From Deltaproteobacteria bacterium (lineage in GTDB: Bacteria > Myxococcota_A > UBA9160 > UBA4427): DNA of 64,000 bases. Within the stretch, counting starts at the first letter, position 1, and each line of letters starts with the position of its first letter. Location: contig NZHD01000020.1 in the NCBI GenBank assembly GCA_002691205.1, forward strand, positions 1,615 through 65,614. The letters are read 5' to 3'. Both the position numbers and the translations under genes were made by a program. Shown in pieces: positions 1-64,000 of the stretch. Below the pieces are notes generated by a model that worked only from the letters and a program-made list of their open reading frames with translations, was not told the DNA's origin and searched no databases.

Positions 1-4
1 TTTA

Positions 5-943
5 ATGATTGGCGTTGCCGGCCACACCTTAAGTGCTCTTGAGCGAACACAACTCCAACACCCTCTGGTGGGCGGTGTCATCTTATTCGCTCGCAACTTC
101 ACCGACCCAGAACAGTTGAGCGGCCTATGCGGGTCCATCAAAGCCATCAAAGACCCAGAGCTATTAATCGCCGTCGACCATGAAGGAGGCCGTGTACAGC
201 GCTTTAAATCCGGCTTTACCCACTTGCCGGCCATGTCGTCCCTTGGAGTCAAGTATGATCAAGACCCTCGAACGGGTCTGGAGAAAGCCCATGAAGTGGG
301 CGAAACCCTGGCAAAGGAACTCCTCGCCCACCGCATTGATCTCTCCATGGGGCCGGTGGTTGACTTAGCGAGCAATGCCAAAAGTACGGTCATTGGCGAC
401 CGAAGCTTTCATGCCGACCCAAACGTCGTGGGCCTTTTGGCCGAACAGGTCATCTTGGGCATGAATCAGCAAGGCATGCAGGCCGTCGCGAAGCATTGCC
501 CGGGTCATGGATTTGTCGCCGAAGACACCCATCTTCAATCGGCTCAAGACCCTCGTGGATTTGATGAAATCTGGGAACAGGACTTGGTCCCTTATCGATA
601 TCTGGCCCAGAAAGGACGACTGCAGGCGCTCATGATGTCCCATGTCATCTACCCTCAGATCGATGGGGCGCCCGCGAGTTTTTCTAAAATCTGGATGGCG
701 AGCTTACGTGAACGGCTGGAGTTTTCAGGCGCCATCATCAGTGATGATCTCGGCATGCAGGCCGCGACCCTCTTTCAAGGCGACATCGTCGCCGCGACCC
801 GAGGCGCCATCGAAACCGGTTGTGATTTGATCTTGCTCTGCAATCAACCCCAAGACACCCAAAAGGTCTTAGATCACATGGTGGTGGATGTCCCTCCCGC
901 TTCTCTCGAGCGCCTAGCGAAGCTCCGGGCCGAGACCCGGTAA
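5..943 (+). CDS. nagZ: Beta-N-acetylhexosaminidase (GH3); may begin just upstream of the window
   Basis: GGVILFARN, AVDHEGGRVQRF, KHxPGHG...DTH, MMSHV and SDDLGM motifs typical of NagZ. Confidence 0.93.
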   Translation: MIGVAGHTLSALERTQLQHPLVGGVILFARNFTDPEQLSGLCGSIKAIKDPELLIAVDHEGGRVQRFKSGFTHLPAMSSLGVKYDQDPRTGLEKAHEVGETLAKELLAHRIDLSMGPVVDLASNAKSTVIGDRSFHADPNVVGLLAEQVILGMNQQGMQAVAKHCPGHGFVAEDTHLQSAQDPRGFDEIWEQDLVPYRYLAQKGRLQALMMSHVIYPQIDGAPASFSKIWMASLRERLEFSGAIISDDLGMQAATLFQGDIVAATRGAIETGCDLILLCNQPQDTQKVLDHMVVDVPPASLERLAKLRAETR

Positions 944-1014
944 AAAGAACCAGAAGAAGAAACTCTCCTCAAGAACGTGTACCCTGGGTTTCGATAAAAC
1001 CAGGAGAAGAGAGC

Positions 1015-2103
1015 ATGACCACAGTACTCGCGGCCGGGTGCGAACTCGAAGTCCAAGGCGACGGTAAACGCAACGATCAAACACAGCTTTGGATGCGCGC
1101 AGAAGAACTCCACACACTCACGGGCTGGGATCTTAAGCCCGAAGGTTTGTGCAAAGATGAAGCCTGCGTACCGCTGGCCCCAGAGTCTCTAAAAGAGATG
1201 GTGGACGGCGAGTTCATCGATGCCTCCAGTCTCTGGCAAAGCCTTGATCGCCCCATCCTGCATGACGCTGCACGAAAGACCTGGATGCTCGGCGAGGGTG
1301 CCTCAGACCGCAGTCGCCAGCTCGAATCACTGCAAGCGCCCGACTTCAGCTTGCCCGATATCGACGGACGCATGCACAGCCTCTCGGATCACCAAGGCAA
1401 AAAAGTACTCTTAGCGACTTGGGCCTCTTGGTGAGGCTGCCGACTTGATCTGCCCGTGTGGCAGAAGCTCTACGAAGAACTGCAAGATCAGAATTTCATG
1501 ATCATCGCTGTGGCCATGGACAGCCGAGGCATCGAGGCCGTCAGGGGACCCATCACGAAAGCCAAGACCACCTACACGTCGCTCATCGACTGCGACCATG
1601 TGGTGAGCGATCTTTACAACATGGTCAACGTGCCCCAAGCCGTCTGGATCAATGAAGAGGGTCGAATCGTCCGACCCACCGAAGTCTCGGGCGCCGCGCT
1701 CAGCCTCAACCTAAAGAAGATGCGCAAGACACGTGAGATCTATTGCAATGCGATTCGAGATTGGGTCACAAACGGAGAAGATAGCCCCCACGTCTACTCA
1801 GACTCTGAAGCTCGCGCTCACCTTCCCAGCTACACGCCCGACATTGCTCTCGCCCACGCAAACTTTCATCTCGGACAATATTTGTGGAACGCGGGAAACC
1901 GAACCGAGGGAGAGAGCTTTATGCGCAAAGCGACCGACCTGAATCCAAACTCGTGGAACTTTTTCCGCCAAATGAAAAACCTCGGAAACAGACTCGGGTC
2001 GGGTGGTCCCGAGTACATGGCTCGAGTGAGGAAGCGGAGCAAGCTAGGCAATGAGTACTACCCATTGCCTGACATGGCAGGCATGGAAAATCTAAAGAAA
2101 TAG
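1015..2103 (+). CDS. Thioredoxin-fold (TlpA/ResA/Prx-like) selenoprotein with WASW-U-GC motif, 362 aa by UGA recoding
   Basis: ORFs 1015..1434 and 1456..2103 share a frame and are separated only by TGA (1432-1434) plus GCRLDLP. The redoxin motif APDFSLPDIDG...GKKVLLATWASW runs straight into UGC, followed later by the cis-Pro motif NVP. Confidence 0.88.
1444..1467 (+). promoter_or_regulatory. Putative bacterial SECIS element
   Basis: Stem TCTGCC(1449-1454)/GGCAGA(1460-1465) with loop CGTGT starting about 20 nt after the UGA; G in second loop position. Confidence 0.7.
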
Positions 2104-2224
2104 TCGGCCACGGATACGGATTCAAAAAGCCCACTGGCCTGGCTTAGGTCATCGATCTAATCCGATCAGCCGACGCCATCCCTCGGGTTTGAGCCACGGG
2201 GTGAACCACACCGCGAGAACGGGT

Positions 2225-2722
2225 TTATGCCCCTTCGTCTTTCTTGACTGGCCCAGGCGGGAGATAAGGCGCAAAGCTCGATCTGGCCTTGATTCCCCAC
2301 CGGCCGTTCTCAAAGGTCACAATGTAGAGGGAATCAAATTCCGAGAGCACCGAACCATCGGCCCGGTAGCGAACAAATCGGGTGTCGATGTGAACCTTGG
2401 CCGGACCTGAATGAATCACTTTTCGTTCAGACCATGCGCTGTGATCCCAACCCGGAGTGGCTGAAACGAAACCGGCGAAGAACTCGGGCCGGGCTCCAGC
2501 CTCTTCGAGCACGACGACTTTTCCACCGGCAAATCTGTAGTGAGGAAAGTGAAGAGTCGCCTCGAAGTCATCAATCTCGCGGGCATTAAAGGCCGTCATA
2601 AAAGTGTCCAGAACCTGCATCGCTGAAGCTTCTGCTTCGACACTTTGTGCCCGGCCTTGAACAACGAAACCCAGAAGAAAAACGAGGCCAATCAGGAGGG
2701 GGCGAACCCGAAAGCGCTTCAT
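2225..2722 (-). CDS. Secreted NTF2/SnoaL-like fold hypothetical protein
   Basis: Signal peptide ending GRA-Q; 'LDTFMTAFNARE' N-terminal helix and 'NGRWGI' C-terminal strand pattern. Confidence 0.6.
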   Translation of the reverse strand: MKRFRVRPLLIGLVFLLGFVVQGRAQSVEAEASAMQVLDTFMTAFNAREIDDFEATLHFPHYRFAGGKVVVLEEAGARPEFFAGFVSATPGWDHSAWSERKVIHSGPAKVHIDTRFVRYRADGSVLSEFDSLYIVTFENGRWGIKARSSFAPYLPPGPVKKDEGA

Positions 2723-4476
2723 GAAGGACTCGCCCCGGGCCCGGGCTGTTCTCCCCGAATAAGCCGCCCTGGAAGCTTGCCGGTGGGCTCACCATCCCGA
2801 TAAGTGATTTCACCGGACACGAGAGTCGCTCGATAGCCTTCGGCCCTTTGTACAAGTCGTCGGCCGTCCGCAGGCAAGTCGCGTATGATTTCAGGAGGGT
2901 GCAAGCAGAGCGCCTCATAGTCGATGAGATTAAGATCGGCTTTGTAGCCCGGCGCAATCAGGCCACGGTCTTTGAGGCCGACTGCATTGGCGGTGTCCTG
3001 CGTGTGCCACTTCACGACGGTCTCCACGGGAAACCTTGGTCCTCGACTTCGGTCGCGGGTCCAGTGGGTGAGCATATGCGTGGAGAAGCTCGCATCACAG
3101 ATCGTTCCGAGATGCGCCCCTCCGTCCCCAAGCCCAAGAACGGTCCCCTCGTCTTGCATCATCTCAAAGGAAGGCAAAAGGGATCCATCGGCATAATTGA
3201 GAAAGGGAAGATAGAGAAGCGCCCTCCCCTCGTTCTCAAGCATACGCGCGTATGCATACTCGGCGGCACTCTGGTTCGCCCGTGAGGCACGCGCCGCGAT
3301 ACTCTGCTCAGCCGGCTGCTCGTAGTCTGGAGGATCGCCCAGCAGAAAGACCTTCTCAAAATGATTCAAAAAGCGGATTTGAGGCGACGTGGAGTCGACG
3401 GCGAATTCGTTTAGGATGGCCTCGCGACGCTCGGGCTGTCCAAACTCGGCCACTTTTTCCGACAGAGGAAGGTCTGCGATCTCTCGATACGTCGGGCACG
3501 TCATGAAAGGATTCATGGTCGCATCCAGGCCCAGCATAAGCCCCACAGGCCTCCCGGCCACCTGTGCCAAAATAGGGAGTCCTGCTTCCCGAAGCCGACC
3601 CACCCAATTCAAAATTTTGCGCCATGCCTGAGGTGCAGAGTCCGATTGCGCAAGAGACACCGACAGCGGACGACCCGAATGGCGGCAGAGACTTTCTAAC
3701 ATTCCTAATTCTACAGGGCCGTCCTTAAAGTCGCTGACAAATTGCAAGACGCCAAGACCGGTCTCACCGAGTGCATTCGCAATGCCCTGAAGCTCTTCGG
3801 CGGACGCACGCAGTGAAGGCGTTGGCTTGCCTTCACTCGTACGGTGATTAATTGTCCGCGATGAAGAGAAACCCAGAGCCCCTGCCTTCATCGCCTCGCT
3901 GGCGATCTGTGCCATCGCTTGAATATCGTCGTCTGTCGCCGGCTCGAGATCAGCTCCGCGTTGCCCCATGACGTAAACGCGTAGGGCTCCATGGGGAAGC
4001 TGGGTCGCGATATCGATATCATGGGGTCGAGCCTCGATGGCATCAAGAAATTCAGGAAAGCTTTCCCAAGTCCACGAGAGCCCCTCGGTGAGAACCACGC
4101 CTGGAATATCTTCGACCCCTTCCATTAACTTCACGAGCGTTTCGTGGTCTTCGGGCCGGCAAGGCGCAAAGCCCACCCCGCAATTTCCCGCCACCACCGT
4201 TGTCACTCCGTGCCAAGAGGACGGGCTCAGGCGTTCATCCCAGGTGGCTTGACCATCATAATGGGTATGAATATCAACAAATCCAGGCGTCACGAGCAGA
4301 CCCGTCGCATCGATCTCCTCACGACCCGCACCTTCGATGAGCCCCACCGCCTCAATTTTTCCGTCACGAATCGCAATGTCACCGGAGCGAAGCGCACCGC
4401 CGGTCCCATCCGCGATGGTGCCCCCGCGAATCACAAGGTCCCAAGCTACGGCCACCCCTCTGGACTGCTCACTCAT
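2719..4476 (-). CDS. N-acyl-D-amino-acid deacylase family amidohydrolase
   Basis: PGFVDIHTHYD, GVTTVVAGNCG, DGGAH and GYKADLNLID motifs; start placed at ATG 4476. Confidence 0.88.
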   Translation of the reverse strand: MSEQSRGVAVAWDLVIRGGTIADGTGGALRSGDIAIRDGKIEAVGLIEGAGREEIDATGLLVTPGFVDIHTHYDGQATWDERLSPSSWHGVTTVVAGNCGVGFAPCRPEDHETLVKLMEGVEDIPGVVLTEGLSWTWESFPEFLDAIEARPHDIDIATQLPHGALRVYVMGQRGADLEPATDDDIQAMAQIASEAMKAGALGFSSSRTINHRTSEGKPTPSLRASAEELQGIANALGETGLGVLQFVSDFKDGPVELGMLESLCRHSGRPLSVSLAQSDSAPQAWRKILNWVGRLREAGLPILAQVAGRPVGLMLGLDATMNPFMTCPTYREIADLPLSEKVAEFGQPERREAILNEFAVDSTSPQIRFLNHFEKVFLLGDPPDYEQPAEQSIAARASRANQSAAEYAYARMLENEGRALLYLPFLNYADGSLLPSFEMMQDEGTVLGLGDGGAHLGTICDASFSTHMLTHWTRDRSRGPRFPVETVVKWHTQDTANAVGLKDRGLIAPGYKADLNLIDYEALCLHPPEIIRDLPADGRRLVQRAEGYRATLVSGEITYRDGEPTGKLPGRLIRGEQPGPGASPS

Positions 4477-4657
4477 CCTCAAACTCCCTCCACCCCAGGA
4501 TCTCGAATCCACTCTTTCGCGAAACGAACACAGAGAGACATACTACACCCTTGAGCCTGCTGGATATAGGCTTAAGCAGGACGAAGCCCATAGGCACGGG
4601 GAAGAAAAAGGGAATACGGAGACTGGGTCAGTTCACCCGGAAGCAGAGCGCTCGGCC

Positions 4658-5767
4658 CTAAACCCTGTCATGAGACCGAAGCCCCCGACTAGGCCGAATT
4701 CCCACAAGTCCAAACAAACCCATCCCCACCAGTAAGGCGGTCCCGGGTTCAGGCACGGGAAGGCCCGTGTTCGTGGGTACGAAACCAATTCCCTCGACAT
4801 CATTAAAACCAATCCCCCCTAAATCCGTATAGCCGTTGCCCGTGGTATTCAACTGATAAAAGTGGTTGGTCGCATCGCTGAAACCAATCAGCCTTTGGTT
4901 CATAAAATCCCATGCAAGGGATTCAATATCTTCATCGGCTCCAGTGTTATTCACAACGCTGATACTCAAAAGAGACGGAAGCGGTCCGGATCGGTCGAGT
5001 ATAGCCATATGCAAAACGTCATCGTTTTCACTCGGACCTCCATCGTCATCAATCATGTAGAGATTTCCGTATTCGTCAAACTGGATATCTTCGATGTCGT
5101 CGGTTCCGTCCATCGACTTTGCAATCACAGTCGATACGCCGGTGTAGCGATCAATGAGCAGCAGATCATCCCGGCCACCATTTTCATTGACGGCGTAAAA
5201 ATCTCCAGTCAGAGGGTCTATATCAAGGCCGTTGATCTGGCCTGAAGAGATTCCGCTAATTGGTCCCAGAGACTGCAGAACATTCAGACCGCCTGACCCT
5301 GTGGCATCGTCCTGAGCCACGATAATCGCTCCCGCTTCATCAAAGATCCTGATTCTGTAGAGATGAGGGGCCTCAAAGGTCGTTCCGCTCTCAAAGTTAA
5401 GCGAGGTGTTCCCCACCGTATAGGCGAAACCTTGCTTATCCAGCGCAAAGGACTCAAGGTCCGAGAAGACATAATCGTGATCTAGATCCGTATCTGGAAA
5501 AGGCCGCGTGACACCCCCATCGTTGATGGACAATCGTCCATAGTCAGTCACAACCGGTGAAGAATCGTAGTCTTCGATCCGCAAGAGAATTCCCGTATCC
5601 TCATCGATCCCCCAACCGATCGGGACCGAACCGGAAGCAAAGGCCGGCACCCCTTCCAAAATCAAGAGACACAAAACCGACCACAACGTCCAAGCCCCTG
5701 CACATCTCTGCGCCCTTCCCAGGCCAACCAGCCAGCCCAACACCACTCCCATACCTCCCCCCAACAA
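4658..5767 (-). CDS. PEP-CTERM surface protein with acidic beta-propeller-like repeats; start uncertain
   Basis: C-terminal VPEPGTALLVGMGLFGLVG plus basic tail; N-terminal hydrophobic signal ending AFA. Confidence 0.85.
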   Translation of the reverse strand: MLGGGMGVVLGWLVGLGRAQRCAGAWTLWSVLCLLILEGVPAFASGSVPIGWGIDEDTGILLRIEDYDSSPVVTDYGRLSINDGGVTRPFPDTDLDHDYVFSDLESFALDKQGFAYTVGNTSLNFESGTTFEAPHLYRIRIFDEAGAIIVAQDDATGSGGLNVLQSLGPISGISSGQINGLDIDPLTGDFYAVNENGGRDDLLLIDRYTGVSTVIAKSMDGTDDIEDIQFDEYGNLYMIDDDGGPSENDDVLHMAILDRSGPLPSLLSISVVNNTGADEDIESLAWDFMNQRLIGFSDATNHFYQLNTTGNGYTDLGGIGFNDVEGIGFVPTNTGLPVPEPGTALLVGMGLFGLVGIRPSRGLRSHDRV

Positions 5768-6072
5768 AAATCCAGATCAACTGGAAAGGCTTCTTAAAGT
5801 CGTTCTCATGCCTATCCTCAAGGAACTAAACGCTTTTTTCAAGCATAAACACTTGAGACAAGCAATCTAGGCCTTCAAACGGCTCAATCCGCCCTTCTTG
5901 ACCCCGGGGGCCCCTGATTCAGGTCCGCAAACCGGACCCGCCCTTGGCCCCCTTTCGAGCGACCTCTAAACCCGAGAGTGACGAAAAGTACAGGCCAGGT
6001 GATCCGATCTCAGGACACCCACCGACTGATCTCCTAAGTGACGCGAAAATCGTTTCGCAAAGGAGAATCGAG

Positions 6073-7680
6073 ATGAACAGGTCCAGACGAGATTTTTTAC
6101 GGAAAGCGGGATTGGGTCTCGTGGGCGCCAGCGCTGGCCTCTCTCTTCCCGGACTCGGCCGAGCCATCGAATATCCTTTTCAACGCGATTTTCCCATCAG
6201 CCCTGACGACCTTCAGCGGCCAACGATTGATCATTTCAATGGTTTCTGCCCAAACGGAAAGCGAGTCCTTGAAATCGTTCTCTACGGAGGCCTTTCGCCT
6301 TGGGAGACTTTCTGGGTCGGTTCGGGAGGCGGAGATATGTTTCTCAATCACCAAACTGGTCTTCCCCGAAATGTCGACATGCGCGGTGCAGGTGACCTTG
6401 TCAAAAACTTCGATTGGTGTGAGGGCGGTCCCGCAGCCAACCGAGTCAAGTATTTTGGAGAGGACGACGCAGGCCAAGAAATCTACTGGGGCCCGGCCAC
6501 GCAACCTCTCTGGGGCGAGGACATTTTCAACTCCGCGCGTATGATCACTTTCGGCCATGATAAAAACGTCCACGAACTGGCTATGCCTCTTGCTCTGACC
6601 GGACTGCCTATCGGGAACCTCCGCGCGGCAGGGCTCGGAGCCGCGATCTCAAGAGCCTTCCGCGACAACTCCAATTGTGAAAACGATCACCGGCCCTACT
6701 CCTACGTTCTGATGCCGGACGATATCGGGCAATTTAGGAATATCTCCGCGTCGATCTCGGCCACGGGGTTTCACGGAGGAGCGAATCGGCCCGTGGAATT
6801 AACCGTCGGGCAAAACGGTCTCGATGACCTCTTTCTTAACGCCGAGCCCACACCGGAAGTGCGCGAGGCTTTAGAAGTCCTTCGCGATCAGTATCGCCAA
6901 CGCCTCCGTTGGCAGGGCACTCCGGGCGATCACGTCAGATCTCCTCAGTTCGACGACTACCGCTCGGCCGCGCTCACCCTTGAAAACTCATCGGCGCTTC
7001 ACGACTTGGTCGGGGGTGACACCTTAATCGCCTCAGCCGGTTCATCCTGTGAAGAATCTCCGGTGGACACCAACTGGAACCGCACGGCCCGCTCACTCGA
7101 TGTCGCATCGATCCTTCTGGATCCGAATCAGGGTAATGCACGCTACGTCGGTATGTTCGACGCTGGCTTCCCGGCCTATAAATTTGGAGGTGCGCCCTAC
7201 GACACGCATTCAAGCGCGTCGTTTTCAGAAAAACATATCCCTGCGACGATGACTAATCTTTACAACTGCCTCTCACACCTCAGGCTTCTCATCGATCAAG
7301 GCGACATCAACCTCAGCGACACCATGGTCGTGATCACCACCGAAATGGGTCGACATCCGAATCTCGGAGCATCGCAGAAAGGACGAGAGCACTGGGCGGC
7401 CGGGACCGTTCAGATCCTGCTCGGCTGCGACGGCCCTCGTGATATTGTCGGCGCGATACCCTCCAGCGGCGCCACCAGTGGCTACGCCGAAGCTCCCGCC
7501 GATCCCGGCGCTACTCGCCCGTTTCAGGCCGCTCATGCTCGAGCGGCCATCCTCAAGGCCGCCGGCATCGACCCCGTCTCTCATGACCACTTCTCTCTCG
7601 GTGACCTGCTTGACCCGCTTTATGCCGCAACCGATGCCGAGATGTCCAACCAAATTGCTTCCCGAATCCTAGGAGTATGA
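6073..7680 (+). CDS. Tat-exported DUF1501-type protein
   Basis: RBS AGGAGA at 6061; SRRDFLRK twin-arginine signal; LYGGLSPWETF, YDTH, DTMVVITTEMGR and GREHW motifs. Confidence 0.8.
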   Translation: MNRSRRDFLRKAGLGLVGASAGLSLPGLGRAIEYPFQRDFPISPDDLQRPTIDHFNGFCPNGKRVLEIVLYGGLSPWETFWVGSGGGDMFLNHQTGLPRNVDMRGAGDLVKNFDWCEGGPAANRVKYFGEDDAGQEIYWGPATQPLWGEDIFNSARMITFGHDKNVHELAMPLALTGLPIGNLRAAGLGAAISRAFRDNSNCENDHRPYSYVLMPDDIGQFRNISASISATGFHGGANRPVELTVGQNGLDDLFLNAEPTPEVREALEVLRDQYRQRLRWQGTPGDHVRSPQFDDYRSAALTLENSSALHDLVGGDTLIASAGSSCEESPVDTNWNRTARSLDVASILLDPNQGNARYVGMFDAGFPAYKFGGAPYDTHSSASFSEKHIPATMTNLYNCLSHLRLLIDQGDINLSDTMVVITTEMGRHPNLGASQKGREHWAAGTVQILLGCDGPRDIVGAIPSSGATSGYAEAPADPGATRPFQAAHARAAILKAAGIDPVSHDHFSLGDLLDPLYAATDAEMSNQIASRILGV

Positions 7681-9926
7681 TCATGATGAGAATAATCGCG
7701 ACCGCAACCCTGATGATCCTGCTTTTGCTTGGCTGCATGCCCGAGCCCGACACCGATGACAACGGGGATCGAAGCTGGGCCCAACAAGCCGTCCCCGAAC
7801 TTCTGGGTAGAAAAATCCGAGGCTGGGAAGAAACCGATGTGCTCGCCCAGGCCGTGGGCCTGCTCGGGCGGAGCAAAGTCAGTCAAGCCATCATGTTCGA
7901 CGACGCTTTCCGCATCTACTGGTCTGAAATCCTCATCGATCACATTCAGACGCAACGCCCTGGAGCCTCGGGAAACAGAACCGGGGTCACGAGCTGCTGG
8001 AATACGCCTATGGCGGGTCCGGATAGCGGAGACCTCGCACGCTGGATTGAGACTCATCATCCCGATGGAACGCTCGCCGTCTCCGCCGCCTCACCTTATC
8101 TCGGAGCCCGACCCTACGATTTTAATATGGTCGATATCATCCGCTCATCCATCGAACTCGACAACCTGAGTCCGATCTATCTCTCCAACCTAATTCCTTT
8201 CGTCATGAACGAAGGCTACAACAACGTGGCGACAGAGCGTCTCGGGGGCGAGTTCGACGAGATTTATCTCGGCCGTCCTCAATCCTGCATGACTTGCCAC
8301 AACGAAAACTACTCCGCCTCAGACCTTCCTGATTGGAAGAGAACCTTCCAGCCGTTCCCTAAAGTGGAAACGAAAGTCTTCGGTGGAGCGCTGGGTTCCG
8401 CCGAGACCCTTGCGTCATCCCATGCCATATTCAATCCGGAGATACGCGGCGGAGATTTCTATCCCTGGGATATCGACCCTTCGTGTGTCAGAAAATCCGG
8501 AGACCCTCTCCAGGGGCTCCGCCAATCTATCCCCGGGTCAGGCGGGGCGTACACAAAGCTCGGTTCGGTCACGGGCACAGGAAAACACATCCTCGACCTT
8601 GAAGAAGCCCTGCGAGATGGCGTGCAGAGTCTATCGGGTTCCGCCATCAACAGCTTTGTCAATGAGGGAGAGAGCACAGACTTGTCAGATAACGAAGCGC
8701 TGGCCTATTTACTCGCCCTAAAAATCACCGACAATCTGTGGCAGGAAGTGATGGGCGAACGACTCACTGTCGTTCACGGATATTCGCGCAATTCCCAGCA
8801 GCGCGAAACGATGCGCTTCCTCGCCGAAGACAAATTGATTGCGGAGCGCTGGTCTCTCCGAAACGTGCTCGAGGCTATCCTCACCAGCCGATGGTTCAAT
8901 CGATCGGCGCCCTACGTGGGTGATTCAACGATCAATCATTCAGCCTATCACCTGCCCATGGTTCTTGACCCTTGGCTCGCCAAGGCGCCTGGCGAAACCA
9001 GCGAACCCATCAACAACTTCAACGGGCAAGGCCGTGTGGTGCACAGATACTCGCCTCGAAATCTGATCCGATCGGCCGGCACGGCTCTGGGCCATGCTTC
9101 TCTGCCCGCCCACTTTGCGGCCGGCAGTGGCACAGACCGGAAGTTCCTTGAGAATCTGGGTCAGTACCTCAATGATTACAGCCCAGGAACTCGATCTGTA
9201 GATTTTCAGGGCATGATGAGTTGGGCCGCACGTTATGGATCCTGCCAAACCCCCACCGACACTGACACGGACTGGATCAACGAACTCACTTCGGCCGCCG
9301 GCGAATGGGATGCGCTTCATCCCACCGAGCCTCCGATTACACTCAGGGACTTAAGCTTAACCATGAAAGACTGGCTCGTGGGCGAGGCCACTCTGGACCA
9401 CGACGTCTCAGCCGGGACGGAGAGCGACGCCATCGAAGCGCTGTTCGGAATTGATCTTGACACCCCGCTCAACTCAATCTCTCCTTCATTCCTTGAAGAC
9501 AGGGCACGCCTTTACTGCGGCTCTCTCATCTCATCGCCCCATTTCATGTTGGCCGGAATCCGGCCCGGCGACTTGGGCTCTGGGTCACGACTACGGGTAT
9601 GCAATCCGGGAGAACCCTGCACTTGGATCGAAACCTGCGAAGCGTGGCTTCCCCTGCTAGAGGAAGCCTCGGACGAGGACCTTGAATGCACTCCAAGTAC
9701 TCAGACCTTAAGACGAACCATACACTTAACGCCGCCTACTCTGAACCGTCCGGAACTCACACGCCCCACCGCTGAATTTTCACCCGAACCGGTTGAGCTC
9801 CCACGGCCCCCCATTCCTTTGATCCCTCCTCAACCCCCGATGCCTACTCCCCCCGAGCCCCCTGCAGGCCTGCCATCACAAGAAACTGCCGCTCCCATGA
9901 CGGAACTGGATCACGGCCGCGTCTAA
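7677..9926 (+). CDS. Lipoprotein with one CxxCH heme-c motif and Pro-rich C-terminal tail; probable partner of the DUF1501 protein
   Basis: Lipobox LLLGC; SCMTCHN; 'WSLRNVLEAILTSRWF' resembles DUF1553/DUF1585-type segments; ATGA overlap with upstream gene. Confidence 0.65.
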   Translation: MIMMRIIATATLMILLLLGCMPEPDTDDNGDRSWAQQAVPELLGRKIRGWEETDVLAQAVGLLGRSKVSQAIMFDDAFRIYWSEILIDHIQTQRPGASGNRTGVTSCWNTPMAGPDSGDLARWIETHHPDGTLAVSAASPYLGARPYDFNMVDIIRSSIELDNLSPIYLSNLIPFVMNEGYNNVATERLGGEFDEIYLGRPQSCMTCHNENYSASDLPDWKRTFQPFPKVETKVFGGALGSAETLASSHAIFNPEIRGGDFYPWDIDPSCVRKSGDPLQGLRQSIPGSGGAYTKLGSVTGTGKHILDLEEALRDGVQSLSGSAINSFVNEGESTDLSDNEALAYLLALKITDNLWQEVMGERLTVVHGYSRNSQQRETMRFLAEDKLIAERWSLRNVLEAILTSRWFNRSAPYVGDSTINHSAYHLPMVLDPWLAKAPGETSEPINNFNGQGRVVHRYSPRNLIRSAGTALGHASLPAHFAAGSGTDRKFLENLGQYLNDYSPGTRSVDFQGMMSWAARYGSCQTPTDTDTDWINELTSAAGEWDALHPTEPPITLRDLSLTMKDWLVGEATLDHDVSAGTESDAIEALFGIDLDTPLNSISPSFLEDRARLYCGSLISSPHFMLAGIRPGDLGSGSRLRVCNPGEPCTWIETCEAWLPLLEEASDEDLECTPSTQTLRRTIHLTPPTLNRPELTRPTAEFSPEPVELPRPPIPLIPPQPPMPTPPEPPAGLPSQETAAPMTELDHGRV

Positions 9927-10052
9927 AATTCCTCTCCATCAAGTAGAGGAGATCGACCTTCACTCGTGCGAAGTGTTGAGACAGTCAGCCCCAGGTCAGT
10001 TCGGGACACCCATGCTTCCCCGCGATCGCGCGAGGCTCACTGAGACTGGCCC

Positions 10053-11234
10053 TCAATCGAGAACTTCGAAGGTCAGTCCCGCACGTTCAACGAGCGTAGG
10101 AATCAGCGCCGAGCCGAACGCAGCCGCAGGGGTCCAGACCCCCCCACCCAATTCGGGAGTCGCCTCGATCAGTTGAATGGACGCCTCGGCGATGATCTTT
10201 GACGTGGACCCGTAGCCGGGATCCTTGTCACCGCTCACGCGGACACGAATCGTCTCACCGTTCGCATGAGTTCCAAAGAACATCACCCCGTACCCGCCAG
10301 CTTCGCGCTCCTCTTTTGACGGACCCTCGCCAGGCTTCGGCGCTTCAGACCCTCCGCCCCCGAGCATCGCCTGAGAGATGGCGGCCATTCCACGGGCAGC
10401 CTGCTCCCCCGCTTCGCCGGTGCCCGTGAGGAACATCTCATCGTAAATGAAGTCCTCACCGTAAGGATGACCGAGAAGCGCGTTGGATCGGTGAACGTTC
10501 TTTGTGTTGATTGGGGCCATGAAAAACGGCGCCACCCAGCCCCCCGCGACCAAATCCTCTTCAATGTCCTGTCCAGAAGGCTGGTCGACTCCGGTGAACC
10601 CGTTGGAGAGACAGAACGGATTCATTAAGGCCTGCAATAAGCTCGGATCCTTCGCCACCGCCTCCGCGGTCGCCTGCCCGCTCGCGGCTGTTCCGCCTGA
10701 GAGAGTCCCGCGCATATCAATCACCCGCCCACGAACACGAGAGCAAGCACTGCCAAATCGGCGCTTCGCCTCTTCCTGAAGGAAGAGGACACCGAGGTCG
10801 AAGGGGATCGAATCAAAACCCGCGGAATGCACAATGCGTGCGCCGGTTTCTGCAGCACGCTCGCTAAAACGTTCGATGGTCTCCCGCATCCACAGCACCT
10901 CACCGGATAGATCGAGGTAGTCGGTGCCCATCTCGACGCACGCTTCCACAAGCGGCGTTCCATAAAGAGTGTAGGGTCCCACGGTCGTCACAACGCATTG
11001 CGTTTGCTCGACCATGGCCACGAGACTTGCTGGCTCGCTCGTGTCAGCCACCACAAGAGGCGTATCCTTGGGCGCGCCGATTTCGTCACGCACCTCTTCA
11101 AGCTTCTCCAGGCTCCGCCCGGCCATAGCCCAGCGCGGCGCGCCCTCACGACGCACAAGATATTCGGCCACCAAGCGGCCAGTGAAACCGGTGGAACCAA
11201 AAACGATCAGATCAAACGGGCGAGACGAGGCCAT
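10053..11234 (-). CDS. Saccharopine dehydrogenase-like NADP-binding oxidoreductase
   Basis: GSTGFTG, AGRS, VGPYTLYG, YLDLSGE, GFDSIPFD and DPGYGSTSK motifs. Confidence 0.88.
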   Translation of the reverse strand: MASSRPFDLIVFGSTGFTGRLVAEYLVRREGAPRWAMAGRSLEKLEEVRDEIGAPKDTPLVVADTSEPASLVAMVEQTQCVVTTVGPYTLYGTPLVEACVEMGTDYLDLSGEVLWMRETIERFSERAAETGARIVHSAGFDSIPFDLGVLFLQEEAKRRFGSACSRVRGRVIDMRGTLSGGTAASGQATAEAVAKDPSLLQALMNPFCLSNGFTGVDQPSGQDIEEDLVAGGWVAPFFMAPINTKNVHRSNALLGHPYGEDFIYDEMFLTGTGEAGEQAARGMAAISQAMLGGGGSEAPKPGEGPSKEEREAGGYGVMFFGTHANGETIRVRVSGDKDPGYGSTSKIIAEASIQLIEATPELGGGVWTPAAAFGSALIPTLVERAGLTFEVLD

Positions 11235-11456
11235 AACTTGTTGCTTCTCCTTTTTCGTAGGGGCGACGATTTCAAAGAGCAGAATCTAACCCACAATCCA
11301 ACCCCAAGAGACCCATCAACCGTCTAAACTCACTCTGTATGGTCAGTATGAAGGCTCGGCATCCGAAACTCTTACGTGCTAGAGAAGGGATTATCAGTCA
11401 ACCTCTCTGTGATCTGGGATCCAGGGCCAAAAGGCCCTTCGGAGGTGAGAACGGGC

Positions 11457-12839
11457 ATGCGAGCATCAGAGCAAGAAACTGCGGTCAAACAATGGGTGGC
11501 CGAACACATGAACGCCGACATCCTTCGCATCGAACGGCAAGCCCGTTGGAGGCCTGTCTGGTATGTCGATGCGGCTCAATCTGAAAAAAAGTGGCGACTC
11601 TGTGTCAGGGGAGACCGGGTTGACGCACGGATTGGTTTCACACTGGAACACGAAATGCAGCTTCAGCAGCTCCTCCACCAGCATGGGCTTCCCGTCCCCC
11701 AGGTCCATGGCTTCATCGATTCGCCTCGAGCCTACGTGATGGATCGCGTTGAGGGTCAGGAACGCTTCGAAGACACCACACCTCAAGCCGAACGCGACGT
11801 CGTTTTGGACAGCTATATAAAAAGCCTGGCGCAGATCCATAGCCTCGACGTCGAGCCCTTTGCACGCGCAGGCATCCTCAGAGCGGACAAGCCCTCTCAC
11901 TCTGGACGCGTAGGCATGCAGGTCTATGAGCAAGCCTATCGAGCCAGCAAAAAGAGGCCTGATCCTTTTCTGGAATTTGCCCTGGGTTGGTTGAAACGCA
12001 ATCCACTGCAAAACCGGAGTCAAGAGAGTGTCGTACTCTGGGATACAGGGCAGTTCCTTCATTCAGCCGGTGAAGTCACCGCCATCATTGACCTGGAAAT
12101 TGGCCACATCGGCGACCCCATGATGGATCTTGCTGGATTCCGCATGCGCGCGCGCGAAATCGGATTTTCTGATTTTGACCGTCTTTACACGGTGTACTCA
12201 AAGAACGGGGGGCAAGCTGTAGACCGAGAAGCCATACAGCACTACTACTTCGCCTTTGCACTCTGTAACCAGCTGGCTTTTCACTCCGCACTCGCGGCCC
12301 CGCCGCCGGGTTCCGACTATATGATGAACCTCCGCTGGTGCATCGAAACTAACCTCTACGCCATCGAAGCCCTTGCTGATATTTTAAGCCTTGAGCTGGA
12401 GCCAGTGCCGCCCCTCACTGCACAAACCTCATCTACAGATATCGCCCACACCCACCTCGTCGAATGGCTCCGAAATTTTGAGCCCCATGACCCCGGTGAG
12501 GCGCACACCGTCCGAAGTGGCTTCAGGCTCGCTCGGCATCTCCAGCGAGCCAGCCAAGTGGGGATACAGGCCGAGGCGGCCGACCGTCAAGACTTGACCT
12601 CTTTACTCGGCCAGACGCCGGTCAACCCTCAAGAGGCGGACGCTGAATTAGAAGCCTTTGTCATCCGTGACGGGGGCACGCACGACCTCGCTCTGATTAA
12701 GCTGTTCCACAGGCGACTCGTGCGAGCGCTCTCAACACTCGGGCCTGAGGGATCGGCCATCGCACGACATTATCCTGTCGAGGGCCTAGAGATGGCCGAG
12801 CCCGGCCAGCTGTCGTCGAAAAGGTCCCCCAGCCTGTAA
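11457..12839 (+). CDS. Aminoglycoside phosphotransferase (APH)-family protein
   Basis: LPVPQVHG, YVMDRVEG and IIDLEIGHIGDPMMDLA motifs; RBS GGAGGTG before ATG 11457. Confidence 0.75.
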   Translation: MRASEQETAVKQWVAEHMNADILRIERQARWRPVWYVDAAQSEKKWRLCVRGDRVDARIGFTLEHEMQLQQLLHQHGLPVPQVHGFIDSPRAYVMDRVEGQERFEDTTPQAERDVVLDSYIKSLAQIHSLDVEPFARAGILRADKPSHSGRVGMQVYEQAYRASKKRPDPFLEFALGWLKRNPLQNRSQESVVLWDTGQFLHSAGEVTAIIDLEIGHIGDPMMDLAGFRMRAREIGFSDFDRLYTVYSKNGGQAVDREAIQHYYFAFALCNQLAFHSALAAPPPGSDYMMNLRWCIETNLYAIEALADILSLELEPVPPLTAQTSSTDIAHTHLVEWLRNFEPHDPGEAHTVRSGFRLARHLQRASQVGIQAEAADRQDLTSLLGQTPVNPQEADAELEAFVIRDGGTHDLALIKLFHRRLVRALSTLGPEGSAIARHYPVEGLEMAEPGQLSSKRSPSL

Positions 12840-12992
12840 GATTTCACTCTTCCTCGCAAACATTCCGTGAGCCGGCCTACGTCAAAAACAAAATCCACGA
12901 GAAAACCCTTCAAGAGCACCCGCCGCAAGGGAAGGCTAGCGTCCCTGAGCGGCCCAACGAAGGTCTGAATTTTGTACACAAGGGAGAGACAC

Positions 12993-13820
12993 ATGAGCAG
13001 TGATCCATGGAGCTATGACGGGAAAAAAGTGGTCATCACCGGCTGCTTTTCCGGCATGGGAGAAGCGGCTGCCCGCGAACTCGTTCGGCTGGGAGCCGAG
13101 GTACACGGGGTGGACATCAAGGAGTCCCCGGTGGAAATGGCGTCTTTCCAGAAGGTGGATCTCCGCGAAACCGCGCAAATCGATGTGGCCCTGGGTGAGA
13201 TCGGAGGCGATATCGATGCCTCCTTTTACTGCGCGGGCTTGCCCGGCACATTCCCTCCCCTTGAAGTCATGCAGGTCAACTTTGTCAACATGCGGCACTG
13301 GACCTACGAAGTGGCCCAACGCATGCCTCAAGGTGGAGCCCTTGCAGTCATCGCATCTACCGCCGGACACGGTTGGGCCGAACGAAGAGACGCCATTGAG
13401 GATTTAATGACCACCCCCGATGCCGCTTCTGGCTTTGCGTGGTGCGAAGAAAACCTCGATACCGTGGCTGACGGATATCTGTTCTCGAAAATGTGCACCC
13501 AATATTTCACCATGCGGACCGCAGCCGAACTCATCCAAAAAGGAATTCGCATTAATTGCGTCAACCCGGCCCCTACCGAATCTCCCATGATGAAAGACTT
13601 TGAAGCCACCGCGCCGCCCGCCCTGATCAACGCCTGGGCCCAGCCCATTGGACGCCGGGCACAACCGATTGAAATGGCCCTGCCTCTCATCTTTCTCAAC
13701 AGCGATGCCGCTGGCTTTATCAGCGGGCACAATCTGCACGTCGACGGGGGGTGGGCCGGAAGCATCGACTCAGGATCACTCAACCAGAACGAACTGATCC
13801 AGAAAGCGTTAGAGGGCTGA
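12993..13820 (+). CDS. SDR oxidoreductase (coniferyl-alcohol / 3-alpha-hydroxysteroid dehydrogenase-like)
   Basis: VVITGCFSGMG, YLFSK (YxxxK), GIRINCVNP and LHVDGG. Confidence 0.88.
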   Translation: MSSDPWSYDGKKVVITGCFSGMGEAAARELVRLGAEVHGVDIKESPVEMASFQKVDLRETAQIDVALGEIGGDIDASFYCAGLPGTFPPLEVMQVNFVNMRHWTYEVAQRMPQGGALAVIASTAGHGWAERRDAIEDLMTTPDAASGFAWCEENLDTVADGYLFSKMCTQYFTMRTAAELIQKGIRINCVNPAPTESPMMKDFEATAPPALINAWAQPIGRRAQPIEMALPLIFLNSDAAGFISGHNLHVDGGWAGSIDSGSLNQNELIQKALEG

Positions 13821-14048
13821 ATCACTCGACCTCTCAGACCATCCCGGCCCAGGCACTTGGACTCCCCGCCCGGAAGGCCAAACTGCGCTCCGGCAGCGCC
13901 AGACTCAGCCCAAAACAGCCGAGGGAGGGACACCGAGCCCTAAAGCCCCTTCTGAGCGTCCCCTCGCGGGGTTTAAACAGCTTTCAAAAAGTGCATACAG
14001 CGTGTTATGGTGGAAACGCGGTCTAACACCTTCATTAAGCTAGTTTTC

Positions 14049-17000
14049 ATGACCAGAGATCAAGCCCCCCCAGTAAACGCAAAAGATACACTCGCAAAGC
14101 GTTTTTCCGAGATGGTCTCGTCCAATCGAGATGCGCCCGCTGTTGAATCGGGCGACTTTAGCTTGAGCTATGCCGAGCTTGAGGAAGCCGCTGCTCCATG
14201 GGCTGCCGAGATCGGCGCTCGGGGCGGCCTGGCACCGATTATCATCGCCTGCCACCGTCAGGAGCAAGCCGTCGTTGGAATGGTCGCGTGCATGATGGCG
14301 GGTCGTGTCTGGACGATCCTTGACCCCAAGACCCCCACGGTTTTACGTGAGCAGGTTCTTCGCGACCTTCCGGACAGCCTCGTCTTGACTGAACCCGACC
14401 CAGGCCAGGTTTTCGATTTACCCGCAGAACGTCACCTTGTTCTTCCCCACGCGATCCCCTCAAGTCAACACACTTTCGAACCTGGGATGGCCAGCAGCAC
14501 CGACCCGATCTGCATTCTCTATACCTCGGGTTCTACGGGCGTCGCCCGGGGCGTACTGCACTCCCATTCAAGCCTTTTAGAAGTTGTGGCCAAGTCCACC
14601 AACCATTTTGATCTCGGTCCTGATGACCGCATCGCAATGCTTTCACCCTTAGGACATGTCGTCGGCACAGTGGCGGTGCTGCTCGCATTGATGAACGGCG
14701 GAAGACTCTCGATTTATGAAGTCAAAACCAAGGGCCTGGCTGGTTTACCCAATTGGCTAAGCGACCGGAAGATTACCTACTTTCATACCATCACCACTAT
14801 TTTTCGACGCCTGGCAGCCGCAGTGGAAGACCCAAAGACATTGAGTGCGCTGAAGGTTGTGGCCGTAGGAGGTGAGGCCGTCACTGCCCGTGATTATGAG
14901 TTGTTCCAAAAAACATTTCCGGCCAAGACCCAACTCAGAAATTCATACGGGGCCACCGAGTCCATCGATAGTTTTCAATATGTCGTGGGCAAAGGCGAGC
15001 CTATGCTGGGAATGAGCCTGCCGATTGGTTATCCGTGTAGCGATGAAGATCTCTTTAAGTTGATGACTGAAGACGGTGAAGAAACCGATTCGGTCTCCGG
15101 CGAACTCTGGGTAAGCAGCCCCTGTCTCGCACTAGGCTACTGGATGCGTCCCGAAGACACAGCAACGCGGTTCCCCGTGGATCACGAAGGAAGACGCTGG
15201 TTTCGCAGCGGAGATCTATGTCGCATGGATGATGCGGGGCGCATGCATTGTCTCGGTCGGGGTGAAGGCGTCGTTCAGTTGCGCGGTGTGGATGTTGATC
15301 TAAATCGAATCGAACAGGAAATGCGACAACTCCAGGGCGTGAGCGAAGTGGTTGTAAATGCCACCGATAACGATGATGGAGATACCGAACTCTTCGCCTT
15401 CTACTGCGAGGACGGAGAATCAGACCCACAGCAAATGCGAAACGATCTAGGCAAGCGGCTGCCCGAATACATGGTCCCCCATCAGTTCATCCTGATGGAT
15501 CGCCTTCCCTTGACGAGCAGTGGCAAGGTTGACCGTCGCCGCTTGCGATCTGCGAACCAACAACAAAGCCTTGAACATATTTTGGCATGGCGGGAGAAGG
15601 AATTAGACACGACGACCCGGCGACAACCTCGGGAACTCATTGTGGTCACCGAGTCACGTCAAGATGCCGAGCCACTGCTCAAGCAGTGTCAAGAGCTGGA
15701 GATCCGCGGCCACGCATACACACCGGGTGATTCAGCCGACAGCCTCCCCTCTTTTGACAGCATTCTTGTCCCTGTCCACGCCGGGTTTTCCATAGAACAA
15801 GGGGCAGCCGGGGCGGCCGAAGAGCTACAGAAGCTGCTCAGTGCGCTGAAGGAACTGCTCGCAAGAGGGGGGGAAGCCGGGGCTCGCCTAATGTTCATCA
15901 CGTGTCAAGCCAGCCATCAGCCCGGACAGAGTGAACAGAACTTAAATCCCTTCCAGACGATGCTCTGGGGAGTCGCGCGTGGATTACGCCGCGAATTCCC
16001 AGGCCTAGACTGTCGCATCCTTGACATGGAAACCAGTGATGATCTGCCCGCCGTTCTGCCCGAATTTATGGTTCCCGAGAATTCCGATGACCACGTCATG
16101 CTACGAAGCGGGCAACGCTTTGTCGCGCGCATACTTGAGCAAAGCACATCTGATGATCGCCTCGTCCTTAAAAAGGAGGCCAGCTATCTAATTACCGGGG
16201 GCCTAGGCGGACTGGGACTGAGCGTGGCTGAGGCCTTTGCCAAATCCGGCGCAGGGCGGTTATACCTCCTCGGCCGAAGCGCAGCTAATCCTGAAGCCAG
16301 TCGTCGAATACAAGAGATTGAGCGTTCCGGCACAAAAGTAGAGATCTGCTGCGCGGACATCAGTGACCCCGCTTTAATCACCTCGCTTCTGGCTCAAATG
16401 GAGAACCTAAAAGGCATCGTCCACCTGGCCGGTGTCACGCACTTTGAACTTTTTGAGAAGCAGGACCCTACGGATTTCAGAGCTGTTCTCGCCCCCAAGC
16501 TAGACGGTGCCTGGAACCTGCACCAAGCCAGCCTACAACTAGATGACCACCTGGATTTTTTTGTAATGAGTTCGTCCATCACCGCCCTATTGGGAATGAC
16601 GGGGCATGTGGACTATGCCGCAGCGAACGCTTTTCTTGATGGCCTCGCAGATTTTCGCTGCGCATCAGGATTGCCAGGGGCCAGCATTGACTTCGGCACA
16701 CTCGACGGAGGCATGGTGGACAACGAAGCCCTGCGCCTCTGGCTACAACGCGAAGGACTTTTGGCGATTTCTATGGATGAGGCGGTAGACAGCATCTTGA
16801 GCACACAACCCATGAGTGGAGGTTGGAATGTTCGTGCCAGGATGAACTGGTCCGCCGTGTTAGCGATGCAAAGCCCTGGAAACTTACCGTTCTTTTCTGA
16901 ATTAGCTGACGTGCAAAAGCAAAAGAGCAAAGGAGACGCTTCCCCTGGAAAAAGCCTCGAGGCCGTCAGCCTTTCTGAATTGATGGCGGCGATCCTCGAG

Positions 17001-17930
17001 ATCTGGGCCACGGTTCTGTCCTTGGATACAGTCGATGAAGACGCTGATTTTTTCGAACTGGGTGGACATTCTCTAGCGTTACTCGACGTCCACTCGCGCT
17101 TGTGCAACCAGTATTCCTTGAACACGCCCGTAAGCGACTTTTTTGTTCACACGACTGCGCGCACCCTGGCCGAAGCATTAATGCACGGAAAGAGTCAAAA
17201 ACGCCACAATGCTCTCATTTTGCTGCAGAAGAGCGAAGCCACAAAGCCATTGATCATGATTAATTCCACAGCCACCGCATCGAACCTCGCTGCAAAATTG
17301 CCAAAACGCTCCGTTTTCAGCGCCAATATGTTTCGCCTGACCGCAGATATCCCCACGGAGCAGTTGCAAGAGGATCACATTTGGAGATTCGCCAACTACA
17401 TGGCCGAGGACATTGATGATCTGACCAAAAAAGAAGGCTGCCATCTTCTTGGTTTTTGCCAGGACAGCCTCCTCACTGTAGAACTGGGACGCGCGCTTTT
17501 AGAGCGCTCGGTGCCGATCCATAGCCTGACTCTAATCGATGCGGTCTTCGGAGCAGATCAAGCATTGAATCTAAAAATGCGACTTCGAGCCCTACGCGAG
17601 ATAGGCCCTAGTTACCTTGGCGATAAATTCAAACGAATCCTCAAGAGCAGTCCGAACGAGAATAAGGAGAAAGAGGAAATCAGCTTTAACGAATCGTTTT
17701 ACCGCGGCTATGTCAAACATGCCTTCTCTCGTATCCCCGAGGTTTTTGAGGGAGAGATTCATCTAATTGTCTCAAGTGAATGGCGCCTAAAAGACATCTC
17801 TGGCGTCGAAGCAGCAGCAAATCGCGTCACCGTTCATCCCATCCGAAGCAGCCATGGCGATATCTTTAGAGAGCCTCACCTCAGCGATTTAGCCTCTTAC
17901 ATGAACGCAATCACCGAAGATTCACTCTGA
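14049..17930 (+). CDS. Stand-alone NRPS-like synthetase with domains A-KR-T(PCP)-TE
   Basis: A: YTSGSTG, NSYGATE, RSGD, GKVD. KR: ITGGLGGLG, HLAGV, YAAAN. T: FFELGGHS. C-terminal alpha/beta-hydrolase-like region: LLGFCQD, SHGDIFREP. No C or KS domain. Confidence 0.85.
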   Translation: MTRDQAPPVNAKDTLAKRFSEMVSSNRDAPAVESGDFSLSYAELEEAAAPWAAEIGARGGLAPIIIACHRQEQAVVGMVACMMAGRVWTILDPKTPTVLREQVLRDLPDSLVLTEPDPGQVFDLPAERHLVLPHAIPSSQHTFEPGMASSTDPICILYTSGSTGVARGVLHSHSSLLEVVAKSTNHFDLGPDDRIAMLSPLGHVVGTVAVLLALMNGGRLSIYEVKTKGLAGLPNWLSDRKITYFHTITTIFRRLAAAVEDPKTLSALKVVAVGGEAVTARDYELFQKTFPAKTQLRNSYGATESIDSFQYVVGKGEPMLGMSLPIGYPCSDEDLFKLMTEDGEETDSVSGELWVSSPCLALGYWMRPEDTATRFPVDHEGRRWFRSGDLCRMDDAGRMHCLGRGEGVVQLRGVDVDLNRIEQEMRQLQGVSEVVVNATDNDDGDTELFAFYCEDGESDPQQMRNDLGKRLPEYMVPHQFILMDRLPLTSSGKVDRRRLRSANQQQSLEHILAWREKELDTTTRRQPRELIVVTESRQDAEPLLKQCQELEIRGHAYTPGDSADSLPSFDSILVPVHAGFSIEQGAAGAAEELQKLLSALKELLARGGEAGARLMFITCQASHQPGQSEQNLNPFQTMLWGVARGLRREFPGLDCRILDMETSDDLPAVLPEFMVPENSDDHVMLRSGQRFVARILEQSTSDDRLVLKKEASYLITGGLGGLGLSVAEAFAKSGAGRLYLLGRSAANPEASRRIQEIERSGTKVEICCADISDPALITSLLAQMENLKGIVHLAGVTHFELFEKQDPTDFRAVLAPKLDGAWNLHQASLQLDDHLDFFVMSSSITALLGMTGHVDYAAANAFLDGLADFRCASGLPGASIDFGTLDGGMVDNEALRLWLQREGLLAISMDEAVDSILSTQPMSGGWNVRARMNWSAVLAMQSPGNLPFFSELADVQKQKSKGDASPGKSLEAVSLSELMAAILEIWATVLSLDTVDEDADFFELGGHSLALLDVHSRLCNQYSLNTPVSDFFVHTTARTLAEALMHGKSQKRHNALILLQKSEATKPLIMINSTATASNLAAKLPKRSVFSANMFRLTADIPTEQLQEDHIWRFANYMAEDIDDLTKKEGCHLLGFCQDSLLTVELGRALLERSVPIHSLTLIDAVFGADQALNLKMRLRALREIGPSYLGDKFKRILKSSPNENKEKEEISFNESFYRGYVKHAFSRIPEVFEGEIHLIVSSEWRLKDISGVEAAANRVTVHPIRSSHGDIFREPHLSDLASYMNAITEDSL

Positions 17931-17933
17931 CTC

Positions 17934-18641
17934 ATGCTTCCTCCTGAACTCAGGCGCGATGAAAAAAACAGCATGCGTGCTTCACCCCAATTTTGGCAGG
18001 GGCTTTGGCGTCGCTGGCGCGGAAAAGCTCCACAGGAAAAAATCTTCATCATTGGTTTCCACAAGACAGGCACGTCGAGCTACGGCCGCGCCTTGCAACG
18101 TTTGGGCTGTCGCGTTGCCAGTCGGTTGAGGGAAGGGCAAGACTATCAACCCGCCGAAGATGGTGCCTTGCCGACTTTTTTGGCCCAACGAGCAGAGTCT
18201 GTGCTGGAAGAATTTGACGCCTTTCAAGACACGCCTTGGTTTCTTATGTACGAAGAGATTTTCGAGCGCTACCCCGATTCAAGGTTCATACTCACCCTAC
18301 GCGATGAGAAGGCGTGGCTCAAAAGCGTTCAGCGACACTTCGCAAAAAAGTTTTTCCCCTACCATGAGGCGATCTACGGCTCATTAGATAGTTTTGAGAA
18401 CGCAGAGAGCTACCTGCGCTGCTATCGCGCACACAACGAGGCCGTGCGCACTTTCTTTAAAGGGCGCGGCCACCTTCTGGAAGTTGATCTAAAAGAGAGC
18501 GACTGGAAAACTTTGGCGAATTTTCTCAAAGTCCCCTGCCCGTCCGGCGACTTTCCCCACGCCAATCAAGGAGACGATCGAGGACTCTGGGTCAGTAAAC
18601 TACGTGATCAGTTAAAGCAACTCTATTACGGTCGTGGCTAA
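17934..18641 (+). CDS. PAPS-dependent sulfotransferase family protein
   Basis: IFIIGFHKTGTSS 5'-PSB loop, YPDSRFILTLRD...WLKS, FPHAN. Confidence 0.85.
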   Translation: MLPPELRRDEKNSMRASPQFWQGLWRRWRGKAPQEKIFIIGFHKTGTSSYGRALQRLGCRVASRLREGQDYQPAEDGALPTFLAQRAESVLEEFDAFQDTPWFLMYEEIFERYPDSRFILTLRDEKAWLKSVQRHFAKKFFPYHEAIYGSLDSFENAESYLRCYRAHNEAVRTFFKGRGHLLEVDLKESDWKTLANFLKVPCPSGDFPHANQGDDRGLWVSKLRDQLKQLYYGRG

Positions 18642-18672
18642 ACCCAAGCTGCTCAACCCACAAAGCAGAGAT

Positions 18673-20622
18673 CTACTCGATGTACCCGAGAGCCCGAAGG
18701 GCCTCTTCCGTTTCGATGGGGAAGTCGCCCTGCCTACTTTCCCGACTACTCCCTTCGTAAAAGCTAGCGTCGATCCATTCCCATAAGGCTCCCTGCAGTT
18801 CCGCTACAACTTCAGGGTTTTCATCCGCAACATTACGTTCCTCGAGCGGGTCTACTGAGAGATCGTAGAGCTCAAGCAAAACGATACGATAGTGATAGGG
18901 ATTGAAATATTCCTCTGGCACCCACAAACGCCCGAGCCCTTCCACGATGGCGTCGAGACCGACAGAAAGACGGTAAAAATCTGTCAGCAGCTTATACCGA
19001 TCCGTCCGAATCGCCTTGGTCCTGTAGCCCGAACGGCCTGTGCCGATTGAGAACTGATACGCACGAGATGGACTGGGCTGCTCGCCGAGAATCAACGGAG
19101 CAAGATCCTGCCCTTGGGCCACTGGATTCTGAGGCAGGCCAAGCAGCGAAAGGACCGTCGGATGAATGTCCACAAGACTCACCGCACTCTCTATCCTCTT
19201 GCCATTCGGGAGATCTGGATGAATCAAAACAAGCGGCACATGAATCGTGTGGTCATATGGATTGCGATGACCAAAGTAGACTCCACGATGCTCACCTTGC
19301 AGGGATTCTCCGTGGTCAGCCGTAATGATGACCAGCGTATTGCGCCAGAGATCGAGGGCCGTCATCTGGTCAAAGAGTTGCCCCAGTTTGTCGTCCAGGT
19401 ATCGAATCTCGGCATCATACTGAGAAATATAGAAGTCAAGTTCATTGTTGTTATAGAACGGATGACTACTCTGGATAGGCTCGTACATGTCGTTTTCCGG
19501 AGCCAGAGCGCCACGGTGCTCATCGGCCAAATCGTCTTTAGAGTAAATTTCCCTATAGGCAGGAGGAACGATGTAGGGTTTGTGAGGATCCATATAGTGG
19601 AGCCAAACAAAGAATCGATCATCCTTGATCTCGCTTAGGAGTGGCAGAGCCACCTCATTGAGAAGGCGGGCCTCTTCAGGGTCAACTCGGTAAACCGCCT
19701 CTTTTCCTTTGATTTCGAGGGGCAAATATTCTTCAAACCCCTGGTGTAGATTAAAAGCCTTCCCCAATCCCGGGTTCCCGGTGGCCCCAGCGGTTCGATA
19801 GCCCTTACTCTGAAGCAACTCAGTCAGTGTGATGTTTGAATCGTCCAACATTCCGCGATTTTCCATCAAGCGGTGCGTCGGTGGATAAGTTCCAGTCAGG
19901 ATGGTTGCCAACGAAGGAGCTGTGGAAACTTTTTGAGAGATCGCATGATCAAAAACAATTCCCATTTCACTCAACTTAGTCAGCTGGGGCGCCGTATCTC
20001 GATCGTATCCGTAAACTGGAATGTGATCTGCGCGCAACGTATCGATGGTAATCAGCATGACATTCGTCGTCTCTCGGCTGAGGGGTGTCTCCAACAAAGT
20101 AACGGTCTCGTCTCGAAGACTTGAGACACCCGGATAGTCAGTCGCCCTCGTCGCGTGCAAGACCCACGCAGAGACGGCCATCAGCAAGACCAACGGAAAA
20201 CCGATGGGAAGAGCGGCCACTCTCAAATAGGTGATGCCGTACGTCGTCAAAGCCGAACCTGCCGAGACGATCAGAGCGCCCACCCCAACCGCCACAAGCT
20301 CCAGCGGTCGGTCGACCCGACCCAGAACCGCCAGACCTCCCACAACGAACGCAACGAATGTGACGAAGCCGACTCCCAATGCCGTCGCCCATCTCCGCCT
20401 TTCTCGACTGAAGAAAAAAGCCGTCACACTCCCAGCTAAAGCAAAGCAGCCACCGATTACACTCAAGAACAGAGAGGCGGAAAACAAATAAAAACGTGTC
20501 GAGTCCGGCATGGGCAGGTGATCATAAAAGACGACTAAAATCCCGGTAAGAACCACTGAAACCATCAGCCCACACAAGAAGCCTGCGGTGGACGAGCTCA
20601 ACTTTCCTGACTCCTCAGACAT
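18673..20622 (-). CDS. Membrane-anchored sulfatase-like hydrolase/transferase (alkaline phosphatase superfamily)
   Basis: About 5 N-terminal TM segments; NVMLITIDTLRAD, STAPSLATILTG, HYMDPH, ADHGE, LRALGY. Confidence 0.85.
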   Translation of the reverse strand: MSEESGKLSSSTAGFLCGLMVSVVLTGILVVFYDHLPMPDSTRFYLFSASLFLSVIGGCFALAGSVTAFFFSRERRRWATALGVGFVTFVAFVVGGLAVLGRVDRPLELVAVGVGALIVSAGSALTTYGITYLRVAALPIGFPLVLLMAVSAWVLHATRATDYPGVSSLRDETVTLLETPLSRETTNVMLITIDTLRADHIPVYGYDRDTAPQLTKLSEMGIVFDHAISQKVSTAPSLATILTGTYPPTHRLMENRGMLDDSNITLTELLQSKGYRTAGATGNPGLGKAFNLHQGFEEYLPLEIKGKEAVYRVDPEEARLLNEVALPLLSEIKDDRFFVWLHYMDPHKPYIVPPAYREIYSKDDLADEHRGALAPENDMYEPIQSSHPFYNNNELDFYISQYDAEIRYLDDKLGQLFDQMTALDLWRNTLVIITADHGESLQGEHRGVYFGHRNPYDHTIHVPLVLIHPDLPNGKRIESAVSLVDIHPTVLSLLGLPQNPVAQGQDLAPLILGEQPSPSRAYQFSIGTGRSGYRTKAIRTDRYKLLTDFYRLSVGLDAIVEGLGRLWVPEEYFNPYHYRIVLLELYDLSVDPLEERNVADENPEVVAELQGALWEWIDASFYEGSSRESRQGDFPIETEEALRALGYIE

Positions 20623-20891
20623 GATTCCCTCTTGTTTTTAGCTTTTCGTTCACCCTTATCCATTTAGATTCCCAGCCTAGGGAGCCGACCAAGTCTAGTG
20701 CAAATCAGGGATTAGAACGATTGAGCCCACCATTTCCAAAAAACCCAGCAAAGGATGCGCCTGGCACGTGGCGCCGGAAGGTCCACAGGGGCTCGACTGA
20801 ACAGAGGACGAGTCGCGATTTCAACCGCTTATTTTACACCCTTGGCCATGTCGGGTAGGATTCGGCATGGAGCGTTTTCTCGAGTGGTACA

Positions 20892-21647
20892 GTGACTGTC
20901 ACGACGCCTAAAGGTTCGCCAGAGAATTCCGGCAAGGGCCCAGTGGACTCTCCTTACACGTATCGAGAAGTCCATGGCCTTCGCTCGCGCCTATCGGACC
21001 TCAAATTTGCCGCGGCCTACTGGGTCTGGCAAAGAATGATTCACAGATATGCCCAAGACGCTCGGTCAAATCTATCCATCCTAGAGGTCGGTTGCGGTGC
21101 GGGGAACTTCGTGAAGTGCCTCAAGGGCTGGTATCCAAATGCTCGACTCTCCGCCATCGATCTCGATGAAGCCGTGGTCGCCCCATGTGCGCTTCGACAT
21201 CCCGACGTTTGCTTTGCCCGAACAAGCTCTGAGCAACTCCCTTTTGCTTCTAATAGCTTTGACGTGATCTCCGCTCTTCAAGTCATCGAGCACTTTCCCT
21301 GCCCAGAGGACTTTCTTGCTGAGGCCCATCGTGTCCTTCGACATGAAGGGGTCCTGCTGCTGGCCACCCCCAACACTGAAGGGCTTGCGGCGCGCCGACT
21401 CGGAGAGGCATGGCCAGGCATCCGCCCCGATCATATCTCTCTACGAACGCCTAACCAGTGGCGTTCGGCGATCACAGAGGCGGGCTTCGAGTCCCTTTCC
21501 GAGGGAACCACTCTCTTCGCAGGTTTCAAATGGCTGGGGAGGCCTCCCCTATCTCTGCCATTCCAACTTCTGCAGTCGATCTTTGGTTGGTTCCCATGGC
21601 CATGGGGCGAAAGCTTCATGATGGTCGCTCGACGAACGAGCCCCTGA
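20892..21647 (+). CDS. Class I SAM-dependent methyltransferase
   Basis: ILEVGCGAG, LPFASNSFDVI, VIEHF, ATPN. Confidence 0.88.
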   Translation: MTVTTPKGSPENSGKGPVDSPYTYREVHGLRSRLSDLKFAAAYWVWQRMIHRYAQDARSNLSILEVGCGAGNFVKCLKGWYPNARLSAIDLDEAVVAPCALRHPDVCFARTSSEQLPFASNSFDVISALQVIEHFPCPEDFLAEAHRVLRHEGVLLLATPNTEGLAARRLGEAWPGIRPDHISLRTPNQWRSAITEAGFESLSEGTTLFAGFKWLGRPPLSLPFQLLQSIFGWFPWPWGESFMMVARRTSP

Positions 21648-21671
21648 ATGCTCAAACCATCCCAGCCGACC

Positions 21672-22907
21672 ATGCGAATTCTTCAAGTCACACCCTATTA
21701 CGAACCTGACTTTCAAAAAGGCGGCATCGTTCGATCCACAAGCATCCTTTGCCGCGAGTTGGTCCGACAGGGACACCAAGTCACTGTGTGGACCACGCAA
21801 GCACCCGAAGGGCAGAATGATTCGCCTCTCCATCAATCGATTGATATGGGCGGAGTCGAAGTCATTTATCATCGCAACCTCGCGGGCGGCTTCTGGTTTG
21901 ACGAACACATGGTTCGATCCGTTGTGCACATTGAACGCTACGACCTCGTGCATGTCGCGGCCTTCTGGCAGGCCTTTGGCTGGCCGGCCCTCTATGCGGC
22001 ACACCGTAAAGGCATTCCAACCGTCATTTCCCCACGTGGGAGCTTGGTGATGGTTCACAATCAGGCCCGAGAAGCCTGGAAGCATCGCGCCATGTACTGG
22101 CTACACAATCACCGCGCTCTTAATCGAGCCAGCGCAATTCACTTCACTGCGGCGATTGAACGTCAAGATGCCGTCGATCTCGGCCTTCGATCCCCCATGT
22201 TTCGAGTCGCCAACGCCTTAGCGAATGAAGACTTTCGAGCACTCCCAGATCGAGAAAGTTGGCGACAACGCTTAGGCGTCAAAGAGGATCAACCGCTCAT
22301 TCTCTTCCTCGGAAGACTCGACCGGCGAAAGGCTTTGGATGTCCTCATTGAGGCTTTTCACCAATCTCAGGTGGGAAAAGATCGAGCGCAACTGTTGCTC
22401 GCAGGACCGGATGACGGCGTCGAGGCGGCGCTCAGGGATCAGGTGAGTGCCCTTGGACTGGCGTCAAGGGTTCGTTTTCTCGGCCTCGTCGATGCGGAGG
22501 TTCGCGCCGGCTTATTTTCGGCTTCGGACCTTTGCACACTGACTTCTCACGCTGAAAACTTCGGAAATGCGGCGGGCGAAGCCATGTCGGCTGGACTCCC
22601 CGTCATCGTCTCACAGACCTGCGGAATCGCTGAGCACATCGAGGAATATCAAGCAGGGCGAGTTGTGCCGGTGGAATCAACGGCCATTGCCCGTGCCCTC
22701 GATGAACTTCTTAAGGCGCCTCATGAGCTGTCCCAGATGGGCAATCGAGCTCGCCAATTAGTCGAAGAGAAATATGGCGCCCACGCGGTAGCGACCAACA
22801 TGGCCAAGGCATATCAGGACGTCCTCACGGGAAATCGCTCTCCAGAATGCGATTGGCTCGAGTTCAAAGAACACAAAAGACCGACGACAAGAGCACCCTC
22901 AAGATAG
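21672..22907 (+). CDS. Glycosyltransferase family 4
   Basis: MRILQVTP...GG, SPRG, FLGRLDRRK and ENFGNAAGEAMSAGLPVI (EX7E). Confidence 0.9.
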   Translation: MRILQVTPYYEPDFQKGGIVRSTSILCRELVRQGHQVTVWTTQAPEGQNDSPLHQSIDMGGVEVIYHRNLAGGFWFDEHMVRSVVHIERYDLVHVAAFWQAFGWPALYAAHRKGIPTVISPRGSLVMVHNQAREAWKHRAMYWLHNHRALNRASAIHFTAAIERQDAVDLGLRSPMFRVANALANEDFRALPDRESWRQRLGVKEDQPLILFLGRLDRRKALDVLIEAFHQSQVGKDRAQLLLAGPDDGVEAALRDQVSALGLASRVRFLGLVDAEVRAGLFSASDLCTLTSHAENFGNAAGEAMSAGLPVIVSQTCGIAEHIEEYQAGRVVPVESTAIARALDELLKAPHELSQMGNRARQLVEEKYGAHAVATNMAKAYQDVLTGNRSPECDWLEFKEHKRPTTRAPSR

Positions 22908-22932
22908 ACACAAGCGGAGCCGAACAAGAGCC

Positions 22933-23964
22933 TTAAGGGCCGGGCTCCCCATCGGCTCCATCGGCACTCAGCGCACCTCCACAACTTGAACCAGAACCCG
23001 CGGTGCAACCAAAGCAGTGAGGGCCCACCCCCACCCTGTTCCCCTCAAGCTCGCCGAGGTCATCAATCTGCCAGATATTTTGAACCGATCCTGGGATTGA
23101 AATTTCACAGGCCTGATTAAAATCGCAGTCGAAGAAATATCCTTGATGATCAACACTCAAGAGACTCCGACACATGAGATCCGGAAGAGTCTCGGGATTG
23201 AAATGAGCGATCAGCAAAGACATATACTCATCGTATGCGCCTTCCCGCTGAAGCGAATGTGCAAAACGTTTGATGGGCATATTGGTCAGGGTCAGAAGCC
23301 GATCAAAAACGATGCCGTGCTCCGCACCCAGCCGCTCCCGAAACTCCGCCTCCAGAACGCTCTGATTGCCAGGAAGAAAAGCGCCACCCGGGTTATAGAC
23401 TAAGTGCAGAGCGTGCTCATCATTCCCCTGCCCGTAGCCCAACGTATTGAGGAGTTGCAATGCCTTGATACTTCGATCAAAGACATTTCGGCCGCGCTGG
23501 TTTTCGACATTTTCGGGTGTGTAACAAGGAAGCGACGCGACCACCTCGACCCCATGATCGGCTAAGAACTGAGCTGTATCGTCTTGCCCCGACTCAAAAA
23601 GCACGGTGAGATTGCAACGATCAATCACTCGACGTCCAAGCTTGCGAGCTCCTCGAACCAGGTCGCGGAACCCTTCATGGAGCTCCGGGGCCCCTCCCGT
23701 CAAGTCCAAAACCTCGACGGCCGGATTCAGTGCAAGCAACTCCAGCACTCGGACACACCCCGCTTCCGAAAGACGCTCTGTACGTAAGGGCCCCGACTCT
23801 ACATGGCAGTGATGGCAGGCCAAGTTGCAGCGCTTCCCAATATTCACCTGAAGGGTCTTGATCGAGCCTCGTCTGAGGTGAGCCAAAGGCGAATTCGCCA
23901 AATGAGTACTTGGGCGATCCTCAGCCCTAAAAGAGGCAAGCGAGCCTGAGTTTCCTTGAGCCAT
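22933..23964 (-). CDS. arsS: ArsS-type radical SAM protein (arsenosugar-biosynthesis family)
   Basis: TLQVNIGKRCNLACHHCHV, DLTGGAPE, IDRCNLT, ASLPCY, DCDFNQ and C-terminal HCFGCTAGSGSSCGGAL. Confidence 0.85.
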   Translation of the reverse strand: MAQGNSGSLASFRAEDRPSTHLANSPLAHLRRGSIKTLQVNIGKRCNLACHHCHVESGPLRTERLSEAGCVRVLELLALNPAVEVLDLTGGAPELHEGFRDLVRGARKLGRRVIDRCNLTVLFESGQDDTAQFLADHGVEVVASLPCYTPENVENQRGRNVFDRSIKALQLLNTLGYGQGNDEHALHLVYNPGGAFLPGNQSVLEAEFRERLGAEHGIVFDRLLTLTNMPIKRFAHSLQREGAYDEYMSLLIAHFNPETLPDLMCRSLLSVDHQGYFFDCDFNQACEISIPGSVQNIWQIDDLGELEGNRVGVGPHCFGCTAGSGSSCGGALSADGADGEPGP

Positions 23965-24125
23965 CCCACAGCATCCCTCATTTTGCGACGACCCGAAACC
24001 CGCCTTTCCACGCCCTCCTCCTGAATTTATGTCTTGAGACGCGCCCGGGGAAAAGCAGACCCTTCCAATGCCTCAACCCGAATGGCCCGCCACCCAAGAG
24101 GGGAAGCACGGACGATCAGAGATAC

Positions 24126-24171
24126 AAAAAAACGGTCTGACCTGGACAGTGAAGTGTCCGGCCAGACCGTT
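24126..24171 (-). terminator. Intrinsic terminator downstream of the PEP-CTERM gene
   Basis: AACGGTCTG/CAGACCGTT outer stem plus GGACA/TGTCC inner stem, followed by a 7-U tract on the minus strand. Confidence 0.7.
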
Positions 24172-24223
24172 CGGACTCGCGCCCAGATGGTCTTCGTTTT
24201 CAGAACTTCTGGTCCTTCAGGTT

Positions 24224-24880
24224 CTACTCGCGACGCCGCCGACTCGCCAGACCGACGAGACCGAGACCGAGCAGGAGCGCTGTCGAGGGCTCGGGAATGG
24301 GCGCCACTTCCATACGCACATTGTCCCACATCACCTGAAGGCCAGCGCTGCCCACCAGCGCGATGCCGAGGTTATATCCCTCAAATGGGTCGCCGCTGGC
24401 CAGCGCCGTATAGGTCACCGACAGGTCGGGGGAGTAGTTGGCGGAAGAGCCGCCTGGGCCGCAACACGGACCTTCAGGGGCTGCCACGTCAATCATTGCA
24501 GCTGTCCCGTTCGCATTAGTGAGCGGTGTCGCCAAGCCGCTGCCAGGGCTATAAATGTAGAACGAACCTTCTCCGCCGGTAAAAGTGTGATATTGCCCTA
24601 AGTCCACAGTAAGCGTGTAGGCATTCCCACTGGATATCGTGCTCGAGAGTAGTTGGTACAGAATGCCATCTGGACCGTTGGTGTAACCGCTCCAGACACC
24701 CTCTGACATCGAGCCTGTGATAAACCCAGACGTCCCAACCTTTGACCATCCCTGCCCGTTGTTCTCGAAGCCGGGGTCTGTAATTGCGATTGACGTCGCA
24801 CCGGCGGCAGAACTCAGAGCGGTCATGAAGAAACTGAAAGAAACCAGAAGAGAGAGCAAGAGCAATAGCAAACGGTGCAT
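24224..24880 (-). CDS. PEP-CTERM surface protein, possibly with a carbohydrate-binding-like beta-sandwich
   Basis: Signal peptide; DPGFE...GW start and WDNVR end; IPEPSTALLLGLGLVGLASRRRRE. Confidence 0.88.
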   Translation of the reverse strand: MHRLLLLLLSLLVSFSFFMTALSSAAGATSIAITDPGFENNGQGWSKVGTSGFITGSMSEGVWSGYTNGPDGILYQLLSSTISSGNAYTLTVDLGQYHTFTGGEGSFYIYSPGSGLATPLTNANGTAAMIDVAAPEGPCCGPGGSSANYSPDLSVTYTALASGDPFEGYNLGIALVGSAGLQVMWDNVRMEVAPIPEPSTALLLGLGLVGLASRRRRE

Positions 24881-25287
24881 GAAAATTTCCTTCCCAAGAA
24901 ATATAAAACGATGAATGGCTTATCGCTGACTGCCAAAGTCGTCTCTTTTTATACACCTTATTGAGTGCTAAATGACGAAATTAAATTCCGATATGAAAAA
25001 AAATGGGGCCGAGCATAAAGGATCTCAATAAGGCCATAAATGGCACACTTCATTGATCCGATACTCAGGGGCTACATCCTGGGCTCACATAAACAAAAAT
25101 GATTGGACACACCTCTCCCAGCAGCTCCAGGCGTTACGTCAAGCTTGCGGCTTCTACGCAGCGGCAGCTCTCCGACCCGTGGACGGCTGACCGTCCCCGT
25201 TGTCCCTGGAGTGTCCCCAATGCCTTCAGCTCGTTTTCAGAAGAGTCGGTAACTGGCTGAAAATGTTTTCGAAAGTGTGATTCGGAG

Positions 25288-25363
25288 TGGAGCGCGAGAC
25301 CGGGTTCGAACCGGCGACCCTTAGCTTGGGAAGCTAATGCTCTACCAACTGAGCTACTCGCGC
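25288..25363 (-). tRNA. tRNA-Gly(CCC)
   Basis: GCGCGAG acceptor stem, AGCTCAGTTGGTAGAGC D-arm, TTAGC-TTCCCAA-GCTAA anticodon arm, GGTTCGAACCC T-arm, encoded CCA; 76 nt. Confidence 0.97.
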
Positions 25364-25449
25364 GACAGATCAGAAACTAGCGCGAAGCACAGGAAACGGA
25401 CAGTGCTGGGAGCGGATAGAAAGGCTGGGCTCGGTCTCCAAGACTGGGC

Positions 25450-26793
25450 TCAGTCGTCGAGCAAGTCCAGAAAAGCATCTTCGGCCTCGATAGGCATGGT
25501 TGCAGGGCTGGAAAGCCCTGCCCGCCCTCGTGCTTTTTGAGTCACAAAATCCTCAGAAGAAAAAGATTGAGTCGCTGCCAAATCGTCCGCCTCAAGCTCT
25601 TGTGGCGACGCAAGGTCTAACTCATCCGAAGCCGAATCGGGCAACCACTCCACTTCCAAATCCATGGTCACGTCATGATCGGATTCCAAATGTGCAGGGG
25701 ACAGATCGTGCGCCAAAGGCGATTCCAGAATCCCCTCATCGAGAGACCAGACTTCTTCTTCCGGCGCCCCTAGGACCACGAGATCTTCATTGGAAACCAC
25801 CGACGGAGTCGAGGGACTGTCTATCGATTTCACCTCTAAGTCAGCCATAAACGGAACCTGCCCCTCAACCAAACCAAGCTTCGCGATTGGATGTGCAGCG
25901 TCTCGTGCTGCGTCCGAGGAGGGAGATGATGATTCAAGAGCTTTTGGGCCCAACTCGGGCAAAGGGTCGCCCTTTTGAGCTCGAGGAATCAAACCCAAAT
26001 CACCTGCGGCCCGCTCCACATCCTCCGAACCAACCTGAGACGCGCCCCTCAAGTAGGCCTCAAACATTGCATTATCGACCAAGTTATTAATTACCCTGGG
26101 GCGCCCATCGCTCGTCTTCGCCAGAATGTGCACCACGGAATCAGACAATAGATCTCTCGGACCAGCGACCACGGAAAGTCGATGATTCAGGTACCCCTTG
26201 ACTGCGTCCAAGTCGAGATTTTTAAGACAAATACGAACATCGACGCGCTCCGCCAAACCAGGATCTTGGCCCACACACGTATCGATCTCGGAAGACCCGA
26301 CCAAAACGATAGATAGCAAGCCCCGACCCTCGTGCTCCATGTTCAAAAGGCCACCGATTTCAGACATCACTTCGGTGCCGAGCACTTCCGCGTCATCAAT
26401 CATCAGCACGAGACTGCGACCTTCTTCCCGAATACGAATTAACTCTAAATAGATCGCGGTCAGAACTTCGGCACGTCCCTCTTCCAACGTCTCGGCACCC
26501 AAATCCCGAGCCAACCGACTCAAAACCGTCTGAGAATTGGCGGTTCCTCGAAGCATCACCATCAATACGGCTTCGAATTTATCTTCGTCGAGACTTTCAA
26601 AAATTCGACGAACCAAAAGACTCTTGCCCACACCGTGCTCACCCATCAAGAGAGTCAGCCCCTTGCCCTGGTCAACGCTTCGCTTCAGTCGAACATAAGC
26701 ATCGGCGTGGAACTGGCTCTCATAGAAAAAAGACAAATCCGAATCGTTTCTGAAGGGGTCCATCGGCAGTTTAAAATGTTCAAGATGTTCCAC
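25450..26793 (-). CDS. ExeA/GspA-family AAA ATPase with acidic C-terminal extension
   Basis: HFKLPMDPF, GEHGVGKS Walker A, LMIDDAE Walker B, GRPRVINNLVDNA. Confidence 0.85.
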   Translation of the reverse strand: MEHLEHFKLPMDPFRNDSDLSFFYESQFHADAYVRLKRSVDQGKGLTLLMGEHGVGKSLLVRRIFESLDEDKFEAVLMVMLRGTANSQTVLSRLARDLGAETLEEGRAEVLTAIYLELIRIREEGRSLVLMIDDAEVLGTEVMSEIGGLLNMEHEGRGLLSIVLVGSSEIDTCVGQDPGLAERVDVRICLKNLDLDAVKGYLNHRLSVVAGPRDLLSDSVVHILAKTSDGRPRVINNLVDNAMFEAYLRGASQVGSEDVERAAGDLGLIPRAQKGDPLPELGPKALESSSPSSDAARDAAHPIAKLGLVEGQVPFMADLEVKSIDSPSTPSVVSNEDLVVLGAPEEEVWSLDEGILESPLAHDLSPAHLESDHDVTMDLEVEWLPDSASDELDLASPQELEADDLAATQSFSSEDFVTQKARGRAGLSSPATMPIEAEDAFLDLLDD

Positions 26794-26838
26794 GGGTTCA
26801 TCCTTATCCGATTAATGTGAGTGTTTTGATAAGTCGAG

Positions 26839-29694
26839 CTAGATAAACGAAATCTTTTTACGACGACGCGAGACTGACTTTTCCTCAGCTCCAGTCGCGT
26901 TATCGCCCACAGGCGTACAGCCTTGCGAATCTGAATCAAAGAAGAGGTCATCAAACGACTCGTAGGCTTCATTGCCCGAACCGGTCACTTTTGCTGAAGC
27001 GGGATCTATGAGAGCTTGAGCCAAGCCAGGAAAATTCGGGTCGATCGTCGCCACGATGTCGAAAGAGGCTCGGGCCGCCTCAGTGTCTCCAAGTTGACTC
27101 CGAACTCGACCTAGGTCAAATCGAAGGGCGGCCTCTTCTGATGAACTCATGTTCGGCAAAGCGATTGATTGCTCAATAAGGCCGACTGCTTCCTCGGCAC
27201 GCCCCAGCTCCAACACGCAAAGCGCCCACATATGAAGGCTTTGACGCTTATGGGAATCTACTTTGGAGCACTGCTCAAACTCTTGAGCAGCGTCGACAAA
27301 CAGACCCATCTCTCGATAGGCAATCGCGAGATCAAAACGAGTCTGAGCATCCTCTTCACCCAAGGTATCGCTCACACCTTCCTTAAAGTGAGTAAACAGC
27401 GAACGCATGCCCTCTCCGAGAGTCGTATCTCCGAAGCTTTGAACTTGGCTACCGTCGGGATCCTCTTCTTCAAAGACTCCTGCGAGTTCTGCCGCTAAAT
27501 CGTAATCACCCTCTTCTGAAGAAAAATTTGTTTCACTCTGTGATTCCGAGGCAAGCTCAACTGTCTCCGCAAGAGGTGTTGTTATCGTGGAGTCGTCAGG
27601 CTCACTGAGCGAATCTACGAAACCCACTTCCTGCACTGGCTCCTGAGAACCCGTTTTCTCATCCACGCCGGTCACAACAAAGGGCATTCCATCAGATGGG
27701 GGTTCTTCGTCGGCATCACTTTGAGGATCGAACTCAAAAAGATCCTCCGTCAAATGCTCAAGGGTTTTCTGTGCTTCACGGTGAAAGAGCGGAGCGGGAC
27801 CTTCTTCGACGGGCTCTCCCGCCCAAGAATCAGCCCCTTCACTCTCATGACAGTTGTCTGTCGGCTCTGACCCTTCAAAGCTCAGATGCAGGTCAGGCGG
27901 CGATGTCCAATCTAAATCAAACGCACGATTTTCCGCTTCAGCCATAGACGAGGTCGCCGAGGTCAACGGCAGGAGAGCTTCGCCTTCGCTCTCACGCCCC
28001 GGATCAAGCTGAACTTTTTCAAATTCCGAACTTTCGTTGCTAACACGATCGCCTTGAAACGATTCAGCTAAAAGAACTTCCGGCTCATTCTCCTCAATCT
28101 CTATCCCAAGAAGATCCAAGGGCTCATCCTCACGAACTTCCCCCGCAACGAGGTCGGGATCCGCTGCCTGCCGCCCCTGATCCACATGGGATGCACTCGT
28201 CACGACAGCCTCGCTTTCGGCAGGATCACCCTCTGCGTCAAAGGAGACCTCAGCACCCGAAATGTCGAGATCGTCTTCCCCTTCCAAAGCCTCCAGCTCA
28301 CGTTGAATTTCAGTCGCCAAAGCCATTGAGTCTTGCGACTGCGCCAGTGAAAGAGCCTGGCCGAAAGCCTCCCGCGACTCGTTCATCTCGCCGCCTTCTG
28401 CATACGCCCGACCCAGCTGTTGCCACACCTCTGGATGTTGGGGTTCTAAGTCCGTCAACTGATGAAGACAGAGAAAAGCTTCCTCTCTTTTGCCATAGCG
28501 AAGGTAAACTCTCGCTTCGGCTAAACATTGTTCGAAATCAGGCGGATCATCCTCATCCACCACCATCGAAAGGGCTTCGCCTATCTCTTCCGTGGACTCG
28601 TGGAGATCGCCCTCCGGCTGATCTTGAGTCTGATGATCCGTCTGATTTGCATGGTCGACAATAAAGTCCTCTTCAGACAATCGTCGAGCCGCTTCAGCCG
28701 CCACATTTTCAAGATCATCCTCACTTTCCACCTCTGCGTCCGCAAAAGGGAAATCTTCATCATTTGAATAAGAGTCCTGATCCATTAAACCGGAAGACGA
28801 ATTCGCCGAAAGCCCCGTATCCATGCCGGACTCTCCAAACACAACTTCGCCTGACAGCCTTTGCATGGCCTGGCGAGCTTTTTCGTCATCACCGCGCGAG
28901 CGATAGTAAGCCGCCATCTCACGCGTAACTTCACTCAAAAGAGCCTCTTCACCTTGATGCTTGTAAATCTCAGCCAGAAGCTCAAAATTGGCTGCCTCGC
29001 GCGATGCCACTAACGCCTTCTCGGCATAAGTTCGCGCGCGCTCGTAGTCATTGAGGGCAATCAGATCTTGGGTCAAAGACCCTAGAGTTTGTGAGTCTTC
29101 AGGTGCCAGTTCCAATGCGCGTTGCCGAACCACAATGACTTCTTCTCCAGCGCCTTGTCGTTTTAACTCATCAGCGGCTGAATTAAATTCAGAAATCGCT
29201 TCAACGGCCAAGCCCTCTTGCACTAAAAGCTCAGCGACTTTCAGACGGCTTGTGGTATTCCCTGGATCAAGTGAAACCATTCTTTGCAAGAGTTCTACGG
29301 CTTGCTCACGTAGACCCTCTTTGTAGTATCCATCGGCAGCCGCCTGAAAAGCGACAAGAGCGTCCGAATCCAAACCCATTCGTTGATAGAGTTCGGCCAA
29401 GGCCACTCTTGATTCATAGCGCTTCGAATCCAAAGCAAGGATTTGTTTGAGCACAGCCACGGCCCGCGCATCAAAACCTTCTTCTCGGTAGTGCAGAGCC
29501 ACCTTTGAATAGTGAGAGATCGCCTCTGTCACCTGCCCCCATCTGCGATGAAGGTCTCCGATCTCAAGCAGCAGCTTGGCATCACGAGGGTCGACGGCTA
29601 GCAAACGGCTATACTCCTTGAGTGCCTTTTGCCTCGCCCCCTTCTGAGCCTGTCGCCGGGCGGAATCTAGAACTTTGCGTTTATTGATGGCCAC
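26839..29694 (-). CDS. Large TPR protein, SgmX/FimV-like T4P polar scaffold
   Basis: N-terminal TPR array, acidic linkers, LAEARVYLRYG and DLAIAYREMG motifs, C-terminal KKISFI; position downstream of pilQ. Confidence 0.7.
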   Translation of the reverse strand: MAINKRKVLDSARRQAQKGARQKALKEYSRLLAVDPRDAKLLLEIGDLHRRWGQVTEAISHYSKVALHYREEGFDARAVAVLKQILALDSKRYESRVALAELYQRMGLDSDALVAFQAAADGYYKEGLREQAVELLQRMVSLDPGNTTSRLKVAELLVQEGLAVEAISEFNSAADELKRQGAGEEVIVVRQRALELAPEDSQTLGSLTQDLIALNDYERARTYAEKALVASREAANFELLAEIYKHQGEEALLSEVTREMAAYYRSRGDDEKARQAMQRLSGEVVFGESGMDTGLSANSSSGLMDQDSYSNDEDFPFADAEVESEDDLENVAAEAARRLSEEDFIVDHANQTDHQTQDQPEGDLHESTEEIGEALSMVVDEDDPPDFEQCLAEARVYLRYGKREEAFLCLHQLTDLEPQHPEVWQQLGRAYAEGGEMNESREAFGQALSLAQSQDSMALATEIQRELEALEGEDDLDISGAEVSFDAEGDPAESEAVVTSASHVDQGRQAADPDLVAGEVREDEPLDLLGIEIEENEPEVLLAESFQGDRVSNESSEFEKVQLDPGRESEGEALLPLTSATSSMAEAENRAFDLDWTSPPDLHLSFEGSEPTDNCHESEGADSWAGEPVEEGPAPLFHREAQKTLEHLTEDLFEFDPQSDADEEPPSDGMPFVVTGVDEKTGSQEPVQEVGFVDSLSEPDDSTITTPLAETVELASESQSETNFSSEEGDYDLAAELAGVFEEEDPDGSQVQSFGDTTLGEGMRSLFTHFKEGVSDTLGEEDAQTRFDLAIAYREMGLFVDAAQEFEQCSKVDSHKRQSLHMWALCVLELGRAEEAVGLIEQSIALPNMSSSEEAALRFDLGRVRSQLGDTEAARASFDIVATIDPNFPGLAQALIDPASAKVTGSGNEAYESFDDLFFDSDSQGCTPVGDNATGAEEKSVSRRRKKISFI

Positions 29695-29751
29695 TTTTCC
29701 CTCACACGACGGGCGCTGCAGAGCCCAAAATGGTCACACCCCGCTCTCTTT

Positions 29752-29778
29752 CTATCGGCAAGCGGCAGGAGCCCTTGA
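29752..29778 (-). promoter_or_regulatory. Sigma28 (FliA-type) promoter for the TPR gene
   Basis: TCAAG-N14-GCCGATAG on the minus strand, 57 nt upstream of the start. Confidence 0.7.
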
Positions 29779-29897
29779 GGTCCCGCAGAAAACTTCAGAG
29801 CGACAGGCTCTCGTAGGAGCATTTCTCAGAAATAGAAAAGCAGGCAGAGCCCACGTATCCAGTCAGAGCGGACTTTTCCCAACAGATGGAACGAGAT

Positions 29898-30347
29898 CTA
29901 CTCTTTACGCAGATGGTCGAGCATCGCCGAGAGAGCCATGGCATACCCCTTCGCCCCTAGGCCCGAAATCACGCCGAGCGCTATTCCCGAAACATAGGAA
30001 TGATGCCGAAAACTCTCGCGGGCGAACACATTGGAGATGTGTACCTCGATCACAGGGAGAGCTACAGCGGCCAGCGCGTCCCGAAGCGCCACGCTGCTAT
30101 GCGTGAGTCCACCAGGATTGATCAGAATCCCATCAGCCTGGCCCATGGCCGCTTGGATGCGGTCAATCAGTTCGCCCTCATGGTTGGATTGAAAGGCCTC
30201 GAGGCTGCAACTCATCACCTCGGCTCGCTCGACTAAGTCGGCGTTGATCTCCGCCAAAGTAATCGCCCCGTATACATCGGGCTCTCGTTGACCGAGTAAA
30301 TTTAAGTTCGGCCCGTGAATGACCAGGATTCGTGGATTCGAAGACAT
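29898..30347 (-). CDS. aroQ: Type II 3-dehydroquinate dehydratase
   Basis: [48 protein letters not shown]. Confidence 0.96.
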
Positions 30348-30388
30348 GTAGATTCCGACCTCTCTATCACATGGAAACACACCCCAGG

Positions 30389-30766
30389 TCAAATTTCCTG
30401 AAGAATGGCCCAATTTTCGCGACGCATGAGATAGCGCGCCTTGCCAAGGTTGCCATCTGGGGCCACGCCCAAAATTAAAAGAACTTCGTTATCGATTCGA
30501 CTCGCGATCAAAGTGATCTTCTCAAGTCGAATCATTAACTCCATCGCAGAACCGCCTTCTATCTCTCTCGAGGTCTGCGCAAGAGTTCGAAAGGCTCTAA
30601 CGATTTCAACCCCAAGCATCGACATATCTCCGCTTAAATTCGCCTCTTCGCCCCACCCTCCGGCGCCCGCCTGGCTAATTAAGAGGCCATCTTCACCAAC
30701 CAAAGCAGCTCCCAGAACCCCGGGGCACTCTGAGACTATTTTCTTAAGCAGAACCTCAAAGCTCAT
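30389..30766 (-). CDS. Roadblock/LC7 domain protein (MglC-like)
   Basis: [13 protein letters not shown] and [12 protein letters not shown]; 125 aa; position after pilQ. Confidence 0.8.
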
Positions 30767-31587
30767 GCTCGGCCTCGCTGAACGTTCTCAAGCCACGCGT
30801 CCAAAGTCTCCAGAACTCGATCCGAACTCTCGGGCTCTACCGTCGACTCGGGCGGAGATGACTGCGGGCAATCCTCAAAGGAAGAGGGCTCCATCACCGA
30901 GCTCAATGCATCCGGCAAAGGCGATTCTTTAGGCTTTGGTGTGAGTGCTGGCGCAGGCACTGGCAAAGAGGTGGGCTCCAAGGCCGCCTCTAAAACAACC
31001 CCTGAATCATCTAGATGCTCGCGAATCACATCCGCTCGCGTATGATCCCCCTGACGATCCAAGAGACCGGCCATGGTCTGAGTCGCAAAAGCGGATGATC
31101 GGCCCAAGGCGAAAACCGAATCTGAGCCCGCACGTGAACGTGACCGTTTCACAGTCTCAGCCCCAGCCGCTTCCTGACCCCTCTCAGCGTCCGACTGGAA
31201 AGCCTTACCCTCGGGCACCCATGCTTCGCCCAAACCCGCCAAAGGACTCACTGAAGGCTGCTCAACATTCGAATCACGCGCCGAATTCGCGGATCCTTCC
31301 ACCTGAGGGCCTGGCTGCGACACCAATGGGTCCAGAAAGCGCTCAAGCTGACGTGAGGCGGCCTGAGTCTCTTCAAGTTCAAGCAGAGTCAAGGCTAACG
31401 TCACTCTGGCCACATGGAGTGCTGGGGCGCGGTCAAGTAACGCCTCCGCGATCCGACGAGCCTCCGCGGTACGTCCCTCTCTCCGGGCCTGGTCCGCCCT
31501 GGAAAGTAGCTTTAGATCTTCAGCAGATTGACCGTGCAGTTCGTGCATCTCAGCATCTGTCTGTCCGCGTCGCTTGCCTCTGCCCAT
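30763..31587 (-). CDS. Hypothetical TPR-containing protein
   Basis: TPR-like N-terminal helices, ATQTMAGLLDRQG segment, C-terminal LDAWLENV; ATGA overlap with the roadblock gene. Confidence 0.6.
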   Translation of the reverse strand: MGRGKRRGQTDAEMHELHGQSAEDLKLLSRADQARREGRTAEARRIAEALLDRAPALHVARVTLALTLLELEETQAASRQLERFLDPLVSQPGPQVEGSANSARDSNVEQPSVSPLAGLGEAWVPEGKAFQSDAERGQEAAGAETVKRSRSRAGSDSVFALGRSSAFATQTMAGLLDRQGDHTRADVIREHLDDSGVVLEAALEPTSLPVPAPALTPKPKESPLPDALSSVMEPSSFEDCPQSSPPESTVEPESSDRVLETLDAWLENVQRGRA

Positions 31588-31679
31588 GGAAGGCTTTCCC
31601 CCTAGACTTCAGTATAGAAGACCTATCGAGAATCGCGTATCCCCGGCCAAAGAGGTTCTCCAGAGTCCTAGTTCGCCGC

Positions 31680-34600
31680 CTACTGAGCCGAAGCAAGTGC
31701 TGGATTGACGACAATCCGAGGTGTGACGAAGATCAGGAGTTCCTTGCGCTTGTCGGACACCTGTCTTGACATGAATGCCTTGCCTATGAACGGGATTTTA
31801 CTGAGGTAGGGAACCCGTGACTCACGTGTCGATTTCTCGATAGTATAAATTCCACCAATCACGAGCGTCTGACCGTCCTTCACTAAGGTTTCAGTTTGAG
31901 CCTGATTCTTCGCAATCGCCGGAGAACCCGTCGGGGTGGGCACGGATGAATCCGGAGCGTTTCGCGTCACTTCAAGGGCCATAATAATGCTCTTGTCGGA
32001 GGTAATATGAGGCGTCACCTGAAGACTTAAGACGGCATCGATAAACTCGAGTTTTGCGTCGCCGCTTTCAAAAGTCTGGAAGGGAATAGATACTCCTTGC
32101 TCGATAATGGCCTCTCGATTATCGAGCGTCACAATCCGAGGGCTCGAAATCACTTTCCCCTCCCCGGCCTGCTCCATCGCCTGGATATGAACATCCACCT
32201 GCATCTTATCGTCGAGCAGAAAAGCGCCAAAGTTCACTGTGCCGGTAGCCGCGCTCGTAATAGGATTGCCCACAACCACATTGTTCTGACCCGCAAACTT
32301 AAAGTTTTCACTGCCGAGGTCAGTCCGGACTGAACCCGGATTAAATCCGTCTACATAGGGTTGAGACCCAAAACTCCAGGTGCTTCCCAACTCACGTGCA
32401 AAGTCCAAGTTCGCTTCGACAATTTTAGCTTCGATCATCACCTGAGGTGTCTGAGTATCAATGGCTCGAATCAGTGCAACCGACTCTTCTATTACGCTCG
32501 GAATATCTTTGATGATCACCGTGTTGGTGCGAACATCTGTATTCACTGTGCCTCGTGGTGAAAGCAGCCGACTCACTAAAGTTTTCATTTCTTTTACATC
32601 CGCATAATTGACGGGCTGAAGCTTAATCTCAAGGTCTTCCAACTTTTCCTTTTGTCGACGTTCCTGGAGTCGGTTCTCCTCTTCGACCTTCAACATCTCT
32701 TGAGGAGCAATCCGCAAAACATTCCCTACACGAACAAAGCCCAGCCCCTTCGTCAACAATATGACATCCAGCGCCTGATCCCATGGGACATCTACCAAGC
32801 GAATGGTAATCGCCCCCTTGACCTCGTCTCCAGCAATAATGTTAAGGTCGCTGACCTCAGCGATCAAACGTAATACATCCGAGATTAGAACTTCTTTAAA
32901 GTCGAGTGAGATTCGCCGGCCGTTATAACGCTTGCCGTCAATCAGTCCTCCCTCTGTCAAGACGTCCACCGATGCAGGGACTTCGAGAGCGGCCGGCACA
33001 GCCTTAGTCTTCTTTTTTTGCTCAGCCAACGAGGACGAAACACGAGCCTTCTCTGTCCGAGCCTCAGCTTCACCAAGAACCGCCGCAACGGCATGCGGAT
33101 CGGCTGTCCCCTGAGCGACACCCCGCTCCAATTCTGAAACCGGCGCGGTATCAGGATCCACATCCTTCCCCGGTAAACTGGCGGAATCCGTAGGAAGGCG
33201 CCCCTCCATCTCCAATCGATTCGCATAGGTTTCTTCTTCTGAAAGAAAAGCTGGCTCGTCTGGCAAAAAAGCAGGCGGCGCGCTCGCCGCGAGCCCAGTG
33301 TTTTCAAAGTCAACCATCAAGACCGTTGAACGACGAGTCACTTTCGGCGCGAGACCCTTCGCCCTTCGCATGACGACGCGGACCTCACTTCCATCAAGCT
33401 CAGGCTGCTCAAAAGTTGTCACCAGCGAGACCGGCCCTCCCGACTCTGGCGTAATTCGCTCGCCCGTGTCCCCCGCAAATCGAGCGTTAGAGATCTGGAT
33501 CATCACGGTTTCGGCATCGGGCTCATACACGGCGTACTCAACCTCAGCATCTGTCAAAATAGCGACACGATCTCGATCAGCCGTTCGCTCAAACTGAAGT
33601 CCAAAAACTTCAGCCATTGAGGAAACCTTTACTTTATTGGACCGCGCAGCCTCGGCGGACCGAGTCTCAATAAATCCCACTCGCGCATCCGATGACTTCT
33701 CACCGGCCAGGGAGTCCACTTTGTGAGGCTCCGACTTTTTAGACGGAGACGGAACCTGGGCCTCCAGGGGTGCAGGCGATGCCGGAACAGGAGACGCAGA
33801 CTCGCCTGAAGAAGCGAGCTTCACTTCAGCAGATCCAGCCCCCTCATCCACCTTGACCTCCGCAGCCTCTGACTTCGCCTTGGTGGTCTTCACTACATCT
33901 GGCAAGGCGGGATCACTTACACTCAGAGCGGCTGAGGGAATTTCGGTCCTAGACGGCTCTTCGGCCAACTGGATATCTTCAGACGACTCACTCGGCGTAG
34001 TCAGATTAGGCGCCACGTCACCGACTGCCAGCTCCACTTCGCCCTGAGCTATCTCTACAGATTCCCCCATCAGTAGCTTAGAGAATGCATTCTCTAATTC
34101 AGGCCCGTCCCCTAGGCTCACATAAAGACCCTGCGGAGATGAAACCATTCGTGGATGACCAAAGTCGACGGGCTGCTCTCCTCCATCAAGAACAATTCTG
34201 ATTTTATCCGGATGGGTACCTATTCTTACTCGACTCACCTGTTCGCTATCCACCGCGAAACGATCTCGAGTCACTCCATTTTTTACCCCCGCAACATCAA
34301 TCACAAGTCGATCAGGATCCTCAAGCGGAAAGTACGAGGCTTCACTCAAAAGACCATCGGCCCGCAGATGAACCACAACCCCGCCGGCTAAAGGCCATGC
34401 TTTTACACTCTCAAGCGTGGTCGCAGCCAATTGATCCATATTTTCGTTTTCGAGAATGGTTTCCTCTTGAGTCGTCTCAGCCATCACCCGAAGCTCTACG
34501 ACCTCCAAGGAAGAAGTGTCGTCAGAGCTGTCTAAAGTCACTTCCATACGATCTTCACGGATCTCCGACGAGGAAATCTCGGCCGTGCCCTCGGCCACAA

Positions 34601-34838
34601 CCTGAACCTCCGCGTTCAGTTCAGCTTCGAGTATGGACTCCGCCAATGCCCAGGGATCCGAGGACTCCAAGGCCTGCTCAGCCTCTAAAGCGCTGATAGC
34701 TTCTCCGGTCGTATCGCTCACAGAGTCAGCCAAGGTACCCGTAGAACTGAGGAAAAAAATCGCCCAGGCCGCGGATGTTGCAAAGATCACTGTTCGTTTC
34801 ATGCTATCTCCAAGCATCGAAGTCCTCATCGGAATCAC
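31680..34838 (-). CDS. pilQ: Type IV pilus secretin with AMIN domains
   Basis: PDRLVIDV (AMIN), YNGRRISLDFK, VPWDQAL, PQVMIEAKIVE, ELLIFVTPRI. Confidence 0.95.
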   Translation of the reverse strand: MIPMRTSMLGDSMKRTVIFATSAAWAIFFLSSTGTLADSVSDTTGEAISALEAEQALESSDPWALAESILEAELNAEVQVVAEGTAEISSSEIREDRMEVTLDSSDDTSSLEVVELRVMAETTQEETILENENMDQLAATTLESVKAWPLAGGVVVHLRADGLLSEASYFPLEDPDRLVIDVAGVKNGVTRDRFAVDSEQVSRVRIGTHPDKIRIVLDGGEQPVDFGHPRMVSSPQGLYVSLGDGPELENAFSKLLMGESVEIAQGEVELAVGDVAPNLTTPSESSEDIQLAEEPSRTEIPSAALSVSDPALPDVVKTTKAKSEAAEVKVDEGAGSAEVKLASSGESASPVPASPAPLEAQVPSPSKKSEPHKVDSLAGEKSSDARVGFIETRSAEAARSNKVKVSSMAEVFGLQFERTADRDRVAILTDAEVEYAVYEPDAETVMIQISNARFAGDTGERITPESGGPVSLVTTFEQPELDGSEVRVVMRRAKGLAPKVTRRSTVLMVDFENTGLAASAPPAFLPDEPAFLSEEETYANRLEMEGRLPTDSASLPGKDVDPDTAPVSELERGVAQGTADPHAVAAVLGEAEARTEKARVSSSLAEQKKKTKAVPAALEVPASVDVLTEGGLIDGKRYNGRRISLDFKEVLISDVLRLIAEVSDLNIIAGDEVKGAITIRLVDVPWDQALDVILLTKGLGFVRVGNVLRIAPQEMLKVEEENRLQERRQKEKLEDLEIKLQPVNYADVKEMKTLVSRLLSPRGTVNTDVRTNTVIIKDIPSVIEESVALIRAIDTQTPQVMIEAKIVEANLDFARELGSTWSFGSQPYVDGFNPGSVRTDLGSENFKFAGQNNVVVGNPITSAATGTVNFGAFLLDDKMQVDVHIQAMEQAGEGKVISSPRIVTLDNREAIIEQGVSIPFQTFESGDAKLEFIDAVLSLQVTPHITSDKSIIMALEVTRNAPDSSVPTPTGSPAIAKNQAQTETLVKDGQTLVIGGIYTIEKSTRESRVPYLSKIPFIGKAFMSRQVSDKRKELLIFVTPRIVVNPALASAQ

Positions 34839-35410
34839 CCTTCCTGGTTCCCGCGAATTCGCATCTCTACGTCTTTCGTACTCTGATGACCTTCGAAATC
34901 AACGTACGTCTCTCTCACGCTCACCATGCTGTCTGAGATGGCCATTACCCGGCCACGATTTTTCCCGACCTGCGAACCCGCATGCAGAACGAAGGCACGG
35001 CCTCCAGGGTCTGCGATGAGCGCTCGGGCATTGTTCGTATCCCAAACCACCGCAACAACAGACAATTGACTTAGCTCATAATCTGCCAACGGACCCAGCG
35101 GGGCCTTAAAGTCTTCAGACTCATCAAACTGGAAGGATCGAAACGGGTCGCGTCGATCTCCTTGACCATAAGACAAACCGGCGAGGACATTCATCGAGTC
35201 AGAATTTTTGTTCTTAAGTCGCCCCGCCTGTCCACCTACCTGACCCACACCCGCACCTGCTTTCGCCAAAGAAGTCTTCATTTGATCACGGCGCGAAGCA
35301 AAATCTTCCACCTTAGTCGCGGTACTGGGAGCCGGCTCTGAACAGCTCACAACTAGGCTGGCCATCGCTAGGGTTAATCCAAATCTCACTAGGGAGGTTG
35401 AAAAAAACAT
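34835..35410 (-). CDS. pilP: Type IV pilus assembly lipoprotein
   Basis: Lipobox LVVSC, RRDPFRS, PLADYELSQL, VGKNRGRV. Confidence 0.9.
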   Translation of the reverse strand: MFFSTSLVRFGLTLAMASLVVSCSEPAPSTATKVEDFASRRDQMKTSLAKAGAGVGQVGGQAGRLKNKNSDSMNVLAGLSYGQGDRRDPFRSFQFDESEDFKAPLGPLADYELSQLSVVAVVWDTNNARALIADPGGRAFVLHAGSQVGKNRGRVMAISDSMVSVRETYVDFEGHQSTKDVEMRIRGNQEG

Positions 35411-35411
35411 T

Positions 35412-36011
35412 TTATACACTCGCCTTCTCGCCCAAGAACCTGAAAGTCGTCGCGGTGCCTTCAGCACGGAGAATTGTGCCGGCCTGAGATTCATCTAACA
35501 CTTCAACCTCAAACTCACCGACGTTGACGATTCGGGGCAGAATGCCCACCCGCTCAAAAAATCGAGCCATGTCGTGATAACTGCCTTCGACTTTGAGCTG
35601 AAAGGGAACCTCTGCATAAAAATCATGAGGCACCTCAGGCTCACGCTCGATTGATTTAATCGTGACGCCGACCTGCTTTCCCGCCGTACTGATGTCCCGG
35701 AGCAAATCATCGAATTGCTTGCTATCCGGCAACTGACGAAGAGCTCGTTTAAAGTCCACTTGAAGAGCATCTACTTCAGCCTCAAACTCAGCTAAATTAG
35801 CGGCCACGGCTCGAACACTCGCCAATTTTCTCTGTAAAGCCTTCGCGTGCTCTAAACGCTGGGAAACTTCGACCGCTTGAGGCTGGTACAAAAAGAAGCC
35901 GTACCCAATTAGCCCCGCCACCAAAAGTGCCGCGATCCCTCCCAGGCGCACCGACTTCGGAAGCCTAACGAGCTTCTCCATGCGTTGTTCGTAATCGAAT
36001 CCCAATTCCAT
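35412..36011 (-). CDS. pilO: Type IV pilus assembly protein
   Basis: TM helix, coiled coil, QLPD, FYAEVP...GSYHD, LPRIVNV. Confidence 0.93.
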   Translation of the reverse strand: MELGFDYEQRMEKLVRLPKSVRLGGIAALLVAGLIGYGFFLYQPQAVEVSQRLEHAKALQRKLASVRAVAANLAEFEAEVDALQVDFKRALRQLPDSKQFDDLLRDISTAGKQVGVTIKSIEREPEVPHDFYAEVPFQLKVEGSYHDMARFFERVGILPRIVNVGEFEVEVLDESQAGTILRAEGTATTFRFLGEKASV

Positions 36012-36021
36012 ATCGATACTC

Positions 36022-36612
36022 CTACGCGCCTGCTGCGTCAGTCGAAAGATTCGAATCTTTCGTCAAATCAGGAATCACGAGGTCAGTGCTAATCTCGAAC
36101 TCGACTAAGCGCACTCCCTCGAGTGCGGTGTCCCCGTCCGTTTTAATCAAGTCAACGTTTCCAAAATACTCGGAAGCCCCGAGAGACTTAAGGAAATCCG
36201 CAATCACATCATTATCAAGGCTATTTCCGTGCAAAAGCAACCGACCGCCTTGGGCAGTGATCTGAGTCAGCCAAAGCCTTTCCGGAGTTCGGCGAGCCAG
36301 TTCATCAAAAACGCGAACAGGTCCCTTTCGAGCTAGATCAAGGCGATGAATCACAGCCAACTTTTCCTCTAGGCCCGCCTTCTTTCTTCGAAATTCAGCC
36401 ACCTGATCCTGCTGTGGTTTAAACTTCGCGATATCGCTTTCAAGCTGCCCAATGCTGATATTGACTTGATCCAGCTGAGAAGTGATTCGAAGGTCCATCA
36501 TCGCAGCGATCATCAGAGCGAGAAGTGATCCCAGCAAAAAAACAATTAAACTCTCACGGAGATCAGCAACCCGCTTCGCTTCGCGATGGGGTAGTAGGTT
36601 AATTTCCAACAT
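36022..36612 (-). CDS. pilN: Type IV pilus assembly protein
   Basis: N-terminal INLLP motif, TM helix, PERLWLT. Confidence 0.93.
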   Translation of the reverse strand: MLEINLLPHREAKRVADLRESLIVFLLGSLLALMIAAMMDLRITSQLDQVNISIGQLESDIAKFKPQQDQVAEFRRKKAGLEEKLAVIHRLDLARKGPVRVFDELARRTPERLWLTQITAQGGRLLLHGNSLDNDVIADFLKSLGASEYFGNVDLIKTDGDTALEGVRLVEFEISTDLVIPDLTKDSNLSTDAAGA

Positions 36613-37691
36613 TAGTGCTGGACCCTCCGAGCTGCGAGACCGACACTTACACCCAGAGACGGTGCAATCTGACGAAGGAATTCCGGGTCAAAACGCGTGT
36701 TGGGAACCATTCTGGCCAGTGGATCCAGGACATCCACTTCAAATCCGGTTCGCTCACGGAATGTATTCACGAAGCCAGACATCTGAGCTCCGCCTCCACA
36801 CAACATCACTCTTTCAATACGACTCTCCGCTGAGGTTGCGGTAAAAAAATCAAGGGAACGAGAGATTTCGCCCACCAATCCATCGGTCATCGAGCGGATT
36901 GCATGCTCCACCTCTTGAGGGACCAACTCTTGACTATCCTCACCCACCGAAGTGCCGCATTTGATCTTCTCGGCTTCATCAAAACTAATCGACAATGCTT
37001 TTTGAATCTGCTCCGTATATTGACTTCCACCCGTTGTAATGTCTCGAGTAAACGCTGGCACGCCATTCTGAGTCACGTTGATATTCACGACCTGCGCACC
37101 AATATTTACAAGGGCCGTAACCCCTTCGGGCTCAGCCGCGTAATTCAACTCATGCGCATTCTCGACGGCGAATGAAGCCACATCGATAGCCACGGGCGTA
37201 AGACCAGCCTCTGAAATCACCTGAACATAGTCGTCAATCAAATCACGCTTGGCCGCCACCAGAAGCACTTCCATATTCTCGTCTGACGAACCATCCTCCA
37301 AGATCTGAAAATCTAGATTGACCTCGTTCACATCAAAAGGAATATACTGCTCAGCTTCCCACTGAATCTGATCGGCTAATTCTTCACGACTCATCGTAGG
37401 GAGACTGACCTTCTTCACGATGACTGAAAGACCAGACACTGCCGCCACGACTTCTTTACTCTCGATTCGACCGTTTTCCACCGCTTCTCGTATGGAATCA
37501 ACAATGGCTCCGGCATTGAGGAATGCGCCTTGAACAATGGATTCGGCGGGCATCTGGGCCACGCCCAATCCCTTGAGATCAAAGCCTTTGTCGGGGCCCC
37601 TCAAACCCACCTCCACGGCCTTAACTGAACTGGAACCAATATCGAGTCCCATGACAGACTTTTTCCCAAATCGTGGCCACGACAGATTCAC
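36612..37691 (-). CDS. pilM: Type IV pilus assembly protein (actin-like)
   Basis: GLDIGSSSVK, EAEQYIPF, VAAK, LCGGGA. Confidence 0.95.
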   Translation of the reverse strand: MNLSWPRFGKKSVMGLDIGSSSVKAVEVGLRGPDKGFDLKGLGVAQMPAESIVQGAFLNAGAIVDSIREAVENGRIESKEVVAAVSGLSVIVKKVSLPTMSREELADQIQWEAEQYIPFDVNEVNLDFQILEDGSSDENMEVLLVAAKRDLIDDYVQVISEAGLTPVAIDVASFAVENAHELNYAAEPEGVTALVNIGAQVVNINVTQNGVPAFTRDITTGGSQYTEQIQKALSISFDEAEKIKCGTSVGEDSQELVPQEVEHAIRSMTDGLVGEISRSLDFFTATSAESRIERVMLCGGGAQMSGFVNTFRERTGFEVDVLDPLARMVPNTRFDPEFLRQIAPSLGVSVGLAARRVQH

Positions 37692-37981
37692 TGGAGCCTC
37701 CCTGTTGAGTTTCGAGAGTCCGTTGAAGAAAATGCTTTCACACTGACCTCCAGGGTCGATGCGAATGAGGACGGGACACCTTGAGGCACACCGAAAACCG
37801 AACCTTTATCCGCCACTCGAAGACCGAGAGCCGCGAGAATTCGGCGTTGAGTGTTCAGCCGACAAGGTCGACCGGCTTCCACACGATCAATCGTTAACGC
37901 AGACAGTCCGGCACGACGGGCGAGTTCCGCTTTACTCAGCATGAGACCCTCTCGATAAAGTCGAACACGGTTCGAAGCCAA
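37688..37981 (-). CDS. XRE-family HTH protein coupled to pilM
   Basis: SKAELARRAGLSALTIDRVEAG; GTGA overlap with pilM. Confidence 0.8.
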   Translation of the reverse strand: MASNRVRLYREGLMLSKAELARRAGLSALTIDRVEAGRPCRLNTQRRILAALGLRVADKGSVFGVPQGVPSSFASTLEVSVKAFSSTDSRNSTGRLQ

Positions 37982-38037
37982 ATTTTCATCCCTCCCCTAG
38001 ATCTGCGAGTGCCGAACCTCTTGGATCCGACACCGTC

Positions 38038-38065
38038 TCATCGGCCATATCTTTCAAGGACTTGA
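38038..38065 (-). promoter_or_regulatory. Sigma28-type promoter for HTH-pilMNOPQ
   Basis: TCAAG-N15-GCCGATGA on the minus strand. Confidence 0.65.
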
Positions 38066-38152
38066 GGCAGCCCGATTCCTGCTAAATTGTGTCCGAGATC
38101 ACATATTTTGAAGCTCATAGAGGACCAAAGGCGATTCTCTGCGAGTCCAGCC

Positions 38153-38181
38153 TTAAGCCAGCCCCCCGAGTGATCCGATAG
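38153..38181 (+). promoter_or_regulatory. Possible sigma28-type promoter for the divergent regulator
   Basis: TTAAG-N16-TCCGATAG on the plus strand. Confidence 0.45.
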
Positions 38182-38270
38182 GCCCAACATGGGACTCGAA
38201 AAGGGAGTCCCTAAAAGCCTGCTCGCCTTCCGTTCCGAACGGATTGAAGCCAAGTTAAAATGGGGCCAAA

Positions 38271-39629
38271 ATGCAACACTTTTCACCTTTCCACAGCATT
38301 CTAGTCATTGAAAGTGACACGCAGAGAGCCGAATACATGGTCGAGCGACTCGACTCCGTGTCATTCTCAGCGCATACCGTAGGAACAGCTTCAGACGCCG
38401 TTCACGCACTGATGAGGGGCTCATTTGACCTTATTCTCTGCAGCTCACGAGTCCACGGTCTCGAAGGTTTCCCTCTTTTGCCGCAACTCGTTCGGACTTC
38501 GCCAAACGTTCCCATTCTGTTGATCCGCGAGGAAGGCTGCGAAGTCGACGCCGGATTGCTCGCCTACCTCGATGCCGAAATTTCCGAGCCCATCGATCAA
38601 GCCGAGCTCAACCAAACACTTTCTCGCCTCACAGAAACCATCGTTTTAAAGCGGCGGATGAATACTCTCGAGTCGCAACTGGCTAAATCTATGGCGACCC
38701 CTCCGATCGTAGGATCCTCAGACGCCATGGTGCGCTTGCTTGAAGGTCTTGAAAATGCGGCCTTTGGTGAGAAACCGACCCTTCTTCAGGGCGAACAAGG
38801 AACTCATCGCGAAAGCCTTGCACGGGCACTTCACGATCTTTCCGCTCAGCGGAATAAAACTTTCCTGACGATTCAGTGCAGGGCTGAAAAATCGAGCCCA
38901 AGCACCAATGCCCAATTGACACCCGAAACTTCAACGTTCCAGAAGGAACTTCATGAAGCTGTAAAAACCAGTCAACACGGAACCATCTATATCTCAAACA
39001 TTGAACGCTTGTCCCTCAAACAACAAGCTGAACTTTTTGCTGTCATAGACGACAGTTATACCGCCCACGCTTATTCACACGAGGCGAACATTGGCCTTCG
39101 AATCATCGCTTCCACCAACGTGTCACTGGAAACGAGAATTCAGTCCGGAGATTTCCTAAAAGAGCTCGCCCAATTACTCGAGCATAACTTTCTCGAAGTC
39201 CCTCCTTTGCGCGATCGAGTCGAGGATATTTCTCTGCTCGCAGACCACTGGTGCCAGCATTACTCCAAAGCGCAGGGGCTAAAACCTCTTAAAATTACCG
39301 ACGAGGCCATGTCTCACCTCGCCGCCCACTCGTGGCCTGGAAACCTGCGTGAACTTGAAGCAGTCATCCAACTGGCGGTGAGCCGAGCAAAAAGTGACCT
39401 CATCACAATCACCGAAATTCCTCTAGATCTGCTCAAAACCAGCTTCTCTAGAGCAAAATCAGAGAGTGAAAGTTTTGACTTAAAGGCCACCCGTCAGCAG
39501 GCAGAAGCTCAAACGATAAGGCGAGCACTTAGGCAAACAGGCGGAAATCGAACCCATGCAGCAAAGCTGCTCAAAATCAGTCACCGCGCCCTGCTCTACA
39601 AGCTAAAAACATATGGGATACGAGACTAG
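38271..39629 (+). CDS. Degenerate NtrC-like regulator (pseudo-receiver, degenerate AAA+, Fis-type HTH)
   Basis: IVGSSDAM, RIIASTN, VPPLRDRVEDI, WPGNLREL and GGNRTHAAKLLKIS retained; Walker A/B and GAFTGA lost. Confidence 0.8.
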   Translation: MQHFSPFHSILVIESDTQRAEYMVERLDSVSFSAHTVGTASDAVHALMRGSFDLILCSSRVHGLEGFPLLPQLVRTSPNVPILLIREEGCEVDAGLLAYLDAEISEPIDQAELNQTLSRLTETIVLKRRMNTLESQLAKSMATPPIVGSSDAMVRLLEGLENAAFGEKPTLLQGEQGTHRESLARALHDLSAQRNKTFLTIQCRAEKSSPSTNAQLTPETSTFQKELHEAVKTSQHGTIYISNIERLSLKQQAELFAVIDDSYTAHAYSHEANIGLRIIASTNVSLETRIQSGDFLKELAQLLEHNFLEVPPLRDRVEDISLLADHWCQHYSKAQGLKPLKITDEAMSHLAAHSWPGNLRELEAVIQLAVSRAKSDLITITEIPLDLLKTSFSRAKSESESFDLKATRQQAEAQTIRRALRQTGGNRTHAAKLLKISHRALLYKLKTYGIRD

Positions 39630-39662
39630 AGCAGCGACCTTTAGAAACGTGACGCCCTGCTT

Positions 39663-41078
39663 TTAGTCTTCAGGAAGGCTCTCGCCCATCCCTTCAGATT
39701 CAGAAGAATCACTGGACCTGGACAACTTCTGGAATCGATAGCGAAAAGACCGAAATGAAATGCCAAGCTGAGCGGCAGCTCGAGTTTTAACACCTCCACT
39801 CTGCCGCAGAGCCTCATCAAGTATCGCTCGCTCATATTCTTGCAGCCTCGCCTCTAACCCTCTGGCTCCTATGGGCCGCGAGTCAACCGAGAGACTCGGC
39901 TGAACCTCCTTCAGCACATCGGGCAGCGAGTCTAAGTCGATCTTGTCGGTTTGAGACAAAGCCATCGCGCGCTCGGTTATATTCTCGAGTTCTCGAACGT
40001 TCCCTGGATAGCCGTATGCCATCATTGTCTGCATGGCCGCATCAGAGACTGAGTCGATGTCTCGGTCCATCTCCGCCGCATACTTGCGTACAAAGTTTCG
40101 AACCAAGAGGGGAATATCTTCCCGGCGCTCTCTCAAGGGCGGAACCTCCACCTCAACCACATTAAGACGATAATAAAGATCTCGGCGAAATCGTCCCTCC
40201 TCCACTTCCTGAGCCAAATTTCGATTCGTCGCCGAAATCACACGCACATCTAAATCGCGATCCACCGTGTCACCCACGGGCCGAAGCTTCTTCTCTTGGA
40301 TCACACGAAGCAGCTTGACCTGTAAAGCTAGAGATAGCTCAGAGACTTCATCAAGAAAAAGAGTGCCTCCCTCAGCCACAGCAAAAAGCCCCTGCTTTGC
40401 TCCATCCGCTCCGGTAAAAGCACCTTTCAAGTGACCAAACAATTCACTCTCAAGTAGATTTTCGGGAATGGCACCGCAATTAACGGCCACAAAAGGTCCA
40501 TTTGCTCGGTTCCCTTCATCATGAATCCCACGCGCCACCAATTCCTTCCCCGTCCCACTCTCACCGGAAACCAAAACTGTGGTTTTAGTCAAGGCCACCT
40601 GGGCCATTAAACGAAAGACAGACTGCATCGCCTCACTGCTTCCCACGAGAGACCTTGAGCGGCTTTGTTTCAACTCTCGCTTCAACCGCAGATTCTCTGA
40701 GGACAGAAGCTTCTTCTCAAGCGCTTTACGAACAACCAGCTTCACTTCATCCACTTTGAATGGCTTGGTAAGATAGTCGTAGGCGCCTTCCCTCATGGCC
40801 GAAATCGCGTTATCAGTGCTCGCAAAGGCCGTAATTACCACCACCATCGCCTTAGGGGCCAACGCCTGTGTATGACGCATCACCTCAAGCCCGCTCCCCT
40901 CCGGCATCTGCATATCGGTCATCACGAGATCTACATGATCGTTCTCGAGACACGCCACCGCCTTCTGGACTCGGTCGACGGCCGTTACTCGATAGCCCTC
41001 TCTGCGAAAAAGGATTTCTAAGAAGTCACGCATGCTCAATTCGTCATCAACGACAAGAATATGTGGCTTAAGACTCAT
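39663..41078 (-). CDS. pilR: Sigma54-dependent response regulator
   Basis: Receiver with DD/D, GESGTGKE, GAFTGA, LFLDE, HTH; follows pilS and pilC. Confidence 0.88.
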   Translation of the reverse strand: MSLKPHILVVDDELSMRDFLEILFRREGYRVTAVDRVQKAVACLENDHVDLVMTDMQMPEGSGLEVMRHTQALAPKAMVVVITAFASTDNAISAMREGAYDYLTKPFKVDEVKLVVRKALEKKLLSSENLRLKRELKQSRSRSLVGSSEAMQSVFRLMAQVALTKTTVLVSGESGTGKELVARGIHDEGNRANGPFVAVNCGAIPENLLESELFGHLKGAFTGADGAKQGLFAVAEGGTLFLDEVSELSLALQVKLLRVIQEKKLRPVGDTVDRDLDVRVISATNRNLAQEVEEGRFRRDLYYRLNVVEVEVPPLRERREDIPLLVRNFVRKYAAEMDRDIDSVSDAAMQTMMAYGYPGNVRELENITERAMALSQTDKIDLDSLPDVLKEVQPSLSVDSRPIGARGLEARLQEYERAILDEALRQSGGVKTRAAAQLGISFRSFRYRFQKLSRSSDSSESEGMGESLPED

Positions 41079-42640
41079 GCCGCCTCCTCCACTCCTGGCA
41101 GAATGAATCGAAAAACAGTGCCTCGCTCCGTGGCATCCTCAACAACAATAGAGCCTCCATGGGCTTCAACAGCGCGATGAACTGTGGACAGGCCTAGTCC
41201 GGAGCCTTGGAGCTTGGTCGTAAAAAAGGGCTCAAAAATACGATCTTTCACGGTAGGGTCGACACCTGATCCCGAGTCGCACACTTCGACCTCAACCCAA
41301 TGATGAGGCAGGGTGGAAGGCATCCTCTCTTCAGAATCCAGCGAGAGCCTTTCACCAAAGGGCTGAACATTCGGAAACCTTTTGCCTTCGCGAACAAAAA
41401 AAGCAAGCTGGCCACCTTCCGGCATCGCTTCAATTCCATTCATAGCGAGATTCCAAATCACTTGCTTCAACTGACTACCGTCTGCCCAAGCGCGAACTTC
41501 TCCTCGGACATTAAATTCCAAAGAGATATTGTCCGGACATGACTGTTTAAGAAGGCCCAAGACGTCAGCCAGCAGAACGTTCAACTCCAACTCTCGGAAA
41601 ACAGGAGGCATCGGTCGAGAATATTCCAGAAAATCTGTGATCAGCTTGTTTAATCGATCAGTTTCACGAACAACAATTTCAGAAAGGCGGCCCCCCTCAT
41701 CCATTTCTTCTCGTATCGCACCACTCGCCAGTAAAAGCTGAATCGAACCGGAGATCGAGGCTAAAGGGTTTCGAACCTCATGGGCGATCTTCGCTGCCAT
41801 TTCACCCACAGCCGCCATACGTTCAGAGTTCCTAAGTTCTTGCTCCATCCGCACCACGTTTGTCACATCCTGAAAAATCAGGACCCAACCCCGACGTCGA
41901 CCATCGGAACCAAGAAGCGTCGAAGCCGAAACCCCCAGATGGACGATGTCTCCCGCTTTGGTTTCAAACTCCAACCGAACGCGCGTTTTTTTGCGCGTTT
42001 GAAAATATCCCAACTCACCCACCACAGAGAGCGCCCCCGGAACGACATCCTCCAAGGGGCACCCCACAGCACTAGAAGCCGAAATTCCCGTGATTTGCTC
42101 CGCTTCAGGATTAAATGAACTGATCCGTCCTTTTCGATCCGTTGTCAGGAGACCACTCATAATGCTGCTCACGGTCTGGTGATGAAGCTCGCGCGCAAGA
42201 TCCAAATCTCGCTCACTCTGGTCAAGCGCCTGCCCCTTGAGTCTCAGTGCCGAGTCCATATGCATAGCCATGTGTGCATAGAGAAAGCTTGTTCCTAGAA
42301 GGATATACACAAAACCACAAAAGACACCTAATCCCATTCCCCAGAATACCAACCCACTCACCAGCATCACATCAATCAATATTTGGGCGCGCAGAATAAA
42401 ATGCCGAGGCCTCAGCCGAACAGAAAACGGACCCGCCACAAGGGCTGAAACACCAAGCAAGGTGACCGTGAGATACAAAGCTAGGCTTACACTCTTCGAA
42501 CTCCACAGGTCAATCCCCATGGCAATCGCGAGGCAAAACAGTACAGCTGATACCCTTAAACTAAAAAAAGACACAGATCCAAAAAGACGAAGACCTGCAG
42601 AACGCTCTACCGATGGCGGTTTTGTTTCCGTCATGGTCAT
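41075..42640 (-). CDS. pilS: PAS-domain sensor histidine kinase
   Basis: TM region, PAS, AHEVRNPL H-box, FEPFFTTK, GSGLGL; synteny. Confidence 0.85.
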   Translation of the reverse strand: MTMTETKPPSVERSAGLRLFGSVSFFSLRVSAVLFCLAIAMGIDLWSSKSVSLALYLTVTLLGVSALVAGPFSVRLRPRHFILRAQILIDVMLVSGLVFWGMGLGVFCGFVYILLGTSFLYAHMAMHMDSALRLKGQALDQSERDLDLARELHHQTVSSIMSGLLTTDRKGRISSFNPEAEQITGISASSAVGCPLEDVVPGALSVVGELGYFQTRKKTRVRLEFETKAGDIVHLGVSASTLLGSDGRRRGWVLIFQDVTNVVRMEQELRNSERMAAVGEMAAKIAHEVRNPLASISGSIQLLLASGAIREEMDEGGRLSEIVVRETDRLNKLITDFLEYSRPMPPVFRELELNVLLADVLGLLKQSCPDNISLEFNVRGEVRAWADGSQLKQVIWNLAMNGIEAMPEGGQLAFFVREGKRFPNVQPFGERLSLDSEERMPSTLPHHWVEVEVCDSGSGVDPTVKDRIFEPFFTTKLQGSGLGLSTVHRAVEAHGGSIVVEDATERGTVFRFILPGVEEAA

Positions 42641-42661
42641 TCCTTCTTCTCTACTATGCGT

Positions 42662-43876
42662 TCAGTTAATCGAGTCAGCAATCGTGAAGATAGGCAGATA
42701 CATCGCGATCAATATTGTCCCAATGGAGCCTCCCATAAAAACCATCATCAGCGGCTCTAGCATTGAAGTCAAAGCGGCCACTGCCGAGTCCACTTCATCA
42801 TCATAAAAATCTGCAATTTTCGTCAACATGACCTCCATGGATCCTGTTTCCTCACCCACAGCGACCATTTGCACCATCATCCCGGGGAAAACGCGAGACT
42901 CTTGCAACGGCTCTGCAATCGTCTTTCCCTGAGAAATCGAAAGCCGTGTCGCTTGCAATTCCTCTTCAATGATCACGTTTCCCGCTGTCTTGGCCACGAT
43001 GTCCAAGGCATCAAGAATGGGAACGCCACTCGAAATCATTGTCCCGAGAGTCCGGGTGAAGCGCGCAACCGCCACACGTTTAATGATTGTTCCAAAAATC
43101 GGAAGATTGAGCGCCAGCTGATCTGTACGACGACGGAAGCTGAGGACTCTCGATCTCAACTGAGAAAAAGTGGCCACCAGAGCAAAAACTCCCCCAAGAA
43201 GATAATGAACATAGGCCTGGAGCCACTCGCTCAGTTCGATCACCATCTGCGTCGGTCCCGGCAGTTCACCTCCGAAATCGGCAAACATTTTCTGAAAAAC
43301 GGGAATCACTTTTACCAAAAGTAGAATAATACACGCGACGGCAATCACACTTACGGTCGTTGGGTAAACCATCGCGCCCTTAAGCTGCTTCGCAAGTTTA
43401 TCTTGCTTTTCAAGCTGTATAGCCAAACGGTTCAGAATCGTATCCAAAATTCCGCCGACCTCACCCGCTGCTACAAGATTTACATAAAGCGAGTCAAACA
43501 CTTTGGGGTGCTTGCTCAATGCATCAGCAAAAGTGGCCCCTGACTCGACGTCACCCCGAATCGCGACGATCGCCTTCTTAAAAGTAGGGTTCTCTTGCTG
43601 GTCCCCCAGGATATGGAGGCACTGAACGAGCGGAAGCCCCGCATCCACCATGACGGAGAACTGACGTGTAAAAACCACGAGATCTTTAACGGTGACTTTA
43701 GGCTGGAAAAAAGAAAAAAGTTCTCCCAGGTCTTTCGCCTTCTGCTTAACCTTGCCGGGAACAATTCCTTGGGCCCTCAATTGGGACATCACTGAATCGA
43801 GACTACGACCCTCCATTTCACCTTTTCGAGCGATCCCATCCCGGGTCTTACCTGCCCACACATATACAGCCATCAC
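42662..43876 (-). CDS. pilC: Type IV pilus platform protein
   Basis: FTRQFSVMVDAGLPL, AGEVGG, GEETG, LEPLMM, MYLPIF. Confidence 0.95.
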   Translation of the reverse strand: MMAVYVWAGKTRDGIARKGEMEGRSLDSVMSQLRAQGIVPGKVKQKAKDLGELFSFFQPKVTVKDLVVFTRQFSVMVDAGLPLVQCLHILGDQQENPTFKKAIVAIRGDVESGATFADALSKHPKVFDSLYVNLVAAGEVGGILDTILNRLAIQLEKQDKLAKQLKGAMVYPTTVSVIAVACIILLLVKVIPVFQKMFADFGGELPGPTQMVIELSEWLQAYVHYLLGGVFALVATFSQLRSRVLSFRRRTDQLALNLPIFGTIIKRVAVARFTRTLGTMISSGVPILDALDIVAKTAGNVIIEEELQATRLSISQGKTIAEPLQESRVFPGMMVQMVAVGEETGSMEVMLTKIADFYDDEVDSAVAALTSMLEPLMMVFMGGSIGTILIAMYLPIFTIADSIN

Positions 43877-43957
43877 GTCATCCCATCTTCGGCCGACATT
43901 GGCCGCCTATGTCTTTTGAGCACTCGCACCCCCTTCGGGATGATTTTAATAAGCTGA

Positions 43958-45055
43958 TCAAACCCCGACCCTATTGCGCCCGGGAATAGGAGAACTCGAC
44001 AGAAGAAGCTTAGATAGCTCTTCCGTGTCTCCGCTCCGACCCTCTGCATCTTCTCGAGTGACTTGATGACTTTGCACGAGCGAAGCCAATGATTGATTCA
44101 TTGTTTGCATGCCGAACTTCCCCTGTCCAACTTGCATCGATGAATAAATCTGATGAATTTTATCCTCACGTATAAGATTTCGGATGGCCGCATTCGGCAC
44201 CATGACCTCGACACCCAACACTCGGCCTTGACCGTTGGCTCTAGGCAGGAGGGTCTGACTAATCACGCCCTCCAAGACAAACGAAAGCTGCTGCCGTATC
44301 TGGGATTGCTGATACGGAGGAAAGACATCAACCATCCGATTAATTGTTTGGACAGCCGAATTTGTATGAAGGGTCGCGAAGGCCAAGTGGCCCGTTTCAG
44401 CCACCGTAAGGGCTGCTTCGATTGTTTCCAAGTCCCGAAGCTCGCCAATCAAGCAAACATCAGGATCCTGCCTCAAAATATATTTAAGAGCTTCTTTGAA
44501 GGAAGCGGTATCAGCACCGATCTCGCGCTGATTAACGACGCAGCCCTTGTGAGAATGTAAGTATTCAATCGGATCCTCAATCGTCACAATGTGTTCGTTA
44601 CGGTCTCTATTAATACGATCAATCACCGTGGCGAGTGTCGTTGACTTGCCCGAACCGGTTGGCCCGGTCACCAAAACCAGCCCACGAGGTTTTTTTGCCA
44701 GATCTTTCACGACAGGCGGCAAGCCCAGTTCGTCAAAGTCTCTAAGCTCAAAAGGAATGGCACGAAACACGCCCGCAACATTGCCTCTCTGCTGAAAGAC
44801 ATTCCCCCTAAAACGCGATAATTTTTGAACACTAAATGAAAGGTCGAGTTCGTTGGTCTCTTCAAAACGATGCTTTTGAGCATCTGTCAAAACTGAATAA
44901 CACAACTGCCTTGCCTCTTGAGCGGCGATGGGCGGGAGCTTCAAAGGACAAAGCTTTCCGTCCACGCGCAACTGAGGCGGCGTACCCGTCGTGATATGAA
45001 GATCACTTCCGCCCTTGTCCACCATTGCCTTTAGTAATTGATGCATATTGGCCAT
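43958..45055 (-). CDS. pilT: Type IV pilus retraction ATPase
   Basis: SDLH, GPTGSGKSTT, LRQDPD, AETGH, AIRNLIRE, GMQT. Confidence 0.96.
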   Translation of the reverse strand: MANMHQLLKAMVDKGGSDLHITTGTPPQLRVDGKLCPLKLPPIAAQEARQLCYSVLTDAQKHRFEETNELDLSFSVQKLSRFRGNVFQQRGNVAGVFRAIPFELRDFDELGLPPVVKDLAKKPRGLVLVTGPTGSGKSTTLATVIDRINRDRNEHIVTIEDPIEYLHSHKGCVVNQREIGADTASFKEALKYILRQDPDVCLIGELRDLETIEAALTVAETGHLAFATLHTNSAVQTINRMVDVFPPYQQSQIRQQLSFVLEGVISQTLLPRANGQGRVLGVEVMVPNAAIRNLIREDKIHQIYSSMQVGQGKFGMQTMNQSLASLVQSHQVTREDAEGRSGDTEELSKLLLSSSPIPGRNRVGV

Positions 45056-45101
45056 CGGAATATGTTCCTCGATTCTTTGATCGTTAAGTTCGGGGCTCGT
45101 A

Positions 45102-46799
45102 TTAATCGGAAGCAGAGACTCGAAACACTTCACTCAAAGTGGTCGTCTCTTCAAGAAGTTTATTAAGGGCACTTCGCCTCAACGTCATCATGCCGCTCCG
45201 AATGGCTTCTCTCTTAATTTCAGCAGCGGATGCGCCATTAAGTACAAACTCTTTCAGCTCTTCCGTCATCGACATGACTTCGTAAATTGCGATCCGACCC
45301 TTGTAGCCTGTGTCCGAACAGTTACTGCACCCTTTGCCATGTTTTGCCACAAATCCTTGACACTCACTTTCGCTCAAGCCCGCCGCAATCAGGTCTTCCG
45401 CAGAAATCTCCTCATCCACTTCAATGCACTCCGGACAAATCCGACGGGCCAAACGCTGAGCCACAATGCAGTTCACAGCGGAGGCAACCAGAAAAGGCTC
45501 CACTCCCATATTCAACAAACGATTGACCGTTGAAGGCGCGTCATTTGTATGGAGCGTGGAAAGCACCATATGGCCAGTCAAAGCAGCCTTGACCGCAATC
45601 TCAGCTGTCTCAAAATCGCGAACCTCACCTACCATGATAATGTCGGGATCCTGACGAAGAAAAGATCTCAATGCCGTCGCAAAGTTGAGGCCTATATCTT
45701 CATGCATCTGAACTTGATTAATACCAGAGAGATTGAATTCAACTGGATCCTCTGCAGTCGAAAGATTTTCTGAAATTTTATTGAGTTCGGTCAACGCTGA
45801 ATAAAGTGTCGTCGTTTTGCCCGAACCAGTGGGCCCCGTCACAAGGACCATGCCAAAGGGCTGATGGATATTTTTTTTGAAATCATCAAGCTGTGATACT
45901 TCAAAACCAAGCTTAGTCATATCAAGCTGGAGGTTGCTTTTATCCAATAAACGCAACACAATTTTCTCGCCAAAGAGAGTCGGCAGGACGGAAACACGAA
46001 AATCCATCTCTCGACCTCGACCTAATTTCAGTTTTATCCGACCATCCTGAGGGAGGCGCCTTTCAGCAATATCCAACTCGGACATGATTTTAATTCGAGA
46101 GATAATCGCATTTCTGAGCTTAATGGGGGGCTTCATGACTTCATAAAGAACACCATCAATTCGATACCGAACACGAAAAACCTTTTCATAAGGTTCCACA
46201 TGAATATCCGAAGCGGTTTTTTGGATGGCGTCACTCAAAATCAAATTTACGAGCTTCACGACCGGGGCATCCTCAGCTTCATTCGTCGCGAGAGCAGGGT
46301 CGAAATCATCTTCGTCGGTAATAAAGTCCATACCGGCATCATCAAAACCAGCCATGACCTCTTCCAGCAAATCATCTTGACCGTAGTGACGATCCAGAGC
46401 ACGGCGGATGGCTGCCTCTGAGGCCACGACGGCCTGAATGTTATAACCGGTTAAAAACTTAAGGTCGTCTAGGGCTGAAATATTTGAAGGGTCCGAGGTC
46501 GCAACAATCAAAGTGGATCCCGCTCGATTTACCGGCATCACATTGTGCTTCTGGCTGACCTCATACGGAATCAGGTCCAGAACACCGGGATCGATCTCGA
46601 ACTCATCAAGTTCGATGGATGGGACTCCATACTGCTTGGCCACAAAGCCAGTCAGCTCTCCCTCGTCGAGAAAACCAAGCTCCGTGATCTGGGCGCCTAG
46701 ACGCCCCCCCTTCGAAACGGCCTCGGCACGGGCCTTGGACAACTGATCAGCAGACAGGAGGTTCTCTCTGACCAGTAATTCGCCTATGCGCTCGTTCAC
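45102..46799 (-). CDS. pilB: Type IV pilus assembly ATPase
   Basis: RIGELLV (MshEN-like), SDIH, ERRLPQDG, GPTGSGKTTT, LRQDPD, Cys4 zinc site. Confidence 0.96.
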   Translation of the reverse strand: MNERIGELLVRENLLSADQLSKARAEAVSKGGRLGAQITELGFLDEGELTGFVAKQYGVPSIELDEFEIDPGVLDLIPYEVSQKHNVMPVNRAGSTLIVATSDPSNISALDDLKFLTGYNIQAVVASEAAIRRALDRHYGQDDLLEEVMAGFDDAGMDFITDEDDFDPALATNEAEDAPVVKLVNLILSDAIQKTASDIHVEPYEKVFRVRYRIDGVLYEVMKPPIKLRNAIISRIKIMSELDIAERRLPQDGRIKLKLGRGREMDFRVSVLPTLFGEKIVLRLLDKSNLQLDMTKLGFEVSQLDDFKKNIHQPFGMVLVTGPTGSGKTTTLYSALTELNKISENLSTAEDPVEFNLSGINQVQMHEDIGLNFATALRSFLRQDPDIIMVGEVRDFETAEIAVKAALTGHMVLSTLHTNDAPSTVNRLLNMGVEPFLVASAVNCIVAQRLARRICPECIEVDEEISAEDLIAAGLSESECQGFVAKHGKGCSNCSDTGYKGRIAIYEVMSMTEELKEFVLNGASAAEIKREAIRSGMMTLRRSALNKLLEETTTLSEVFRVSASD

Positions 46800-46909
46800 G
46801 ACTCCCCTTCCTCATCCTTCGCACTCCTCAATCTCGAGCCGCTACTCGCAAAGGATCGGACATCAAATCCGAGCCAGGCCGCCAGCAGGGCCTTCAAAAA
46901 AGAACGCGT

Positions 46910-46957
46910 TCTAGGGGAGTTATCGGTGTCTCTACAGAGAAGCTTTACTCCCTAGAC
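46910..46957 (-). promoter_or_regulatory. Sigma28-type pilB promoter bracketed by an 11-bp perfect inverted repeat
   Basis: TAAAG-N15-ACCGATAA (46947-46920, minus strand) between TCTAGGGGAGT (46910-46920) and ACTCCCCTAGA (46947-46957). Confidence 0.65.
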
Positions 46958-47279
46958 ATGAGAAGGTCGTTGGGCCGGAATACAACAGGTTTGAAACGAC
47001 GAGCTCCCTGCAGGGTTACCATCACTTCAAAAAGCACAGGCCTTGAGACTGATGGCCAGCCTCAGGGCGCGATCGGCGACGGGCTGCCCCTAGCCGCGCT
47101 GAACGCCACTAGAGCCCAAGCAGACGCCCAAAAATCTAGCCTTCCTTAAAAGCTCCAGTCTGATCAAAATTCCGAATAGAACAGAGCCCTTCCCGAAAGA
47201 TCGCCCCCCCTGGACCTGCCCTTCCTCAACGCCTACCCGTCTCGAGCCAGACTCAAAGGCCCTCGATGAAGGAATTGCC

Positions 47280-48230
47280 TCAGGTCTCAAGAAACGATCG
47301 GGCCAAATCGACATCGTGGCCAATCTGTTCCTTTAAGGCCTCTATCGATTCGAACTTACGCTCCTCCCGGAGCTGTTTGACAAAGCGCAAATCTACCTGG
47401 GCACCATACAGATCACCCGAAAAGTCAAGGAGATGAGCTTCGGCCACTAAGTCTCGACCATCATTGAAGGTGGGTCGATACCCAACATTTGTCACCGCTC
47501 CGAAACGATCTCCCACGCGAACGCCCCCCGAATCCGTCAAAAACTCGATCTCACAGACGTATACACCCGGCCCCGGAAGAATCTCGTTTTCAGGGGCCAG
47601 ATTCGCAGTGGGAAAGCCTATTTCGCGGCCGCGACGCATTCCCTGCACAACCTCACCACGAACACCAAAGGGCCGCCCGAGCAGCGATGCGGCCTCTTCC
47701 ACTCGCCCCTCTGAAAGTAGAGACCGAATGCGCGTAGAGTTCAAGTCTTCCCCATCGACTTTCACCTCTGGAATGATCGTGACTGAAAAACCCAACTGAG
47801 GCCCAGTCTCGGTGAGCAGACGCATGCTTCCTTCGCGATCACGACCGAAGTGAAAATCGTACCCTACATAGACTTCGATGGGCTTAATCGGCTCGTAGAT
47901 GTAATCGCGAACAAACGTCTCGGGTGGAGTTCTCGCGAAGGCCATATCAAAATGCTCAACTATCAGCACATCAATGCCTGCCTTCTCTAGAAATTCAAAT
48001 TTCTGCGCGGGGGTGGCCAGAAGGCGAGGAGATCTGTCGGGATGAAGAACCTTTCTGGGATGAGGCTCAAAGGTGTACAATACGGATTCGCCTTGAACAG
48101 CACGCGACCTCTCGATCACCTTCTCCAGAATGGCAGCATGCCCTCGATGGACACCGTCAAAATTACCAATCGTCAGAACCGGACTTGAGAGCGTCCGGGA
48201 AAGCGCCCCCACCCCTTTAACCAACTCCAA
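47280..48230 (-). CDS. ribF: Bifunctional riboflavin kinase / FAD synthetase
   Basis: IGNFDGVHRGH, TFEPHP, NSTRIR, GFPTAN, NVGYRPT, LREERKF. Confidence 0.96.
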   Translation of the reverse strand: MELVKGVGALSRTLSSPVLTIGNFDGVHRGHAAILEKVIERSRAVQGESVLYTFEPHPRKVLHPDRSPRLLATPAQKFEFLEKAGIDVLIVEHFDMAFARTPPETFVRDYIYEPIKPIEVYVGYDFHFGRDREGSMRLLTETGPQLGFSVTIIPEVKVDGEDLNSTRIRSLLSEGRVEEAASLLGRPFGVRGEVVQGMRRGREIGFPTANLAPENEILPGPGVYVCEIEFLTDSGGVRVGDRFGAVTNVGYRPTFNDGRDLVAEAHLLDFSGDLYGAQVDLRFVKQLREERKFESIEALKEQIGHDVDLARSFLET

Positions 48231-48247
48231 TGCTAGACTCCCGCGCA

Positions 48248-49348
48248 GTGCCTACGCTTTTCAGATATTTCATCGTACGCTACCTAAAATTCTTTGTAGC
48301 GATTCTAACGATCTTGCTCCTGACGATCACCCTCGTGGAGACATTCGTCAACTTCGAGCGATCATTCACGCCCCAAGGCAGCCAATTAAGCCTTTGGCGC
48401 TACCTCATCATCCGAGTCCCATCCTATTACCTGCGGGACCTCATCCCCGTTTCCGCTTTCGTGGCCTGCCTCTATTCCTTAGCGACCTGCGTTCAGCGTT
48501 CAGAATGGACCACAATGCAGACCGCGGGCATCTCTGCGGGTGCCATCCTACGCCCCATAATGGCTGGGGGCATCATAGTCGCTCTCTTTCTGATCGTTCT
48601 AAGCGAAACATTGCTTCCTCAACTTTTTTCTGACTATTCTGCCGTTCGTGAAAAAAGTGTCGATGAGTTGACATTTTCAGATGGAAATATTTGGCATGCC
48701 AATGGCCAAGATATTTACCGGATCAGAAGCTCAGACATTAAAACCCGGACACTCAAACGAGTCGTCATTTATCAACGAAACCAAGCAGGAAGACTCACCA
48801 GCGTGATTCGCGCTCCATTAGTCCAAGTCCAATCCGATGGTAGTTGGACTTCAAAGAACGCCAACATTCGCAGATTTGACCCCGAACATCCAGAGGAACC
48901 GGCTCAGGTTGACCTCAATGTTGAAGTCAAACTGCCAGGCCTAACGGAGACTTCTCCGTTTATTCTCTTGAGCAAGCCACAGAGCCTCACCTTGCCGCAA
49001 ATGCTCGAGTATGTAATCAAAGAGAGATCCGATACACGCTCTCGGCTAAAAGCAAAACTTCACCGCATGGTCATGTTCATTCATTTTCGATTAAGCGAGT
49101 TCATACTCATTCTTCTACTCACACTCGTCGCCGTCCCATTCGCACTGAGAGTCACTCCCGGGGGCAGCATTACCCAAATTTCCATCTGGGCTCTTCTCAC
49201 GTTGGCCAGCCTTCTTTTCTTGCGCAATTTAGGGCAAGAACTCAGCCTAGAAGGAATCCTCGGACCCTTCGCCGGAAATTGGGCTCTGCCTCTACTCTCT
49301 GCGAGCGCCGCTCTCCTGGCGATCTCTCGAAGCAGTCGACCGGTTTAG
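48248..49348 (+). CDS. LptF/LptG-family LPS export permease (LptG-like)
   Basis: TLFRYF start, 3+3 TM helices around a periplasmic beta region, SEWTTMQTAGIS motif. Confidence 0.85.
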   Translation: MPTLFRYFIVRYLKFFVAILTILLLTITLVETFVNFERSFTPQGSQLSLWRYLIIRVPSYYLRDLIPVSAFVACLYSLATCVQRSEWTTMQTAGISAGAILRPIMAGGIIVALFLIVLSETLLPQLFSDYSAVREKSVDELTFSDGNIWHANGQDIYRIRSSDIKTRTLKRVVIYQRNQAGRLTSVIRAPLVQVQSDGSWTSKNANIRRFDPEHPEEPAQVDLNVEVKLPGLTETSPFILLSKPQSLTLPQMLEYVIKERSDTRSRLKAKLHRMVMFIHFRLSEFILILLLTLVAVPFALRVTPGGSITQISIWALLTLASLLFLRNLGQELSLEGILGPFAGNWALPLLSASAALLAISRSSRPV

Positions 49349-49394
49349 CGTATTCGGACTCGACTCTGCGAGTCCACCCAAATCGCCCGAGCGC

Positions 49395-50354
49395 TTACGG
49401 CCCCTCTGACATCAAAGGCTCTTCTGCTGCTTCTGGAAGCTGAACATCGGCCGCCGGCACCTCAAGGCGAGCCTCTGGATCTGTATTCTGCCCATCATCA
49501 AGGTAACGATAGAAACTGTGATCAGGAGAAAGAACGAGGGTTGTTCGACGGCCGAGAGTCTTTCTGTATGCGCTTAAACTCCGTGTAAACGAATAAAATT
49601 CTCGATCTTGCATATAGGCATCCGAATAAATCGAGGCCGCCTCTGCATCGCCTGCCCCTCGCATGAGTTCAGCATCAGACGAAGCTTTCGCCAATATCGT
49701 CCGAGCCTGACCGTCTGCCTTCGCACGAATCTCTCTCGCTTCCCGCTCTCCCTTAGCCCGATGCTCTCTAGAGATCGCTCTTTGTTGTTCCCTCATCTGG
49801 TCATAGGCCGCGGAGCGCGCCTTTTCGGGCAACTCAGTTCGATTGATACGAACGTCTACGATCTGAACACCTTTGGCTCCCATATCTTCTCGAAGCTTTT
49901 GATCCAAATCATCGACTAGCCCTGAGCGAGAGAGCAACTCATTGAGCGTCATCCGGCCCACAGTCGCGCCTACGAGAGACTTGAGCCTTCTTTTAATAAT
50001 AAGGGCTGCCGCGTCTGCACCACCGGGAAAACTCCGCCGAAACAAGAGAGGATCCCCCATTCGCCAGACCGCGTAATAATCGATCTCAAGCCGCTCGCTT
50101 TCAATTTGCATCTCCACCGGCTCTGCGTCGAGGAAGTGCAATCGCTTGTCGAGCGTAATCATTTCCTCAACCAGCGGGATGCGCCAAGTGGGTCCCGGTT
50201 CGACGATGGGGTCTCGCCACGGCGAACCAAACAGCAATGGGATTTTGTCTTCCCACTCGTTCACAATCACGACAGGCCCCCATCCATATTGACCCGCCCA
50301 AAGCGTGCCCGCCGCGGTACCTAAGAGCAACAGAAGAAAAGACAGAAACTTCAT
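49395..50354 (-). CDS. hflC: FtsH modulator HflC
   Basis: SPFH domain, VDVRINRTELP, GDAEAASIYSDAY, EFYSFTRSLSAY. Confidence 0.88.
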   Translation of the reverse strand: MKFLSFLLLLLGTAAGTLWAGQYGWGPVVIVNEWEDKIPLLFGSPWRDPIVEPGPTWRIPLVEEMITLDKRLHFLDAEPVEMQIESERLEIDYYAVWRMGDPLLFRRSFPGGADAAALIIKRRLKSLVGATVGRMTLNELLSRSGLVDDLDQKLREDMGAKGVQIVDVRINRTELPEKARSAAYDQMREQQRAISREHRAKGEREAREIRAKADGQARTILAKASSDAELMRGAGDAEAASIYSDAYMQDREFYSFTRSLSAYRKTLGRRTTLVLSPDHSFYRYLDDGQNTDPEARLEVPAADVQLPEAAEEPLMSEGP

Positions 50355-51412
50355 TTTCCTTCTCCTTCGCCCAGCGAAGCCGAAGGACCTGCCATGGCCG
50401 GTTTCGCGCCCCCGTTCTGTAAAGCGCCCGCACTCTGAACCGCACCGGAGGACCAAATTGGAAGCACTTCGACCAAACCCGGCTGCACAATGACTTTTTC
50501 GGTGTCAGGCAAGATTTGCTCCATCGTCTCCAAGTAAAGCCTCTCTCGAGTCACTCGGGGCGAGCGATGATACTCGGCCAATAGAGCAACGAAGCGTCCC
50601 GCTCCTCCCTTAGCCTCCAACACAATCGATTGCTTATAGGCTTCGGCTTTTTCTCGAAGCTCAGAAGCCTTCGCCCTCGCCCCTTCAACAATTTCCGCCC
50701 GAGCGCCCCTGGCTTCGTTCACAAAGCGCTCCTCATCCTGCTGAGCAGCCGCCACCTCTGCAAAAGCCGCCAGAACACTCTCAGGGGGGTTCACCTCTTG
50801 AAGATTAATCTTCTCGATCGCAAAGGGCTGAACATCTGGCGATGCAGCGAAGTATGCATCCATCGTCTGTTCAAGAAGACCCTCGGCCTGGGTCTCAATC
50901 TCGTTCTTCCGCTTGATAAGGACTTCGTTAATGGTCATGCCCCCAATCACATTACGGACAGCAGCTAGGGTGGCATCGAAAAGAATGGGGTCTGGATCCA
51001 CCATCCCGTACACGAACTCGTATGGATCACCCACGGTATACTGAAGCTCAAAAGTGACGCTCACAATATTCTTGTCCGCTGTCTGGATAAAAATCCCCCG
51101 ATTCCCATCATCCGCGGAATTTTTTTTCTGACCAAAGAAATGCGTTCGCTGCTTCTGTGTATTCACCGCCTTGTCATACTCTAGAGGCTCAGGCCAATGC
51201 CAGTTCCAGCCCTCTCGCGTAACGGTTTCCTGATGTTCACCTAGGCGAAGAATAATTGCTTCCTCACCCAGTTGCAGTTTATAGAGACCCGTGCTGAACC
51301 ATCCCAAGATGACGGCAACGGCCAACAAAACTAGAAATCCTCGCGTAAGCCGACGCGTAACACCTCGTCCCACACGCTTTTCTGAAGGTCCGTCCGAAGA
51401 TGAATTCGCCAA
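50351..51412 (-). CDS. hflK: FtsH modulator HflK
   Basis: GWNWHWP, TADKNIV, NPPESV, AQQDEER, VTRERLYLETME. Confidence 0.9.
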   Translation of the reverse strand: MANSSSDGPSEKRVGRGVTRRLTRGFLVLLAVAVILGWFSTGLYKLQLGEEAIILRLGEHQETVTREGWNWHWPEPLEYDKAVNTQKQRTHFFGQKKNSADDGNRGIFIQTADKNIVSVTFELQYTVGDPYEFVYGMVDPDPILFDATLAAVRNVIGGMTINEVLIKRKNEIETQAEGLLEQTMDAYFAASPDVQPFAIEKINLQEVNPPESVLAAFAEVAAAQQDEERFVNEARGARAEIVEGARAKASELREKAEAYKQSIVLEAKGGAGRFVALLAEYHRSPRVTRERLYLETMEQILPDTEKVIVQPGLVEVLPIWSSGAVQSAGALQNGGAKPAMAGPSASLGEGEGK

Positions 51413-52219
51413 CTAGCTTTCCTCTTTTTCATCCGCGAGCGGCTCGACGGTTACTTTGGGAGAGGGCAACCCCAGAGAATCACTCTCTGAAAAAGCTTTC
51501 ATAAATTCGATGGGAAAAGGGAAAATCGTAGTCGAACTATTTGTGCCTGCAATCTCACCCAAGGTTTGAAGGTACCTAAGCTGAAGCCCCGCACTCTCGC
51601 TTGAAAGGGTCCGCGCCGCATCAGCCAAACGTTGCGCGGCCAAGAGCTCACCCTCGGCCAACGTGACCTTGGATCGCTTCTCACGTTCCGCCTCGGCCTG
51701 CTTGGCCATCACACGTTGCATATCCTGAGGCAAATCGATTTGTTTCACCTCCACCGCACGTACCTTCACGCCCCACGGCTCCGTCTGGAGATCGATAATT
51801 TCTTGAAGCTTTTGATTAATCCGCTCGCGTTCCGCCAGCAAATCATCGAGCTCAGCCTGTCCGCATACACTTCGAAGAGTGGTCTGAGCAAGCTGAGAGG
51901 TTCCATACAAGTAATTTTCGACCTGAATGACAGACTTCTCGGGGTGGATCACCCGAAAGTACAGGACCGCGTTCACCTTGACTGAAACGTTATCTCGAGT
52001 GATGACCTCCTGAGAGGGCACGTCCATAACAATCTCACGCAAACCGATTCGAACCATCCGATCCACTCCGGGAATGATCCAGCGCAAGCCAGCTTCCCGG
52101 ATCCCCGCGAAACGACCCAACCGGAAGAGAACTCCTCTCTCATACTCCGGAAGAATCCGAACGCCTGCAATTAAGAGCGCAAGAATCACTCCGAGACCTA
52201 TCAACAAAAACATGGACAT
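51413..52219 (-). CDS. Slipin / stomatin-like SPFH protein
   Basis: EYERGVLFRLGR, QEVITRDNV, AQTTLRSV, QAEAEREKR, QLRYLQTL. Confidence 0.92.
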   Translation of the reverse strand: MSMFLLIGLGVILALLIAGVRILPEYERGVLFRLGRFAGIREAGLRWIIPGVDRMVRIGLREIVMDVPSQEVITRDNVSVKVNAVLYFRVIHPEKSVIQVENYLYGTSQLAQTTLRSVCGQAELDDLLAERERINQKLQEIIDLQTEPWGVKVRAVEVKQIDLPQDMQRVMAKQAEAEREKRSKVTLAEGELLAAQRLADAARTLSSESAGLQLRYLQTLGEIAGTNSSTTIFPFPIEFMKAFSESDSLGLPSPKVTVEPLADEKEES

Positions 52220-52249
52220 CTCCTCAAATGGGCCCGAAGGCCCTCGCCA

Positions 52250-53635
52250 TTAAACAGAACCGGGCACTCTTCGCACCACAAGCTTAAGACCTTCCACCGC
52301 GAGCACCTCGACTGAGTCACCCTCAGAAACCGACTCATCCGTGCGGGCGTTCCAATACTCTCCCCGGATAAAGACTTTCCCGACCGAACCAGAGGAAATA
52401 GATGTGGTCGCTTTCCCCAGCGAGCCCACCAGTTCATCCACGCCCGACTGCTGATCCGACAACAGAGTTCGCCCCACTGCAAAGACAACAATGGCCGAGA
52501 ACGCGCCGAGAGCCAGAACCGTTGGAAACAACACTGACCAAAACGAAACCGTGAGATCACTCAACTCAGGCTGTTCAAAAACCATCGTTCCCCCAAGAAG
52601 AAAGCACCCGATCCCGGCCGCAAAAAGCAAGCCAAAGGAGGTAATGAACACCTCCGCAATCAAAAGCCCCAACCCAACAATCATCAGCAGGAGCCCAACC
52701 CAGTCGAAAGGAAGAATCTGGAGCGCGAATCCAGTCAAAACCAAACAGACCGCTCCCGCGACTCCAGGCACGATCAAACCTGGATTATTGAACTCGATGT
52801 AGAGGCCCATCAAACCCGCGAGCAATAAAATCACAGCGACATTGGGGTCCGCTAGGAAATTAAAGATGCTCTGCAAAAGTGTCATCTCGAGGGGCTTCAC
52901 CGTTGCTCCCTCTACCTCCAGTATCACAGACCCGCTGGCAATCTCGACCTCTCGACCGTTAATCGCCTCTAGCAGGGCCTCTCGGTCAGGCGCAATCAAA
53001 TCAATGACACCGATCTCGAGCGCCTCATCAGCCCCTACAGCCACTGAATTCCGAACCGCGTCCACCACCCATTCCACATTCCGGTCGCGATGCTTGGCGA
53101 TGGACTCGACGTAGGAAGCCAACAAATTCTCGGCCTTCTCCATTGAAATATCTCGCCCCCCACTCGACTCACCTTCTTCGTCTTCTTTGCCACCACCGCC
53201 GCTGCCTCCGCTGCCCCCAAGGCCAACCGGATGAGCGGCCCCGATCGAACTTCCGGGCGTCATCACGGCTACATTCGCTGCGATCGTGATGAACATCCCC
53301 GCTGAAGCAGCCCAAGCGCCTCGAGGGGTGACGTACACAATCGTAGGCACTTCGGCATTCAGCATGGCCTTGATGATGTCTTGACTCGAGGAAACCAATC
53401 CCCCGGGCGTATCCAATTCGATGAGAAGAGCCACCGCTCCGTCTTCCTCACTCGCCTCAATGGCTTGGATCAGGAAATCGGCAGATGCAGGATTAATCGA
53501 ACCGTCGATGGTGATCATGTTGATGTGCCCAGAAGCACGCCCCTCACCCACGGCTCCAGAGATAAATAGCAAGGGCACCAAAACGATCGCCCACCAGAAT
53601 GAATTTAACTTCACACACCTTATGGCATCGATCAT
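52250..53635 (-). CDS. nfeD: Long-form NfeD membrane protease
   Basis: LDTPGG, AASAG, IGAAHPV, TM bundle, C-terminal GEYWNA OB-fold. Confidence 0.9.
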   Translation of the reverse strand: MIDAIRCVKLNSFWWAIVLVPLLFISGAVGEGRASGHINMITIDGSINPASADFLIQAIEASEEDGAVALLIELDTPGGLVSSSQDIIKAMLNAEVPTIVYVTPRGAWAASAGMFITIAANVAVMTPGSSIGAAHPVGLGGSGGSGGGGKEDEEGESSGGRDISMEKAENLLASYVESIAKHRDRNVEWVVDAVRNSVAVGADEALEIGVIDLIAPDREALLEAINGREVEIASGSVILEVEGATVKPLEMTLLQSIFNFLADPNVAVILLLAGLMGLYIEFNNPGLIVPGVAGAVCLVLTGFALQILPFDWVGLLLMIVGLGLLIAEVFITSFGLLFAAGIGCFLLGGTMVFEQPELSDLTVSFWSVLFPTVLALGAFSAIVVFAVGRTLLSDQQSGVDELVGSLGKATTSISSGSVGKVFIRGEYWNARTDESVSEGDSVEVLAVEGLKLVVRRVPGSV

Positions 53636-54846
53636 TCGAGCCTTTCTCCCTGCAACTTCTCAACTCGGTCCAAAATCTGTGAAGCAATCTCTTGTTTGCT
53701 GAGCAAGCCGGTTTCCTCAACCTCACCGTCGGGAGTGACGAAAAAGACAGCATTCGTATCCACGTCGAACCCCGCGTCGACCCGTGAAACATCATTCGCC
53801 ACCATTAAGTCACAGCCCTTACGCAGGATTTTTCGGCGAGCTTCTTCAACGACATTGTCGCTCTCCGCTGCAAAGCCCACGACCACTCGATCTTCCTTCA
53901 GACCGCACACCTCGCTCAAAATATCTGGCGTCGTCACAAGACGTAGAACCAGCGAAGATTGATCCGCCAATCCTTCCTTCTTAATTTTTCCTTCTTCAAC
54001 GATTTCGGGCGTAAAGTCCGCCACCGCCGCTGCTTTAATGACTATCGTGGCCCCTGCCAGTTCCGCCAGTACTGCGTCCCGCATTTCGGCAGCAGACTCA
54101 ACGTCAAGCCGAACGACTCCGGCTGGCGTCGTTAACGAGGTCACCCCAGCAACGAGAATCACTCGTGCGCCACGCCGAGCCGCTTGCTCCGCAACGGCAA
54201 AACCCATTTTTCCCGATGAACGATTCGTAATCCTACGAACCGGATCGATGGCCTCGGCCGTGCCGCCCGCAGTCACCAAAACGGTGTGCCCCTGTAAGCT
54301 TTCGGTCCCAAGTCGAAGGCTCGCCGCCTCAGCAATGTCAGCAGGTTCAGACATGCGCCCTGCCCCCTCCCAGCCACAGGCCAATTCTCCACTTTCAGGC
54401 CCAATCACCAAAACGCCTCGCGAACGAAGCGTCTCTAAATTTTGTTGGGTGGCCGAATGCGTCCACATATTGACATTCATCGCTGGCGCCACCAAAACCT
54501 GAGCCCGAGTCGCGAGCAAGACCGCCGTCACCAAGTCATCGGCCAACCCATGAGCCATCTTGGCCAAAAGGTCTGCGGTCGCCGGCGCAACAATCACCAA
54601 GTCGGCCCAATCAGCTAATCGAATATGATCAATCTCACTTTCCTCAGAGGGATCAAAGAGAGCCGTTCTCACCGGTTCACCCGAGAGCGACTGAAGAGCA
54701 AGGGGACTCACAAAGCGAAGCGCTGCCGGCGTCGCGGCACAGCGGACCGCATGCCCTTGTTTTTGCAACGCACGTAAAAGTTCAGGGACTTTATAGGCAG
54801 CGATCCCTCCTCCAATCGTGAGTAGAATCCGAGCCGGCTCCATCAA
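53632..54846 (-). CDS. coaBC: Phosphopantothenoylcysteine decarboxylase / ligase
   Basis: GGIAAYK, APAMN, LACG, TNRSSGKMG, AAVAD, GFAAE. Confidence 0.96.
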   Translation of the reverse strand: MMEPARILLTIGGGIAAYKVPELLRALQKQGHAVRCAATPAALRFVSPLALQSLSGEPVRTALFDPSEESEIDHIRLADWADLVIVAPATADLLAKMAHGLADDLVTAVLLATRAQVLVAPAMNVNMWTHSATQQNLETLRSRGVLVIGPESGELACGWEGAGRMSEPADIAEAASLRLGTESLQGHTVLVTAGGTAEAIDPVRRITNRSSGKMGFAVAEQAARRGARVILVAGVTSLTTPAGVVRLDVESAAEMRDAVLAELAGATIVIKAAAVADFTPEIVEEGKIKKEGLADQSSLVLRLVTTPDILSEVCGLKEDRVVVGFAAESDNVVEEARRKILRKGCDLMVANDVSRVDAGFDVDTNAVFFVTPDGEVEETGLLSKQEIASQILDRVEKLQGERLE

Positions 54847-55112
54847 TCAGTTCCCTCCTCTTCTAACGCTCACCATCGACCTAGAACCCTTCGAAGTTCA
54901 GGCAGAAGGCACCCTGGGGCAGAATCCAGCTCAAAATTAAGAAGGACTACCGCATTCTAAGAGTAAACCTACCCCAGCCGCGTACCGGGAAGGTACAGAA
55001 CCCCCTCCAAGGGTCCAAGAAACGGCCTTTCGTCGTTCAAATGGCCCCTTACTCCCTCGGACCGTGGAGAAACGCCCCGCGAGTCGCATAGATCGAAACA
55101 GGAAGAACTGAA

Positions 55113-55616
55113 TCAGCCACTGCCCAGCTTAGCCTTGAGGCGTGCCTCGACAGGTTGGGGCACAAAATCTGCGACACTGGCCCCAAATCGGACCAGCTCT
55201 TTCAACCGAGAAGAACTCACATATAAATATTCCTGACTTGCCGCCAAGAACAAAATATCGACCATCGGTTCGAGGTGTCGATTCATAAGAGCCATCTCGA
55301 ACTCATACTCAAAATCACTCATGGCCCGTAAACCTCGAATAATTGCGCACGCTCCGATGTCACGTGCATAATCTACAACGAGGCCCTCAAAGCGCTCTAT
55401 CCTCACTCCCTCGTAATCACCAAGAACAGCCTCAAGCATTTCCATTCGTTCTTCTTCGCTGAACGTGCCTGTCTTCGACACATTGACCGCTAAGGCGACC
55501 ACGAGCTCATCAAACAACTTGACCGCACGGTCGATGAGATCCATGTGCCCATTGGTCAGTGGGTCAAAACTCGCGGGAAATAGCGCGACTCGCTTGCCTG
55601 ACACTTCATCGTTCAT
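55113..55616 (-). CDS. coaD: Pantetheine-phosphate adenylyltransferase
   Basis: SFDPLTNGH, RGLRAMSDFEYE, VSSS. Confidence 0.96.
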   Translation of the reverse strand: MNDEVSGKRVALFPASFDPLTNGHMDLIDRAVKLFDELVVALAVNVSKTGTFSEEERMEMLEAVLGDYEGVRIERFEGLVVDYARDIGACAIIRGLRAMSDFEYEFEMALMNRHLEPMVDILFLAASQEYLYVSSSRLKELVRFGASVADFVPQPVEARLKAKLGSG

Positions 55617-55620
55617 GATC

Positions 55621-56196
55621 TCACTGTTCCTCCTCATTTTCGCTCTCGGTCAGAGCATAGATCCAGCTGATTACGGTGTCACCGTAACGTCGAGCCTCTT
55701 CCAACCCAAACCCAGGAATAGGCCAAGCGAGGGGATTCCGCCGAGGGGTCTCCACTACCAAAATAGCCCCGGGCGCCAAGAGTCCCGAGTCTCGCAAAGC
55801 CACGAGCGCCTCTTCAAGCGCTGAGCCCTCGGCATAGGGAGGATCGAGAAAAACGAGACTAAAGAGTTGCCCCTCGCCCGAGAGTCGGCGTATCGCCGCC
55901 AAGGCGGTCAAATGCAGCGTTCGCGCTTCAGAGGCAAGCCCAAATTGCTCAAAAGTTTGCTCCATCGCTGCGATGGCTTTTCGGGAATGGTCAACACTCA
56001 CCAGAGACTCTGCCCCTCGGGAAAGCGCCTCGATTCCTAAAGCACCGGTCCCCGCAAAAAGGTCGAGAACCGATTCCCCCGACAGATCTCCCAAGCGTGA
56101 GAAGAGAGACTCACGCACTCGATCCGAGGTGGGCCGTACCCCCTCGACGGGCGAACCGAGTTTTCGGCCCCGCAATGTACCCGCCACGATTCGCAT
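55621..56196 (-). CDS. rsmD: 16S rRNA m2G966 methyltransferase
   Basis: MRIVAG, RPTSDRVRE, DLFAGTG, DPPY. Confidence 0.95.
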   Translation of the reverse strand: MRIVAGTLRGRKLGSPVEGVRPTSDRVRESLFSRLGDLSGESVLDLFAGTGALGIEALSRGAESLVSVDHSRKAIAAMEQTFEQFGLASEARTLHLTALAAIRRLSGEGQLFSLVFLDPPYAEGSALEEALVALRDSGLLAPGAILVVETPRRNPLAWPIPGFGLEEARRYGDTVISWIYALTESENEEEQ

Positions 56197-56529
56197 GACT
56201 CTCACCTCGCTAAATACAGACACCACTTCGCTGACGAGAACACACAAGTATGTTCACACCGTATCAGCGCGTGGTCTTTTATCTCACGACCCCGACCCTT
56301 TCGTCTAACTCGTCTTGAGCAGATACAAGTTAGAGAAGTTCACAAGAAAGGGATAGTTCCTAGGCCATAAAGTTAAGAGGGGTGTGGCAAAAATCCTTCC
56401 CGTATCACCCCACGATCGCACACTGACCGTCACATTATAGTGTTATCGTTATCTCTAATTCCTAAAAAATGTACGCCCAACAAGGTTGCCGAGCCTGCGT
56501 CCACTTCTTACAATGGGTCCGTAGCTAGA

Positions 56530-56558
56530 AAACATGAATTCATAGGTGATTCATGTTT
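56530..56558. promoter_or_regulatory. 10-bp perfect inverted repeat, operator-like
   Basis: AAACATGAAT-N9-ATTCATGTTT in the AT-rich divergent intergenic region. Confidence 0.45.
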
Positions 56559-56778
56559 CAAAGGCTTCTATTCGCCTTGCACCGTCCGCGATCACAACTC
56601 CTTGAAAGATGTGACCTTTATACCCTAGAGACACCAGGACAGAGCACCTCCGAGATTCAACGTTAAAGCGATCGAGCCAACTTCTCTTTAATAATGAAAA
56701 TCGAAATCAAAAAATCCCTTTCGGAACGTTCAAAAACCCAACTAAGGCGCCCGCCTTCCAGAAAGAGAGACAGCGAAT

Positions 56779-57018
56779 ATGAGTACAGCTTCAGTCCGAA
56801 GGCTTATCAAAAAATTACCCGCACGGCTCGCTGAAATCCGAGGAGAACGCTCACAACGACAGTTTGCTCGTGAGCTCGGCGTTTTCCAGCAGAACGTGAA
56901 TCGCTATGAAAACGGGACAACTCCCCATACAGACTTTCTCCTTACTCTGGCCACAAAAGAAAACATATCTTTAGACTGGCTACTGCTCGGAAAAGGTCGC
57001 ATGCGCCGCAGTCGCTAG
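56779..57018 (+). CDS. Small XRE-family HTH regulator
   Basis: SQRQFARELGV...VNRYENG...ISLDWLLLG. Confidence 0.85.
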   Translation: MSTASVRRLIKKLPARLAEIRGERSQRQFARELGVFQQNVNRYENGTTPHTDFLLTLATKENISLDWLLLGKGRMRRSR

Positions 57019-57047
57019 TGAATCGGCTTCTCGTAAAAACGCACTGA

Positions 57048-58502
57048 TCACCGGGCGATTTCAGCCACCCAAGCATCGACGGCATCCATGGCCTGACGAG
57101 CCGTTCCGGGATAGCCATTCACAAGAATGGAAAAGAACTTTCGGCGCTTTTGTCCATCCTCAACCGTTCCCGAAAGCGCGATCACCCGAGAGTCGTTCAG
57201 AAGGCCAGTCTTGGCTCGCACTCGCCCCTGCACGGGAAGCAACCGGTCCCGGAGCGTGCCATCTAGAGCCGCGATCGGGAGAGAAGCCACGAATTCAGGA
57301 CCCATCCCGAAAGAGTGCGAGCCCACCTCCAGGGCGTTTACAATCATTCTCGCGCTCACCCGGTTAGTCACCGCTAAGCCGGACCCATCAACGAGGATGG
57401 CCTCCTCCCCGATTATGTTCATGGCGAGAAGTCGTTCTCGAAGAACCGACATTCCAGCCGGCCAACCTCCCTCACCCTCTCCGGAATTCAGGGCGAGCGC
57501 CTTCACAAGCATCTCAGTCATGGCGTTATTGCTGTACTTCATCGCCAGTGAGATGATTTCAGAGAGGGGCCGCCCCTTAAAGTTCAACAACATGACGGAC
57601 TGAGAGGGATCCCCTCGAATCACCTCCCCGCCCACTGAAACACCGAGAGACTCAAGATGCATTTTGAGAACAGAGCCAGCATAAAGACCTGGATCGCTCA
57701 CGCTTCTCGGAAAGGCCTTGCTTTTTTCACCGAGGCGAACCGTCCCATCAATGCGCACAGACTCGCGCCCTGGAATGACTTCTCCACGGCTGAGATTCAG
57801 AACAGTGGCCTCGCCCATTCCTCCTGTCCTCGCTGAACCGACTCGTCTCAAATACTCCACCGGGGGGTCAAAAACGACGATCGGCGGTTGGTCAACCTCT
57901 TCCGCGGGCGAGAGATGAGCGAAAAACGTGCCGTAGTTGGCCGTCAGAGCGCCCACTGGACCGTGATAAGCCCTCGACGAGACAGGCCCCCAAGCCGGGT
58001 GCCAAAAAACATCGTCAAAAGCGGTGTCATCCACAAGGAGGTTCCCCTCAATCCGGCGAAGCCCTTGCCTTCTCAGATCCGCCGCTACACGCCACCAGTC
58101 CTCTGTATTGAGGACCGGGTCTCCGCTCCCCCGCACCCTAAGTTGTCCAACCGTCCCCTCGGAGTCGATCAACCGATCCGAAAACACCTGGGTTTCAAAG
58201 CGAGCCGACGGTCCTAGAGTCGCCAACGCGGCCACGGATGTCAGAATTTTCATGTTTGAAGCGGGAGCGAGAAGCATGTCTGGGGACTGAGACCAAATCT
58301 CAGTCCCGTCCGACGCATGGACCACCAGCGCGCCTACTCGAGCCCCGCGAAGAGCCGGAACCTCCAAAAGAGCGGATAAACCGGAATTCTGAGCGAAGTC
58401 TCTCTTCGCCTCGCTGAAAGAAAGCGGGTCTCCAGAGCCCCTTGCGGTGCCCGAGAAGGCCGAGATCAGTACGCCCCACAGAAGCCAAACCTGCAGTCCC
58501 AT
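57048..58502 (-). CDS. dacB: D-Ala-D-Ala carboxypeptidase/endopeptidase PBP4 (S13); start uncertain
   Basis: PASNMK (SxxK), SNN (SxN), DGSGL, AKTG. Confidence 0.92.
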   Translation of the reverse strand: MGLQVWLLWGVLISAFSGTARGSGDPLSFSEAKRDFAQNSGLSALLEVPALRGARVGALVVHASDGTEIWSQSPDMLLAPASNMKILTSVAALATLGPSARFETQVFSDRLIDSEGTVGQLRVRGSGDPVLNTEDWWRVAADLRRQGLRRIEGNLLVDDTAFDDVFWHPAWGPVSSRAYHGPVGALTANYGTFFAHLSPAEEVDQPPIVVFDPPVEYLRRVGSARTGGMGEATVLNLSRGEVIPGRESVRIDGTVRLGEKSKAFPRSVSDPGLYAGSVLKMHLESLGVSVGGEVIRGDPSQSVMLLNFKGRPLSEIISLAMKYSNNAMTEMLVKALALNSGEGEGGWPAGMSVLRERLLAMNIIGEEAILVDGSGLAVTNRVSARMIVNALEVGSHSFGMGPEFVASLPIAALDGTLRDRLLPVQGRVRAKTGLLNDSRVIALSGTVEDGQKRRKFFSILVNGYPGTARQAMDAVDAWVAEIAR

Positions 58503-58714
58503 CGTAAAGGACCGTCTTGACCCGGCCCAGAGGCCTATCGGTCTGAGTTGACCTTCTTCGTTAAAGGGTCTGAGCAAGATTTCTCCCGTAAAAACCGATT
58601 GTCCACGAACTTCTGCAATGAGTTCCCGGCTAGGGGGGTGCGACAAGACGCCACCTGCGCGACGGTATCCCTACGCAAGCCGACGGGCAAATCCGCCCGG
58701 TCAAAAAGATACGA

Positions 58715-60055
58715 ATGGGGGTCCGCTTGCTCAATTGGATTTGGCTCGGACTGATACTCGTTTCCATCGGGTATGCGGCCTTTATTCCGGGTCGCATGGA
58801 AGTCTTAGCTTCCTCCATTTTGTCCGGAGCCTCAACGGCCGTGCAACTGATCATCGGCTTAGTGGGAGCCATGGTTCTCTTCCTCGGCCTGACGCGCGTG
58901 GCCTTCGACGGAGGTCTCCGCGCTTGGCTAGGCCGAAAGCTCGCTCCTCTCGTCAGCCGACTCTTTCCTGAAGTCCCCCCGGATCATCCAGCCATGAGCT
59001 CCATGGTGATGAACATGTCCTCAAATATGATGGGGCTTGGAAATGCGGCGACGCCTTTTGGCCTGAAAGCCATGAGCGAACTCGCTCGCCTGAATCCAAA
59101 CACAGGCGTAGCCTCAAACGCGATGGTGCTCTTCCTGGCCATCAACACCTCCGCCATCACCCTATTTCCGCCTTTTGGCACCATCGCAGTCAGACAAGCA
59201 GCGGGCTCCACCGAAGCGTGGGCAATCTGGCTTCCCACACTGATCGCCACGACCTGTTCGACTGTCGCCGCCGTCAGTGCCTACTTCCTACTGGGCCGAC
59301 TTCCTGTTTTTCGCGCGCACGCGCTCAAAAAACCGCCTCCCCCTGTGGCTCACTCGAACTCCGAGCAAGGCTCGGACACCTCGCCCGAAGAGCCCCTGGA
59401 GGAGCCGAAATCCATCCATTCTCCGAAATGGCTAAGAGTTCTGCTGATCGGCGGATTCGCTCTGTGCGTGACTCTTGGGCTGGGTCTAGAACTCAGCCGC
59501 CTCGTGCCCGAAATTGGAGTCAGCGCCGCCTTTAAACAGATCATCAGCGGCTGGCTCCTTCCTCTCTTTATTGCCGGCCTCCTGTTGATTGGCGTAGGCG
59601 CGGGAATCAATGCCTACGATTCAATGATTTCGGGGGCGAGAGAAGGACTCGAAGTGGCCGCCCGAATCGTTCCCTATTTAGTCGCCATTCTGGTGGCTGT
59701 GGCCGTCTTTAGAGCCTCTGGAGCCCTCGACGCCCTGATCGAAATCCTTAACCCCTACACCCGTGCGGTGGGTGTTCCTGCCGAAGTCCTGCCTATGGCC
59801 TTACTTCGCCCCTTGTCTGGATCAGGGGCCTTTGGCGTGATGGCCGAAACCTTGTCGACGTACGGGCCAGACACTTTCATCGGGTACCTGACTTCCACGC
59901 TGATGGGCTCTACCGAAACCACTTTTTATGTCCTTGCCCTCTACCTGGGTGCAGCCGGTGTCGTCGATGGGCGCCATGCCCTCGCCGCCTGTTTGTTGGG
60001 TGATTTAGGCGGTTTCATCGGTGCGGTCGTGGCGTGCCACTGGCTCTTTGGCTAG
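58715..60055 (+). CDS. Fused SpmA/SpmB (nucleoside-recognition Gate domain) membrane protein
   Basis: NMMGLGNAATPFGLKAM (SpmA); LRPLSGSGA and GSTETTFYVLALY (SpmB). Confidence 0.9.
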   Translation: MGVRLLNWIWLGLILVSIGYAAFIPGRMEVLASSILSGASTAVQLIIGLVGAMVLFLGLTRVAFDGGLRAWLGRKLAPLVSRLFPEVPPDHPAMSSMVMNMSSNMMGLGNAATPFGLKAMSELARLNPNTGVASNAMVLFLAINTSAITLFPPFGTIAVRQAAGSTEAWAIWLPTLIATTCSTVAAVSAYFLLGRLPVFRAHALKKPPPPVAHSNSEQGSDTSPEEPLEEPKSIHSPKWLRVLLIGGFALCVTLGLGLELSRLVPEIGVSAAFKQIISGWLLPLFIAGLLLIGVGAGINAYDSMISGAREGLEVAARIVPYLVAILVAVAVFRASGALDALIEILNPYTRAVGVPAEVLPMALLRPLSGSGAFGVMAETLSTYGPDTFIGYLTSTLMGSTETTFYVLALYLGAAGVVDGRHALAACLLGDLGGFIGAVVACHWLFG

Positions 60056-60065
60056 GCGCTCATTT

Positions 60066-61136
60066 GTGGAAGCCGAAAAAAAAGAACGCCTCAACGTACA
60101 AGCCCAAATCGAAAAACTGACCGGCCGGTCGGTCATGGCCCTCGAGGATGTGGAACCAGGCTTAGGCCATCGTCATTTCTTCCGCGTCCGTTTCGGAGAT
60201 CAAAAAAAGCCCCGCAGTATGATTGCTCGCTTCGAACCCACCGCGGCCCTCTCCTCCGAAACTCCGAGCGAACCTCCCCTCGAACCCATTCGCGCCTTTC
60301 TGGAAAAGCGGGGGCTTCCGGTTCCTCGCTCGTACGGAGACAACGGCCCGTTGCAATTGCTCGAAGACTTGGGCAACACCAGCCTGGAAAATCGAGTGCT
60401 GACAGCAAGTACGACGGAACGGAAGTCGCTTTATCGGGAAGCCTGCGCACTCATTCCAAGACTCCAAAGGCTCCAAGCCCCGTCGGTGAAAAAACCGGCC
60501 GCCTTTGAACGATTCTGGAATCAGGAGTTGGTTCTCACGAAAGCGACAAAATGGCTCGAATGGAGTTTCCCCCTCCTGCAAGGCCGGCCGGCACACCCCC
60601 AAGAACGCACCGAGATTCGCCAAGCCTTTTCCTTTGTGGCGCAAACGCTCTCCCAAGGCCCTCAACGCCTCGCTCATCGTGATTTCAAAGCCGCCAATTT
60701 GCACTTTAGAAACGAAGTCAGCACGCCGAAACTGACTATGATCGATCTGCAAGGCGCTTTCTTAGCCCCACCGGAGTACGATTTGGTCTGTCTTCTACGA
60801 GATTCACACGTGACTCTTCCCGAAGTGGAGGTGATTTCCTTGCTTGAGGAAACGAGACCTGACTTGCCTGATCAGGTGGACAAGGAAACGTTCCTTCGGC
60901 GTTTCGATCTCATTACTTTGGTCCGCGTGTGCAAAGACCTTTCTCATTATCTCCATGCCGCGACTCAACTTTCCGACCGCCGCTACCTGCCATTCGTGCC
61001 TCAGGCTCTCTCCAACCTTCGCAAAGCGGCGGAACGCGCTGACACCCGGGACCCAGAGGTCGGACCCCTGACTCATTTTCTTTTAACTGCTCCCGAGACC
61101 ATCGAGATCCCAATGAGCGATGAGCTGCCCCGGTGA
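60066..61136 (+). CDS. AmgK-like anomeric sugar kinase (APH family)
   Basis: LLEDLG, HRDFKAANL, IDLQGA, YDLVCLLRD; directly upstream of a nucleotidyltransferase. Confidence 0.7.
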   Translation: MEAEKKERLNVQAQIEKLTGRSVMALEDVEPGLGHRHFFRVRFGDQKKPRSMIARFEPTAALSSETPSEPPLEPIRAFLEKRGLPVPRSYGDNGPLQLLEDLGNTSLENRVLTASTTERKSLYREACALIPRLQRLQAPSVKKPAAFERFWNQELVLTKATKWLEWSFPLLQGRPAHPQERTEIRQAFSFVAQTLSQGPQRLAHRDFKAANLHFRNEVSTPKLTMIDLQGAFLAPPEYDLVCLLRDSHVTLPEVEVISLLEETRPDLPDQVDKETFLRRFDLITLVRVCKDLSHYLHAATQLSDRRYLPFVPQALSNLRKAAERADTRDPEVGPLTHFLLTAPETIEIPMSDELPR

Positions 61137-62113
61137 GAGCTATGATCCTTGCAGCCGGCCTTGGCACTCGCTTGCAGCCGCTCACCCACCTCAAGGCTAA
61201 GCCCGCACTTCCGGTTCTGGGGCGCCCGGTGATCGCATGGCTGCTTGAATTCCTTCGAGCATCAGGCATCAAGGAGGTCGCCATCAACGTTCATTATCGT
61301 CCTGAGAGCATCAAAGAAGCGGTTCAACGATATGGCCCCGGCGATATGAAAATTGAGTACTTCACAGAGAAGCGCCCCTTAGGGACAGGCGGAGGCATCG
61401 CCGCGGCACGCCACTTTCTCTCCCGTTCTGACCCAGCCATCATCATCGCCGGAGACATGCTTCTCGACGTAAACCTACAGCCCCTCATCGAAGAACACCT
61501 TAGGCAAGAGGCTCTCTGCACCCTCCTTCTGCAAGATGACGCTGAGAAAGCGAAAACCTTTGGAAGCATCGGCCTCGATGCGCATGGCAGAGTAAAAAGA
61601 ATCGCTCAACGACTCAATCTAGGCGATGAAACAGAACGAGGTGTCTTTGTTGGCCTTCGACTCGTGTCCCCCAAAGCTTTTTCGGCCTTACCTGGTTTTT
61701 CACCGGATGAGGCTTTTGAGGACCTCACTGACTGGTTTGGCCCGTTGATCACGTCTGGTGACACACGTATACGTGGTCATCGATTACCCCCTACAAGCCT
61801 TGCCTGGACGCCCGTCGGCACACCGGAAGAGTACTTGCACGCCAACCTCTCCCCAAGTTCACCTTCCTACCTGTCCAAGGAGCAACTTTTGTTCCCTGGC
61901 ACCCAGCAAGTAGGCGAAGCCCACGACGTTATTTTGGGTCCAGGAGCCACAGTCGGACAAGGGGCACTGTTAGAACGCTGCGTTGTGTGGGAAAACGAGA
62001 CCGTACCGCCGAACTTTGCGGCCACAGGAGGGGTATTTGCCCACGGAAGATTCTACTCTTGCACCGAAGACAAAAACTCAAAGAGCTACAAGGAGAATCC
62101 GCGGGATGAATGA
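61133..62113 (+). CDS. MurU-like sugar-1-phosphate nucleotidyltransferase
   Basis: AMILAAGLGTRLQPLT...KP, INVHY, LGTGGGI; GTGA overlap with the kinase gene. Confidence 0.75.
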   Translation: MRAMILAAGLGTRLQPLTHLKAKPALPVLGRPVIAWLLEFLRASGIKEVAINVHYRPESIKEAVQRYGPGDMKIEYFTEKRPLGTGGGIAAARHFLSRSDPAIIIAGDMLLDVNLQPLIEEHLRQEALCTLLLQDDAEKAKTFGSIGLDAHGRVKRIAQRLNLGDETERGVFVGLRLVSPKAFSALPGFSPDEAFEDLTDWFGPLITSGDTRIRGHRLPPTSLAWTPVGTPEEYLHANLSPSSPSYLSKEQLLFPGTQQVGEAHDVILGPGATVGQGALLERCVVWENETVPPNFAATGGVFAHGRFYSCTEDKNSKSYKENPRDE

Positions 62114-62843
62114 GGTGACCTTCATCGGCACCAGTGATGCGTTTGGAGCAGGCGGACGAAGGCAGTCCGCCGTGTTCGTGCGCGGCGACAGGGGCTCTCT
62201 TCTCCTCGACTGCGGAGCGACCACCAACACCGGTCTCAATGACTTAAAAATTGAGCGCGACGAAATCGACTCTATTCTGATCTCTCATTTCCACGGCGAC
62301 CACTTTGGGGGCATTCCTCTCTTCCTTTTCGCTTGTCTCTATACAGATCAAAGAACTCGAGCGCTTGACATTGCAGGCCCTCCTGGCATCGAGTCTCGGG
62401 TTCGTGCGCTGGCTCACGCCATGGGCCACTCCCTGGATGAACGTCCTTGGACATTTCCGATTCATTTCCGAGAGATACCCGCCGGCGTCAGCCACGAGGT
62501 GGGCCCAGCCCAAGTCCATGCCTTCGAAACGCGCCATCAACTCGAAGCTCATCCTCACGGCTATCGGGTAAACCTAGGGAGCCGCACCGTGATGTACACG
62601 GGCGATACGGGCTGGTTTAACGAACTGCCTCGTCTATGCGCGGGCGCGGACCTTCTCATCAGTGAGTGCACCCTTTTCGATCAAAAGCTGGACTTTCATC
62701 TCAGCCTTGAGGAACTCCTGTCCCATCGAGTCGAATTCGATGTGGGCCGATTTATCCTGACTCACCTGGGTGAAAGTATGTCCAAGCGAAGAGGAACACT
62801 CGAACTCGAAACCGCGGACGACGGCCTTATTCTGGCGCTCTGA
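62106..62843 (+). CDS. MBL-fold metallo-hydrolase (RNase Z-like)
   Basis: LLDCG, SHFHGDH, YTGDT, LTHL. Confidence 0.88.
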   Translation: MNEVTFIGTSDAFGAGGRRQSAVFVRGDRGSLLLDCGATTNTGLNDLKIERDEIDSILISHFHGDHFGGIPLFLFACLYTDQRTRALDIAGPPGIESRVRALAHAMGHSLDERPWTFPIHFREIPAGVSHEVGPAQVHAFETRHQLEAHPHGYRVNLGSRTVMYTGDTGWFNELPRLCAGADLLISECTLFDQKLDFHLSLEELLSHRVEFDVGRFILTHLGESMSKRRGTLELETADDGLILAL

Positions 62844-62859
62844 CCCGTTTCTTGGCCAG

Positions 62860-63996
62860 TCATTCTCCCCAGACCAGTGTGCCCAACACAGCGGCTCGTC
62901 GGGCTCCCGTACATTTAGGAAGATGATTCGGAACGCCCAGCAAAGCATTCCGACCCAGCAACGAAAAAGCCATGGCCTCCGCCGCTCCAATAGGCACTCC
63001 ATGCAGATCAAACTCTTCGATAGCCACCCCAGGAAGAGCCCGACGGAGTCCCATCATCATTGCGGGATTCAACGCTCCTCCCCCGCCCACGAGAAGACGA
63101 TCCATTTGAGCCCCCGCATCCGGCGTCCAGTCCCGACATGCTCGACCTACAGCCTCGGTCGTCAAAGCGACGAGAGTTGCGATTAAGTCGTTTCCCGATT
63201 GATCGCCCTTCTCGGCATTCCAACGATTCAGAATCACGCGACAGGCCTCGCTGCCATAGCGCTCTCGACCTGTGGACTTCGGCGGTGAGCGATCAAAATA
63301 TTCATCAGTGAGCAGCCCTTCAAGGAAGGAGGAATCCACAGCGCCTGATAGAGCAAGCCCTCCGTCGCGATCCATTTTTTCTCGCCCGCCTGTAAGCAAT
63401 GCAACGACACCGTCCACGAGCGAATTGGCAGGGCCGACATCAAAAGCCACCACAGCATCCGGGTCCGCCCGCGGAGGCAGCCAAGTCAAATTTGAAATCC
63501 CACCCAGATTCAAAACCCCTCGCCCTTCCACCGAATCCGTGAACACCGCGTGATGAAAAAATGGAGCCAAAGGAGCCCCCTCGCCCCCCATGGCCAAGTC
63601 TCGTGCCCGAAAATCAGCAATGACAGGGCGACCCGTACGCTCCGCAATGATCGCCGCCGATCCAATCTGAAGAGTCCCCATCAACTCAGGATGATGAGCC
63701 ACCGTCTGTCCATGCGAAGCGATCCCATCAATTCGGCTTAAAGACAGACTGGCCTCAGCGGCGACGCTTCGGGCTGCCTCAGCAAACGCTTCTCCCAGCG
63801 CGACATCCAGACCCACCAACTCAGACAAAACCTCACCGGAAGGAAGAGCGCCGTCAGCCAAGCGGTGAATGCGGGCACGCATCCGCTCCGAATGAGGGAC
63901 CTCAATTTCGGCCAAAAGACGAAACGGAAGAGCCGAAGGTCCTGACGGCCACTCCACCAAAGCCGCATCAACACCATCCGCGGAGGTCCCCGACAT
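62860..63996 (-). CDS. anmK: Anhydro-N-acetylmuramic acid kinase; 5' end runs off the window
   Basis: MSGTSADGVD, SHGQT, DFRARD...GGEGAPL, NLGGISN, PPKSTGRE, EAMAF. Confidence 0.95.
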   Translation of the reverse strand: MSGTSADGVDAALVEWPSGPSALPFRLLAEIEVPHSERMRARIHRLADGALPSGEVLSELVGLDVALGEAFAEAARSVAAEASLSLSRIDGIASHGQTVAHHPELMGTLQIGSAAIIAERTGRPVIADFRARDLAMGGEGAPLAPFFHHAVFTDSVEGRGVLNLGGISNLTWLPPRADPDAVVAFDVGPANSLVDGVVALLTGGREKMDRDGGLALSGAVDSSFLEGLLTDEYFDRSPPKSTGRERYGSEACRVILNRWNAEKGDQSGNDLIATLVALTTEAVGRACRDWTPDAGAQMDRLLVGGGGALNPAMMMGLRRALPGVAIEEFDLHGVPIGAAEAMAFSLLGRNALLGVPNHLPKCTGARRAAVLGTLVWGE

Positions 63997-64000
63997 AAGC

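Follow-up and report, generated by a model that had tools for sequence, protein, structure and literature searches.

The locus raises the question of what an adenylation-ketoreductase-carrier-thioesterase (A-KR-T-TE) synthetase makes when it has neither a condensation (C) nor a ketosynthase (KS) domain and a sulfotransferase gene lies directly behind it. We propose that the synthetase, P0001, is a free-standing single-module enzyme acting on its own carrier: a keto acid would be loaded, reduced on the carrier and off-loaded through a cysteine thioesterase, and the product would be sulfated by the sulfotransferase, P0002. We put this explanation as a whole at a probability of roughly 0.45; the substrate class, the order of the steps, the role of the cysteine and the action of P0002 on the synthetase product are what we infer from sequence. 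Each of the domain types is known. For their combination, that is, an NRPS-descended adenylation domain apparently specific for a non-amino acid, a PKS-style ketoreductase, a carrier and a cysteine thioesterase, with no C or KS domain, no characterised example was found.

The synthetase and its family

The window (the whole 64,000-nucleotide stretch of DNA that was analysed) lies on a 164-kb contig from a marine bacterium. The features of the proposed transcription unit are:

14049..17930, + strand: A-KR-T-TE synthetase gene (1293 aa from ATG 14049; longest ORF from ATG 14007)
14115..15527, + strand: adenylation domain (Pfam AMP-binding, residues 37-379, and AMP-binding_C, 435-507)
15534..16706, + strand: PKS-type ketoreductase (structural subdomain about 510-724, catalytic subdomain 725-900)
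16989..17180, + strand: carrier (thiolation) domain, residues 995-1058
17190..17927, + strand: type I thioesterase domain (residues 1062-1307; motifs GFCQDS, LIDAVF and SSHGD)
17934..18641, + strand: sulfotransferase P0002, 235 aa
18649..18668, no strand: inverted repeat, within the 31 nt that separate the stop codons of the sulfotransferase gene and the convergent gene 18673..20622 (- strand)

Residues of P0001 are numbered from the ATG at 14007, which opens an ORF of 1307 aa (14007..17930, + strand). The second in-frame ATG, at 14049 (Met15), is favoured as the start, since the N-terminus of the orthologue P0199 aligns there and, in one metagenome strain, the stretch from the first ATG to the second has a 1-nt deletion, at 14033.

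Pfam analysis identified the AMP-binding (E 2e-49), KR (725-900, E 4.5e-54) and PP-binding (E 1.4e-13) domains, and NCBIfam PKS_plus_SDR spans residues 510-1059. With the C-terminal thioesterase assigned by fold, this gives the A-KR-T-TE order read in the first-pass annotation, whose quoted motifs were placed correctly: ITGGLGGLG at residue 729 (nucleotide 16191), YAAAN at Tyr870 (16614) and GGHS at Gly1019 (17061). The annotation had also seen no other NRPS or PKS gene in the window. This extends to the entire 164-kb contig (C68), on which no C domain, KS or second carrier was found and the PP-binding match of P0001 is the only one.

A search for other A-KR-T-TE proteins, suggested in the same annotation, revealed seven in four lineages, about 30% identical, with a common TE triad, Val in the A4 motif and an A5 motif without Pro; all seven carry their own C-terminal TE. 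The claim that the enzyme is self-contained is supported, with every catalytic residue present and an architecture kept in four distant lineages. Residue-for-residue conservation at about 30% identity indicates that A-KR-T-TE is a working enzyme family. Searches of 40 relatives and of 400 genomes from the phylum gave no member. A metagenome contig scan with P0122 gave no relative, and one with P0244 gave only two distant A-domain matches (24-26% identity). The GTDB scan used the family alignment and picked generic patterns: the seemingly full-span matches L017, L051, L022, L026, L028, L033 and others turned out to be PKS and NRPS genes lying side by side, and among the matches listed only L023, a Nostoc StsA homologue, has an A domain beside a KR, as an StsA-type loading module. 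None of 2739 matching plasmid records covers at least 80% of the query; the match on a Streptomyces canus plasmid was rejected as part of a giant hybrid synthetase without A-KR adjacency. A literature search by phrase found no description of a stand-alone A-KR-T-TE protein, the published examples found being C-A-KR-T-TE.

Proposed activation and reduction of the substrate

In the first step of the proposed pathway the NRPS-type A domain would activate a carboxylic acid that lacks an alpha-amino group, with a 2-oxo acid the likeliest, and load it onto Ser1022. The residues concerned are:

14658-14660, + strand: Val218, at the position of PheA Asp235
14949-14954, + strand: Gly315-Ala316, at the position of StsA Gly414-Met415
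14967-14969, + strand: Asp321, at specificity-code position 330
15525-15527, + strand: Lys507, at the position of PheA Lys517
17070-17072, + strand: Ser1022, phosphopantetheine-bearing, in LGGHSL

The A4 motif is GHVVG, with Val at the position of the amino-binding PheA Asp235 in 7/7 family members, and A5 is YG[A/C/S]TE rather than YGPTE, with Gly-Ala in P0001 and Gly-Cys or Gly-Ser in the orthologues. StsA Ile306 and Gly414-Met415 were mapped onto P0001 through L023, against 6ULX. At the PheA Asp235/StsA Ile306 position P0001 has a hydrophobic residue (Val218), and its A5 motif is neither the Gly-Met of StsA nor the Gly-Pro of amino-acid domains. According to the available part of PMC11253843, keto- and hydroxy-acid A domains carry a hydrophobic residue instead of the Asp, amino-acid A domains show a conserved Pro at the position of StsA Met415, and LgrA P483A/M gains keto-acid activity. 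Since the A4 Asp is replaced by Val and the A5 Pro is absent, Val218 and Ala316 fit a substrate that is either a 2-oxo or a 2-hydroxy acid; the intact KR, with invariant Lys, Ser, Tyr and Asn, favours the keto acid. His-Val in A4 is the general pattern in acyl-CoA ligases and FAALs too, so the substrate could instead be a fatty, aryl or hydroxy acid.

The Asp at specificity-code position 330 is invariant in the family. It counts against our best explanation, as the keto-acid reading gives no account of it, and so does the lack of the strict Gly-Met motif and of the pseudo-Asub that proven keto-acid modules have.

In the second step the PKS-type KR would turn the tethered 2-oxoacyl group into a 2-hydroxyacyl group. 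Its TGGLGGLG motif, Lys831, Ser856/857, Tyr870 and Asn874 are in place, the catalytic residues being invariant in the 6 sequences of one alignment and the 7 of another, and its matches in the PDB include the AmphB KR and mycocerosic acid synthase. Neither the LDD motif nor the Trp marker, which indicate the stereochemical type of a KR, was seen in this domain.

The first-pass annotation had likened P0001 to the A-KR-T units of cereulide, valinomycin and aeruginosin biosynthesis. StsA/CesA (6ULW) and AerA-like modules share the expected chemistry, the conversion of a 2-oxo acid to a 2-hydroxy acid tethered to the carrier, and they too have a hydrophobic residue for the amino-binding Asp, followed by KR and carrier. 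The likeness does not extend to the build of the protein. In P0001 one complete AMP-binding_C domain directly follows the core and leads into the PKS-style KR; the pseudo-Asub split motif of StsA (in which KR and T are some 70 residues apart) is absent, and the KR-to-carrier spacing is about 60 aa versus about 158 aa in L023, whose spacer includes an Asub-like stretch matching LgrA 1685-1804. Ordinary NRPS A domains are the closest relatives of the P0001 A domain, the best solved one being LgrA (E 1.5e-86, 294 bits), and 6ULW lies outside the best 60 PDB matches of P0001, of which the lowest listed scores 102 bits. L023, by comparison, matches 6ULW with E 2.8e-213, and its A domain shares 25% identity (87 bits) with P0001. 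The A5 motif also differs (Gly-Met in StsA, Gly-Ala in P0001), and P0001 ends in a TE of its own, with no C domain downstream. P0001 is not an StsA-type depsipeptide module; it looks like an independent fusion, and appears to have arrived at keto-acid activation followed by on-carrier reduction by a route separate from that of the cereulide and valinomycin modules.

ClyF, CrpD and NatD (C-A-KR-T-TE) resemble P0001 in carrying A-KR-T-TE in one polypeptide, and their TE frees a hydroxy-acid-containing product, as described in the available parts of PMC7923214 and PMC11355689. They are of the StsA type, with a C domain and an upstream acyl or peptidyl chain, whereas P0001 has a Cys TE and neither a C domain nor a partner on the contig. 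Stand-alone A-T-TE 'NRPS-like' enzymes are single-module and self-releasing like P0001 but lack a KR; the characterised examples, fungal and bacterial, are quinone and furanone synthetases.

The cysteine thioesterase and proposed off-loading

The predicted catalytic triad of the C-terminal domain is:

17457-17459, + strand: Cys1151, predicted nucleophile
17538-17540, + strand: Asp1178
17853-17855, + strand: His1283

The C-terminal 246 aa score 17.5 bits against PF00975, under the cut-off of 26.4, which is passed by 8/10 scanned relatives (P0127 scores 25.3 bits and P0123 has no PF00975 match). The AlphaFold model of the domain is confident (pLDDT 90.2, pTM 0.89), and its top Foldseek matches are all type I TEs of NRPS, PKS and FAS systems (E 6e-11 to 2e-8), led by the valinomycin synthetase Vlm2 TE (E 6.1e-11). 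These three lines of evidence identify it as a thioesterase with the alpha/beta-hydrolase fold, as the annotation of a TE-like domain had anticipated; its atlas neighbours are 96-100% PF00975.

The alignment gives the triad as Cys-Asp-His, not Ser-Asp-His, and places the domain in a small Cys-TE clade in which Cys is found in 75/76 aligned members, Asp in 76/76 and His in 75/76. Domain probes assign an A-T-TE or A-TE architecture to about 30 of the 81 sequences of the Cys-TE set. In the third step the acyl group would form a thioester with Cys1151 of the TE, which would then off-load it. By analogy with SulM, whose C2818S variant hydrolyses its product (PMC11298585, available part), simple hydrolysis is less likely here than transfer to a nucleophilic oxygen or nitrogen, which could belong to an acceptor, to another unit or to the substrate itself.

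The same preference for transfer would suit a module that is not autonomous, with the hydroxyacyl unit passed as a starter to another NRPS or PKS of the genome and the TE serving as an editing or shuttling enzyme. There is precedent for shuttling in SyrC and CmaE, Cys-containing hydrolases that shuttle aminoacyl groups, and possible partners are encoded elsewhere in the genome: C-A-T-TE proteins on contigs C107 and C109, A-T-TE proteins on C24 and C86, and PKSs on C106 and C70. None of these genes is on the 164-kb contig, however, and every family member has a TE of its own. The gene is also absent from the searched relatives and thus does not travel with other NRPS/PKS clusters. We regard a non-autonomous module as very unlikely.

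Possible sulfation and the neighbouring genes

The synthetase stop (TGA, 17928-17930) is followed by CTC and then by the ATG of P0002 at 17934, the 3-nt interval that the first-pass annotation had noted. The gap argues for coupled expression and co-transcription of the two genes. The inverted repeat beyond P0002 is likely the end of the transcription unit, as judged from a consensus scan in which promoter and terminator sites were no more numerous than in shuffles. Pfam analysis bears out the sulfotransferase identity of P0002 (PF17784, Sulfotransfer_4; E 2.4e-35, 122.8 bits, cut-off 22.8). It contains GFHKTGTSS at residues 41-49 and RD at 122-123, which we take to be the 5'-PSB and 3'-PB (PAPS-binding) motifs; its single-sequence predicted structure (pLDDT 43) is too poor for use. 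In the fourth step P0002, made from the same message, would sulfate a hydroxyl of the unit with PAPS, either on the carrier or after release.

Alternatively, perhaps the sulfate is a leaving group. The hydroxyl made by the KR would then be sulfated on the carrier and the Cys-TE would release the unit by eliminating, by substituting or by closing a ring. No sulfate would then remain in the product, following the logic of curacin and olefin synthases, or the sulfate would set up ring closure as in sulfazecin. This we consider quite unlikely. It draws some support from the solved relatives of P0002: SgdX2 (E 5.9e-8) is among the two best, and the remaining best ones are schistosome sulfotransferases with the PDB name 'oxamniquine resistance protein'. 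SgdX2 is reportedly termed an 'activating sulfotransferase' in the title of a paper. The four activities found here, ketoreduction, carrier, sulfotransferase and thioesterase, are also those of olefin synthase (Ols) and CurM, which are KR-ACP-ST-TE according to the available part of PMC11730487. Their chemistry, though, requires a beta-hydroxyl made after a KS, and no KS is present on the contig; their ST domain lies between ACP and TE, whereas here it is a separate PF17784 gene after the TE. An off-loading module of the Ols/CurM type was rejected on these two grounds. The TE nucleophile in Ols and CurM is a Ser.

Sulfazecin biosynthesis likewise pairs a type I Cys-TE with a separate PAPS sulfotransferase gene, SulN sulfonating the carrier-bound peptide in trans before the TE acts (PMC11298585, available part). 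SulM is multimodular and ends in diaminopropionate, and its TE has Q-C-N and an Arg-rich pocket, whereas P0001 has F-C-Q-D and a predicted non-amino-acid A domain without the Asp needed for diaminopropionate; by fold the SulM TE ranks only 12-13 among the matches. A beta-lactam-forming TE of the SulM type was also rejected: of the features given for it in that part of PMC11298585, only the sulfotransferase was found, the motif being F-C-Q rather than Q-C-N and the A domain lacking Asp235.

A decidedly doubtful variant has the 2-oxo acid converted to a carrier-bound 2-sulfooxy-acyl thioester, after which the Cys TE would either oligomerise the units through ester bonds or expel the sulfate in a ring closure or substitution. 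In that case the keto acid would be an unusual one, with a cationic or hydroxyl group bound by the Asp at position 330. If true, such a system would represent a minimal pathway, so far undescribed, by which marine plankton bacteria make a small metabolite that is sulfated or strained, and would give the G[F/Y]CQDG Cys-thioesterase clade its first function, in chemistry that a Ser TE does poorly.

The genes within 7 kb raise another alternative, in which P0002 is an operon neighbour that modifies something else and the unsulfated hydroxyacyl group is moved by the Cys-TE, as an acyltransferase, to an envelope or polysaccharide acceptor. They encode a methyltransferase, a PEP-CTERM protein, a sulfatase-fold protein anchored in the membrane and a GT4 protein partially similar to exopolysaccharide glycosyltransferases, and the fold matches of the TE include that of Pks13, an acyltransferase to trehalose. 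The GT4, methyltransferase and sulfatase-like genes had suggested a glycan or cell-surface acceptor in the first-pass annotation. These neighbours are on other transcription units: the sulfatase-like gene is convergent to the synthetase unit, beyond the hairpin, and the methyltransferase-GT4 pair is a separate, divergent one. Synteny is not conserved in the same-genus genome G001 (82% complete, fragmented), in which block 12972-22907 has no DNA match and only three segments, on three contigs, were matched. The solved PF17784 relatives of P0002 act on small molecules, none of the seven family proteins has a glycan-related domain, and the 3-nt spacing speaks for coupled expression. A glycan or cell-surface reading thus has no specific support, and we judge the operon-neighbour alternative unlikely.

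Among distant orthologues no sulfotransferase link was seen, which would favour that alternative; none of 38 sulfotransferase homologues has a longest contig matching in size any contig that carries an A-KR-T-TE orthologue, a weak comparison given the short contigs and the use of word-index searches. The same holds for fusions of the P0002 family to NRPS domains, of which none was found; two longer proteins (501 and 569 aa) have no recorded NRPS domains.

Returning to our preferred reading, in which P0002 sulfates the product of P0001, the pair is small (3.9 kb + 0.7 kb), self-contained and recurrent in marine metagenomes of several studies, and so an easy target for heterologous reconstitution. 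This would define the substrate code of GHVVG / YG[ACS]TE..D adenylation domains and show the function of the Cys-TE clade and whether PF17784 enzymes act on carrier-bound substrates. Sulfation as a tailoring of the synthetase product is plausible, the linkage being seen only in this organism's population. The synthetase/sulfotransferase junction was found in marine metagenomes of 4 studies, and is bridged by contigs in runs X3 and X5 (2 studies).

Synthetase and sulfotransferase genes

P0001 is an A-KR-T-TE synthetase whose gene is followed directly by that of P0002, a PF17784 (Sulfotransfer_4) sulfotransferase. The features are as follows, with residues counted from the ATG at 14007.

14007..17930 (+), P0001, open reading frame of 1307 aa
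P0001 residues 37-379, AMP-binding (Pfam, E 2e-49)
P0001 residues 435-507, AMP-binding_C (Pfam)
P0001 residues 725-900, KR (Pfam, E 4.5e-54)
P0001 residues 995-1058, PP-binding (Pfam, E 1.4e-13)
17934..18641 (+), P0002, sulfotransferase of 235 aa

The first-pass annotation had reported both proteins; the Pfam domains, the fold of the C-terminal domain and the junction confirm the observation, and the motif coordinates it gave for P0001 are exact on translation. NCBIfam PKS_plus_SDR spans residues 510-1059, so the KR is accompanied by the N-terminal structural subdomain seen in polyketide synthases. Translation probably begins at 14049, the position chosen at first pass, since the orthologue P0199 starts at the aligned position. 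In addition, one metagenome strain lacks 1 nt at 14033 and has two insertions, at 13860 and 13869, as expected of non-coding DNA.

Between the synthetase stop codon (TGA, 17928-17930) and the ATG of P0002 lie the three nucleotides CTC; P0002 matches PF17784 with 122.8 bits (cut-off 22.8). P0002 and a convergent gene are separated, stop to stop, by 31 nt that contain an inverted repeat, so that the transcription unit likely ends after P0002. Solved relatives of P0002 are schistosome sulfotransferases, SgdX2 (E 5.9e-8) and 9KF1; SgdX2 is reportedly, by the title of a paper, an 'activating sulfotransferase' of sungeidine biosynthesis. The closest database relative (78% identity) is on a 906-bp contig, and the remaining ones, flavobacterial proteins included, are at most 49% identical. 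None of 38 relatives was traced to a contig with an A-KR-T-TE orthologue, a weak negative given the short contigs, and a similarly weak search for P0002-family fusions to NRPS domains found none. The evidence linking synthetase and sulfotransferase is therefore their 3-nt spacing and the stability of the link in this population.

The DNA is real and recurrent. Ten studies contributed 20 metagenome runs, marine or aquatic, that hold part of it, and 13 of these runs contain 50% or more of the sampled words. The range 12500-21000 is covered by contigs from four runs, each of a different study, mostly at 95-99% identity or more, and these contigs show no indel within either gene. The 17930/17934 junction is bridged in runs X3 (record 7) and X5 (record 21), and that between the sulfotransferase and the convergent gene in X4, X5 and X8. 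Among 40 relatives from the same genus, family or order, none gave a match that runs from KR through TE; the matches there were to KR alone or to a carrier with an ordinary TE alone. Another 400 genomes of the phylum held no TE match at E <= 1e-8. Among the best 80 loci obtained by scanning 185,579 species genomes there was no A-KR-T-TE protein, and none of 2739 matching plasmid records had a query cover of at least 80%.

Adenylation domain and comparison with StsA

In an alignment with canonical A domains, Val218 of P0001 takes the place of the Asp that binds the amino group (FDxS becoming GHVVG), and Gly315-Ala316 occupies the Gly-Pro positions of YGPTE. Asp321, at specificity-code position 330, is invariant in the family. 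These sites were bridged to the solved keto-acid A domain StsA through locus L023, which matches StsA (6ULW) with an E-value of 2.8e-213. From the alignment of L023 to 6ULX, with a numbering offset of 82 residues, StsA Ile306 lies directly after the His of PLDHIGG and Gly414-Met415 lies within FGMSE, the A5 motif. Keto- and hydroxy-acid A domains carry a hydrophobic residue instead of the Asp; where StsA has Met415, amino-acid domains have a conserved Pro, M415P kills StsA, and LgrA P483M and P483A gain keto-acid activity (PMC11253843). With Val218 and Gly-Ala, P0001 would thus have both of the changes that shift an A domain off amino acids. We infer, short of proof, that it takes a keto acid, an active KR giving the keto group a use. 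Acyl-CoA ligases and FAALs in general show this His-Val pattern at A4 too.

A kinship to cereulide-type modules, with which the protein was compared at first pass, did not hold. Among solved structures P0001 is closest to ordinary NRPS A domains (LgrA, 294 bits), and StsA entry 6ULW was not among its best 60 PDB matches. In P0001 the A core is followed at once by a complete Asub, the only one, and KR and carrier lie about 60 residues apart. The StsA-type L023 has about 158 residues there, which include an Asub-like stretch matching LgrA 1685-1804; this corresponds to the 'pseudo-Asub' described in PMC7923214. Since the KR-carrier-TE tail of P0001 resembles the way a PKS module ends, we read the protein as a fusion of an NRPS A domain with a KR-ACP-TE tail of PKS type, which apparently reached the same logic independently.

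L023 itself (1556-11362, +, Nostoc sp. ChiQUE01b, NZ_JAVRBM010000053.1) is an ORF of 3269 aa whose domains run A-KR-T-KS-AT-DH-KR. The first module matches McyG (E 9e-157) and is, judged by its sequence, a keto-acid loading module on a PKS.

Thioesterase clade and A-KR-T-TE family

Alone, the C-terminal domain of P0001 scores 17.5 bits on PF00975, under the cut-off of 26.4, and a PDB sequence search with it gave no match. Its model, built from an 18-row alignment, has a pLDDT of 90.2 and a pTM of 0.89. Foldseek matches of the model are type I thioesterases of NRPS, PKS and FAS systems, led by the Vlm2 TE (E 6.1e-11), with the tautomycetin, NocB, SulM, Pks13 and FAS TEs at 1e-9 to 1e-8; in a language-model atlas the domain falls among PF00975 clusters. 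It had been said at first pass that a C-terminal region other than an alpha/beta-hydrolase would count against the proposed system; model fold, Foldseek and atlas all identify an alpha/beta-hydrolase.

When 1.84 billion cluster representatives were searched exhaustively with HMMER, 78 proteins matched the domain at E <= 0.001, and in a Pfam scan of ten of these, eight passed the PF00975 cut-off. The alignment took in 76 of 79 sequences; P0153, P0183 and P0184, with matches of < 150 aa, were left out. The nucleophile position is Cys in 75/76 (Ser in P0198), the triad Asp is present in all 76, and the triad His in 75, P0189 being truncated in the alignment. The clade motif is G[F/Y]CQDG, read as GFCQDS in P0001, as against the Q-C-N of the sulfazecin TE, said to be unique to that enzyme (PMC11298585). 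Arg in an AF[S/A]R motif occurs in 5 of 6 aligned TEs of the A-KR-T-TE subfamily, where other clade members mostly have Tyr; in P0001 this is Arg1242 (window 17730-17732), in the TE lid region, and it may bind an anionic substrate group.

Architectures were assigned in 81 sequences with phmmer domain probes made for this analysis. The Cys-TE domain is C-terminal in A-T-TE (n=16), A-TE (n=14, probably also A-T-TE, the carrier probe being weak), C-A-T-TE (n=7), C-T-TE (n=3) and A-KR-T-TE (n=7, plus one KR-T-TE fragment) proteins, and terminal in larger NRPSs. Members of the clade (P0122-P0198) are mostly A-T-TE proteins of about 830-950 aa. Two sets of record names were checked, and none pointed to a known pathway.

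The search for other A-KR-T-TE proteins proposed at first pass yielded six besides P0001, in distant lineages too. P0003 and P0199 are 79-81% identical to P0001; the distant members are P0122 and P0200 (31%), P0123 (32%) and P0178 (30%), the last drawn from a six-member cluster. All seven share A4 GHVVG, A5 YG[A/C/S]TE..D, the A10 Lys, KR Lys/Ser/Tyr/Asn, the carrier Ser and TE Cys/Asp/His. That all catalytic residues persist between proteins only about 30% identical shows this architecture to be a functioning family rather than an assembly accident. In the available literature retrieved under the spellings A-KR-T/PCP/ACP/CP-TE, the string occurs within C-A-KR-T-TE, in ClyF and CrpD (PMC7923214) and in NatD (PMC11355689), and no stand-alone form was met.

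Proposed reactions and neighbouring genes

Our best reading, to which we give a probability of about 0.45, is that the synthetase would load a 2-oxo acid and reduce it to a 2-hydroxyacyl thioester. The acyl group would then move to Cys1151 and be off-loaded by transfer rather than simple hydrolysis, and the co-translated sulfotransferase would sulfate the unit, on or off the carrier. A self-contained module making a hydroxy acid, as envisaged at first pass, is likely on sequence grounds; hand-off of the unit to another synthetase seems very doubtful.

Two precedents join carrier, TE and sulfotransferase, and P0001/P0002 share these parts with both. In sulfazecin assembly, SulN acts in trans and sulfonates the tripeptide on the carrier, ahead of its transfer to the TE cysteine, and a Cys-to-Ser variant of that TE hydrolyses the product (PMC11298585). 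In the olefin synthase and CurM the order is KR-ACP-ST-TE and the sulfate is a leaving group (PMC11730487). An activating sulfation, in which sulfate would serve off-loading here also, is nevertheless quite improbable because P0001/P0002 fail the defining features of both: compared with Ols/CurM they are without a KS-derived beta-hydroxyl and an internal ST domain, and compared with sulfazecin P0001 is without the Q-C-N motif and a diaminopropionate A domain.

The neighbouring genes are the following.

11376-12839 (+), APH-like kinase, upstream on the same strand as P0001
12972-13820 (+), SDR of the coniferyl-alcohol-dehydrogenase subfamily, upstream of P0001
18673-20622 (-), sulfatase-fold protein of 649 aa, convergent, downstream
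20892-22907, methyltransferase-GT4 pair, diverging from the 18673-20622 gene

Gaps of 132 and 228 nt separate kinase, SDR and synthetase. The N-terminus of the 649-aa protein is hydrophobic over about 165 aa, taken to be a membrane anchor, and the sulfatase-fold domain follows. The protein has T-A-P-S-L where sulfatases have the formylglycine motif C/S-x-P-x-R, which suggests an EptA/LtaS-type transferase with a Thr nucleophile, not a sulfatase.

It is unlikely, in our view, that the sulfotransferase is unrelated to the synthetase and that the acyl unit goes to an envelope acceptor. The GT4 and a nearby 218-aa PEP-CTERM protein (24224-24880, -) hint at an exopolysaccharide or exosortase locus adjoining the synthetase. 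The glycan or cell-surface acceptor favoured at first pass finds no specific support in the neighbours' units or in the same-genus genome G001 (82% complete), which has no DNA match within 12972-22907. Its matches are confined to 6256-9610, 11595-12382 and 22967-23906, on three different contigs.

The GT4 (21648-22907, +) has partial matches to the exopolysaccharide glycosyltransferases HpsP and XrtY-associated XYAG1, and the methyltransferase (20892-21647) weak ArsM-like matches. A radical SAM protein (22933-23964, -) matches TIGR04167 (ArsS, arsenosugar biosynthesis) with 410.9 bits (cut-off 300), and its gene is kept in G001 at 75% DNA identity. The only part of 5900-24000 kept there as one block, at 67% DNA identity, is 5944-9926 (+), a DUF1501 protein and the next ORF (749 aa, without a Pfam match), which overlap by 4 nt. 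Other contigs of the window's genome encode A-T-TE proteins at C24:16572-19283 (-, 904 aa) and C86:13242-15977 (+, 912 aa) and C-A-T-TE proteins at C107:18484-22548 (+, 1355 aa) and C109:90651-94496 (+, 1282 aa), all with canonical PF00975 domains.
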